Shown piece by piece: positions 1 to 64,000 of a DNA stretch of 64,000 bases. Under the pieces are notes generated by a model that was given only the letters and a program-made list of their open reading frames with translations, ran no database searches and had not been told where the DNA came from. Source of the DNA: Marsupella aquatica. Lineage: Eukaryota > Plantae > Marchantiophyta. The stretch lies in NCBI GenBank assembly GCA_973895155.1, contig OZ316899.1, positions 5,025,241-5,089,240 of the forward strand, read 5' to 3'. The translations under genes and the position numbers were made by a program. Positions within the stretch are counted from its first letter, which is position 1; each line of letters begins with the position of its first letter.

Positions 1-2436
1 TTGTCAATTGGAGTTACTAGGTCTGATTGGGCACCGGTATTGGCTTTGGAAGGCTTTGGAGTGGCATCTACTTTTGTTTTGTCGGTTGCAGCATCAGACT
101 TTCTCCCACCTAAAGGAAAAAGAGCAGAATTTTTTCAATGCTGAATAATAGCGCCAGGCGCTGTCCAAACCAATTGAAAAAACAAACCAATAGACATAGT
201 CATATAGTAGCGCCTGGCGCTAACCAAAATGTGAAGCTACAAGCTGAATGACAACTTACGTTTTTTGGCGGACCGCATTGAGGTACTCGGTGCCGCAGCT
301 TTGGTTTTTGCTTTGGCTTTGGGTTTGCAACTTTGATCAACATGAACAACCGTAGTTTTGCACACCGTTTGCAATTCTGCCGCCGACTTGCTCACATCAC
401 CTTCGATTCCCTGCTTCATGTCGGACACAAACTTGGGAGGGACCTGAGACTTTGAGAGCTTATGAAATGCGTCTTTCTCAGTGTCTCCGAATGGAGAGTC
501 CATCTATCGGTGTCCAAATACCAAGGACAATGAATTCTCTCCCATTCTGATAGTTTCCTTGGTGGAAGACACCTTTTAGCGGGATACATTGAATACACGT
601 CGGCCAGTATGTCTCCTTCGGGAACAACGATCCACTTTTGGAAAGTAGCAGGGTATGCCCAAAAGTAATCTGGCTTCACAATCTCCATATGCATGAAGAA
701 ATGGTACAGGTATTGTTGGCCCTCTTCTGATTCTTGAGGGTGTAGTTAGCCTTGTCGGGATACTTGGAAGGCCACATTGTATTAAAAAACTTGCCTTTCA
801 CAACGTCCCCAAATTTCTTGAAATCATTTGAGACTATTTCAATAAACGATTCAATCGACTCACACTCCCACTCTTGCAACTGATTGGTGGGGACTATATC
901 ACTGACCTGGCGTAGGGAGGTTTGCAGCAAACCAATAGTGATTCCTTCCATAGTGTTCCAAGTTTGCCAGGTATGGCACCATTGCTTCACTGGATCGTCA
1001 TTAACGCTCTGTGGATGGAAGAATTGTTTCCTCAGCTCCGGTGTACAATGGGCAACCAAAAGGGTACTCCTCAGCTTGGGATCGAGGGCAGAGACAGCGG
1101 TAAACAATCTTGCTTGATCCATTGTATAGACAACTGCATCCGGATTCTTCTCTCTCTTATTCTTCTATGTGAGGGGGTACATCTCAGCACATGTCCGCAT
1201 GAAATCCTCAAAAGCGGGGCTTAACAAAGGAGTGATTTTTGACACCTTTATAGCCCAATCCTTTGTTGCCTCCTTCATCGTCGCTGCATGTCTTTTTGAA
1301 ATCTCTCCGGGAGACCAAGGTGTACCCTGAGCGGTAGCATGTTCCAGATCCATCTTGAACTGTCAAGAATAAGACTTGATCTTATTCTCACACAAGATGT
1401 ACAAAAGCGCTTCTTGAGGCATTTTTTTTGTATACCACGATCCCTTCCGTGTTTTCTGCATGATCTGTCCAAACTTCTTGAAGTTTGCAGCATCAATGAT
1501 AGACTTGTAGTAATTGAGTTCATTCGACATAATTTGGTTGATACGGTCCGCGTCAAGTATCCAAGAGGGTTCGACCACTGCCTGCCCAAGCCTGAAAACA
1601 AGAGAGGGAGTCAGTAGCGCCCGACGCTAGTGAAACACTATGATCATAGATTAGAATAGAAATATGTTGGAAGAGACACTTACTGGTTAACAGTGTGCAT
1701 CGCCGCCTCAATCTTGATCAAGGACCCCTTTTCTCCCTTGAATATTGTGCACTGGACGCAAGGATGATATTTCACATCATCCGGATTCTCCTTCGTGACG
1801 ATGGACCATGCTTAGAGTCGATGGTTTCCATCAAACACAAAAAAACATCTTATCCTGCAAAACTGCAAAGTCAGGGTCTACAGCACATTCTGCCTCAAAC
1901 TTTTCATTCTCTGCGACCCAAATTGCATCCCAGGAAGCACGACTCTCTGGCGTGCAGATTTGGACTTCTCCATTAGAATCTGTTGGTTGAAAGTAAAACA
2001 GCATGCCAATCTTAGAATTGTATCCTGTGCTCTGAAAGGAGTCTTTCAGCTTCTCTATCAAAGGACTTCCCTTTTGTAATGTCCGCACTACTTCCATATG
2101 AAGTAGTCGGCACATTGGAATACTTGGCGGATCCTTGTCATGTCCTCAGAAATCTTTTCCAAACGACATAATGTGTTTGGAGATCACATCGTAAACAGTA
2201 AGCAACGTCTCTCCGAAGTCCTCCACAGCAAACGAATCAGAATCATCCATCTTCCCTCTCTTGCTCTTCGGGAATGATACAACGGGTTGTGCTTTAGGAG
2301 CTTGCAAAGCAGTGGATCGAGTCACTCGATGACTATACACAGATCCTAAAAATGAGCACTCAGATGTTTGCAAGGGAACGACCTCTCTGTGTCCGTTTCC
2401 ACTAAAGCATTGAGAGGAGGAGAAGGTAGGGTCCAT
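1..2436 (-). pseudogene. Accessory gene of the MULE-like element, encoding a protein with a ParB-N-like DGNHR motif; disrupted by stops and frameshifts
   Basis: Stitched ORFs 2146-2511, 1831-2115, 1363-1578, 1165-1353, 676-1122, 416-694 and 237-503. Reads IPMCRLLHMEVVR...SWDAIW...NEKFE...DPDF...KMFF(V)FDGNHRL*AW, with DGNHR at 1832-1818 after a frameshift in a poly-T run. GT-AG introns at 1683-1592 and 259-110; the last exon is open to the window edge. Confidence 0.65.
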
Positions 2437-5400
2437 TGCTCGCACAAGGGCAAAGGAAGTACTGACGATCGCCACGCTCTTTTCGTACCGCGAACGGCAA
2501 AAACCCGTCACACAGCTTCGATCGTACAGTACTTAACATGGGAAATAAGAAGAATCCAAAGCACAAATTATGACATATACGCTAAGGAAACTGAACTCCT
2601 GGCCTGGATCTGTGACACATGTCATTATCTTATTTGACAACACCAAAGAGGATCAATGTATCGAGGGTCACGCAACCTATAGTTACCGTTGAATATGACC
2701 GTTGAAAGGAAAACCTGGGAATATATTGAATTCATTTTTACTCACCAAATAGTAGCGTCGGGCGCTAGTAATTTCCAAGGCCTAAAGTCTTCAATTTTCA
2801 CGTCAGGTGGGAATTCAATATAGAGCCATAAGAGGCGTTAATATGCCATTATTTTCCCCAAAACCCGTTTTTCTCATATTTCTGACACAAAAAACTCTAG
2901 CGCCCGGTGCTAGCAAAAAACAAAGCTTTTCAGCCTTTTGAAGGCTCCTACTTCAAAGTTTACCATTGTATACGTTCATAATATGAATGAAATCAATATT
3001 AGCGCCTAGCGCTAATCATCTAGTGTCTCCTTTAGGAATTTGTTTTATGTCATTTGCTTTTATTAGCGCCTGGCGCTACACATAAATTCACGTTAGACAA
3101 ACCCTAAACTTTTGGATTGTTATTAATAGCGCCAGGCGCTACACATAAATTGACTATGCATGGGCCTCTACTTTTGGATTGTTTTTAATAGCGCCTGGCG
3201 CTATTCATCATTTGATATTTCTAGAACAAAAGGGTTCTTCCTAAATGATGTTTATTGTAAATGACGTTGATCGTAAATGACGTTGATATAAGGACAAAAT
3301 ACATTTATGGTGTAAGAGGATTGTCTTATTATAACGGCTTTAGGGAAATGTTAGTCAGGATCGATAACAGTCCTCACCCGTGGAATTTTGATTCATAATT
3401 TTCCTGCGCTCATTTGCTTCCAAGGCTTCTGTGATGTCTCAGTCAATTGTAGTTACCCGTATGTCCACTGGTGACATTGTTTCCATTCCAGTGTATGTGG
3501 CCGAAAGGTACAAGCAAATAAGTGAGGTTTATCTTTGTGGAAGGTTTGATTTGCGCATGAATGACATAGAGGCAATCATTCAGGAGGGAACGGAAGCCAA
3601 TGACTTTGAATCTATGGCACTTTTTGATGTCGATGATGGGGTGAGATTCTGGCACCTTAATACTAGGTTGCGCTACTCCATTGTCGTTCGGGAACCAAAT
3701 CAAGGAGATCAGCAATCCCCTCAGAGTGATCCGATGGATGTAGTTACTCTTTCCGATGGTGATGATGAGGAGCCACCAAGGATCCCCCTTGTGGAGCCTT
3801 TGGCGCCTGACGTGGTCTTGGTCAAAGAGGAGATGCCATCGTCGCAATCCCATATTGTATACCGGAGAAGTGCAATGGACGCGTTGCTCAAGTCAATTGG
3901 GTCCTGCAAACTTTCAAGGTTCATTGCGGCTGGAAACTTCTGGCATGAACAAGTACCTTGTTTGCCTCCAAAGTACAATGGAAACATAGTGTTTGAGTTG
4001 CCTCCATCATCGGGAATTCTTTCAAAATGATCCCGTCTATGGGGCATGGACCGAACCAAGGATTGCTACATCTGGACTAGAATATTTCCTACCACTGCAA
4101 ACGTGCAGCCCAAGAAATACTCAAAAATTCGGTAAAGTAACTTGTATTGGATTTATTGAGTGCAAGAATAAAACTTGTGACTACTTCCGCCAAAAGAAGA
4201 GGAGGAATGCAAAGGCATGGGCTGGTACCCCTAAACTTGGAGGCTCTCACCTTGTTGGATCGTTCATTGAGCAGGGTGGAGTTGTTTGCCATTATTGCCA
4301 GCAACTCCCTTTTTGTGTAGAGGCATGCACTGCAAGACTATTTTATATGTATCCTCAAGTTCTGCTTGACTCAGATATCTGTAGTCACATGTCTCGCCTT
4401 GCGATTCATATGGGCACCCACAACCATCCTTGTCGTAAGGTATTTTCTCGGAGTGCGGAAAAGGTAGTTGAAGATGTCATAAAAAAGAAATTGGAAGGCA
4501 ATCCAACTTGGACGCCTATCGGGATTAAAAATGTAGCGACAAGATCTTTTGTACAGTCTTTGTGTGAGAGCCTGGGTGAGATTGAAAATATTGAAGAGAC
4601 AAAGATTTTCCAGTTTCTAATGGTAGTTTCTACTCCACAAAAGTTTGCATCTCTTTTCAGGAGTGTTAGGTAGGACCAGAAAAGCCGTGGAGAGTTGGAT
4701 TTTCTTGTTCGATATCAAAAGAATATCAACATGCCTTTTCTACAGAGGTACATCCTTCCAGGTCAAGGATCTCAAGAAGACAGGCCTCACATATTTAAGA
4801 TGACTTCCAAAGGCCATGGGTCTGGGGTGGATCTTTTGCGGAAAATGCAACCTGGAGGGATGCTTGAAGGTGCCTGGGTAAGCTTCAATGTCATGAAACA
4901 AATGACCAAGGATTGGGTGACTTTCAGCGCACACTTTTACGATCACAATTACCGCGCATTGTGTACAATATTTACTTGCGGGCTAAAAGCTGAGGACACG
5001 GCGTCGTTCGAGAAGGCTTGGAGATTAATGATTGAGGTTTCCAAAGAGAATGGGTTAGATAATCCAACCATTCATGGCTTCATGGCAGACAATGCCCAAG
5101 ACTGATGGTTAGCAGTCCAGAATGTTTTTTTTGGAGGGCACCCAAACCCTGAACGGGGGAGGATGGACGCTTTTCATTTTTACCAAGCTTTTCATCGCCA
5201 TTCTGTTGAAGGAGTGTTGGAAGAGAAGCAGGCGGAACATTGAATGCTATGGGATAAATTACGGAACGCACCAACATTTGTAGAAGCTTACCGACTTTCA
5301 AGAGAGATTGACCTATGGTGGCAGGTGGGTAACTGCTTACCTAAAAAGCTCCAAATGCTTCAGAGTTGGATATCGTGGTGGGTTGTGCGTTGGAGGCAGT

Positions 5401-7436
5401 GGGGAAATTTTATTCGCTTGGTGAGTAATAGCGCCTGGCGCTAGTAATATGCAAGTCAGATTCCTTTGTAGAAGTACATTTTTCAAATGACATTCCTCAA
5501 CATTCCATCCAAAGAATCCAAATAATGTAATTAATTCTTAAATATTGACCTGTTTATTTTCTTAAACATGTGATTACACAATAATATTGATGGTTTTGTC
5601 GAAATGTTTTGCCTAGCGCCCGGTGCTAGTATGTTTTGCGGATTCTTACTAGTGTTTTATGCTTTGTCGTTCCAGGACAAAAGTGCTGAAGAAGGCGCTA
5701 GGATTCCTAACTGTACCGGATCAGAGTTTGTTCACGCAGGAATGAAAGCATGGGTAATGAAAAAAAAGTTGGGCTCTTTGAGGCATGTGAAATGGATCAG
5801 AATCGAGCTATATCTCAGGTTGCAGCATATACCGCATATTGGAAAGGATTGAGTAGAGGAAGAGGTCCTACAATATGGGAACTGGCTTTCCGTTCAGCTG
5901 ACCAGGCAGGTTCCCCAAAGCTGTTTGAGGATGCGATGAACATGCTCCTCTCCAATGCAGCTGAGTTTGACTTGGAGAGAAGCGTTCCTCTCAACGGAGA
6001 TGTTGTAACAAAGTTTGTCAAGAGGAAAGGACCTGCAACTGGGATTGTCTCGCCACAAGACTCCCACCGGCATGATAAAGTCCTTATCACATCGCCAAAT
6101 ACCAGATCACTCAAGCGTAAAAATCTGCACCACACAATGTTTGCTTCCGTATTGGAAGAAAAACTTGATGACATTTCCGTTGTCAATCTCTCAGGAAGTG
6201 ATGATTCGAGGGATGCAAAACGTGATGATTTCAGTACACCACAGGGTTGACATCAATCACGTTCAACACAATACCCACAAAGCGCTCCCATTGTACTTCA
6301 GCAGACATCACTCCAATCTCCAGTTCTTGAAATAGAAGTCATGCAGGGTTCATGGCATCTGCATCGGACATCAAGATTTGGGGCCGGTCCATAGTGCAAC
6401 GCGTCATTTGGCGGTAATTCTGAGAAGATGAGTGTCGAAATAGAGTGAAGAAAGTTGGGTTCCCCTCATCAAACGGTGTCATCGGCATTGTTGTCAAAGG
6501 ACAATGCATGTTCAGGGGGGAACCCATAGCCAAAATGATATGGTTCTGCCCAAACAACACATGTTATCGGAGCCGTCCCCGTTGTGGTGTAGTGAACCTG
6601 CCCTCCTTTCCTGATGTTCTTCCTGTTATAAAAGGAACAAATGTTTTGGAAGCTGAGATGAAGTATCTTGTTGACCAGGGAATACCTATAGCCCAAGGAA
6701 GAGACGGTCCTCTACCTCCACCATCACTTTTTGAGCTTTGAATCAACGTAAACTTATTTCTAGAGAGAGTCAATCTTCTGGAACCCACTGTTCGTCTCCG
6801 GAGTCGGAATGGAAAGAACACGGTTCCTTGATCGACCTTGACCCATGGTCACATGAAGAGGATTGAATCTGCAAGTAAAGAGACCATGTCCGTCCAGGGA
6901 TAGTGGGATGTTTCTATTGGGAACTCATGGGGGAAGCAATTCAAAGTACAAATGAATGAGAATCTAAGGACGCCGAATAGTTACTTTGTGCAGATTTGTA
7001 TTTTCCCAACTTGTTCTTGTGAGGATTTCTATTGTCGACATTCTAGCAGACAGCCATATATGCCTTGCAAACATTTGTACTGGGTTTTCCAGACCGTTTT
7101 CAAACTAGACATTGAGGAATCTACTTTGACCAGCCAACCAATTCTCACAGTTGAAGAAGTCCGAATGATCTTGGAGAGGGAAAATGCTCATGGTTTATAG
7201 AGAAGGATATATTTGTCCTATCTCAAAACGGTTATATTAGTTTTTGTCGTATTACAACGGTATAGTTTTATGTTAGCCTGGCGCTGGGATGGAAGTCTTC
7301 CTTATTATCATTTACTTCATTATAATCCTATCACTGGAAATGATATTTTAAATTTTTGTTTCCCACATTTTGCATTCATCCAATGTCATTTTCTAAATGT
7401 GTTGGTTGTTTCCATTTTAGCTAGCGCCAGGCGCTA
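149..7436. repeat. Dispersed 15-bp palindrome TAGCGCC(A/T)GGCGCTA and variants, 12 copies
   Basis: Copies start at 149, 208, 1615, 2753, 2898, 3000, 3064, 3127, 3189, 5429, 5614 and 7422, with a partial copy near 7274. The copies at 3000-3203 are spaced 62-64 bp, in degenerate tandem units. Confidence 0.95.
3434..7200 (+). pseudogene. MULE-type DDE transposase with an N-terminal WRKY/GCM-like Zn module and a C-terminal SWIM finger; frameshifted, with stops
   Basis: CIGFIECKNKTC...CHYC...C...HMGTHNHP; catalytic-type motifs WVSF(N for D)VM, FMADNA, DAFHF and NCTGSEFVH; SWIM CSCEDF...PCKHLYWV. GT-AG intron at 5421-5675. Confidence 0.75.
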
Positions 7437-8073
7437 GCCCATCGTTGGTGGTCTTTCAAATTGTCCGAAGTTTTCATTTGTGGTTTTTTGCCTTACTGTC
7501 GGCCTATAATATTATGTTACTTATGGTGGGACTTACCATGTCAATGTTTTTTCCGATGGCATTCATTGGTAAATGTTTGTGTGTCTGTGGTTTTTGGGAC
7601 ACTATTTTCCAGAAATATGTTGGTGATTCCGGACTCACTTATCATCAGACAACAATTATTGTCGTGTTAGTTGGTTCTAAGCTCTAGAATGTAAATGAAG
7701 CGCAATGCATATTGCTTTTTTTCAAATGTATCTGGCTTGAAGTAATGAAGTATTATCCTGTTCCAATGACTAACTTTTCCTGGTAACATGAACATATTCT
7801 TGATAACAGCAAAAAAAATTCTGCTACCAGAATTCCTGTTTTCCTGTTTCCTGTCTCGGTGGCTATATCCGCCATAATGGAGGTTCTTACTTTGCCAAAG
7901 GACATTTGTCATCGATTGGACTATTGGAGATGACAGTGCTTTTGCCACTGGGGAGTATGCAGGGAGATTTGTTATAGGGGTAGAAGATAGACTGAGACAT
8001 TCTTCATTAGTATGCTCAAAAAGTCTGGCCAATGTGTTTGAGAGACATGCCCAGAAGTTGAAAGGGGCCACAA

Positions 8074-8383
8074 TGTTAGGAATTGACTCGAGTTCCCAAC
8101 TTTAGTTAGTTTGGCCTTACTAGGGTTAATTGACCCTTGATTAGGTTAGGATAAGATCCATTTATTTAGGCCCACACATTTTAGTCCCTCTTGGGGGTAT
8201 AGGTTGGAGGAAAAGCATTCTCTCCCTCATTCTTCACATGTTCAATGTCATGAGCTATGGATTCTTCAGGAGTTTCTCCATGATCGTGGTGTCTTATTGG
8301 TGTAGTGTGAGATTGAGCGCTCTCATGTTCCGCATTGCTGTCTAGTCTGGATCCGACAGTTTTCTTACAAGTGATATCAGAAC
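8074..8383 (+). repeat. Copia 5' LTR (TG...CA, 8074-8369) and degenerate tRNA-iMet PBS (8372-8383)
   Basis: TGTTAGG...CTTACA followed by AG-TGATATCAGAAC, against the canonical TGGTATCAGAGC. Confidence 0.7.
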
Positions 8384-11230
8384 ATATCTAAATCTAAGTC
8401 CCGTAGTAAGAAGGTTCAATGTTGGCATTGCCATGAGAAGGGCCACACCAAGTGGTCTTGCTCTTCTTTGACCAGACATAAGCGTCTTGCTTCTGATGGT
8501 GCATCTTCATCTTCAACCGGCATAGTGATTGTTGATCATGAGGATGGTGTTGAAGTGCTATGTATTGGTGCTATTAACTTTGTGTATGACAATAAATGGA
8601 TGTTGGATTTGGTTTCCTCTTATCACGTGTGTTCAACGCAATCTTATTTCTTTACTTACCAAACGTGTACTGGTAGCGTGGAAATTGACAACGGGGTCCG
8701 ATGAGATCTTTGGCATGGGGACTATCAAATTTGGATGTTTGATGGTGTTGTGCGAGCCTTGAAAAAAGTCAGGCATATACTAGACATTTCTAAGAACTTG
8801 ATTTCTCTTGGTGTTTTGAAGGTTAAATGATGGATCTCATTTCATTGCGTGTGATGGTGCGCTCTTTGTCGTCAAAGATGATGTATCTTTGATTAAGGCA
8901 CTACGGCAGAATAATTTGTACGTCTTGCAAGGAGATGTTATTGCTCCTATAGTGGAGTTGGATGCGGTGAAGGCTACTATTCTTGCAGATTAGAACAAGC
9001 GACATCTATCTGCCCATGATGATGAGTCTGTTGCCTTAATGGTTAGAGGTAGATCAACCCAGCATAATGCGGATCAATCTAGATTTAGATCTCAGAACAG
9101 ATCTAAATCTAAGTCCCGTAATAAGAAGGTTCAGAGTTGGCATTGCCATGAGAAGGACCACGCCAAGTGGTCTTGCCTTTTTTTGACCAAGTAGAAGCGT
9201 CTTGCTTCTGATGGTGCATCTTCATCTTCAGTTGGCATAGTGATTGTTGATCATGAGGATGGTGCTGAAGTGCTATATATTGGTGCTGGTAATTTTGCGC
9301 ATGACAATAAATGGATGTTGGATTTGGGTTCCTCTTATCACATGTGTTCAATGCGATCTTATTTCTCTACTTACCATTTGTAAATTGGTAGTATGGAAAT
9401 CGGCAACGGAGTCCGATGTGAGATCGTTGGCATGGGGACTATCAAATTTTGGATGTTTGATGGTGTTGTGCAAGCCTTGGCAGAAGTCAGGCACATACCA
9501 GACATCTCTAAGAACTTGATTTCTCTTAGTGCTTTGGAAGTTGGTGGATCGCATTTACTGTACATGATGGTGCACTCTTTGTTGTCAAAGATGATATATC
9601 TTTGATTAATGCGGTACGGCAGAATAATTTGTACATCTTGCAAGGAGATTTGATTGCTCCTAGAGTGGAGCATGTGAATTTTGTGCTAGAACGTTTGGAT
9701 GCTGTGACATCATCAATTGGTTCAATTGAAGCACCATCAACATCTGGTCGCACATAGACCATAGATTTATGGCATGCATGTTTAAGGCACTTGAGTGGTA
9801 AAGGATTGGCCACCTTGGCAAATAAAAATTTGTTGCAAGGAGCCCAATCTGGTAAACTTTCTTTTGTGAAGATTGTATCTTTGGCAAGCAGAAGAGAGTA
9901 AGTTTTAGTTCTAGTTCCTACCATTCTCGTGAGATTCTTGAGTATGTACATTCAAATGTTTGGGGTCCAGCGTCGGAGCCGTTGTTAGGTGGAGTCAAAT
10001 ATTTTGTGACGTTTGTAGATGATTACTCTCAAATGTGTTGGCTGTACTACATGAAGGAGAAGTCTCAAGTATTTGAGATCTTCAAGGAGTGGAAAGCTAT
10101 GGTGAAGTATAACCTAGGAAGGAGTTGAAGTGTGTTCCGGGTAGATAACGGTGGCAAGTATAAGTCCAATGAGTTTGACCAATTTGGTCGGAACCTTGGC
10201 CTCAAACGTCATTACATTGTACCGGAGACCTCATAGCATAATGGAGTGGCCAAACGGTTGAATCGTACATTACTGAAGAAAGCACACAGTATGCTACGTA
10301 GGTCCAAGTTGCCCAATAATTTTTGGACTGAAGCTGTCAACCAAGCTGCATACGTTTATAACCTGTCATTGCACAGTAGTAAATTGATGCAGACTCCATT
10401 TGAGTTGTGGTATAAAAGATTTGCTAATTACCTAGACTTTGAGGTGTGTTGCATATGTACAAACACACAGGTTTAAGTTGGATCGCAAGTCTAAAAAATG
10501 TATTTTTCTAGGCTCTAGTCTAAGGCAAAAGAATTACAAATTGTGAGATCTTATAGATTGTAAGACAATTATGAACAAAAATATTGTTTTTGACGAAAAA
10601 TGATTGTCAAAACTTTAGAATAATAAGGCTCCATTTGAATTGTGGTATAAAAGACCTGTTAATTATCTAGACTTTGAGGTGTGTTGCCTATGTACAAACA
10701 CATAGGTTTAAGTTGGATTGTAAGTCTAAAAAATGTATTTTTCTAGGCTCTAGTCTAAGGCAAAAGACTTACAAATTGTGAGATTTTATCCATTGCAAAA
10801 CAATTGTGAACAAAAATATTATTTTTGACGAAGAATGTTTGTCAAAACCTTAGAATAATAAGGAGGAGCAGGTGGAGGAATACTCTCGGTGGAGTTTGAT
10901 GGTGTTGAAAAAACTATTGGTCTCTCTAGTAGAGGTGCAATTCCTCAATTGAAACACTTTACAAGGACCAATCTTGGTTTATTCTCTCATAAATTTGGTT
11001 TTGTAATATTTTATGTTCACTTGATTGAGCATGACGATGATCCAATATTATGATCCAATATTATATTGTTCATTGAAGATGAAGACTCCTCTAATTATGA
11101 AAAAACTATGATCTCTCTAGAGAAAAATAAATGGATGAAGGCAATGTTGAAAAAGATAAGTGGATGAAGTCAATATTGAAAAAGATAAATGAATGAAGAC
11201 AATGTTGAAAAAGATAAACTTGGCTTTTAG
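8074..11230 (+). mobile_element. Ty1/Copia retrotransposon relic: 5' LTR, PBS, most of gag deleted, protease duplicated, integrase present, truncated before or at RT
   Basis: Protease WMLDLVSSYHVC present twice (about 8390-8960 and 9105-9670). GAG-pre-integrase LWHACLRH; integrase YVHSNVWGP, FVTFVDDYS, DNGG and NGVAKRLNRTL. A second internal duplication lies at about 10395-10860. Confidence 0.9.
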
Positions 11231-12481
11231 TGAACATGTCTCATAGAAAGACATTTATTTTGTGTAACTTCTGATCTTGGGTTAGATCTTATGTATCTAA
11301 TTATTGTTTTTATACATGAATTGCTTCATTTTAATATTTACATGACCCCTGAAAAGGGATTCACATTTCCTTTACTATGCTGAAAAATCTGCAAAGCGCC
11401 CGTCATTTTGACTTGAGAGGAGAAAAGTCTGCGGTCAGTGAGGGGTGCTCCGAAAGCCCTTTACTGCCCGAAGCTGATAGATAATGAGGGTAACTCCTGT
11501 TTGCAACATAGAATACCTCTCTTTTGATGTAGACTCCAAATGCCTTGGGCGCTTTATTGTTTCTATTTGTCAGGTTCGATGAAGTACTTATGTCATCCAA
11601 AAGGCATGCTCATATCACATCTGCCTTCAATTCTCAGTATCTCTCGAATCTAGTAGGCAGAATAAACGAGTATTATCAATGTTAGTGAAACCATTCACCA
11701 CAAGCCATTCCACAGACCATGCAAAGTACATGGTTAAGGGGTGGGGGACAGTGGGCGCCCACCATGACTGAGTATTACCAGCTGGTATGTGCCGTTAAGG
11801 TAGCAGCTTTTACGGAGTGAGGGATTCCACATAGTCTAGTAGGAATTTTCCTTCACCCCAGCTTCAGTCCAGGCCCCCTCACCCTGTACTGTAGGAGCGC
11901 GCAGCTTGCTCATTTGCTCTATGTACACCTTAAGACGTAGACTGTCTAACTTGTAGAATAATTCCAGTTCAGCTAGCTTTAATTAAAGAGCGAGTGTAGG
12001 ATTGCGATAAAGGATACTGTAACCCATCGAGGTTTCCAAACGCCAAGAAATCCCAACCCCCACCCCCCCCCCCGCTCCTAGAAGTTTCCGCGGAAGAGCA
12101 ATTGTTGATGAAAAAAGTGCAACTTAGTTTTAGATGAAACAACCTTAGACGCACATACATTCACTCAGTAATGATCAGGTAGAAAGAACCAGGGAGGTAT
12201 AAACGTATAAACAGCATGAGATACTGACCTAACAAAAGGTCAAAACGTCCTTACATTACGAAAAGTTTCGAGGGAAAAAATATGGAACTCAAAGGCCACA
12301 ATTTTCTTAAAATGCCTCTCCTCTACGGTAATGTCATGGTCATCGCTGAAGTCATGATCATAAGGGCCATCCAAGTTTCTACTCTAAGGGGGAACCACTG
12401 GCCACCACTCCAAAACCCTGACAGGCTCCCATGGCCCTTCCTGAAACATTATATGAGGTCTAAAATTTAAAGGCGGCATTT

Positions 12482-14744
12482 TCACTTGGCTCCTAAGTTG
12501 GGGAACTGCCCGGGATCCTCAATCCGAGGGGCTGAAGCTCGCCGTGCATTATGAAGCCCACCAGAAATATTACCCCTACCACCAGATCCTGAAACTCGAT
12601 CACCATCCCCACCTCGACCATCACCCCCACGACCCTCACGGCCACGGCCACGACCACGAACGCGATTGCCGCCAGATCCATAGTATTTCTCACCGTCGAC
12701 AGGTTTCAAAAAATCATTGATGCTCTGCGTCTTGAACATGAGGGCATATAATTAGTTCAATAATTTCCAAATCAGCCACGATACGACAGGTACAAATGGA
12801 GTGGATAAATTTTGACACTTACCTTCTTAGCCTTTTCTTCTTTCTCGAGGGCCTCCTTCTCCTTCTTCTTCTTATCCTTGTCTGAGCCCTGCGGACGAAG
12901 GCTAAATTAGTCGGGTGCTCCAACATCGAAAACTAGAGAGATTGTGGGTCAACTATGCATTCAAAACATGAGAAATTCAACGCCAAAAATACGGCGAGAA
13001 AGGGGGTCCAAGGGAGGAAAAAGGACAGGAATTGTGTGCACCACTTTAATGAAGACGTCCTCGTCGTGTTTCTTGTCCACCAGTTGCATGGACGCAAAGG
13101 CCTTGTCTGCCTCGACCTTTCTTTCTTCAGCCTTGCTAGACAAAAGAGCCTTTCGCTTGGACTCCAGGATCTTCTCATATTCGTCAAGAGTGAGCTCCTG
13201 CAAAGAGAAGTCCAGATCAACGCTTTCTAGAGCACCATCGACTCCCCTCGGCGGGAGACATCATAAAAGAGTAAGTAAAGAAACCAGTGTATGAAACGGT
13301 ATTTTGGAGAAAGCCAGCTCACATTATCCTCGTCGGCATCTTTCATAGGGCTACCGTCCTCGGGCATCGCATCCTCTTCGACGCTTACCTCACCTTCTAC
13401 TTTTTCCTCTCCACCTACGGGAATTTTCTCAGCTTCATCCTTGAAGCTAACATCCTGCGTCTCCCTGCAGCAGGGGAGACCTCACAGATTAGAAGGCTTT
13501 CATACTAAAAGCAACTAGTGACGTCCGGAGAAGAGATGCCACTCTGGAAGGTAATGTTATGATAAGACATCCAGCTTCACCACTTACTGCAAGGTAGTTT
13601 GATCGCCTTCAGATCCCCAATTCCCGCGACCCGAACCATCGCGTTTAGTCTCATTGCTGCAATAACACGTCAAAGTCTAACGGAATCAGAAACAACAATG
13701 AATGGAAGAAACCGAGACTAACGATACATAAATTGATAGAATCCGGTCTGGGAGCCCTCGACAATTCAGATAAAAGCTGATAGGGGGAATATGGAGAGTA
13801 AACAGGACAGCGACCCGCGATAATCCACAACTATAGTTCTGAAATAACAGAATAACATCCTAGAATGACCCAAAAATTAAATACTGTCAAGCCAGGCCCC
13901 TTGTATCCATATCGTGCCTTGTTTATCAAGCAACAACAAATCACGTGATCCAGACGGTATAACAAAAGAAAGGGAGTACCCAAAACCAGAGCCACTACGA
14001 CGATCGAACTCACGGCGACGATGTCGATCATCGCCATCACTTCCAAGCCCACGATCACGTCCGCGGCCAACAACACGACCTCCTCTTCCACGACTTCCTT
14101 CGTGTAACCAGTTCTCCCCTTCCCCTCTGTGAGTCCTCTCACCACCGTAACCACCGCCATAGCTGGCGACGCCCGACGGAACTACTCCGTCGCCATTGCC
14201 ACCGTAACCACCTCGGTTACCCGCAGACCCGTCATTACTATTCTCTCGGCTGAGATTGAAATTGCGATCACTGCTGTGCCCTAAACGTTCACGAGAAAGC
14301 CCGTCGCGGGTATCACGTTGATATCCACTATCACGTTCGCGGTCCCCAAAACTACCACGGCCACCTCCGCGAATACCACGACCGCCTCCTCGACCACCAC
14401 GACTACCCTCGAAGGGTTTCGCTTCCTTCACTGGAGCATGAGAACACTAGATAAGAAGACAAGTCGTACAAAAGAGGCCTCGCACATCGATCCTCTCCAT
14501 CAATCAAGATGCGAGCGAACTGAATGAGAAGCGGCCAAAGCATTGCAAAACCACAATCACCTGCTTCAGATGCTGGCAGCGGCTTCGTTGACATGCGACC
14601 TGGAGAAGCAACAGAGACTGCAGTCGGCGGCTTCTTAACGACGGTCTTCTCCGTAGGGGAAGGAAGGGTAGCTCTGGCAATCACAGCCGTCGGTTCCTCG
14701 TTCTCGTCATCGCCAAGAAGGTCAAAATAATTCTGCGAAGACAT
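12482..14744 (-). CDS. RGGA: RGG-repeat RNA-binding protein (RGGA/SERBP1/HABP4-PAI-RBP1 family, Stm1-like N-terminus), 7 exons, apparently intact
   Basis: Exons 14744-14561, 14430-13980, 13656-13588, 13464-13323, 13197-13042, 12888-12823 and 12730 (or 12724)-12482, all GT-AG and in phase. Motifs MSSQNYFDLLGDD, RREFDRRSGSG, KRDGSGRGNWG, ELTLDEYEK, SINDFLKP and APRIEDPGQFPNLG. Confidence 0.93.
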
Positions 14745-15766
14745 GCTGGCGCCGATGCCGAGCAACCGGCTTCCTTGGGTTCGAGGTTTCTCCCCACAGT
14801 ACCCTTCCTTCTTACAACTTCATCAAACCCTTCTGTAATCAGTCTTCACGCATTCCCGAGGCCGTCAACTTCGAATGTTAAAGACACAAATCGTGCGGTC
14901 ACCATTTACAAAAGCTATTACAATCAGACACAGAGGACGTTCAAGCACGGCAATCGTCTTCCGTCCGTCATTCACGGTCAGCAGATTCCACGCCTTCCCT
15001 TTGTAAGAAACGATCAACGCAGAGAATACAACCACCATGGAATTTCAGACTCGCTCCTGCGACTAAACCTCACTCACAATCATGGTGTGTTGGGCTTGTG
15101 AAGTAACAAAGACGAGAACGAGCTGCAACCACCGTGCTGGTATGAAGCCATCTGAAGAACACCCGCCAGCCGGCCCTACCTCGCGATATCCCCTAAACCC
15201 TCTCGATCGGGCTCAATGAGTTCGCGCCATCCGATCGTCCCATCCAATCCTCGACATCCGACGCAGCTCTTGGAATCTCTGACCTAACGCTGAAGACTCG
15301 TCGTTAGCTCGGAGGTGAAGTAGGATGAATGATCAACTCCTTGGAGTACGGTTCCCCAGGAACGTACGGACAACATAGGGACTCGTTTTCTGGTGTGTGG
15401 AGACAATAGGGCGTCTCAAACCTGAGTTTTCCATTTGAGTTACGGGTAACTCTCTTTTGCCGTAACCCAAGTTACGGGTTACTTCTATGATACCTGACCG
15501 GAGGGGGGTGGGGGGGCAGGGTTTGACCCGTGCCTTAATGCATTAGTTACGGGAAACAGCCCGCTCAAAGTTCCCCTCCATTTCTGAATGTTTTTGCCGC
15601 CAGGCCCCATGTAGCAATAATAACTCAAAACCTAGGCAGGAAATGTCGGCATTCAAATTCAAAATCGCCCTCATTTTGTGTGTCGTTCTCGTATTCCCTC
15701 TCGATGCTCATTACTTCCTGAGCCGGCATTGCGACGGTCGTTCGAGCTCAAACAAAATTGCTGGCT

Positions 15767-17308
15767 ATGAAGAATCAGCTTAATACCATGGGGGAGGTCG
15801 ACGATGCCATTTCAGATTCAGAGACTCCAATTGCCGATCAGAATTCAGAAGCTCTGTCAGGTATCGCGTTCAATTTAGGACCTCATTCAGTGTTGTCTGC
15901 ACTAAACATGGCGAGAAATGGAGGTCGACTTGTACAAGCTGGAGTTTCGGCTCCCAAGTCCACATTTGCGCATGGTATGAGCGTTGCAGGGGGGCGAGAG
16001 AAGTTCAGGTTGAAGTACGAGGATTATGGATTGATCGTGGACTGGTTGGAGAATCCAGATAATTTCAACCAGATCCATGGTGGAGGTAAGACTAAGATAC
16101 AAGGGAGACCGATGAGCAGGGCCACTGTTTTTAAACAGATGCTTGTTGCTTTGCAAGCCCACAACTTTCCAAGGAACATCACTGGGCCTAATCTGAATAA
16201 GAGATTTGGCAGGTTTGTCGCCAAATACAAGGAAGCTCGTGAGTTGAAAATGGCCAGTGGAGGGGGTCTAACAGAGGATGATTTGGAGGCAGGGCTCTGT
16301 TTGGAGGACAAGTTAAATAGGATATGTCCTCATTTTGAGAGGATGCATGCTCTGTTTGGAGCATGGCCTAATGTGGCACCTCGAGGCACTGGTGATTTTG
16401 GCATAGACGTTGATGAATTCACAAGCTTCGATCCGAATGAGGACCAAGATGGAGACACCGGTCTCCATGATGTTGGATCAGTCCCTCAATCACCGACAAT
16501 CATTCTGACTGGTATACTATTTCACAAATGCTATTCTATGTTGAGACGCCAGTATTCTTTGCAGACCGACAGCCATAACACTTGACTCAAGTGGATAAAT
16601 TTGAATTCTTGCTCCTCATCTCACAAATCAATTTCTTGTTTTGTAGAGGGACCTGCAGGTGTTGATGACACTATGGATTTCAATTCAGAGGCTTTTTGGG
16701 AGGAAGACCTCATGGACATTGCAAGGGATTCGGTTCCTGTTGCCGATAGTACAGGAACCCATTTTGGTGATTCGACCTATCCAAGGGAAACCGCGATTGC
16801 TTCAAGTGCAGAAATTCCAACAGTACCATCTGCCACACCAGCAAGAAATTGAACTCCGGCAAGACAACCAGTTGGGGGTTTGGCAAATAAGGAGAACCAG
16901 CCACCAAAGAAAACTCCATCAAAGAAGTCTGACAGCCAGCAACCTGCCCCTCCAAAGCCCAACCTTGCACAAATCTATGTAGAGCGGCTTCTACAAAAGG
17001 CAGAGTACAAGAAAGACCTTATCCAAAATCGGGAGAAGTGGAAGATGGTTGAATTGGATGAAAAAAGGCAAGCTTGACTAGACACGTCTATAGAGGCTAC
17101 AAAGAGGGATTGATTGATGCGAAAGCATGCGTTGAAAATGAAGATGGAGACTTCTGCTAATGCTGAAAAGAAAGCCTGCCATCATGATCGCTACCATCAT
17201 TGGCAGATGTCTAGAGCAAAGAGGAGGGCTCAAGTGTTGATTGAACTCTCCCAAAGCAACAAGTCTGATGAGCAGATCAAGGCTTTGATGGCTCTTGTTG
17301 AGGACTAG
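15767..17308 (+). pseudogene. Harbinger ORF1, Myb/SANT-like DNA-binding protein with an acidic/coiled-coil tail
   Basis: DYGLIVDWLENPDNF...YKEAREL...SGGGLTEDD...LEDKLNRICPHFERMHALFG; probable intron about 16512-16647; in-frame stops at about 16850 and 17075. Confidence 0.7.
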
Positions 17309-17926
17309 TATAGGCGCGCCTACGGAAAGGCTAAGTGTACTTTGCATATGTCTTGACTTATGAATAAAATTGAAGTGACACTTTTCCTGACCTCATGTCT
17401 TCAAGTACATGCATGCGTATGCTTGCCCAACACTGCTAATGTAATCTCACACTTGCATTCAACTTGGGATCCAATGCCTTTGGTCATACTATGTGAAACG
17501 TCCAATCAATCGCTCTCACCCTCTCCCTCTCATTCTCTCACGTGTCGCAGACGATTTTGGTCCCCTTTTGCCCATGTTATTGGTCTGGTTTTGTCTTCAT
17601 TTTTGGTCCCATTTTTTCCCTTCGCTTTTGTGAGTCCCTGATAGGGTTCTCCGCCCCTTGATGAGCTCATACTCCGGTTTTGAGAAGGGTTCAGCTTTGG
17701 AGACAGCTACTTCACACATTCCACCCAGGTTTTGCTTTGATTTTGGTTCCATGTTGGTGTTTAAAAGTTTACTTGTGCGTCCTATTGCGCGTTGTGACAT
17801 ATCGCTTTTGTTGAGCTTATCTGCTTGATAGTGTTGTCGACTCCATTTGCGTTGCCAACTTCTGGAATTTGTAATTCCTTTGAACTGGGACGTACCCAAC
17901 AGCTACGACGCAAGAACGTAGAACTC

Positions 17927-18256
17927 ATGGCCAGGCCAAAGAAGAAGTGCATGACCAGGAGGTGGCCCATGAGCCCCAATATTAGCTCACCAGCTGAATC
18001 TATCATCCAACCTAAGGTTGAGCTCTAGGCAAAACAACAAATGAAGGAGGAGCCGCTAACCCCACCGCTAGCTGTTGTGGTGAAGGAGGAGACTATCAAT
18101 GCTGTCATGAAGGAGGAGCCCCTTGTGCGGTTTAAGGCTAGGAACAAGTTCAAAGCTACAGCAGCCATGATGCGACAGAGGAGAAGTGGCAATAGAGAAA
18201 ACAAATGGCACAATTTTTGGGTGCAAGACCATCCTTATGCAGGCTCCATCCCATAG
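17927..18256 (+). pseudogene. Small basic, KEE-rich ORF between the two Harbinger genes, with one internal TAG
   Basis: MARPKKKC...QPKVEL*AKQQMKEEP...VVKEE...MKEEP...HNFWVQDHPYAGSIP; ORFs 17825-18028 and 18041-18256 share a frame. Confidence 0.35.
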
Positions 18257-18340
18257 GCAATTGAGTTTTGTTAAGCTACATCCCATAGGCAATTGAGTTT
18301 TGTTAAGCTCCATCCCATAGGCAATCAAGTTTTGTTAAGC
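18243..18340. repeat. Tandem repeat, 32-bp unit x3
   Basis: GCTCCATCCCATAGGCAATTGAGTTTTGTTAA repeated three times with few changes. Confidence 0.9.
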
Positions 18341-18670
18341 AAATTATTCCAATTTGTGTCTCTGCCGAGATAGGGATTTTGATTTTTAGACACAAGCATT
18401 TCAGAAAATGATAAACTGAGATTCATCCAATCTTGTACTCATCTCTTTTTTTGAAGTGGGAAAGCAATTTCTTTGCTCATTTTGCGTATTGGCACTTGAA
18501 ACCCTAAATTTCAATTTCTTTCTTGGCACACCGATGTCTCATGAAAGTCATTGCTCAATGAAACAAAACTTTGAGAGTCTAGAGTTTAAACATGAAGGCT
18601 TATTACTGAGAAATGTTTTAACACATGTGGTCTCCCAAACTGAACATTTTTGGAGCCAAGCTGTCTAACT

Positions 18671-19700
18671 CTAAGAAGTACTGGCAGCAGCCCATAGACA
18701 CCCGCCTGGCTGCCTATGAAAAGCCAATGCAGTTGCCATTACAGCCTGAAGCCGAGCTGTTGGATTTACAGCACCCGCTTTGCGCCTGTGCCCATGAGGC
18801 TCTGCAGGTTCCTCCTCGTCCAAGTGTTCCACGACAATCTCTTGGTCCTCCTCACTCCATAAGTCGTTCCTACTAATCACATAATTGCGGAGTCGAGCAC
18901 ATATGCCTATCCACCTAACCATTCATAGGTGTTCCTTGGTAGATTTCAGTTGGATTCTGATTTCCTTCAAAGAAAACCACCTAGACTTTAAAACACCAAT
19001 ACAATGTTCATTGGTAACCCAAGCTTTGGCAACACAAAAGTTGAAATCCTCCTTGTCCATCGAAGTATCATACTTTTTGAATGCAGCGACAAAATGCTCC
19101 GCGGCCTGGTATCCAGAATCACCCAGCAAGTACTGTCCCTGGTCAAACAATTCCCCACCAACCTCATTGCATTTCCTCCAAAGCTTGCTCCGCTTCAAGC
19201 ATGTCAGATCAGATACTGAACCTGGCATACCTACTCACCAAGAATACAATTAATAGGGTGAGTAAAATCAGAGCTAGATATGGAAGACCTAAAATAACCT
19301 TCTTACCAGTATACAAATACAAGATCTTCCGTCTATGATCGCAGACAACTTGTGCATTGATTGAGTATTTGCACTTCCTGTCGAAGTAGCATTCTCCTGA
19401 ATCTTTTGGGCGCTGCGGCAATGGGATAAGTGTGCCATCAATGAGACCAACACATCCAGGAAAGCCTTTTTGACTGAACTCATTTGAGATGCTTGCTCGC
19501 TCTTCCCGTAGTGGCCATTGCAAGTGTGAATGGAGGGCATCCCCAATGCCTTGAAGCACCGTGTAGTAAAGTTGCATAGTGAGCCATTGCTGACACCCCA
19601 GATAGGGATCATATGATTTAAGCATGCCCCATTTCCATCATGGCCAAGCCTGTCCAAGGTGACGGCTAATTGCCAGCAAACTGGAGCCTGCTCATAGGCC
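18671..19700 (-). pseudogene. Harbinger DDE transposase (DDE_Tnp_4/HARBI1-like), 5' truncated
   Basis: QAPVCWQLAVTLDRLGHDGNG, GLIDGTLIPL, YFDRKCKYSINAQVVCD, PGSVSD, YLLGDSGY and EHCIGVLKSRW; intron about 19231-19306; frameshift and stop. Confidence 0.92.
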
Positions 19701-22700
19701 AAGAAGACCGGTTGGGGGAGGCCATGACAAGCATCGACCCAAGGTTGCCAACCATTGATCGGCATCAACTGCAACCTTGGGAGGACGAGACAACCCGACT
19801 CATAGAACAAGCCTATGAGGAAGACCACTATGGCAAGGTAGCCCATGCCGGGAAGGAGAGAATAGAAGCCGCACGGGTGGGACCCCCATAGATGGAAGCC
19901 GGGCAGACAGAAGCCGGGGTGGCGGAAGCCAAACACGCAGAAGCCGATGAAGCCGAGGCCAAAGTAGTGGTGGGGCCCGGACACGCCGAGGATGGGTTGA
20001 CCAGGTCAGGAGCGGGTAACCTGTCAAAGAACGGGAGGCCTACATTGGCTGCCGAGGAAGGATTGGGGGCGTCCATTGAGGACCAGCCACCGGTGTTGTG
20101 ACCGTGTAAAGGCGCCATCCCTTTTAGAGAGGGCAGACATGGAGATAGGAGGCATGAGTGGGCAGCGCGGGCGCAGACCTCCAAAATTAGGATTAGGATC
20201 AAGACCAAGAAGCGGCCCTGGCACTTAGTTAGTGGATTGCGCATCCATTGGTAAGAGCAACACTTGTGCTCTTGCCTCGCTGTACATAGGTAGATTCCAC
20301 TTAGGAGTAGATTTGGCTTACGTAGCAAGGAAATAGGTAGGTACGTTATCACTAGTACATTTTGTGGCCTAGTCCAATCACTAGTAGAAACCGGGGCAAT
20401 TTAGACCATACCTTATAGGACTATGCCCACTAAGTCCTTTTTCCATACTTAAAATGACTCGCACCCATTGCACCGGTTTTGTTGAAGACTAGAAAAGACT
20501 ATGAGTGTTTTATGGTTTACTAAAAGACTATGAGAAGTAACCTTGCTACTTTGCAAAGGGTGAATAGTCTAGCACATCATGGCTTTTGATAATGGTCATG
20601 GGCGGGTACACAACTGATGTTTTGACCTCTGAACCAACATCCCGCTATAATGGTACTCAATTTGGACAATGTTCACTTATGTTCAGGAGGGGTAATTCTA
20701 TAAAGAGGGTGATAGCAAGGGGCATATATAACTCATTCAATGGCCTTATTTGTGACCAAAAAGGTTTGGGGTTTAATGACTTCAGTGGGGTTCATGTTTA
20801 ATTTAGGGTTAGCAAGACTACAATAATATGTCACTCAGAACACTTTAGTTCATGGAGGGTGGACTACGGAGGGATGGTCAAGATATTATTGGCCATTACT
20901 AAATCCATCTATAAAAGGCCAAGATACACAAAGGTAGATTTTTACCGGTCCTTTTTCATACATTAGAGCTAGGCCACATTCTTGCACCGGGAATATTGCA
21001 TTTTAGGACTGGATTTAATGTTGGGCAACCTTAATCCTGATTATGGCACAATAGAATGCCACTATGTGCCGACCATGTATGTGCAAATATGACCATTCAT
21101 TGCCTTCTTAGGGTAATTTGCCAGGCCATTTTTGCCTTGTTGGAGTCCACTAGTGTTTACAGAACATATGCTTCTGTGCTCAACGGCTCACCCCAACGGT
21201 TAGGGCTTTGTAAATTCCTTCCCCTAATTCTGTTTAAGGGTTTACGCTTAACTTTTGGGCCGGACTAAACTACATGGGCAAGGCGCGGGAGAATTCATCG
21301 TGACTTAGTGGTCTAAACAAGGTGGTGGGGTCTTGGGTTGGGTGTTCGGGGTTTTGCCAAAGCGTTTTTCATTGACAATGAGCTTTCTCGATCAGTCCAA
21401 GCGCCATGCTGCCCTAAGTGTATACACTCTTGCCATCCCGAGCACCTCACGCGAGCTGTGAGCAGTTGCATCCTCCTGTTGTAAGTGCATTGATCTGCCA
21501 AGCATTCAAATGCAAAGCTGCTAGCATCTACTCCCTGTGCTGGTTGAATGTGTAGCGCTGTCTTGTGACGATTGAAGATTGCCCCTTACCTTTTACCGCC
21601 ATCGCTGAATGCAGGATCGACCCGAATATAGCACCTGTGCAGAGGCATTGGGTGAACATAGTGAATGTCATTTGTGTCTTGTGCAAGGTTGTGGGCCTAA
21701 CGTTCGTGAGTCGTGAGCTGCAGACTACATGCGACTCCAAAGGAGGCATTGGGGAGGACACGGTGAAGCAACAAGGAGCGGCGTGGGAGCTTAGAGTGGG
21801 CCAACGCTAGCTGAATCCAATCTAGGAGATGTTGCGCTAAGGTGAGACTCTGAGTTTAGGGTTGCTTCAGTGTCCAAGTAGGTTTTCTCTTTGCGTCGGC
21901 AGCTAGAAGGTAAGCTCGGGGGCTTTACAAAGGGTTAGTGTTGCGGACTTTCCCTCCTGGACGTTGCGTGTCTTCATTTGCAACTTTTGTGGACCTGTGA
22001 TCCTGAGACTGTCAAAATTGTTGTGGCCGCACCGACAACTTGACGACGCATTTTGTGGATGCACCGTTAGTAATCGTGACTACAGCTCTCCAACGATTGC
22101 ACTTACCATTTTTGACCACCTTGCATGATGTCCATCCGTGGGCTGGACCCCAGGGAGTAGATTTTGGTACATTTTGGTAGATTTTGTCTATGCCCCCGGT
22201 CGTCATTTTGTGCAATGTCCGCCTGGCACTTGGTTCTTGACCTACATTGTCGTCTACCGCTCGGCTGCTTGCAGAAGGGATCGAACAGATTGGAGGTCAC
22301 TATGGACTGACATTCAGGCCTGGGTCAAGCAAGGAGGTTAGAGTTGAAGTCGCCTATGCTTGGCCTTCTCTATTTTCTCTGCTTGCCACTGCCTCTATTG
22401 TTACTTACCATTTCCAGCTGGTGAAGCTGCATGCGGGTTGCATCTATTCTACGGGCGCGCTATGGGTGTTTTATGGATTGTGGACTTTATGTGGTGCGAG
22501 AATCGGTAACAACATGAACCGGCCTTTTTTGACAGTCTTGGAATGTGCGTGAGCTGTGAAGGTTGCGCTTCAGAGCTTATATTCCTGTCGCCGCCTACTC
22601 CCATTGTTGTGTGTTCGTAACGTTGTGCATCGTAACGTTGGAACTCGGAGCTGAGCTGCGCACTGTCAACCATCGAGTGCTGTTGCGCGTTGTCAACCAA

Positions 22701-25690
22701 GAGGAGATGCCGCATCCCACATTGAGTTGAACATTCAGGTAGGGACCTGAGCTGCGCACTGTCAACCATCGAGCAACGACCAAGCTTGGCAGCGCTCTGG
22801 GATTTATCGGCCACATTGACAAAGCGGAAGACAGAGGTGAGTTTGTGCACCGTTAGAGTAACCACGAGTACTCTATTACATGCCTTGTTGTTCTCTATTA
22901 CATGCCTTGTTCTCCCGTCCACTGTTTCCTACGATTTTCTTTCTTCCAGAAGATAATGGTGATTTCTTCTTCAATCAAACAAAACCCCACCCAACCACCA
23001 CCCAAGAACGTGGGGTGTGCGCTACTTAATCCTCCTCAAACTGGCCCATTGTTCATTGAAACCCCATATATTACCCCCCGGCACCAAGGGACTAGTCCCA
23101 ACCTGTCTTCCGCTTGCCACCCTCTTCACTCTCTCGCGCATCTATCTCCCGATATTTCACGCGTAGCCGAGCCCACCGAAAGCTCTCTCCCTACAATCCC
23201 TCCCAAATCCCTGTCCAATACAGGAATGACATGGTTATGTTTTCAATTCCCTGCTTGGATGAGGCGTGGTGTTGCTTGTAATCATGTATTTCTTCACACT
23301 AGAAAAGCAGTCTGTCAGATGAGGTTGTCGGGATTGTCTGTGGGTCAGTCATCTTACGGACACCTAGCAACGTCAAATGAATGGCGGAAACGGGCCATGT
23401 TGTCATTTTGAAATTTGTCTTTCCTTTTGCCATGCTACCCAATCATTTTGTTAGTCCATGAGTCATAGATTCATAGATTCTATGTTTTGTGCTTTGTCTA
23501 GAATGCTATGGCGCCCATGCTACAATTTGTGGTTTTTGTCTAAGCACAAATCCTCTCTGTGCCTGGTCTCTGTGTCCCATCATTTGGATTGATTGTGCAG
23601 ACGTTTCCTCTTCTCCCAGTCCTTGTCATCCACCAGCCAAAGCACATTGGATTGTTTTCAAAGGAGGGCTGTGTAGTTCGGAGGGTTTGATCTATGCAGC
23701 GGATTTGAGCAGATTGGCGGTTGTTAGTTTCTTCTTGTAAAACCTGTCTGTCTTTTCTGCTTTTGGCCATGCTCCTTCACTTCTTGCTGCAAGCTCAATG
23801 TGCTTCAGCTATGGCAATATTCACTTACCCTATCCCAACGGCACTGCCGTGAGCTGTAGGACAGCCAACAGAAGCACTATACAGATTGTATGTAAGTCAG
23901 GGTATTTTATGTATTGCGGAACAACTGTCCAAGTATGCTGCAATGGTCGGTCTTGCGCAGGTGAATGAGCCAATTTCATTTTCCCTGTGCACTTCTATTT
24001 CTCAGAGAATTCCCTGGTCATGCTCATTTCCCCCAGAGTTAGAAAACAAAGAAGAAGAGCTGACTAATTGTAATTCCAATCCATATCCTGATCGGTCAAG
24101 GATTGTTCACTACATTGGCCTTGTCATTGGCTGAGGTCACCAAATTTTGCTTGGTTTCATTCCTGTGGAGCACTGCTGTGATGGATTTGTCGTAGCATTC
24201 TGCAAACTCTCACGGTTTGCTTATGGCCATTATTTGCAATTTGCTGCTACTAATATGTCTTCTTCTGAGCAGCATACACCGGAAGTAAGCAATAGTGGAG
24301 GTTTAACTGCACATCAACACATCCAGTAAACTACCTCTCTGCTGCTCACTGGAGGGTGAGACTTTCACTCTTTCTGGATTGTAGTTTGTAAGCAAGTTGA
24401 TTAGGAGTGTTTCATGCTATGTTTACACTGTGACCCCTAGCTGGAACCAATGGAATGACACAGTGAGTGGGAACTGATAATTTAAGGTTGGTTGCTGTTG
24501 GTGAGGCAAGTACAGCTCCTGCTCACCTTGCTGATCGAAGGTGCTTATCAGAGGACGTGAACACACGACATCTCCACAAAAGCAACACTTATGGTGAGGA
24601 CCTGCAACGCTGAACATGTGCGGCTTGCACGCAAGGCAGAGATGTTGCACCTTGAGTATGTCAGACTTGGGATCCTTCCAGCCCAGTCTGCATGGTACTT
24701 TGAGTACCCAGTTGTTGCCAGGAACAACTACAGCCGGCCTGTACCTGCTTCTCCACCCTTCCCAACATCCTTGGTATTTCTGTCTCTTGTACATGACCCG
24801 CCACAAATTAGGGCCCAAGGGTGTGTGCACAGTTGCCAATATGACTGTCCTGCCTGTAGGGCTTCTGGCCTAGAGTTGGATGACCGTTCTCTTGGATGTC
24901 AGTTTTTTCATAGAGCACAATGTATCATCTGGAACCACTCGCCATCCTGCAGTGTGCCTGGCGATGCCACTTGTCCTGCCCTCCCAGACCCCACCACCGG
25001 TCACTTTGGTGTCTACACATGTTTGGATCACACGCTCTAGAGGACCACTTGTCACACCGCATGCACAAACCAGAGACCATTGACCTATAACTTAACACTT
25101 TGACTTGAACAGAGAGGATATTTACTTAAGATTTTGAATTATGAGCAATTTTGGGTCCAGGGTTTAGGGTCAACAGTACATAACTTATCCTATTATGGCT
25201 GCACTAAGTACAATATCCTAATTTAAGAGGCTAGCAAGCTCACTTAAAAGTCTCCTTTCAAAGACTGAAATTAATGGGCCATGTGATAACCTGGAAAAAG
25301 TGATTTATGCCTAACTTATTTGTCTCATTCACTATCATAGCCTATTTAGGATGTATAAATTACAACCCTGATCACACTGCTTGATACCAATCCTATTCAA
25401 AAAATGTCTGTTTTACATGTCACGACTGTTATATGTGATTCAAATGCATTTAATCTTGTTGCAGATCTCCTTTGGTGAATCATAGCCACAAAATTGAGGT
25501 GTAGGTGGATCAGTTTTTAGTGTGGGTTCAACAAACCAAAAAGTATGTCTACTCTGCACATGTGTGTGAACATTTCATTGCAGTAGCAATTTCCACTCTA
25601 GTCTATATGCTACACTATACTTTTTGTACACTGCTAAATTGTATTGTCTGTGCACTCTGCTAAATTGTACTATCTATCTCATGCGTAGGC

Positions 25691-26370
25691 ATGGCACGCC
25701 CTAAAATCCGAGCCAAGAAGCGGGGCACAGAGGTGAGCAACACAGGTGTAGTTGGGCCAGATGGTAGTAACTTCTCCGCAAGTCAGATTTTCTAGAAGAC
25801 AGCTCATTGTTGTGCCATTTGTGACGATGGTGGGGGCTTAGCCATATGTGAGGGCCCTTGCATGAGGCATTTCCACCTCAACCTGGAGTCTGACCTTGCT
25901 GCAGAAAACAATTGTCCAGGGGTGGGCCTCCCGTCAGCACACCAAGGAGGCTGGATGTGCACTGATTGTTTGGAGAAGCAGGCTAAGTGTGCATAGTGTG
26001 GGAAGTTGGGGTCTTATGAGGGCTCTGTTGATGCTCCACCACTTGTTAGGAATGCCCTGACAGATATTGTGTGAGGTTCTTTTGTTTTTCATGTTTGCCC
26101 GATCTTGCCACAGCTTGCCCACTTCATAAGTGCAAGGCATGTGGTCAGCACGATGAAGATTTCTGGGTGGACATAGTCCACTGTGTTAGGTGTCCCACCA
26201 TGTGGCACTTTCATTGTTTGAAGGAGCGTCAAGCAGAAGGCTATGCTTGTGACAGACACATCTATCATCACTCTGCACATGGTGTTGATCGATGGATCTT
26301 CTATTGTCATCGCCATGCCATAGATCCTACTTTGCACACTCCCATGAGAGATCACATTTCTTGGCTTTGA
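25691..26370 (+). pseudogene. EDM2-type tandem PHD-finger module (cargo of CACTA A)
   Basis: MARPKIRAKKR...CAICDDGGGLAICEGPCMRHFH...WMCTDCLEKQAKCA*CGKLGS...CPLHKCKAC...CVRCPTMWHFHCL...IFYCHRHAIDPTLHTPMRDHISW; two TAG stops and one frameshift near 26050. Confidence 0.85.
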
Positions 26371-26660
26371 ACCTGAATAATGTACATGCATAGTGCACCT
26401 GATGTGGATACCTTGGAGATTGCAGACATTCCAATTTTGAGAAGAAGGACCTCTGTAGGAGAGGATGCTTAGGCAACAAGTACCCTAAGTTCATTACTTG
26501 TTCCTGGGTACATGCCTTCAAAAACTCCCCTTAAGCCTTCTAGGAACTTTTTTTAACTCTGCAATCATTTTGATCACGACTTACATGACACTGCTTAAAT
26601 TAAATCAGGACTTCTCATTATGAGCATATAAGTTACAAGGCTATTTAATTTGCGAGAATT

Positions 26661-26688
26661 CCCTAAACCCTAAACCCTAAACCCTAAA
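26661..26688 (+). repeat. Interstitial plant telomere-type repeat (CCCTAAA)4
   Basis: Direct reading of the sequence. Confidence 0.95.
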
Positions 26689-26823
26689 GTGTACCAACAT
26701 TTTGTATTCTCATTGAATGTCTGCCCATTTACAACATCTGTATGTGGCATCACAAAACAATTGCACTTGTCACCTTCAATATTGTGAAGGCACATATTCA
26801 AACTATGAGGTGCATTCTTGCAG

Positions 26824-27838
26824 GTGTCTAGTACGTTTGTCCCAATATTTCTCCCGTTTGGAATCGGAGCAGAGACTCACCAGACGACTGGACTGGACCA
26901 AGTTATAAACGCAGCATTTTAAGGGCCCTCCGATTATCAGGTGAACGCATTATCTTCCGGTCTGCAGTGATTAGGTGGCCCGTGTGTACATGGCCTCTAG
27001 GAAACGTACAAAGGTTGACCACCCACCTCTGTTGGCTGGAATCAAAGCCATTTTGATTCCTGGCCACTATGGGTTCACCCAAGTGAGTTGGCCAATCGTA
27101 CAAAAATGATTCTCAGAGTTCCATGGGACTGAAGTCAAGGACATCACTCCATAGACTACACATGTTGTTGCGGGGACATGGCTGGATGTGATGAACAAGT
27201 GGTCATGGTCCTTCATTGATTCTGCCATTACCAACCAAGGTCTAAAAGTAGTTGAAGTCTCTTGGCTGACCGATTCTGTTAAACATAGGTGTGTACAGAG
27301 TACTGAGCAATATGAGTTGTGGGAGAGTGAGGAGGCCACTGCAGAGGCTTTGGCTGAAAAGGAAGCCTATGAAGCAGCGACAGAGAAACCCAACTTTGCT
27401 TCTGTCCAATATGGACCTGTTGTCAACATAAGACACCATCCTATGCGTGCAGATGCTATATTGAATGAGCATGGCAAGGAGAGAAATACCATTATGAAGG
27501 GGTTCAGTGTGGTATTTGCAGAAGAAGGAATTGGGGAGACTAAGTGCAGACTGTACAAGTCCATAGTTGTTGAGCTAGGTGGGACAGTGGAGGAGAGTCT
27601 AACAGAAACCTCCACTCATGTTGTAGGTCTGTCATACATGAAAATATGCAGAAAATTCTTTAAGACAATAGTGCGTCATTTTGTCATGAACAACAATCTT
27701 TGGGTGCTTTCCCCTGATTGGCTTCTGGAATCAGCAGCTAGAGGGAAGCGACAGAATGCTTGGGACTTTGATATTTTCGAGGCCTGGCCCTCCAAGATTC
27801 AGCGGAGATGTATGCTTAGCAAAGGTGGGAGAGAGTGA
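26824..27838 (+). pseudogene. Tandem BRCT-domain protein (cargo of CACTA A)
   Basis: BRCT1 LLAGIKAILI...FHGTEVKDITP*TTHVVAG...VVEVSWLTDSV; BRCT2 MKGFSVVF...LGGTVEESLTETSTHVVG...VLSPDWLLESA; several in-frame stops in the 5' half. Confidence 0.8.
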
Positions 27839-28011
27839 GGAGTAGGAGTCCCTCATCTTTTTGTATAAATCACAATTTTGTAATAAATGTGATCCTTGAA
27901 CTAACTCATCTTGTCATGGTTGGTCGCAGTTGAAGTGATTGTTGTTTCCTGCTGCGTGGGGTGTGACTGTGAATCTACTTGCTGGGCTCTGTTTGTCTGA
28001 AGACTTTGGTG

Positions 28012-28548
28012 GGTATGCTGCCTCTTCCAGACCGTCAGGCCCTATGTAGGGTCCTCCTACGGGTTGCATCGTGCATGGCTATTGCTTGGGCTTACTTGTG
28101 TGGATTGGTAACCAGACAGAGTGTAGCTCCATCCGAGATAATGCCTGCAGACCTTGGATGTGTTGTGAATGCTGTGGTGAATGAGGATGCACAGTCCGAA
28201 GAGGACATTTACTTTTCAGCAGATGAGTTAGACAAGCACGATGCTGTAGGTGGTTCCTTGTTGCCTGATTTGGCAGATGATATAGTTCTTACACATGTCT
28301 GGCCGAGGGTTCTTGTGGTGTCTGGCGCACAAGATATTTGCAAATATAGACTAATTAGTACCCAGTGGAGGGACTTGGTAGCAACATGTGCACCATGGAG
28401 GGCACTGCTGCCACTGCTTGTAGGCACGGATCGAAGACCACCATGGCATGAGCAGGGTTTAGACCTTGATGACTTAATGTACATGCCTGAGTACCTCAGG
28501 GCTGAGTGGCATCGACAACAGGATTGGTATCCATATTTGATGTGGTAG
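28012..28548 (+). CDS. Small F-box-like protein (cargo of CACTA A)
   Basis: LLPDLADDIVLTHVWPRV...ICKYRLISTQWRDLV resembles an F-box motif; start codon uncertain (28012, 28075 or 28141). Confidence 0.55.
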   Translation, partial: GMLPLPDRQALCRVLLRVASCMAIAWAYLCGLVTRQSVAPSEIMPADLGCVVNAVVNEDAQSEEDIYFSADELDKHDAVGGSLLPDLADDIVLTHVWPRVLVVSGAQDICKYRLISTQWRDLVATCAPWRALLPLLVGTDRRPPWHEQGLDLDDLMYMPEYLRAEWHRQQDWYPYLMW

Positions 28549-28874
28549 TAAGATGAGGACATCTCACACCGGTCTCGCACCTGGCACCTGTGTCTATGAC
28601 TATACATGATTGGACTCTGATATGGTCATGGATGTACATGCAGAGGCAGTACATGTGAGGACAGCGGAGGAGTTGACACCCTCAAACATTTAGGAATTTT
28701 GTCTCATTCACTTGAGAATAGGTACATGACTCAGGCACCTATATTTTTTGTTTTTTTGTTTTTTTGGAACGTTACGTATTTTGGCAAGTACAGTCGGGGG
28801 TGAAATCCTTAACAGGAAGTGTATTTTTCACTTGCATAATAAAATGACAGGGTGCTGAGTGCGTGTGTATAGTG

Positions 28875-31800
28875 ATGGCTCCAAGGTTGCCTCTTCACAA
28901 CCCATTTAGGATTAGGCATCATGATTCTAAATTGTGGATGCATGAACAAGCCCGGGCCGCCCAAGGTAGGAGTAGGAGGATGAGATGCCCATGCACACAG
29001 TGCCAAGGATTCAAGTCGTTGAGTTTGAACACTGTGCACCTTCACCTGCTGCGGCATGAAAGGCACCCTCGGTGGAGGGTTTGGAATGTACCAGCAGAAG
29101 AAGACTCCTCTGATGAAGAGTGGAGAGCTGACTTTGTGGATTCTAATACAGCTAGGCGTAGAGACTACGTAGAGCAGGACATAGACTGTGCAGAGGATGG
29201 TCCTGGGGTCCAACATGAGAACGTGGATGACCAAGATGGAGATGCAGAGGCAGTCACTGAGGACGGTGGGATGGATGTCCCAAGAATGGTTCAAGAGATT
29301 TTTGAAGACCTTGATGCTTTTTACGACACAGTGGAATCAGAAGAGGACAATGAACCGCAGCCACACATTGGAGACGGCCAAGCTGAACCTGACTTTGACA
29401 TTGGGGAAGGTGCAGCAGAGAGGGAGTGGGTGTTTGGGGGCCCAAAACACATCAAAGAAGCTTGCATTCCTATCTACAAGGGGTCGAACTGCTCCAAGCT
29501 GGGTTTTGTCGTGTTGTTGTTGAACATCTGTGGCAATCACAATGTTCCCAATATATTTGTGACAGAGTTGTTGACCTTCCTGCGCCAAAATGTGTTACCA
29601 GATGGTAATTCAATTCCAAAAAATATGTACGAGGCTAGGAAATTGATGTCTAACCTTGGGCTGAACTATGTGTCTATTGACGCATGCCCTGATGGGTGTG
29701 TTCTCTTTCGCAAAGAGCATGCAGATAAATTGACATGCCCTCATTGTGGTAAGCACAGGTACAAGAATGTAGGGAAATGTACACACCCTGCCAAGGTTCT
29801 TCGTCATTTTCCTCTCATTCCTAGACTACAACGTCTGTTTAGATGCCCTGCCATTTCCAAGCTGATGACATGGACTCCTGATAACAAGAGCAGTGATGGC
29901 CTGCAGTGTCACATTGGAGATTCCAACCATTGGAAATTTGTTGATGAGAGGTGGCCACAGTGTGCTGCAGAGAAGCGGAACTTTCGATTTGGGCTATCAC
30001 TGGATGGAGTAAACCCATTTGGAGACAAAAACAACCGTTATTCATGTTGGCCGGTTACGCTGCTAAATTACAACCTTCCCCCATGGATGACTACAAAGAG
30101 GTTTTTTGTGATGATGGTGCTGCTAATCCCTGGACCAGCTTCTGTGACCGAGCAATTCATAGATATCATGTTGGCTCCAGCAGTGGAAGAGTGGAAGACT
30201 TTGTGGATAGAAGGGGTGTTAACCCATGATGTTCTGAAGGGGCTTCTTCGACCCAGCCCCTTTAGACTGCATGCAATTTGTTTGCTGGATATAGCAGATT
30301 ACCCAGGCCATGGCATCATATCTGGACGAGTGACAAAGGGCTATGTGGGGTGCACACCATGTGGGAAAAATGTGACAAGTGAGTGGTCGCATGCCCTGCA
30401 CAGTATGAAATTCCAGGGGCATAGAAGGTATCTGCCTGTTGATCATCCTTACAGGCACACACGGTCTCAAATTGCACACTTCAACAACAAAACAGAGCTT
30501 CGTGGCCCACCACAGAGGGTCACTAGAGAGCAAGTCCTGAGGTGGGCAGCCAAGAAGGCTGATTGGGACAAGAGAAGTGCCACTGATCAAGAACCTGAGG
30601 ATCCAGTGGTGAAACACTGTGTGAAAAGACAGACCTTGATGGACTTGGAGTTGGAGTACTGGAGGGTAATGTACTTAGCCTCCAGCCCCTGTATGATTGC
30701 AATTTAGATTGGAGCAATGGTGGATTGATGTTGGTTACAATCCTCCTATGTGGTTAATTAGTGTTTCTGTTGTTGAATTCTTTGCTTTGTGGAGTGCAGG
30801 AATTCGAGCCCAGCAAACACAATGTGGACATCATGCACATTGAGAAAAATATTTGTGAGAGTTTGCTGAAGTTCTTGTCGGGTGAGAAAGATACAGGAGC
30901 AGTTCGAGCTGATATGCAACAGAAGGGGATTTTCCCTCACCTTTGGTTGAAGCCCCATGCAAGCAATCCCAATGTACTTCTCAAGTTCCAAGCTCCCTAT
31001 GTGTGCACACGGGATGAATGGAAGACATTCTTGTATAGATTGAGCTGTCTGAAAGTGCCCTCTGGCTATGCTGGTGCCTTCAAGAAGCATATTACAAAGA
31101 ATAAACTTGGCAGTATGAAACACACATGACTACCATGTGTTGATGCAGCACATTCTGCCCCTATGCCTCAGAGGTCTCATGCATAAACCAGTCCGTAATG
31201 TCATTCTTCGACTGTGCAATGTATTTCACCGTATATGTGTGAAAGTGTGGGATCCCCAAGGATTGGAGCAGTTGAAGCAGGATGCTGCTTATGTCCTCTG
31301 TGACTTGGAGATATACTTCCCCCCTGCTTTCTTTGATGTTATGACTCATCTCCTAATCCATGTGGTAGAAGAGCTAGGGCAGTATGGGCCAGTCAGTACC
31401 AGATGGATGTACCCTATGGAGCGATACATGAAGTTGTTGAAAGGTCATGTGAGAACATACTACAGGCCAGAGGCTTCCATGGCATTTGGGTACATTAAGG
31501 ATTAGACGTTGGGATTCCTAACAGAGTACATGGCTGGGTCTGGTGAAGCTATGACAAGAGTTTGGAAATCTGGTGAAGATGATGGAGTGAGTGGCGAGGT
31601 TGTTGAAGGTGTGGGACGTGCTGTTCAGCTGCCTGTTGCGATTCGAGACAAGGCTCATTCATATGTGCTGGCAAACACAGAGCCTATGCAACCATGGTGG
31701 AGGTGAGTGATTGAATTGACTTGCCTTTGTTGTGATGCTTCTTGTCTGTTCCAAGGGTGATCTTAGGTTGTCATGTGTTGTTTAGACCTAACTATGCCTG

Positions 31801-32419
31801 TACCTCATATTGCTGGGAATATGATATGCAAAAAGCTGCACACTCTGGGCAGCAGGATCCCTTCCCACAGTTCGAGCAGTGGATTCGGGTGACAATTCGA
31901 GAGCATAGTAGACATCACCCAGATATGGAGAAGGATTTGTATCTTCTATCTGTGCCACCACGATTGTCTATTCTGACCTACAAACGGATGAGAGCTTATG
32001 GAAATCATTATCGAGTGAGGGATGAGCAGGGTGACCATTGTGTATCATATGATTGTGGTTTGATTTCTGTGTTTGAGCAGAGAACCTCTGAAGAACAGAG
32101 GGGGTGGATGAAGATGGGTTACGTGGGGGAGTTGACTGACATTTGGGTGTTGAATTATGGTAACACAAGTGTCCCAGTGATATTGATGAAGGGATCATGG
32201 GTGAAATCAGAGTGGCAGAGACCAAGGGCCACCATGAAGCGTGATCATGATGGGTTCTTGTTGGCCAATTTTAGGTCCAGAGTACCAGAATGGTCTGAGC
32301 CTTTTGTTTTCCCTAGCCAAGTTGAACAGGCTTTCTTTGCAGATGTGGAGGAGTCCCATGGTTGGAGGGTGGTATGCCATAGCCAAGCACGGAACAGGCG
32401 GATGATGGAAGTAAAGTAG
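28875..32419 (+). pseudogene. CACTA TnpD/Tnp2 transposase (Transposase_21, DUF4218, DUF4216)
   Basis: CPCTQC; IDACPDGCVLFR; LRHFPLIPRLQRLF; LSLDGVNPF; SCWPV...NLPPW; DIMHIEKN; FPPAFFDVMTHLLIH; WMYPMER; EPFVFPSQVEQAFF. Intron 30667-30799; frameshift near 31121; stop at 31503. Confidence 0.95.
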
Positions 32420-32751
32420 AGTTCAGTTTGGATGACCATGCTGCATTCGAGCATCCTAGTCATGAGACTGTACTTCCAACTCGGGCAGGGACTGACTACA
32501 TCCCCTTAACATTGAGAGAGACATATGATGAACCTGGGCAAATGGAATATGATGAGGTTGATGATTTGCAATAGGCAACAGCTGGCGATTGGCAAGTATG
32601 AGGTTGAGGATGACTACCTGCACAGAGTCACAGAACGGGAATTGCTGCCTGGAATGATGTTTAGGATAGTTGGATATGCATGAAATTGATTGATACTTTG
32701 AATTTAGTGTGCTGATTCTCCCTGTTTGGTTGTGGGTGCTGTGCAGAAGCT

Positions 32752-35700
32752 ATGGGGGAAGAGGGTGATGACATGGAGACAGACATGGGGCTTGGAGAGT
32801 GGGGTGAAGAGGAAAGATTGGATATGGATGGAGACCCAGATGCAGGGGGCGCACAGAAAAATGCACCTGTGCAGGATGCACAGGGCCCTCATCAAGTCCC
32901 AGGTAGGTGGGCAGCTAGAGAGAAATCACATAATCCATACCCTAGAAGGAGCCAGAGTTATTGGCAAGAGACGCCTGATAATTATGATGATGACTATGAT
33001 GGAGCAGAAGATGGATGGGATGAATATGAACACCCAGAGCGTGGTAGAGATGGGTACAGAGGGCAATGGAAAGGTGAGGAGGATGATTGGACAAGTAAGT
33101 GCCTTGTGCTAGTGATTTTGTGATGGTAGTAGAGATTTAGCTCAATATGGACTTATCTGATGTGTAGCTAGGGCAAAGAGTTTATCTTACAGGTCCATGA
33201 GTGTGGCATGTACCTGTTGGTATGCAGACTCTGATTGGGACAATCACGAAAATAACAAAGGCCATCCACGTTCAGATAGGAGGCAATCATTCACAGGCGG
33301 GAGAAACGGCCCTAATTCATCAAGACAAAGCAATAGGACAGGTGGTCCAGAACCATCTATGCGCCAAGGGAGAGGTAACTTGGTCATTGCAGAATTGCTT
33401 TGAAGTCCAGTGTATATTTGGCAGCAGGATTTATGATTCATACTTACCTAATGGATCCTGTAAATGTGCAGGGACTCCAGGGAGGTTTGGACAATGCAAT
33501 CCAGGCCGTGGGGGGAGATCAGGCCGTGGAGGGACCCCAGGCCGTGGGGGGACACCAGGCCGTGGAGGGACCCCTAGTAGCGCTTCAAGGAGTACCAAGG
33601 CAGGAGACAATAACAAATTTGGTAAAGTAGAAGTGAATTCCGATGGTTGGATAACTCCCACATGTGATGGTAAGAACCGTTGGCATTCTGACCTAAGAGG
33701 AGAAGTATTGCGTTGGTTAGATTGGAGCATTACAGAGTTTAGGAGTCAGAACAAAGCTGATTGGGCTGCTATCTGCAAGGACATTCTTGAATGGTGGGAC
33801 TATGTTGGTAATGATGGTAAGGGCCCAGTTGAAGATTGCATATCAGATTATGCAATGAGGATTTTGAAACAAGAGAGGCATAGGTTGAAAAGGATGTGGA
33901 TAGACAATGGTTCTAACAGGAGAATGCCACCACCCCCATCATTGGAATTGGATCAATGGACACGGTTAATCAAAGGGTTCATGTCAGAGGCTGGACAGAG
34001 CAAAAGTGAACTGATGTCAAATGCTCGAGGCAAAGTGAAACACCTGTCACAGGCTGGGAGAGGAAGTTATGCTCCAGTGAAAGAACAATTGGTAAGGCAG
34101 TGACATGCCTGATAGTAAGCCTCAAACTTATCATCTTGCTACCATTATTACATTTTCATTGACAATCAACACTTGGTTTCATTCATATGTATGTTGATGT
34201 GGACTGCAGAAGAAATTGACAGGTGAAGAACCATCAGCACAAGAAGTGAGAGAGGAGTTCATGAAACAAAGGAGTGAGGTGACAAGTGTGACTTCCAAAC
34301 AGGTGATTATGTTGTAATTCTGTATGTTCTGTGACTATTTGCCCTTGAGCATCAGAAAGAATTGTAGTAGGAAGTAAGCAACCAGTTCTTGGGGACAGTT
34401 ATCTGAGATATGTAAGCTGTGTTATGACAGGGAACTGTTACAACTCTCACAGAGATGTGTGAACGGTTGAAGTCATTAGAGTGTGGACTCCCTTGAGTGG
34501 AAAGTAAATTGGCTGATCGTTTGGATATTGTGGAGGCATCTGTAGCAAACCTTCTTGCATCAGTGGAATCTAATTTCAAGCTTGTGATTGAAAAATTGGG
34601 TGGTTCCCAACCAAACAATGAGGGCAACATTGTACAAAGTGTGCCCTTGTTAACAAAAAAGGGAATTGGCAAATCTGACACAGGTATGGAAATGACACTG
34701 GCCCATTGTTCATTGTGTCCTATGTTCAAATGTTAGAAGTAAGTTTTCATGAATTGAGTGAATGGTTTGAATGCAGGAAGAGTGGAGGCAGAGAAGGACC
34801 CTGTAATCAGTAAGCAGAATGGCAAAAAGGTTGCTGAGACAGGTAACCTACTATGATCCAGTACATTACATTTGAAAAGTGCATGGAGTTTTGTGAAGCT
34901 TAAGCCGGTTGGAGGTAATCTTTTCTATAAGAACTGGTTGGATCAACTGGGATCTGAAGTGACATCATGATTGATGTATCAGGTGATTCAAAGAGCAATG
35001 AAAAAGATGTGCCCATTGCCTCAATGACCATAGCCAAGGAGGTATCAGGTAAGCTGATGCTTTAAATTCCTCTCCTACCTTTGTTGAGAAACAATTCAGT
35101 GGTTAATAGATTGAACCTGAATATTGTGGTGTGTTTATTGATCAACAGAAGCAGACATGGAGGATATGGCAATGGTAAAGAAGGGGAAGAAGGCTGTTCA
35201 TAATGGTAAGGAGATAGTGACAATTTTGTGGTTGGTGACATGTACATGGCGCACATGTGATGAGTGATTCACTTATGTTGGACAATGCACTGAATTGTAG
35301 TTGATGCAGAGTTGACAGACTCTCAACCAAGTGGGAGCAGGGTGAAGCGACGTCGAAACTTGGGAGAAACATTGGATGCAAGTAAGATTGTAGATGCTTC
35401 AATTGAAGCAAGTACAATGTTGGCGGATACTGAGATGATGTCGCAGGGAAATCCTGCTATACAATCGGAAGTGTCAAATATGGATGCAGATTCTTTGAAG
35501 AAGAGTGTAGCCAATTCTCGATCACCAGCACAAAACACTCGTGCCAAAGTCATGACTCGCAACCAAGGTATGAATAATGTCATGTATAAGCCACCCAGGA
35601 AAGCCAAGAAAAGCAGCCAGGGTAAGGTGGAGGTGATAGCCACAGCAGAGCCAGTCCATAATCTTCTATCATGGTAGGATGACTCGAAGGTATGTGTGGG

Positions 35701-35905
35701 TACAGGCATTTTGCGACCGGATCATGCTAAATTCCATGGCAAAGTGGTCCCGGATGACCATGTAGTAGTGTTGTTGACTACAGTGATTGTATCTGATTGT
35801 AATTTGCCATTTCCGAATAGAGACGATGATCCACCTCAGGAAATAATTGCAGATGCAATAGGATCTCTTGTGCTCTGGCCATCAGAGTGTGTTAGTCTGC
35901 AGTGA
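32752..35905 (+). CDS. CACTA TnpA-like multi-exon gene (Transposase_24-like core, C-terminal Tnp1/DUF8039-like domain); exon structure approximate, possibly a pseudogene
   Basis: Acidic N-terminal exon; PGRGG repeats (18-bp units, about 33500-33575); ERHRLKRMW...PP...QWTRLI...KSELMSNARGK...GRGSY; final exon FHGKVVPDDHVVV...LPFP...IADAIGSLVLWP. Confidence 0.75.
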
Positions 35906-37670
35906 CTGAATGCAAGTGTAGATAGAATCATGTGACATGTGTTACATTTTGACATTGCCTTGGAAAGATCCAAGAAATATCTGTACCAATTTTTCCATTT
36001 GGTAAAGAGGATGAAGGAGCCGTTGTGTGTGACATTGATATTTCTGAATTCTGTATATATGAAACAAGTGATTGATGTCAAACTATGGCTCTATGGTGAT
36101 TGTCTATGATACTTGAATCTGTTTTGTATCATTTCAGTATTAGTGTGTATGGTATAGACGAATGCTTTGTGACCTTCTTTGTAGTCTATGATGTTTGAAT
36201 CTGTGAATTCATATTAGTGTACATGGTATAGAAGATGGCTTTCTGAAAATTTGTGTGAGGTTGTAATGTTAACATGGTGAATGGTGACCTTATAGAGTGA
36301 GTTCATTCCAAGTACACAATAAAACATGAATGGAATGTGTTATTTGTGCACAAGAGTGAGTTCATTCCAAGTAGTATAGTGGGGTCTTCATCACTCATTT
36401 CCAGTTGACATGAAAGACTTATACATACCCCACAAAGTGTCTACTTTAGTCGTTTTATAAACCCACAAAGTATACTTAAAGACTACCCTCCATAACCTTT
36501 TGAGTCGTTACAACGACTCACCATCGCAGCCCATAAAAGACTGAAAAAGACTCACCAAACCTACCCACACAAAGACTACAATAGACTGAAAATCCAGTCT
36601 ATAAAACGACTTATAAACCAGTTCCAGTTCTATAAAGGACTCAGTTGATTATAGTAACAAAACATACGACTCATAGTCCTATAAAGGACTGGAGTCCTTC
36701 CCAATCATTTCCAAGTCCTATATGGTACTGAATAGTCGTTTAATGGGGTCTAAATACCCCCCGGTTTCTACTAGTGAATTCTCACCTTCCGATGATGCCA
36801 AGGTTTCCGATTCTATTCTAATTGGATGTACGATCCAACCGTCCAAGCCAACGCGTATCGGACCTTGCCATTAAACTAGAATCGGACTATCACCATTCCA
36901 ACCCAATCACAAACGGGCCGTCACTACGATGTAGGAAAAGTTGGATTGTTTGTCCAAGCCAGAAACAATTGGACCGCTTGGTCCAGTTCTTCTCCAACGC
37001 TAGATGAATTGGAACCCCTTTCCAAAGAAAAACGTAAGCACATTTTCCGATCAAATTAGAATTGGAAGTTGCCATTCAATACAAATTGGAAGTTTTTGAT
37101 GCGCATGGAATTGGATATTCCAAGGTTTTCAGGATTGGACAATTGTTTCCAAGTGGTAGGCAATGGGATTCATATTTGCAATACAAATACAATGAGATCT
37201 TGGTCCAATTGTTGGTGCAATGGACTTTGTGGTCCAATTCTTTGGGAATTGAAAGTGTGACTGTCTACGATTCATTTAGAATTGGAACCTTTGGCAAGGC
37301 CAGGGTCATCCCTCATCTGCTCATGGAAAGTATTGACCGGTCCTGAATCATGTGTAGCATAGCCTTTGTAGTCTGTGTTCCTAGGATGAGAAATCTTATG
37401 CCAATGGCCATTCCTATCTTTACAATGCACTACCCTATAATGGTTACCAAAAGTTTTCGTTAAATTGTAAGTCAAAGCCTTTTGACTCGATGAAAAAAAA
37501 TTCTTGCGGTCAACAAAAACAGTTGTCTTCATTGTCATCTAGGTCAAAATTCTATATATATTGTATCCCTAAATGAACTTAACCACGCCCCAAAAGGAAT
37601 TGTAGCAATTTGAGGAGGACCTAGGTTTGTTTGGCGATCTAACATTGATAGGTAAATTGGTTCCCATATG

Positions 37671-38040
37671 GGGGCATCACCACCGAGACAGGAAACAGGA
37701 AAACAGGATTACTGGTACCAGCAAAAAGTTTCTTGTTACCAAGAAATTTTACTATTACCAGTAAAAAACACGATATAAAAATGTACCATTTAAAGTCTTA
37801 TTTTTCAAAATAATTAAAATCATGGGTTTTTTTTGCGCGCGCCAAGCGCTGCTATTGTTAGCTCCGGGCGCTAGCAATATGATGATGACAAACCAAAACA
37901 AAAAAAACTTTTTTTCCCCCAAAAAACATTTTCCAAAAAAAATCCCCCAAAAAAATCCAAAAAAATCATCACTCACTTTCCTGTTACCAGTAATTGTTTC
38001 CTGTTACTGTTTCTTGTTTCCTGTCGTTTGTAAATACCCC
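37671..38040. mobile_element. 370-bp non-autonomous derivative (MITE) of the MULE-like family at 1-7870
   Basis: GGGG...CCCC termini with inverted GACAGGAAAC motifs; TSD CCCATATG (37663-37670 and 38041-38048; 9 bp if the left boundary moves one base); the left ~90 bp match the reverse complement of 7780-7870. Confidence 0.88.
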
Positions 38041-38222
38041 CCCATATGGTCAACATAGAGCTTTCATAATTGACCACGCAACCCAATGTCATGATACGCA
38101 AGAATTCATCAAGAATTAGCCCAAACTGTGGATCTAAATGAACTCAAAGGTGTATAAAAACCCTAGGCACTCTATAAGAAACATCAAATGTGCCTAAGGT
38201 TGCATGTACAATGCAAGAGCTA

Positions 38223-38277
38223 AGAACTAGGAAGTTAAGCACCTATTGAGAGGAATAGTGTTTGGGATGGGTGACCT
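38223..38277 (+). other. 5S rRNA-derived internal-promoter segment (A box and C box), Cassandra-like
   Basis: AGAACTAGGAAGTTAAGC...ATAGTGTTTGGGATGGGTGACCT aligns with plant 5S AGAACTCCGCAGTTAAGC...GTAGTACTAGGATGGGTGACCT; the 5S 5' and 3' ends are absent. Confidence 0.7.
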
Positions 38278-40229
38278 GACTTCTCTAGTAGCCCAAAGTC
38301 TTGCTAAGACTTGAAGCCTCACACAAAAGAATACACCAGTTAGCTAGTGATATGCAACCCGTGGAGGAGTAGGATCAGGCCGGGGCAGTGCTAGGGCCCC
38401 CGATTGGGGTAATCGCACTTCTAATTGGGACCCTTGTCCCATTGTAGTACAATAGCACAATAGTTTCCGATTGCGAAGTACTTGGAAATGGTCATGCCAT
38501 TCTCACATAATTGGACAATTGTTTGCCATTTCTTTTGAATTGAATGCGTCTTTCCCATACTAGTTAATTGGACAAGTCCAATCTCGGTCCAATAACGCTA
38601 ACCCGATTGTTTGGGGATTGGATGATACGATGCGACTTAAATCGGAACATCGGTAAAAACTGCAACAATCCGCCGAAGGGGTCCAATTTGAGGAGAATTG
38701 GATTAAGGGTGAATTTTGTACTAGTGTATTGGGATAAATACCTGGTCAACGGAGACCCCAGGGCCTTCTTCTTAAGCAGCTTTTTAGTGCACCAGCAAGG
38801 CTGGAATCAGTTAGTAAAGAGAAGCTCTCGGTTAGTTATGCAGTGACCTTTGTGTATATTTATGTTTCCTCATGCCTAAGAGATGAATAAAGTTGGCCTT
38901 TCGGCTTAGTTCGCAGACCTTGTGCATGAGAAGTACTCCTTGTATGGCAATGGCATGGTATACCTTAGTCAGTAGGAGTCATCTTTCTAATTGTGTGTCG
39001 CATCAAGTTGCGTGAAGATTGCCCACATCAACTAAGGAAAGAAAGTAAGTTACAAGCAGGGAGAGTTGGATGTGTTGAGCTAAGAGGGCTCTTAGCAGCT
39101 ACCCAAGCCAATTGGGCATCATTCCGGGGGTGGAATCCAAACATACCTGAAGGAAGACTTATAGAAGAGACGGAAGTGAGGCCTAGAATAAGCCGGGTAC
39201 ATATCTCATGACCTGATGAAGGATCTGTCCAGTATATGTGGTTAAAATGTTAGTACAATAGTGTGAGGAAAGCAGCATCCCATGCAGATAAACCTTGGAA
39301 TTGGCCTTGGCAAGGAAGAAACCAGGGGGAATCGGCTTGCTCAGGGAGGGTTCTTGGGTCCAGAGAGGCATGGGACGCGCCACATTTTTGGCGCTAGATG
39401 GAGGGGGCATTTCTTAAGCCGTGAGATATGGATCTAGGTAAGGAAGTGTAGTTAATGACTGAACCTACACCAAGCACTACTACATATTGGCCCCTTTTGC
39501 GAAGCTTTTTTTTGACGCGGGGATGGTCTTGCGATGTCATCGACTTCAGATATTTTGTGATCAAACACGCATCACAATAAACCATGCTCACAGGTTCGCA
39601 ACATGGTGTTGCGAAGCTAAATACCTCGCAATTTGTTTGAGATCGGATTGAATTCGCAACTCTTTCAGATACTATTCGTCTCGCAAAGTATTTGTGGATC
39701 CGCGACCATCGCGACTGCATTTGGATCTCTTTTGTTTCATAATTTAGCGATAATAATGTACTCAAATATATATTGTGAACCTATTAGCTTCGCACAATAT
39801 TGTGAAGCATAAATAGTCGCAAGTTACCGAATCCAGTTGATTCGCAAAGTTGAGAACACATTGGCATCACAATTACCGATGGTGTGTTATTCACAAAGTG
39901 TTCAGAAGTTGCTTCTTGACAAACTTGAAAATGTTTTGCAAAGAGAGTTGTTTGAAAATTTTGTAGAATGGAAATGTTTGAGAGAGTTTCTTTACAAGAT
40001 GGAGAATGCATGTGTTTAGGTTACAGCTAGGGTTTTCAAAAAGGTGGCATGCATGAGGATAGCTTTGGAAATGGCTAAGGTTGCATATATAACAGTGAGA
40101 TGAAATTTCAAAGTCCAATTAAGTGTTTGTAAAACAAAAGAAGAAAAGTAATATGTTAATATAAATAAAACCATGATAGTTAGTTTAGGGTCAAATTCTG
40201 GGCCCACAACAAGTTTTACTACTAGTGCA

Positions 40230-43200
40230 TCAAACCTGGTCCTCATCCTCGCCTCCATTTGACACAATAATAACGTCAGGTTTTTCCGAGATAATGGAAC
40301 GGGACCGTGGCACATACGGTATAACAACTGACCACTCTAGGTCTGGTGGGTACGGAATATAGAAACACTGCTCAAGGTGACTTGGGAATGTAAATGGTTC
40401 AGATGTTTGCCAATGAGATGGTTGAAAGCTAGTTGCTGATGTCTTCAGTCGAGTAAACCCACACTCATCAAGAAGTACCGTGCGATTATCACCAACCAGG
40501 TGAATTTTGAACCACTTACACTTGAAGACATACTCTTCAAATTTGGAATCGGCATCATAGGATATGATCAAGATCTCCTCAATCTTCCCATAGTGAGGCA
40601 CCACATCTCTGATCACATTAGTGTCATGACGGCTACTTTGTGAATCTTGCATGAACTGCCCTTGAACTCCACAATCAAAAGTTCTTCCCCTCTTCTCATC
40701 AAGGTCAGAAATCCTGAAATGCCTCCCTTGTGTCCACATTGCTGTTCTGGTTTGAACAAGTCTTAAAGGACCATGAACAATTGTTCGAACCTCAGGAGTC
40801 ATATTTGGAAAATGTGATACATTCTCACCTTGGGCCACCATAGCATCCAACTGAAGTACTTTCTCCTTCATATACTCAAGGAACTTTGGAAAGATCCTTG
40901 GGCGATGACTCTCCCTCTTTGCATCCTCATAAAACTCTCTCCAATCTTCCATCACATTGTTGTTACTCAACATGAAAGTACTAACCTGTGTCAACTCCAC
41001 TGCGGTTAGTAAGCGTGTTTTTTTTGCACCTGTTAAACGGTCCTCCTCCACTTCCCTCTCTTCCATCCAAGTGCGTGGAAAACTAGGATCAATGGTAGCT
41101 AAGATGTTACTACAATAAAACATACTCTCAGCTGCCAAGTATCTAGTTGCCATGCTCCCCTCCACTCGTGCACGGTTCCGTACATAAGCCTTTAACACGG
41201 CCATATACCTTTCCAGCCAATACATCCACCTACAATGCACCGGACCGGCAATGGCAACCTCCCTCACAAGATGAACGAGAAGATGCACCTGACAATCAAA
41301 GAAGGAAGGAGGGAGGGCCTTCTCCAACTTGCATACCACCTCTGCTGCCAATACCTCCATCCGTGGTATCTCTTCTTCATATATTTTCTTTGAGCATATC
41401 CATCTCAACAAAGTGCCCAGTGACCAAAGGGCGTCTTGCACTTCTTCACTCCCCAAACCTATGATTGCCACAGGAAGTATATGTTGTAGTAAACGATGAT
41501 AGTCATGTGTCTTGAGATACATTGGCCATTTATGACTGTCCTCCATCCCAAAAGCCTTACGTAGATTGGCACCATAGCCTGTAGGAAACCGCATCTGCCC
41601 TATGCGTTGTCGAAACTCTCTTCTTTCACCAACACTCAAAACCCATGGAGCTGAAGGACGATGTTCCATCCCTGTGGATTCATCAACTGTTATCCATACA
41701 TCTGGATGTCGTTCTAGATCCTGGCATGCCTCCCTAAAATTAATGTTCTTTTCCCCATAAAAGTGCTTGATCAAAGCCTTCCCAACATTTCCCTCTATAT
41801 GCATGGGGTCTAACAAGTGATGAATCTTCAACTCAGGCCAATAGGGCAAAGTGGCCAGTATACCCCACCTTGTCAATCCACTACCATCAAATCCCATGGC
41901 ATCTTCAGGGTCTGCCACCCTATCAGCTATGGACTTCCAATACGAAAATGTTGTGCGGTCAGGTATCTCACGCTCATCACCATTGATCATGTCAAAGTCT
42001 GAAAACAAAAGGGGGTCAGACCTCATGTGATGCCCAAGTGGAAGAAACTTGGTATGACCAAGGTAGATTATCTTGTGCAGCCATTTTGAGTACTTGGCCA
42101 TATCGTGAAGGCTTGGACCACAAGTGGAGCATGCCTTGTACCCTTGAGTTTGGAACCCAGAAACAAACCCAAACCCTGCTCACAAAATAACATTCTCAAT
42201 TAGAGTCAAAGGAATTGAAAAGTTCATGTACATAGAATTAAAGAGGGACTTCCTTCCAAACAAACTTGATCTCCAATACATGAAAAAAATACAAATCCAT
42301 ACCACTCACCTGGATAGTCATGCATGGTCCACATAATGATTCCCTTCAATTGGAAGACACGTGGTAACCCTCCTGTAGTTGTCCGACCATCATATGCCCA
42401 TACACCCCCCCATAATTTATGGAGTTCCCCAACCAAGAGCGCCAAGTAGGTGTCCATGTTTTTTACCTTAGATGGACCTGGGATAATCAATGATAGCAAT
42501 AAGAATCCCTTTTTCATGGACAACCATGGGGGAAGGTTGTAATTCATAACAACCACCGGCCAAACCGAAGTAGGGCGCCCTTTCCCTCCAAGGGAGTGTG
42601 GGCTTACCCCATCTGATGCCAATCCCAACCTCACATGACGAGGGTCACGTGCAAATTCTGGCCATTGTGACTCCACATGCTTGTGAGCAGGGGAATCAAC
42701 TGGCAACCGCATGACACCGGCCTCTGATCGATGTGTCTTATGCCATACCATCAATTCTGCCAAGTCAGAACATCGGTACATGTGCAACAATCGAGGAATA
42801 ATAGGAAACCAACGAACAGCTTTTCTAGGCACCTTTGAGGTCAACATGTTGGTTTCATATCGAGGCTCTTGACAAATTGGACACTCAGTTGCGCTGGCAT
42901 TGGTCTCATGATAGAGAATGCAGTCATTCACACAAGCATGAATGATATGGTATTCCATGCCAATGGATGATAGAACCCTCTTTGCCTCCTTCCAAGTTCC
43001 TGGCAACACATTTTCACTAGGTAACAAGAGATCATGGCAGATAGTCTATTCAAATGAGCACCCCCATAAATAGGTGTTCTAGCATGTCCCTCAGCTTCTT
43101 CCCATTGTTTTTGTCCTTCAGGTATACGTTGAGGCCTTGGATCATGTGCAACATTTGGTGGAGGGTCTCCTTCATTGGGTGGGACACCTCCTTCACCACC

Positions 43201-44734
43201 AATGTCTACACCAAACCAATCTGTCATGAAGTCATCCATGGCTGACTCTTGGTCTTGCATGACCTCATAATCTGTCCGAGGTGCCCCTTCATCTGGACTG
43301 TCATTATCATTGTCACTTGATGAGGAATCTGCTAATGATGTTTCCCCGTCTTGTGGCAAGCCCATTTCTTGATATGTAGCTCTCAACCTCCTTGGCAACA
43401 TATCTTGACTAGGCCGCACATTCTATAGAAAATACAATAAAGTATTCACAATGAAATTAACGCCAAATATAGTAGTGCTTGAAACATATTATTAACAATA
43501 TAAAAAGAACATGTCATTACAAAACATACGTTCACATACGATGAACGTATAATACATGTCCCTAAAGTAATCCTAATCCCATTCATAATGTGTAAACAAC
43601 TCCTCTCCAACCAGAATGGTCCTATTAGCTACAACTAGACAATGGTCATGATGATATCTCTGCCCATAAGGGGCTGGAGGGGGACCATCAACAAAAACCC
43701 ATTCACAGTTTTTCCTACGCTTAGGCCGGGTCCCCACAGTACTGTTGATGAAACCGGCAATATTCCCACTACGGATGGGATCACCATCAATTATACGCTG
43801 GTCACAATACTTTCTGGTGCAACCATCAAAAGTATCCATGTCCAATGCATAAGTCTTCCACTCAGGGTGTTGAACAAGGATCATGTTCCAATGTCTCCTC
43901 TTGTAAATGGGTCCACCATACGGGAACAACGTTGGTCCATCTGAAGAGCGCCCTTTTCCACCCATATCATCCACAATAATGTCCTGACAAGAGAAAATCC
44001 CATACCCATGCCTCTCCCCTAGGGTCGAACTCTTGACAACCCAACGTCTTCCCCAAACTTCTATCTCCTCACCATAGGTTATATCACATGGCAAACCAAG
44101 GCACTCCGGATTCCAATCCTTTATGATAGGAACACACTTCCCTGTGAAGGTACAAGGGCCCCATCTACCATCAACCCTACAAGTGTACTGATCCACTTCC
44201 CCTCTAGGCTGTCTTTTTGACTTTTTTTTCCCTCTTGTAACAATACCGTCACCCTTAATTGTCCCAACACTACCTTGCCCTGCTGCCACTAAACGAAAAG
44301 CTTGTGAAAGTGCCGAGCCTATAGCATCTAGAACTCCTTGTGAGGGAACATAGGGTGTTGGTGTAGTGAGTGTAGGCCTACTGGATACCTATAGGAAGAA
44401 ATGGAACCAAGTGAGTGTGATGAACCTCCCAAATTTTATTTTATGCTACCTAGCAAGATTTACAAAATAAAATGGAAATCACAGTAAGTTTACAACTCAC
44501 CATACGGGATGAAGAAGCTCCCGGTGTAAGACCTCGATGTTGGCCATATCGAGCAATGTGCTCCGCACATACATATGACTTTTGGACAACCATCCCCACA
44601 CATTTTTTACAACCACAAAGTTGGCGTGGTGGACCACTAGGTCGACGTACGGTTGGTTCAGGTTGAGGAGGAGGATGACTTTCTTCATCGGAAGAGAAAT
44701 CTGATGTGGTGGAAGTTGTAGAGGATGAAGACAT
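40230..44734 (-). pseudogene. CACTA TnpD transposase; exons 44734-44501, 43422-42310 and 42175-40230; one frameshifting lesion near 43027
   Basis: IHACVNDCILY; WFPIIPRLLHMY; LGLASDGVSP; YNLPPW; MHDYPG; LDPMHIEGN; LKTHDYH; PPSFFDCQVHLLVH; WMYWLER; EPFTFPSH. Confidence 0.93.
43573..44388 (-). CDS. SET-domain protein exon (putative lysine methyltransferase), open; spliceable to exon 44734-44501 to give 349 aa
   Basis: VKSSTLGERHGYGIFSCQDI (GxG motif), LFPYGG, YALDM, IDGDPIRSGNIAGFINS (RFINH-like) and VVANRTILVGEELFTHYEW (GEELxxxY). Acceptor TTCCTATAG at 44389. Confidence 0.85.
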   Translation of the reverse strand, partial: VSSRPTLTTPTPYVPSQGVLDAIGSALSQAFRLVAAGQGSVGTIKGDGIVTRGKKKSKRQPRGEVDQYTCRVDGRWGPCTFTGKCVPIIKDWNPECLGLPCDITYGEEIEVWGRRWVVKSSTLGERHGYGIFSCQDIIVDDMGGKGRSSDGPTLFPYGGPIYKRRHWNMILVQHPEWKTYALDMDTFDGCTRKYCDQRIIDGDPIRSGNIAGFINSTVGTRPKRRKNCEWVFVDGPPPAPYGQRYHHDHCLVVANRTILVGEELFTHYEWD

Positions 44735-45171
44735 CTGACAAGTATAGCAATTGGAAGGCGATTAGTAAAAACTTCACCAAAACCATCATTGATAATCCCT
44801 ACCTAAACATATTAAAAAGAATTGACAGAAAAATACCTTTATGAGACCCGGGCTTAGCAATGCCTTGACGGATCTTGTGGCTCAAATTTCATGAACCAAA
44901 TCTGGAAGGAGGGGAAAATCTGCCAATATACAATGAATTAAGCCATGCCTTATGGTGAACCAGAAAAAAAGGATGATAGATTGTAACCCTCCATATTTAC
45001 AGCAATGACTAGAAATGCATGAGAAAATGTTATACCTTTCAGATGCCCGGGCTCTCGCAAGGCATTATCATGCATTAGCCAAAACTTTAAAAAACATGGG
45101 GAAGTGCCCTACAACGCCAAAGAGTTTTCCTCTCCATGTTAATGAGATAGACAAAGAAATATAAGTAACCC

Positions 45172-45602
45172 AAACCCTACCCTAAACCCAAACCATGAAA
45201 TGAAACCCTTCATTAAAACCTAACCCAAATCCCTCAATCACCCTAAACCCTTACCCTTATCCTAACCAATACCCAAATCCCTCATTAAAAATTCAAACCT
45301 TTACCCTAAACCCAAACCCCTACCCTAAACCCAAACCATGAAATGAAACCCTTCATTAAAACCTAACCCAAATCCCTCAAGCACCCTAAACCCTTACCCT
45401 TATCCTAACCAATACCCAAATCCCTCATTAAAAATTCAAACCTTTACCCTAAACCCAAACCCCTACCCTAAACCCAAACCATGAAATGAAACCCTTCATT
45501 AAAACCTAACCCAAATCCCTCAAGCACCCTAAACTCTTACCCTTATCCTAACCAATACCCAAATCCCTCATTAAAATTTCAAACCTTTACCCTAAACCCA
45601 AC
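45172..45602. repeat. Tandem repeat, 143-bp unit x3, rich in telomere-like CCCTAAA/AACCC motifs
   Basis: CCATGAAATGAAACCC recurs at 45193, 45336 and 45479; the G-poor tract continues to about 46150. Confidence 0.92.
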
Positions 45603-46598
45603 CCAAATCCCCCAATTACATATAAAACTCTTACCCTATCTACACCTTACTTTACCTATATAGGCCAACCCCCACCCCTATAGTTATTCTAAACTTCACC
45701 CTAACCCCTAAATTGAGGCCCTTTTTTAAAACTTAAGCAAAAATTGTACCCCCTCAATTAGAACCAAATCCAACCCTATATCATGTTACACCCCAATCCA
45801 AACACTTACATTAGAAACCCAACCCCTTTAAAAAAACCACAATTAAACCCCCCAACTAAAAACCAAACCCAATCCCTTTAAAAAACAACCACAATTCAAC
45901 CCCTCAACTAAAACCAAACCCAACCCCTGTAATTACTCACAACCTAATGCAAACCTCTACCTTGAACCCTAAGCCAAACCCATTAATTTAAACCCAACCC
46001 TTTTATTCCAACCTAACCCAAGTTTTAACCCCCTTAATTAAACCAAATACTCCTAGATTAAAACCAAATATAAACCTAACCTTTAATTAAACCCAAACCT
46101 TTGTTAACTTATATTCTAGTTATCCTTACAACCCAAACATCCATTGACACCCCTTCCATGTTAACTTATGGGCACTTAACATACCTTAAATGTCGTTTGA
46201 CAAACCTTAATAGCCGTTTGACACCCCAAAGTGTTTTCCAACCCTAAACCGATAAGACCTGCCTCGCAAATTATTTCACAAGTTAGAGAATATTTTTGCG
46301 AACCTACGACCTTCGCACTTGCTTCGCAAAAACAGAGGCCGAGAACAATTTTTTGGGTCTTCTGCGGGTTGCGATGGCTTTGCGAAGGGAATAGATTCGG
46401 AAGTGCCTCGCAAGTTGCGAGACTATTTGCGAGGGCGCGGGCTTCGCAGTTTCCCATGCGTATGTCATCGCAAACCCGTTTTTGAACGGCGTAAACATCG
46501 GCGGGAGCTCGCATTCGGGCTCATTTCAGTTTTTGAGCGAGACGAGAAGGGCCGGGGCGCGCGCAACAGTACGAGGGAGACTGTGAGAGAGGGGAGCT

Positions 46599-48575
46599 AT
46601 GGCTACCGGTGAGGGGAGTGGAGGGCAAGGTGGTAGTGGTAGTGGTAGTGGCAATGGGGGAAATCCAGAGAAAGAGAAGAATGCCTGGGCAGACTTAGTG
46701 GCCCAACATCTCAGTGCTGCACAATTGGGAGAAGTGAATCTCAATTCTCCAGTAGGGCTTGCCTCTTTGAGTGCCATTCTTGGACAGGTTTTGCAAACTG
46801 GGATTGTAGCAGGACAAGCTACTAGAGAGGGGGAGGAGAGGGCCGCAGCTGAAGAGAAGGCTAGAGAGAAAAAAAGGAAGAGAGAGGAAAGAACTAAGTC
46901 AGGAGTTGCCTCTCCTCAAGCCCTAGAGAAGCAGAAGAGAAGAGAGGAGAGAGATTCAATTCGAAAACAAAGGGAGGAGCAACGTCAGAAAGAGGAAGCA
47001 AGAAAAAAACTTCCATTCATTGCCTTGGAGACGAGTGGGACTCCAACTGAGCTAGCATATGCAGGGGCTAAGAGCACAATCAAGCAGATTATCACAAGCA
47101 ATTTCTCACGAGGCATGCAGTGGGGGAAGATTGAGAAGGCAGAGCGAAAGAGGGTCATCAACCAAATCAAGGATGCATTTCGCAATGGGCCTGACATAGA
47201 TGAGCAATGGTTGGCAGATAAGATTTCAAATTCTATGTCTCAAATGCGATACCATGACAGGATGAAGATTAGAGCCCACCTGAAAGACTTGAGATCATAC
47301 AAGAACTTGTGCAGACCCCTCCACTTCACCGAGGACATCTGGAATTTGTTTTACAAGATTGAGGTGCAAATTAAGGCAGCTCACGAGTTGGAAGAGTGGA
47401 AGGGCAATCTAGATCGAGCCTTGAAAGCAAAGGAGGCCGGGAAGCTCCCCCCTGACCACGACCTAAAGCCACTTGAGCAGAAGGTAGCTGAGATGCAGAA
47501 GGTGGCCGACCAGGAGGGAAAGCCACCCAAGCGTTTCACAGATGCAACCAAACAAGTGAAATCCACCCCCAATCCAGTCCACAAGTTGGGTCAAGGCGGG
47601 CTCCCCGGCCTCAAGTCACACTTTGTGAGTGCCTCTTGCTCCTCCCTAACCTCTCTATTCCTTTCAGAGTTGTGCAATGCAAGTGAATGACATCCCCGAA
47701 GGTTCTTGCTGTTGTGCATGCTTGCTTGGTTACTAGTTTAGGGCAACTCTGACACTTAGAATTTCTGGCAAATTTTTAAAAACTCTCGGGAACACAGTTT
47801 GCGAAGGTGTTGCGATGCGTATTTGTTCGCAAACCCCTCGCAAAGTCTATCATAGACTTTTTCCATTTCAATTTTCCGATGCCTTTGCGAACAAATGCGC
47901 ATCGCAAACTCCATCGCAACGCCTTCGCAAAAAAAGGTGGTTCGCAAGTTGCTATGCTTATAGGTTCGCAAATTTGAATTTTAAATTTTTTTTGGGTCAT
48001 GTTTAGTAGTTGAGGATTTAGGCGTCACTTGTGGCTATAGGGTATGCTTAAGGGCAAATTTAACCAATTTTAATTGGTTTTATGCATGGCAGTATCGGAG
48101 GTACAAAAGGAAGATATCAAAAAAGCATATTGAGGTGGCGATAGAGCATGGACGAAAGTACCTCTTTGCGATGGTAGATGCCGAGTTGGCTACTGTAAGT
48201 GTCTAAGTGTGAACCATATGATTAGCATGCGAACATTGTGAGTGACCCTTTATGTCTTGCGGAAACTAATGATATGTAATGGATGCAGGATTCGGATGAG
48301 CCTGAGGGGTCGGGTGCTGATGTGACCAGTAGTGATGACGATGAGGGGGCTACTCCTGGTACTAGTGGTGCTCGGGGGGGGGGAGTAGTCGTGAGGTAGG
48401 TTCTTCCCACCGTGGTAGTGGTGGTAGTCGTGTGTCATCAGCACACGTTGATGACCAGGGGGAGGAGGAGGACCCTGAGGATGAGGAGGAGGAGCAGGAG
48501 GGGCAGGAGGAGCCAGAGGAGCAGCAGGAGCAGGAGCAGGAGCGCCGACGGCCATCACGCACCCATCACCAATAG
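46599..48575 (+). CDS. CACTA TnpA-like gene of element B (exon 1 46599-47624; further exons near 48093-48194 and from 48289); 3' part probably degraded
   Basis: Coiled-coil/NLS region; W..I...ER..VI..I; RP....DIW; VHKLGQGG followed by a GTGAGT donor; acidic downstream exon. Confidence 0.65.
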
Positions 48576-49629
48576 GATCCCCGGAAGGATAAGGGCAAGA
48601 AGCCAGCCAAGAAGCCAACCAAGAGGAGCCGCAAGAGCCCATTCTAGTTATTTTGTAGAGATACATGCATGAGAGTGACTTGTCATGCCGGAGCTTAGGG
48701 TAGGAAGAGGCAGCATAGGTTTAGAAGGGCGGACCTAGCATCAGATATTTCCCCCCTCTTGTCCATGTATAGGGTTCTTTGAAGCCCTATCATTTTGTTC
48801 ATGCTTTTCCATTTTATAAAACAACAATTTTGCCTTCCACATTGGGTTCCAAGGAAAACCCCTCGCAAATAATGTATTGAATCCTGTGTGATCATAATTT
48901 TGCGAACCCTTTAAGAACTCATTCCCATCGCACAATATTAACCCCAAGGCGTCGCACTTTTTGAGCCAATTAACTTCAGAACTTCAGATCCAAATATGTC
49001 GGGTTTTTGTGATACTTCTAGGATCGCACTTTCCTAATCGCAACCGTTCACAAACTTCTGAAATCACCGGTATCGCTCTTTGTCATACAATCCCCATCAA
49101 AACAATTGAACCAGTATCAATCGCAAATATGATGCGATGGTAAATCCATCTCAAATATTGACGCCCGCGCGGGACGTGTGTGTGTATGTTTGTGAACCTT
49201 ATGCGACGTATAATGGATCGCAGAAGTATTGAATATTGCGAACCTCTCAGCTTCTCAGTTTGCCATGATGTTGCGATGCCGTTGTGATGGTCCGCGTGCG
49301 AAGTTATTAGGTTCGCAAAGTGCGAAGGGGGTGCGATGCGCGTATGTTTGCAATAGCCAGAATTATGAAAATCAGGGGCTTGTTAGTTGCGATGAGATTG
49401 TCTTCGCAAAACCGGCCGATAGTGTTGTAGTGAAGGGAGGAAAGAGCGATACAACGGGAGAGAGCTCGTTTGCAGCAGATCGTTGGGTGGTAGGAAACAC
49501 AGCGACTGAGAGGAGCAGATAGAGCTAGTAGCTCTGTAATAGAGAGTGGTGTTGAGGAGGAGGAATTAGACAAAGGATCGGTTACCTGGAGTCCGTTGAA
49601 TTCAAGTGTTAGCTCCCCAACAAAGAGTA

Positions 49630-50350
49630 TGGGTGAACCAGAGGCACGACCAGGAGAGAGGGGAGGAACCAGACTAGGTCAATAGTCGCGCATCCATTAC
49701 AAAGCATTTCATGGAAGAGGAGATGAGCATCCTGATGAATGGTTGGATGATTTTGAAGGGACCGCTGCAGCAAATGGGGAGTCGGCCATTAGGATGCAGA
49801 TCCTTCCCGGGTTGTTCAAAGGTGAGGCAAGACCAGGTGAGGCAAGACCGTGGTATAGAGCACTAGACGCTGAGGAGCAAGGCAATTGGGAACTCTTCAA
49901 ATCATTGTTTGTCAAGGAATTCCAACCCATTGGAACCTCAGAACTGGCTATACTAAAGTTATGACGACCTCGGTTCAAGGAGAACAAGTCCTTCTGGAAG
50001 TTCGTACAACGCTTCCAAAAGCTGGTAAGACAAACAAAGACCAATGCATTGGAAGGTATGCAATTTCAATGGTTAGTAAATGCGTTACCATAGAAGATGA
50101 GCTTTGCAATTAGGAAGGAGAACCCAGAGACCTTACCCGATGTCGTTAGAGATATCCATTTATATATTAATGCAGATATCACCAACCGGAAGAAACAGTT
50201 CAAATCAGGAAGCTCATCATCTGATGAAGGATCGACCAAGAAGAAGAAGAAGAAAAAAAATTCCAAGAAGTTGAGAAGTGACAACTCAAGCTTGGATAGT
50301 GAAAGTAGCAAGAGTGAGTCATCTTCTAGCTCTGAGGAAGAAAAATTAGG
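49630..50350 (+). pseudogene. Retrotransposon gag fragment
   Basis: FHGRGDEHPDEWLDDFE...ARPWYRAL...NWELFKSLFVKEF, followed by a K/S-rich tail; frameshifted. Confidence 0.75.
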
Positions 50351-52546
50351 GAAGTTTAAATTTTATTATACCCTAACTATGATTGGGTATACTAATTATA
50401 GTTAGAATCCATGGTTAACTCCAACCAGAGTTATCATATGTATATATTCTCTCCTTGGAATAGAAGATCATACCATTGTTGGTGTATTTGGTTTGTAACA
50501 CGTTATCAGCACGAGAGTGCTCTTAATTTTTTTTTAAGGGGTCGTTCAATGTCAAGGCAGTTATACTTGGCAGTTATGCAAATTTGTCAACATTTGGGCA
50601 ACGTATGCAGGCTTTTTCTTTAGTAAAACATTGTATCCTTAGGGAATGATAACAGGGATGATTCACAAAATAGATTTCATAACATACATCAGTTTGATAC
50701 ACATTAAGAACCACTCCTCAAACATCCATTCGAAAAACAATTAGACATTCTTGATACCAGAATGACATCGAACTCCATTGAAAAACTTTGTCCAGCTTTG
50801 CAAATTGATGGCAAGAGTTACAATGATTGGTATATAGATGTGGAGGGTATACTAACGATGTTAGGAAAAAAGAGAAATTTTACTCTTATTAGGAAAAAAA
50901 CTCCCGATATAAGGAAAATTTGTGCAATTTTTGGGATAAATTGTCCTCATATGTTCACTTTGCAGCATTGTGTTTAAGCCAGGATAACAAGAATATATCC
51001 TTGCTAGCAATATTAACATATACTACTGTCGAATGATTTAGTGTATCAATTACCGGGCACACTCTCATATTTGGTATGTTTTGTAGGGAGACTTATCGTT
51101 AGCGAAGATTGCCAACAATATTAGACCCCAACATTGATCACTCCAAAAACTTTACACATTAAGCACTCATGGACAATAAAAAGATTCAAAGATAAAAAAA
51201 CCTTTCATAATAAGCCGGATATAATTCTCGGCTAGGCATGAAAATCAAATTTTCATGCAATACAACTTTTCCCTACGTCTTCAAAATATACCTCACCTCT
51301 TACAAGCTAAGGGCTGGTTGGCTGACATAAATTTCTTCTCAAACACTAACATTAAAGCGATAACAAAAAACCCAATATAAATGTTTGCACGGAACATATG
51401 AAAGACCTCGTGTATGGCGATTGAAGAAATCGTCACAGGAGCATGATGGAAAACAACAAACTTGGACCCAATATCTTTTTGGTATCCTTCCATTTGTCTT
51501 GTGTGTTGCAACAAACAATTGTTTTACCCAACCATTTCCCAACTCGATGATGTTCTCTGTCAATACTCGCATGTGCTCCTCCTCTGACGATTTGATGCGT
51601 TTCAAATGCTCTGACGAAAGAGTGACCCTCATGCGAATTGACTTCCCATTTTGACTTGAAAATTGATGCAACGGGTCATTCAAGTTTACCATCTCACAAA
51701 ATGTACTGTGACATTAATTTGTAACTCCAGAGGTGAAGGGGCACTCACCGATGGGGAGACATTTGTCACATGTTCTCTTCTAGAGGGATTAGTTTGCATG
51801 CCTAAATCCAAGGAAAACCCTTTCTCAGTGAGGAATGTAATTTCCTCACTAGCAAGACTGGTCCCTAGCATAACAGGCAAAACATCAAGAATTGGTGGTA
51901 AGGAAACAATGGAACGTCGTGGCTTTCCTCAAAAACAAACATTATTCGGACAAAACCAAGTAACTCGAGGTACGTTTGATCCAAAAATCCTGTGTGCAGC
52001 AAAAACCGCAATAGCCACGCAGCCCCTTGGGTCCGGAAATGATACTTTTTCACAGAATTTTGACATTCCTCTCGAGTTGCAGACCTACCAAGAAACCCAC
52101 AGCACTTTGGGCCGACCCCTTTGGAAGACATTCTACCTAGATACCAACTCCCTTGGGGAACTCTTACTTCATGGCATGTCAACGGAGCACTTGACTTGGC
52201 AACGGGCGGTGGGACTACAGGTGTAGGGGAAGGAGTAGGAGTTGAACGAGTAGCGACGCGTCTAGGCGGAGTCCGAAGGACCTCAAACGATTCACTCTCA
52301 GACAAATTGACAACCTCTGGTATCAAAACTCCCTCGGGCCGATCCATTGATGTTGGCGGCCCTCTTGTATAATTAGGACTAAACTCAGTAGAGTTTAGAT
52401 TTTGTCTCCTTGACACAATCTTAGCAGGGGATGTAAGAAGAACCGTGTCATGTCGATGAGAGTCCTGGACAGAGATTTTGTCACCTGCAATTCCCTTCCT
52501 CTTTGTTGATTTTGTTTGCAAATCACCATTTAATGGCCCAGCCCGT

Positions 52547-53378
52547 TGTCGTGCCGAAAGATTTCGGCTCAGGAATGGCTTTTATAGGGGATGATGGGCT
52601 AGGCCTCCCGGTTGGGTTGCGTGCATGCTGACTCGGAGGGGCTGCTTGGTTGGATGGATTGAGGTTTGGTGATTGGGTGACTCATCGTCACCAGGTTTGG
52701 TGTTTGGGTGAGTCACCAGGCTTGGAGTTTGGACGGGCCTCGTTGATGGCAGCTGGCTCAGGTTGGATGGTTGGGTTTCCAATGCTACTTAAGACTTGAG
52801 CCTTGGCTCATTGAGGTTGGCGGTTGTCTATTGAGATCTGTTGAGTTGCGTTCTGTGAGTTCTGCTCCGTCTTGCAGAACTCGACTGTTGTGCGGCGGTT
52901 TTGGAGTTCTGGGCAAGTGTTGGATCCAGGTGTGGAGTTTTCGATCCAGGTGAGGATTTCTCAAGTTTGGAGTCTCGTCGATCCAGACGGGGATTTCTCA
53001 AGTTTGGAGTCTCGTCGATCCAGGCGAGGATTTCTCGAGTTTGGAGCCTCGTTGGTCCAGGCCCGAGTTTCGTGTGAGCTGTTTTAGAATAGTGGAGTAG
53101 CTAGTTGAGTTTTGGTTTTGTGAGCTAAGGAGGATAGTTTTTCCGTCAGATTTTGAGTAGTTAGTCACTCGAGGAGTTCTACTCGATAAGTTAGAGGTAG
53201 CGGCCCACCGTAGGGCCAGCTACTAGACTCTTGCGGGCAAGCTTACTCGAGGGCACCTATTGTAACCTTTGTGAGAAAAGTAAAAAATATAAAGGAGTGA
53301 CAGTTTGTCGCGTGTCCCAATTGCAGCCAGAAATGCACAGTTTTCCCGAGGAGCCCCTAACTTTAAGTCCTCGCGACA
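52547..53378. mobile_element. Solo LTR, 832 bp
   Basis: TGTCGTG...CGCGACA termini. Removing it plus a 4-bp duplication (CCGT/TTGT, two C>T changes) restores FDLLRAGPLNGD, matching FDLERSVPLNGD of copy 1. Confidence 0.8.
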
Positions 53379-55397
53379 TTGTAGAAGATCAAACTTCCCA
53401 TTAGCTTCCATCAAATAATTGGTTGCTTTCTCATGAGCGGAAGCAGAACCAACCATATCTGCATGGCAAAATGCAAGCTCAAAAATTGTAGGCCCTGTAA
53501 GTGGTGGACCTTGCCACCCAGCGCCCTCACCAATCCCAGCACTTGCGCCTAAGTGCCCTTGGTGCCCGAACACCTCCACGGAATACGCAAGCATCCACGT
53601 GCCTCTAGCACCACCCACGGCCACTCCCATACGAATCCGCACTTGCTCACCTACACGACCGCTACTCAACGGTCCTCACTGTCTGCATAAGCAACCAAGC
53701 ACCTCGGTAAGTAACCCCACCGGATCTAGAACTTGCCAAGTCTAGCATCCTAACTCAAGCTCAACAGACGTTGGTAAATAGGTCAGCGATACGTCCTCCT
53801 GATGCCATAAGCCGGAACCAGAACCCACGCCCACTATTTGTCCAGGACAGCTCCTTCCTTGGGCGTGGCCCGGGTTCCCCCTCGTACCTATCCATCACCA
53901 ACTGACCGCCCTGACCTCAGAACATGCTCATGGCCCAAACATCATAGCTTGTCCTAAAGCTTGTCTCAACACGTCGGGACCAGAATGGCCCCGACTCTAA
54001 CAACCGTTCCCGGTTTGCCCCACTGATGCTCTAGGGACCAAGCGCCCTTGGGACTCATCCTCCATGCCTACTTGGCCTTGCCTCCCCAACGCAAGCTCCC
54101 TTGCGAGGCTGAACGCGACTTGGCTGCTGTTCGGCAGGATTTGGCAAACGGGCGAGCTAACACCCGCCAACCATGAGAACCCATAGCACCCTGATACCCA
54201 GCTGATCTCAGGAGGGCGTAGCCATCCTCAAGAGCTTTCCAATGCACCTAAGAACCGTTGGGAAGATATCGCCATTTCCGTTTGGGGGTTTCCCTTAGTG
54301 TCGCGACCGCCGCGGCTCACGACTTCGGCTCGCCCTTAGCCCCCAGGGAGACACCACTCCCCTCATATATGCTTCTGGAGACCTGACACCCCCGGACTAG
54401 CTTTGATCCCTAAACATTTGGCCCCCAACCCGGATCCCATCGCGCATAATCGGCGCGCCACCAACTGGCAACACCCATAACTTTCTTGATAGGCATCCGC
54501 AAGCGGAGTGCCTTAGCCCGTTGTGACCGGGCCGACCCAGTGCTCATGCCTAGGCCCTCAGGTCTGATCGCCACTCGGGGCCCCCGACCGGCCCAACCTG
54601 GCTCCGGCCACAACTTGCGCCCCAAGCGTCCCTGCCAATGACGTCAACTCCATTGGCCTTGGGCCCAAGAGGAGCTCACTCCCAAGCCCTCAGAACTCAA
54701 AGCCCATCCGACGGTCCGGACGGCCATCCTTGAGCCCGGCCCATTTCCCCTTGACCCGACCAGCCATAGGCTAGTCCAAGTCCTTAGTTTGTGTCCCCAA
54801 CTTGGCCCCTTGCCTCGCCAGTGCCACGTCTCATTGCCCACAAGTCTCCCCATGCTAAGTCCTTCCCAGATGGCCTATCCGGGCCTGGACCATCAGGGAG
54901 CTCGGCGTCAGAGTCAGCGACGCCGGAGCTAAGTGTTAAGGTAGTCGAGTTCTGCGACTTGCACCCCCCCTTAAAAATGGTCACGTCCGCGTGACCTAAG
55001 TAAACGTTCCAACACGCCTAGACCACTTTGGGCCTTAAATTTTTTATGAGGTAACAAATGGTTTGCCCATAAGGCTGATGCAAACCAGGTTGGTATGCGC
55101 ATTCCAAACTTAGGAAATTCCAACCTATCCCACTTATCCAAGTAGGATGCAGGTCCAAACGGGTAAGCTAACTCCAAACTCGTCAAACCCATTGTTCTCC
55201 CCTTGGGGCGTTCCCCTTTTGTTGGAACTAGCCCGCCCACAGATGTAGGGCGGGCACCATCAACTTCCACTCGCAAAAAGCAAATCGGCCGCCCAACAAC
55301 CTCTAGCCCCAACGCAATCCGACTTTATCCTTAAGAGGCCGAGAGGAATGAAACTAGGATACAACTCACAAAGGTAGCTACAGCTGCCTGTACCATT

Positions 55398-58300
55398 TCA
55401 CAACGGTGGTGGGCCGCTTTGCTTACGATAGCTTCCAAGGATCTCTGAGGCATTACCCAAATTTTCTTCCGATTCCCAAGTACTCTCGGCCTGGTCGTAG
55501 CCAGCCCACTTCACCAAATACTCTAAGGTTTGCCTTCCCAACTTGCGTTTGTAACGGTGGTCCAGAATTGCCTCCACCTCAAACTCCTCAGCGTCTTCCA
55601 CCAGCATGGCGTCCGGACGCAAGACCTGATCCCAGTTGGGATCATCATCTTTGACAAACTTCTTGAGCCGGCTAACATGGTAGCTTTTACCCACGCCCAT
55701 TTCCTTGGGTGTCTCCAACACCACCAAAACTGGATTATCCTTGTGGGCCCATCGTATGATGCGATAGGGCCCCGCATATCTGGGACCCTGCTTCCTACTT
55801 ATGTTCCCGTGGTATTGCTCAGGTCTCAACTGCAACCAGACGCTCTTCCCAACTTCAAAGCTTACCTGGCGTCGATGTTTATCCCCTTGCTCCTTGTACC
55901 GACTTTGGGCAAGGGTCATACCCTTGGTAGCCACTTCCACAACTAGGCGCCGCTCTCGAATAAAATCGTCTGTAGAAGGAACCTTGCTTTCTGTCCGCCA
56001 AGCTTTCGGATTTATGAACCAGGAGGGCGCCCTTGGCGTCCTCCCTGTGGCCAACACAAACGGCGCAAACTCCATCGCCGAATGCTTGGTCGAGTTATAC
56101 CTAAACTCGGGCATTGTTAAATGCTTCGCCCAATCCTTCTGATTGGCTGTCACAAAGTGACACAAGTCGTCCTCCACAATACCATTAACCCGTTCTGTTT
56201 GGCCATCTATCTCATGATGATACGCTGATCCCCTGGTCAAGTCCGTTCCGGATAACCGGAACAACGCCTTCCAGAAATGGCCTGTGAACTTGGTATCGCG
56301 ATCTGACAGGATATGCAACGGCAATCCCCATTGTCGGAAGACATTGTCAAATACTAGACCGGCAACCTCTCGGGCCGAAACCATCTTCGTAGTAGGCAAG
56401 AAATACGCCATCTTGGAAAAACGATCCACGATTGTTAAGATGGAGTTACTGTCGTGGGACTCAGGTAATCCAACAATGAAGTCCATGGAGATCGACTCCC
56501 ATGGAGCCGCAGCTACTGGTAAGGGTTGCAGTAGTCCTCCTTTTGCCCTATAGACCGTTCGGTTCTTTTGGCACGAGTAACAACTTTGCACATGTTGAAG
56601 GACCGATCGCTTCATGTCCGGCCAATACACATCTCGCGACATGCCGCGATACGTAGCGGCTTGTCCTTCGTGCCCTCCCCAGGGCAAGTCATGGTACTTT
56701 TGCAGAACCTCTAACCTTAGAGACTCTGGTATGTACACACGCCTCTGCTTGTATCGCCATAACTGGACATTATGCATCGTATCCAACCCCAACGATACGT
56801 GCCTTACCTTGCCCCGGCTACCCCCATTGCTTTGCCAATCCTTAGCTAACCTGTCATCCCCATACGCCGCAGCCAAAACCTTTGGCCACTCGGATTTGAG
56901 CATCGTGATCCCATTGACACGATGTTGGTCCTTACGCGATAACGCGTCCGCTGCCGTATTTGTCTTCCCTGGAACGTCGCGGACTTCGAAATCAAAATCC
57001 GCCAAGAACATTTGCCAGCGCATTTCCTTGGGGTTCAGCCTTGGCTTAGAACTGAAGTACCCGGCCGACGAGCTATCTATGTGGATCACCACTTTGGGAC
57101 CGTTCTTAAGGTAAATCTCCCACTTCTTTAACGCGTAGATCACATCATACATTTCCCTTTCCGGCGTGATCCAATGATTTTCCAACTTACATGACTCGAA
57201 GGCCACAGGATGCCCATCTTGGTGAAGACAGGCACTGATGGCATAATCACTTGTGTCTGTCCAAATCTCGAACGGCTTCCCCATCTCAAGTAACTTTAGA
57301 ACCGACGGCGTTATCATTAACCGCTTAAGTTCTAGGAATGCTAACTCGCAATCCTGTGTCCACACAAACACTTTGTTTTTCAACGTTAGCACATTGAGGG
57401 GCCTCGCGATCCTTGCATAGTCTTTCATGTATCTCCGATAGAACCGCGTAAATCCTAAGAAGGCTCTAACTTGCCTTACGTTGGACGGGCGCTCCCATTC
57501 TTTGATCTCCTTAAGCTTGTCCTGACTAGGCGTAATCCCTTCCGGGGTAAAGGTATGGCCAAGGAACTGATCTCGTTCATCCCAAACTTGCACTTGCTAG
57601 GTTTAGCAAAGAGACGAGCCTTATGAAGGCGAGAGAACACTTCTCTGAGCAACTGCTCATGCTCCTCCAATATTTTCAAGTAGATTAGGATGTCGTCAAT
57701 AAAGACGACCACTCCTTGGTCCAACAAGTCATGAAAGATGGTATTCATCATCTTCATGAACGTTGCGGTTGCATTACACAACCCGAACGACATAACCAAA
57801 AACTCATAGGATCTTAACCTTGTGCGCATCGCGGTCTTATACTCGTCTCCCTTAGCCATGCGGATCTGGTAATACCCAGACCGCAAGTCCACCTTTGAAA
57901 ACTTCTTAGCCCCGGAGAGGCAATCGAAGAGGTCATCCATATGAGGAAATGGGTACTTGTTCTTTACCGTCTGCTTATTGAGGGCCCGGTAATCTGCGCA
58001 CAATCTCAAAGTACCATCCTTTTTGGACACAAACAGTGCGGGCGCCCCGTAAGGACTCTTACTAGGGCAAATGAACCCTTGGTCGATCAACTCTTCCAAG
58101 GCGTTCTTCAACATCATTCTCTCATTTAGGTTCAGACGGTAAGGAGCTTTAGCCCGAGGAGCCGATCCCGGCTCCAACTCAACTTGGTGATCCACTTCTC
58201 TCCGCGGGGGTAAACCTTTAGGTAGCTTCTGCAAGAGCACGTCATTGAATTCCTCTAAAATTTCAGGAATTCGACCGCAGTCGGGCCCGACCTTAGCTGA

Positions 58301-60280
58301 CTTAATCTTTGGCTGCGACGCAGCCTCCTTAGTTGGGTGGAGATGAAAGAAGAAACATTCATGTCCACCCTTGAAGTCTTTCCACCATTGCTTCGCCGAT
58401 ACACACGGAGACATCCATGACACTTTACTTACTTTAAGAAATCTTTCTTTATTTTTGGTAATTTTGTGTACAACAATGGGCTCACCGCCCTTATTGGGAA
58501 AATGGAGCACCTCACCCCCCGGTTTCAAGGTAACATTGTGCTTTCTGAGATAACCTACCGACAAAATGAAGTCTACGGCTAGACCGTCTAGAATGTAGAA
58601 CATCTCCTGACTAACAAAATTTTGTTGTTCACCTATGACCGCTACCCGAAGTCTATGCACTACTCTCGACACTATCCCCTTCGTGTCGTTGGCAAACTTG
58701 CACACTAACGGTTGTAACAACTCTTGCACGTCCGCCCCAAGATGAGCTGCCGCCTGCCCACTTATGAAGCAGGCGGTCGCGCCTGTATCCACCAAGGCAA
58801 CACCCAGATTACCGTTAGAAGTGACATTCACAAAAATCAGTTTTTCAGGATCCATTGTCTTAACTTTAGGTATCTTCTCTCGCAACAACACCCTCTCACC
58901 GTCCGGGACATCCCCTACAGGGACCTTGTCAGCTACTAAGGGTTCGATTAGAGTGATACTTACCTTAATGCTCTTCTGCCCTCCACCATCTCCGTTTGGC
59001 TTGCCACCTTTCGTGGAACAATCCTTACTTTGATGGCCCATGGTGCCACATGTGAAGCACGAACCTTCAACCCGCCTTTGCTCCATGGTTGCCTGCTTCT
59101 TTGCTTTCTGTGCCGATGAGGCTCCTTTCTTAAAGTTGCCGGCCTTCCGGTTTCACTTGGCTTCTCCATTCTGGGGCTGGGGATCCGAACCACCGGCCCC
59201 CGCCCCCTCAGGTTGCTTTCGCTTATTCCCGGGACCTTTTGCTTTCCCAATTTCCCCCTTGGATCCCTTGCCACCCACCTTTGCCAAGTCCGGTTGGTTA
59301 TTCACCAACGTAGTGGCCTTGTCGAAGGCGTCAGAAAGCGTTTTGAACTCATGACGCTTTTCCTGCAACTTTTCTCTGAGCAATGGCGGGAGCTTCACGA
59401 TAAAGTTGTGAAGCTGTGTATGTAGGGTCTCTTGTCCCGCCGGGATACACGCCAACTGATTTCTGGTAATAAGTGATGAACTTTTGGATATCACCCTTGA
59501 AACTCATCTCCGTTACGCATTTATCAGTGATTTCACTAACTCTGGACATTCTTTTGTCCAATTTTTGATCATGAAATTTCCAACACCAATTATTCTTTTC
59601 CCTATAACTTGAGTTCTAGAGTACATTGTATGTTATGCATAGATTTATTAGGAGTAGCTTGTTAAGTTTCATATATCTTGATCAAAAAAATTCAAATATG
59701 ATATTGATAAGTTTCATATTTATCTACAATTTAGTTGATTTAAATTTCCAAAAAGTTGTTATGAAATTTCCAAATCGTTAATAATATTCCAGAATTAGTG
59801 TAACTATTGATATTTCTGAGCGTGCCGCTCCGGGTACTTAGTGGTGACATGAGCACGGAGACCCTCAACCAGGTTTTCCCAAGTTAACGGTAAGGAGGAG
59901 TCGTCTCGCGACTTCTTCCATGACTTGTACCAAGTCAAGGCATAGTCCTTCAGGTAAGGAGCGGCTGCGGTAGCCCAAGTGGAATGCTTAACACACGCTT
60001 GGAGATGAATCTCCATCGTGGAGAGCCAACTTAGGAACTTTTGTCCACTTTGCTCGTAGGCCCCGTCGTAAGTTGGAGGAGTCGGTAGTTGGTTCACTTG
60101 GAACATACTCCGTCCAACTACCATTCCCCCCTCAGGACGCGCCGCACTCTGACTACCCAGACTAAGTAAGTACTTAATCTGGGCCCCCTTGTTGTGTTCC
60201 AATTCCTCATAGATGAGTTGTTGGTCTTGAGTCAACGGACCCAGACCATCGTCAACGGCCGGGCCCTTACGGGTTGTAAA
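55398..60280 (-). pseudogene. Chromovirus gag-pol, frameshifted and interrupted by a MITE
   Basis: Gag YLKDYALTWY; CCHC CFTCGTMGHQSKDC; PR ALVDTGA; RT FSKVDLRSGYYQIR and FIDDILI; RH TDTSDYA and ADALSR; IN SMDFIVGLP, SDRD and GQTERVN; chromodomain FEVEAILDHR...YLVKWAGY...TWE. Confidence 0.95.
59524..59810. mobile_element. AT-rich MITE (Tc1/mariner-type by its TA target) inserted in gag
   Basis: Imperfect 23-bp TIR TCAGTGATTTCACTAACTCTGGA / TCCAGAATTAGTGTAACTATTGA; TA on both sides; removal restores the gag frame QKYKCVTEM. Confidence 0.85.
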
Positions 60281-63200
60281 ACATTGTAGGCCCTGTAAGT
60301 GGTGGACCTCGCCACCCAGCGCCCTCACCAATCCCAGCACTTGCGCCTAAGTGCCCTTGGTGCCCGAACACCTCCACGTAATACCTTGAGCAAGCATCCA
60401 CGTGCCTCTAGCACCACCCACGGCCACTCCCATACGAAGCCGCACTTGCTCACCTACACGACCGCTACTCAACGGTCCTCACTGTCTGCACAAGCAACCA
60501 AGCACCTTGGTAAGTAACCCCACCGGATCTAGAACTTGCCAAGTCTAGCATCCTAACTCAAGCTCAACAGACGTTGGTAAATAGGTCAGCGATAGGTCCT
60601 CCTGATGCTGTAAGCTGGAACCAGAACCCACGCCCATTGTCCGTCCAGGACAGCTCCTTCCTTGGGAGCGGCCCAGGTTCCCCCTCGTACCTATCCATCA
60701 CCAACTGACCGCCCTGACCTCAGGACATGCTCATGGCCCAAACAGCGTAGCTTGTTCTAAAGCTTGTCCCAAGCTTGTCTCAACACGCAGGGACCAGAAT
60801 GGCCTCGACTCTAACAACCGTTCGGGGCCCCAACCCGGATCCCATCGCGCATAATGGGCGCGCCACCAACTGGCAACGCCCATAACTTTCTTGATAGGCA
60901 TCCGCAAGCGGAATGCCTTAGCCCGTTGTGACTGGGCCGACCCAGTGCTCATGCCTAGGCCCTCAGGTCTGATCGCCGCTCGGGGCCCCCGACCGGCCCA
61001 ACCCGGCTCCGGCCACAACTTGCGCCCCAAGCGTCCGTTGCCAATGGCGTCAACTCCATTGGCCTTGGGCCCAAGAGGAGCTCACTCCCAAGCCCTCAGA
61101 ACTCAAAGCCCATCCGACGGTCCAGATGGCCATCCTTGAGCCTGGCCCATTTCCCCTTGACCCGACCAGCCATAGGCTAGTCGAAGTCCTTAGTTTGTGT
61201 CCCCAGCTTGGCCCCGTGGCGCGCCAATGCCACGTCTCATTGCCCACAAGTCTCCCCATGCTAGGTCCTTCCCAGATGGCCTATCCGGGCCTGGACCATA
61301 AGGGAGCTCGGCGTCGGAGTCAGCGACGCCGGAGCTAAGTGTTAAGGTAGTCGAGTTCCGCGACTCTGTACCTCTACTCACACCGGACTCAAATCCAATG
61401 TAGCAAGCAACTTGAAAGGCAACATGTTTGGAGTCAACTTTGCAAGCCTCCACTAGAGTCACTTTCTTTTTGGGTTGGGAAGCACGCATGGAAGCGTGGA
61501 CAGATTCCAAACCAGTGCAATTTGGCATTCTTGCAGACTCCAGAGCGTCCGTCGATTGAAACAAAACATATCAGCAAAATCAACGTAAGTAACGGATTCC
61601 ACCGATGTTAGCAAAGGTCACTTGCAATATTTTGATGAGAAGACCATGAAAAATTGAGCTGGTATGGTCTTAATCACCAAGAAATCCATCCTTGCAGATA
61701 GCGAAGTTTCCCTGGAATACAATTCCCGGATTGCCACCACTCCTTGATCTTTGAAGAAATTCTGTAAGCTTCAACGTACGTGGAGGCGTTCCTCAACGGT
61801 CCCATAAAGCATAATGCTCATCGTGATTTTTTTCCAAAATACCTTCACGGGTATGCCTCCGGAGTGATTGGAAGAAATGAAAAGCATCAGACCTTTCTTT
61901 TTCTGGATTAGGGAGACCCTGCCAGAATACATTCCGAACCGCATTCCACCCTGCGGTGACATTATCTGCCATGAAACCATGGATGGTAATGTCGTGCAAA
62001 CCATTTTTGGATGCGACACTTACCATCAACCTCCAAGCCGTAGACAATGACTCACAACATTCAGACTTCAACTCACAAGTAAATATTGTGCAGAGGGCAC
62101 GGATATTATGATCATAAACGTGCGCACTAAATGTCAGCCAGCCAGTAGTAATCCGATGCATAACATCAAAACTAACCCATGATCCTTCCAGAGAACCCCA
62201 TTTTCTCATTCTTTGAAGAATATCCAATCCAGAACCCGGACCTTTGATGCTCATCTTGAAAACATGAGCTCGATCAGTAATAGAGCCTTGACCGGGGAAG
62301 AGAAATCTTTGGATGTAAGGAAAATGAATGTTCCTTTGCATGTCCCGAATCGAGTCAAACTCCCTTTAATTTCAAGGGATTCTTCATTTTCACATTCTGC
62401 AAGATGGCTTGGAACTTCTCTTTGGACGCAAGAGCACTCAATGAGCTCCAAATATCCTAAATGTCCTGGACAGAAATCCCAGTGGCACTCTCCGGAGCCA
62501 AGTGTGACATCAATGACTCCATTGCATCAATTTTTAGTTGAGCTGGTGTGTCCAGGGGGTTCACTAAATGATGGTCTCGGATGACCGACTCTACAGCAAT
62601 CATGGCCTCCCTCAAAACAAAACTATTCGGTGGGTGGACGTGGTATCCGACATGCATTGCAAGCCTCGACATGAATCTCACATTTCCCTTATCCACCGAG
62701 GAAAGTGGTACATGTAAAACATTAAGGCGGGACACGTCTCCACACATATAGGCGGTTGGTCACAATGAAAACACACTATTCCTCCGAGAGAATCTGCTTC
62801 ACCAGTCTTGTGGACTCGGTCTCCTTTTGCCCTTCCAGCCCAGGACACTCGATTCCTTCCTTTGCCCTTTTCTAAGAATGCACACTTCCCATTTTGACAT
62901 TCAATGGACCCAGAGCATCAGACTTTTGCGAACTGATACAAATCTTTTGGAAAGACATTCGCAGAAGTTGGAATAATTCTAGTCCAACGATAGCAATCAT
63001 TCTCTCGATCCATGTATCTGAGCCCAAATCCTCTTTTAGTGGATGAATCAACTGGAGGAAGCTCAAAAATTGAGTCCCCATTGTAATCTTTGGGAAGACA
63101 TTGAACATGTTTGACATCCTCTCCCGACTCCAAGAACTTACGGACAAAGCGAGATATCTCACTGGAGCCTTTAACCCTCAATATCATGTCACACGCACTC

Positions 63201-64000
63201 ACTCAATAAACTGGAGAAACTTTATCGGGAGACTCAGTTTTGATTTCACAAACATCAATGTTTGCTTCTACTCTCTCCGGTGATGGGTCAATTTTTGTAA
63301 CTAGAAAGTACACAAAACCACTTTTCAAGCTCCAATGTCGAACGCTATGGACACTCAAAGGCTCAATTTGTGCAGGACTCAAAATTGAATCCTCCCTCCT
63401 CCCGAGTACATCTTGGATGAATGGTCCCTCACATCCAAGTCGTTGACCTAGATAAGTTTCACTCACAATTTGGTCTCTAGTCAATGAAAAAACAGGAAGA
63501 AATATCACATCTCCAGTAGACTCCCGCACAATTCTGATTTGGGATGCCATTTGGAAAACATACATTGAGTGCAATGGAAATGTTGGACAATGTCACAAAA
63601 TGAAAGGGGTGTTCCTCAACCCTAAATTGGTAATCATTGTCCATTGAAACCTCGAACGACTCTCAGATTTTGAAACGGTAACAATCGTGGCATTAAATAT
63701 TTTGTCATTTGTTTTGTATCCGTTAGGATGTCCAATTGATACACAAAGACAAGTTAATTTAAAACTCTTTATATATTCCGTGGAAAAAACATACACTGGA
63801 TGCTAGCAAAGATCGCTACCAAAATTGTCACAGTATCTTAACCTAAATTATGCCTCACTAGAGATGAAGAATCTGCCAGTATTGATCCTACTCCTTCTGG
63901 TCAGGATCGGGACGGGACTTTGCCAAATTAGAAGACATCTCTTCGTCCGGGACACCAGTTGCTCGACGGTATATGTCTTGGGTGAAACCATGCTCCCTCC

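Follow-up and report, generated by a model that had tools for sequence, protein, structure and literature searches.

The CACTA transposon described here carries, nested in the first intron of its TnpD transposase gene, an exon for a SET-domain protein that probably shares the first coding exon of the transposase. The element lies in the window, the whole 64,000-nucleotide stretch of Marsupella aquatica DNA that was analysed, to which all positions refer. Sequence comparison indicates that a genuine SET protein is encoded, which selection acting on the transposon lineage has maintained, and the transposon family appears to encode its own chromatin-type enzyme. As an explanation of the locus as a whole, a two-protein gene with a selected zinc-knuckle-SET product is the reading that we favour, with moderate confidence.

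The complete element was 9,958 bp long (39475..49432), with the TnpD/SET gene in minus-strand sense. CACTAC termini were present at both ends (CACTACTACATATTGGCCCCTTTTGCGAAG at 39475 on the plus strand and CACTACAACACTATCGGCCGGTTTTGCGAAG at 49432 on the minus strand), and a 3-bp target site duplication (TSD), AAG, was read directly on either side (left copy 39472..39474, right copy 49433-49435). The same termini were found in the copies from Sphagnum jensenii (L002) and Calypogeia fissa (L001). The subterminal 8-mer TTCGCAAA occurred 15 times in the element, compared with about 2 expected, a number reached in 0 of 100 shuffles; its copies were concentrated at the element ends and around a second gene, orfP, and the 8-mer was found in L001 and L002 as well. 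The CACTA terminal inverted repeats (TIRs), the 3-bp TSD, the TnpD-type transposase and the short subterminal repeats place the element in CACTA/EnSpm, and within this superfamily it is one member of a bryophyte lineage with a high copy number. A second CACTA element, without a SET, is also present in the window; a simple-pattern search upstream found no zinc-knuckle motif there.

The gene orfP (46599..47690, plus strand) was intact with 363 codons and divergent from the TnpD/SET gene. No Pfam family was assigned to it, and an NCBIfam search with orfP and the SET protein returned nothing. Copies with 52–56% identity had the same divergent placement in L001 and L002, and the dN/dS was 0.13–0.15, making orfP a candidate for a second (TnpA-like) element protein. 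The intergenic or promoter region (45167..45706, minus strand) contained a tandem array of three 143-bp units and 11 telomere-like TTTAGGG motifs in gene sense; nine copies of the motif were present at the equivalent position in L002 and two in L001. Scans of the element for Rfam families and tRNAs gave no matches.

Coding exon 1 (44501..44734, minus strand) comprised 78 codons (MSSS...LCGCKKCVGMVVQKSYVCAEHIARYGQH...GASSSRM), with a Ser/acidic N-terminus and a zinc knuckle of the form C-x-C-x2-C...H...G, and was followed by a phase-0 GTGAGT donor at 44500. It scored below threshold against the Transposase-associated domain PF13963 (16.7 bits, cut-off 27.7). The zinc-knuckle motif was kept in eight lineages, and the dN/dS of exon 1 was 0.22. 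Two acceptors, both in phase 0, followed on the minus strand. The near one (CCTATAG/GTA, 44389/44388) opened into the SET frame after an intron of 112 nt (44389..44500, GTGAGT...CCTATAG); the equivalent introns in relatives were approximately 104–113 nt long, with conserved GTAAGT donors. The SET exon itself (43573..44388) had 271 sense codons and its own TAG (43575-43573). Directly upstream, the frame was closed by a TAG within the acceptor, and the first Met was residue 148, past the onset of conserved sequence. An AT-rich spacer of 150 nt (43423..43572, minus strand), poorly conserved among relatives, separated the SET stop from the far acceptor (TCTATAG/AAT, 43423/43422), which opened into the TnpD frame. 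Coordinates, frame, zinc motif, donor and both acceptors were as described in the initial annotation, which had also reported the SET frame as uninterrupted and TnpD as carrying a lesion.

That lesion was a 76-nt deletion, established against the Calypogeia and Sphagnum copies. It cut short TnpD exon 2, which encodes an acidic region (43040..43422, minus strand), at the junction 43040/43039 and shifted the frame, so that exon 2 and the following exon with Transposase_21 (42310..43039, minus strand) are in different frames. At the deletion point, other genomic copies held extra sequence in their contigs (loose ends 43034/43039); four runs matched the sequence, all of them genomic contigs at very high depth, in which neither the exon 1–SET nor the exon 1–TnpD junction was seen. 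Downstream, the donor CCAG/GTGAGT (first intron base 42309) and the junction of the 134-nt intron (42176..42309, minus strand) were intact, and the last exon (40230..42175, minus strand), with DUF4218 and DUF4216, was open up to a TGA at 40232-40230. Pfam assigned Transposase_21 (1.3e-39), DUF4218 (2.5e-33) and DUF4216 (4.3e-6) to TnpD. The copy in the window is structurally intact, with both TIRs and the AAG duplication, but its transposase is dead.

Relatives of the SET frame numbered 41 at E ≤ 1e-3 in a word-indexed search and 128 representative clusters in a full HMMER search; by this comparison the frame is far beyond chance. The layout of exon 1, an intron of about 110 nt, the SET exon, a spacer of about 150 nt and TnpD was shared with Calypogeia fissa L001, Sphagnum jensenii L002, Riccia sorocarpa L004, L005 and L010, and Logan or ENA contigs L003, L007, L046 and L047. 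At 34 peat-metagenome loci, exon 1 was found upstream of SET in 20 of 20 cases and TnpD downstream in 17 of 17; the proteins of source SRC are from a soil metagenome and do not derive from transcripts. All SET relatives with genomic context adjoined a TnpD, except for one orphan. This orphan (P0118, from Calypogeia), considered as a possible host relative, had 30% SET identity, no TnpD within 8 kb and no relatives in the word search.

The initial annotation had proposed that exon 1 is shared by alternative splicing, and comparative anatomy supports this in part. Splice donor, acceptor and phase were conserved down to approximately 40% SET identity, and the annotated gene models P0001 and P0003 connected exon 1 to SET at precisely the proposed junction. 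No annotated model, including those from a TnpD-based protein search, connected exon 1 to TnpD exon 2, and the spacer, examined across relatives, had neither a conserved poly(A) signal nor a common AATAAA. If the SET message terminates there, the spacer would be its 3' UTR; in the TnpD message it would be intron sequence. An alternative is that SET is a nested, independently expressed gene in intron 1 with its own promoter and start and no exon in common with TnpD. The Sphagnum copies fit this, as they have an ATG close to the start of the SET exon, a few codons in, and the S. magellanicum model P0008 begins there, so that independent translation of SET is possible in the Sphagnum lineage. We consider it unlikely for the family, since no ATG precedes the conserved SET sequence in the window, Calypogeia L001, L003 and L007, with a stop just upstream, and SET conservation begins exactly at the acceptor (VS[SR]R...). 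In L006, moreover, zinc knuckle and SET lay in a single unbroken ORF of 423 codons, and the long Riccia gene models had the zinc motif at the N-terminus. Because of the conserved donor, acceptor and phase, the onset of conservation at the acceptor with no prior ATG in several lineages, and the single ORF of L006, a product that shares exon 1 is favoured; the SET exon thus probably uses the first exon of TnpD.

Exon 1 and the SET exon were analysed separately. The SET frame scored 24.7 bits against Pfam SET (PF00856), just above the gathering cut-off of 22.4 (E 3.4e-5), and 38 of 44 family members matched the profile at E ≤ 0.01. PF00856 was the sole Pfam family in the window SET protein and in its 44 relatives, with no methylase domain. 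A PDB sequence search with a shallow profile gave no match at E ≤ 1; the family profile matched LegAS4/RomA at E 3e-6. With a shallow alignment of 12 sequences, the AlphaFold model of the SET exon had a pLDDT of 37; when the alignment was deepened with HMMER matches, pLDDT was 85.5 and pTM 0.73. Residues 1–65 formed a helix and a basic cluster, which suggests a nuclear protein, and residues from about 72 to 271 were modelled as a SET fold. At E ≤ 1e-3, Foldseek gave at least 320 matches in the PDB, and every match listed was a SET enzyme; LegAS4 was at the top (1.7e-7), followed by SET8, MLL, ATXR5 and G9a. LegAS4/RomA (PDB 5czy, 8swi, 8sr6) was also the closest solved structure by profile. 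VIA-align superposed model residues 72–271 on solved SET enzymes with Z 11–12, rmsd 2.3–3.0 Å and 124–135 aligned residues, a range in which LegAS4 tied with Set1, EZH2, SET7/9, ASH1L and SET8, so that no SET subfamily is assignable.

The window protein ended in ...GEELFTHYEWD, three residues past the Tyr of GEELxxxY, with no Cys in the tail, and read FINS at the position of the canonical (F/Y)INH, all as the initial annotation had noted. Across the family, the tail after the catalytic Tyr had a median of 6 residues, was at most 12 residues long in 37 of 43 members and contained a Cys in just two, indicating that there is no post-SET segment. The His of the NH motif was absent, with Ser in its place in 42 of 44 members, and the Asn was kept (N215, 39/44). 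The GxG motif for SAM binding (G128 43/44, G130 44/44) was present, as were the Glu and the catalytic Tyr in ELxxxY (E263 43/43, Y268 41/43), and these aligned with the corresponding residues of LegAS4; N227 was kept in 44/44. Apart from the replaced His, the catalytic and SAM-site positions were nearly invariant.

The replaced His and the missing post-SET region could also mean that SET is a catalytically dead but selected module, a pseudo-enzyme or decoy that acts by binding histone tails, SAM or partners of the N-terminus, for instance as a repressor competing with the transposase. Profile scores against solved SETs were very weak, and a shared N-terminal module is typical of alternatively spliced transposon repressors: the 66-kDa protein of the P element is such a repressor, made by alternative splicing and sharing its N-terminal module with the transposase. 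We regard catalytic death as rather improbable, since the remaining catalytic and SAM-site positions are nearly invariant, among them the Tyr, for which a pure binder would have no use, and since LegAS4/RomA without the same His and vSET without a post-SET region are both active (PMC10653858; PMC3914023). RomA/LegAS4 methylates H3K14, relying on GxG and the C-terminal Tyr (PMC10653858), and has YINFS, so that active SETs can lack the His of the NH motif. With the Ser also conserved in nearly all of the transposon family, the initial suggestion that INS marks altered catalysis is weakened. LegAS4/RomA resembles the transposon SET in GxG, Asn, catalytic Tyr and the replaced His (YINFS versus [YF]INS in the family); the differences are that it is secreted as a bacterial effector, that it has both ankyrin repeats and a post-SET segment, and that identity is only about 22–25%. 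The vSET of Paramecium bursaria chlorella virus 1, which lacks a post-SET region and acts on histone H3 as an active dimer (PMC3914023), is likewise a minimal SET of a mobile genome; it differs in being viral, in its 119 residues with no N-terminal extension or zinc knuckle, and in being absent among the fold matches listed. Judged from model and motifs, the transposon SET protein most likely binds SAM and is catalytically competent as a lysine methyltransferase, one whose type is divergent and minimal, without post-SET. Because the His and the post-SET region are missing, and because the SET domain of LegAS4 has poor SAM binding when separated from its partner domain (PMC10653858), activity may require a partner or dimerisation, or be absent.

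The frame was open and its motifs were kept across lineages of only 30–45% identity. Between lineages, SET dN/dS was 0.19–0.29 (bootstrap limits 0.12–0.40) and that of TnpD, in the same comparison, 0.10–0.15; these values are rough because between-lineage dS was near saturation (about 1.0–1.2). SET dN/dS dropped with divergence, from 0.74–0.92 between young copies (dS < 0.2) to 0.23 at dS 0.8–1.5. Pairwise identities of SET and TnpD were correlated (r = 0.92), and the two trees were concordant in all supported groups. The initial annotation had left room for a separate insertion; a nested insertion was rejected, as the SET segment had no TIR or TSD of its own, and since exon 1 and TnpD bordered it throughout the relatives, the exon is taken to be integral to the transposon.

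Passive carriage of a host-gene fragment with no function for the element was also weighed. CACTA elements do capture fragments of host genes (Pack-CACTA), and the majority of individual SET copies contain stop codons. This is the least probable of the readings, given a dN/dS well below 1 at depth, the retention of frame and motifs, co-divergence with TnpD, a GC3 that was not anomalous and the adjacency to TnpD described above. A search of 1.84 billion representatives also gave no host parent gene, and the reading as a captured pseudogene was rejected. A single SET–transposase polypeptide of SETMAR type, for which splicing from a donor inside the SET exon would bypass the SET stop, is suggested by the automatic models P0027, P0110 and P0209, which connect part of the SET exon to TnpD. 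These models truncate SET ahead of its catalytic C-terminus, the 3' end of the SET exon had no conserved donor, and a stop 2–12 residues past the Tyr was conserved in 37 of 43 members, in all lineages; the fusion was rejected as very improbable.

We propose that one promoter and one first coding exon give two proteins. Exon 1 would supply the Ser/acidic N-terminus and the C-x-C-x2-C...H zinc knuckle, putatively the leading portion of the transposase-associated domain. With the near acceptor at 44388, splicing would yield a zinc-knuckle-SET protein of 349 residues with its own conserved stop; with the far acceptor at 43422, and the SET exon removed within intron 1, it would yield the TnpD transposase. 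The substrate of the predicted enzyme is most likely chromatin at the element or the proteins of transposition. Only tentatively, we suggest that the shared N-terminal module brings the zinc-knuckle-SET protein to the element's own copies by binding TTCGCAAA, the orfP protein or both, and that a lysine-methyl mark on local nucleosomes or transposition proteins there alters the epigenetic state. If true, this would be self-directed, sequence-targeted chromatin writing by a land-plant DNA transposon, with the choice of splice site as a switch between 'mark' and 'move'.

To our knowledge, few transposons encode epigenetic modifiers of their own, and those that do are instructive; VANC of VANDAL and the TET/JBP proteins of fungal elements are examples. 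Here, a CACTA lineage of canonical land-plant type, with many copies in mosses and liverworts, has a long-kept, predicted SET-type enzyme wired into its transposase gene. Histone marks on bryophyte transposons differ from those of flowering plants, and if the protein is active, the element would offer a tractable system, including in bryophytes, for how DNA transposons manipulate or exploit histone methylation.

Maize En/Spm makes TnpA and TnpD by alternative splicing of one transcription unit. The element shares with it the CACTA termini, the 3-bp TSD, the subterminal repeats and a TnpD-type transposase, as well as the proposed production of two proteins from one promoter by splice choice, with one coding sequence inside the first intron of the other. 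In contrast to En/Spm, the alternative product would be a SET protein rather than TnpA, the coding first exon would be common to both products, and splicing at both junctions is a prediction; orfP, the candidate for a second element protein, is encoded separately and in the opposite direction. It would be a second, independent case of one transposon gene giving two proteins by splice choice. SETMAR, a primate SET–mariner fusion, is a single-copy domesticated host gene that encodes one fusion polypeptide. Both loci hold a SET and a transposase joined through splicing (predicted here), but ours is a multi-copy mobile element with TIRs, whose SET exon has its own conserved stop and no open frame into the transposase.

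The initial annotation knew of no CACTA-encoded SET, a statement that needs qualifying: red-algal Plavaka elements, of the EnSpm/CACTA superfamily, carry one in the accessory gene PAG2, which combines an N6-adenine DNA methylase domain with SET in elements of 17–19 kb that have two further accessory genes, and its authors propose that the cargo modulates chromatin (bioRxiv 10.1101/2025.02.11.637652). Plavaka thus also represents a CACTA-superfamily transposon that has kept SET cargo over long evolutionary time. Compared by description, the window SET differs from PAG2 in having no methylase domain, in being a single exon in intron 1 of the transposase gene and in belonging to a canonical land-plant TnpD element. 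SET genes have also been described in HarbingerS and oomycete MuDR (PMC12730594), and Helitrons with SET genes are among the known cases (Kojima and Jurka 2014, as cited in PMC12730594; bioRxiv 10.1101/2025.02.11.637652). Like the window SET, these are lysine-methyltransferase-type genes on DNA transposons; they belong to other superfamilies and hosts and, as far as the citing accounts describe them, are stand-alone accessory genes with no reported exon in common with the transposase. Our claim to novelty is tempered because SET genes are known on Plavaka, HarbingerS and oomycete MuDR. SET on transposons is thus familiar, and what is new here is a SET exon nested in the transposase gene and probably sharing its first exon.

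The CACTA element is complete (39475–49432, 9,958 bp) and carries the TnpD/SET gene on its minus strand. Both ends read CACTAC…TTTTGCGAAG and are flanked by a 3-bp duplication, AAG. The 8-mer TTCGCAAA occurs 15 times (approximately 2 expected), clustered at both ends of the element and on each side of the divergent gene orfP. Exon 1 of the TnpD/SET gene (44734–44501, minus strand) is open over 78 codons, with an ATG immediately after an AG (…TTGTCAG/ATG), includes LCGCKKCVGMVVQKSYVCAEHIARYGQH and ends in …GASSSRM/GTGAGT. Its match to PF13963 (Transposase-associated domain, profile positions 36–64) was sub-threshold in Pfam (16.7 bits, cut-off 27.7). An intron-like stretch of 112 nt leads from the GTGAGT donor to a CCTATAG acceptor (CCTATAG/GTA, 44389/44388), behind which the SET exon runs on the minus strand for 271 sense codons to a TAG stop (43575–43573). 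The acceptor's own TAG shuts the upstream side of this frame; the first Met is residue 148, and conserved sequence begins well earlier. A second acceptor (TCTATAG/AAT, 43423/43422, minus strand), 150 nt past the SET stop, opens the TnpD body, consisting of an acidic exon, Transposase_21 (E 1.3e-39), DUF4218 (2.5e-33) and DUF4216. All three boundaries are in phase 0. The two phase-0 acceptors after a shared GTGAGT donor, as described in the initial annotation, were thus recovered in coordinates and frames by reading the sequence, and the SET domain assignment was confirmed with PF00856 (24.7 bits, cut-off 22.4). The SET–TnpD spacer was poorly conserved and intron-like in comparison with relatives, among which no shared poly(A) signal was found. 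It contains a hairpin with an 11-bp stem followed by a T-rich run, 22 nt past the SET stop (43525–43551, minus strand); a comparison of spacers revealed no conserved counterpart in Calypogeia or Sphagnum.

The TnpD frame of this copy is damaged, as previously noted. The damage is a 76-nt deletion (junction 43040/43039) that puts exon 2 and the Transposase_21 exon out of frame with each other, recognized by comparison with the copies of Calypogeia fissa (L001) and Sphagnum jensenii (L002). It was the only TnpD lesion found, and contigs from other genomic copies contain additional sequence exactly at this site. The following intron (42309–42176) and its junction are intact. TnpD is also broken in L001 (11809–12531) and L002 (11296–11679), with one in-frame stop each, despite intact SET models, a selection effect since these copies were chosen by their SET models. 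The last TnpD exon is a single continuous 623-codon ORF in the window (40233–42101). In L002 (12641–14821), the protein alignment has two gaps of approximately 150 nt (13168/13324 and 14193/14339), which suggests that only one of the two lineages has introns here. A separate insertion of the SET segment, bracketed by its own TIR or TSD, was rejected, as inspection of its flanks revealed neither. The GC3 of the segment (0.39) lies between the values of the adjoining exons. A second CACTA element in the window (approximately 24500–32400, plus strand) is a distant relative without a SET exon (Transposase_21 38% identical); no zinc-knuckle motif was detected upstream of it by simple pattern search.

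Searching with the SET frame retrieved 41 proteins, all from bryophytes or peat/soil metagenomes, with cluster sizes of up to 360 members; top matches were from C. fissa (67–69%) and Sphagnum species (approximately 63%). In a full HMMER scan covering 1.84 billion representatives, the family profile hit 128 clusters. Among 44 selected family members, 38 matched Pfam SET and none matched any other family. Exon 1 is joined to the SET exon in the annotated models P0001 (351 aa) and P0003 (343 aa), and their junction (…GASSSRM/VSSRP…) is precisely the proposed one. L001 and L002 retain the order of the window: exon 1, an intron of ~105–113 nt, the SET exon, a spacer of ~150–177 nt, TnpD exon 2, Transposase_21 and DUF4218, with GTAAGT donors, …ATAG acceptors and identical phases. 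All three copies have the TIR sequence and the TTCGCAAA motif in common. In every relative with genomic context, save the orphan P0118, the SET ORF was directly upstream of and co-oriented with TnpD; these lineages included Riccia sorocarpa (L004, L005, L010; assembly identified in PMC11923412) and the contigs L007 (SET identity 44%), L046 and L047/L048 (40%). The zinc-knuckle exon and an …ATAG/GT(A/G) acceptor recurred wherever upstream DNA of the relatives was present. In a census of 34 peat-metagenome loci, upstream DNA sufficed for the check in 20, all of which had exon 1 ahead of SET; downstream DNA sufficed in 17, and TnpD followed in each. The orphan P0118 (C. fissa, L011 8001–9512) is a single-exon protein of 503 residues, rich in Cys at its N-terminus; its SET shares 30% identity with the transposon family. 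It had no TnpD within 8 kb and no relatives by word-indexed search, and could be a derivative or else a relative that exists apart from the transposon.

TnpD-type proteins characteristically carry a zinc knuckle at the N-terminus. We infer splicing of exon 1 to TnpD from two points, namely that the zinc knuckle is found nowhere else in the gene and that the phases fit; a TnpD-based protein search returned no annotated model joining exon 1 to TnpD exon 2. A search for sequencing runs recovered four genomic runs (X1–X4), which yielded no reads across either splice junction. Judged from the sequence, the SET protein and TnpD are likely expressed from a shared first exon by a choice between alternative acceptors. 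Since an ATG opens the SET exon in Sphagnum copies, the SET of such copies could possibly be translated independently from its own start. In a diverged relative, contig L006 (433–1704; Logan SRR33386717), a zinc knuckle, a linker of ~200 residues and SET lie in one uninterrupted, intron-free ORF of 423 codons (P0064); a zinc-knuckle-SET protein therefore needs no splicing in that lineage. After a further 130 nt and an AG acceptor comes an acidic ORF resembling TnpD exon 2. The same run also contains the intron-bearing type (L003).

An AlphaFold model of the SET exon (44-sequence alignment; pLDDT 85.5, pTM 0.73) bore out the SET fold. Foldseek gave at least 320 PDB matches at E ≤ 1e-3; all among the matches listed were SET methyltransferases, the first being the Legionella effector LegAS4 (1.7e-7), followed by SET8, MLL1-4, ATXR5, G9a/EHMT1, EZH2 and SETD2. 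VIA-align matches covered model residues 72–271 (Z 11–12, rmsd 2.3–3.0 Å, 124–135 residues) and included Set1, EZH2, SET7/9, ASH1L, SET8, LegAS4 and NSD2; because these scores tie, the SET subfamily cannot be named. The only solved relatives matching the sequence profile over its full length were Legionella LegAS4/RomA (E 3e-6). G128/G130 (GxG), Y162, Y180, N209, N215, N227, E263 and Y268 (the ELxxxY Tyr) are conserved family-wide; these are the positions of importance in SET enzymes. Two departures pointed out in the initial annotation, INS for INH and an end just after the ELxxxY Tyr, proved to be properties of the whole family: 42/44 members have Ser instead of the canonical His, and the tail after the Tyr is short (median 6 residues). 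In the profile alignment, LegAS4/RomA has YINFS at the position of the His-to-Ser change. It is an active H3K14 methyltransferase, dependent on GxG and the C-terminal Tyr (PMC10653858), and the chlorella virus vSET is active as a dimer although it lacks a post-SET region (PMC3914023). Since the LegAS4 SET domain alone, without its partner domain, binds SAM poorly (PMC10653858), the transposon SET may, by analogy, also need a partner or dimerisation for activity. We lean slightly towards predicting that it is catalytically active. Within residues 1–65, a conserved helix precedes a basic cluster (e.g., RGKKKSKRQPR) that plausibly serves as a nuclear localisation signal.

Between the window, Calypogeia and Sphagnum, dN/dS was 0.19–0.29 for SET (bootstrap limits 0.12–0.40), 0.10–0.15 for the TnpD core, 0.22 for exon 1 and 0.42–0.45 for acidic exon 2, all rough values as dS was near saturation (~1.0–1.2). 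Across 24 copies, SET dN/dS fell from 0.74–0.92 at dS < 0.2 to 0.44 at 0.4–0.8, 0.23 at 0.8–1.5 and 0.17 above, the pattern anticipated where a gene is of importance for the active lineage and its single insertions decay. Five to six of ~16 near-full metagenomic copies were intact, the others having one or two stops and no frameshifts. We consider it very likely that the element encodes a SET gene under selection. Pairwise identities of SET and Transposase_21 were correlated (r = 0.92; seven lineages, 21 non-independent pairs), and all supported groups agreed between the maximum-likelihood SET and TnpD trees ({window, Calypogeia, Sphagnum}, the Sphagnum clade and {Riccia a, b}). This concordance and correlation disfavour repeated SET capture; the sequences fit one old acquisition followed by co-inheritance with TnpD. 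Nothing suggested that most copies lack SET: in four genomic runs (X1–X4), summed contig depth, which is not a copy number, was about the same over the SET exon as over TnpD, and internal-deletion joints were few and of low depth. Such joints (e.g., 43782 to 44190 and 44112 to 44871) mark deletion derivatives. Over 40000–45500, summed depth in these runs (two organisms, two studies) ranged from hundreds to >100,000, with many contigs ≥99% identical, which points to a young, high-copy family.

The divergent gene orfP (46599–47690, plus strand) is an intact, K/E-rich frame of 363 codons pointing away from TnpD/SET. Pfam and NCBIfam contained no matching family. It recurs in L001 and L002 with 52–56% identity, always divergent from TnpD/SET, and its dN/dS among the three copies, as rough a value as those above, is 0.13–0.15. 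The gene orfP probably encodes the DNA-binding (TnpA-like) protein of the element. Between the divergent genes lies a tandem array (45167–45706; 143 bp, three times), whose 11 telomere-like TTTAGGG motifs are oriented like the TnpD/SET gene. The motif occurs in matching orientation and position nine times in L002 (6592–9757) and twice in L001 (8636, 9257), and may represent a telobox-like promoter element.

Two other readings of the SET frame were dismissed: a SETMAR-type fusion is ruled out by the conserved SET stop, and a captured pseudogene was rejected. The earlier remark that no described CACTA-encoded SET was known fits the land plants, for which full-text literature searches turned up no report of a SET exon in a CACTA/EnSpm element, but not the superfamily: the accessory gene PAG2 of red-algal Plavaka elements (EnSpm/CACTA) combines an N6-adenine methylase with SET (bioRxiv 10.1101/2025.02.11.637652). 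Helitrons are also known carriers of SET genes (bioRxiv 10.1101/2025.02.11.637652), as are HarbingerS and oomycete MuDR families (cited in PMC12730594). Unlike PAG2, the SET described here has no methylase domain, and compared with the known SET-bearing transposons it resides in bryophyte hosts and in a canonical TnpD element lineage. The chief difference is that a single SET exon lies in the first intron of the transposase gene, probably sharing its first coding exon.
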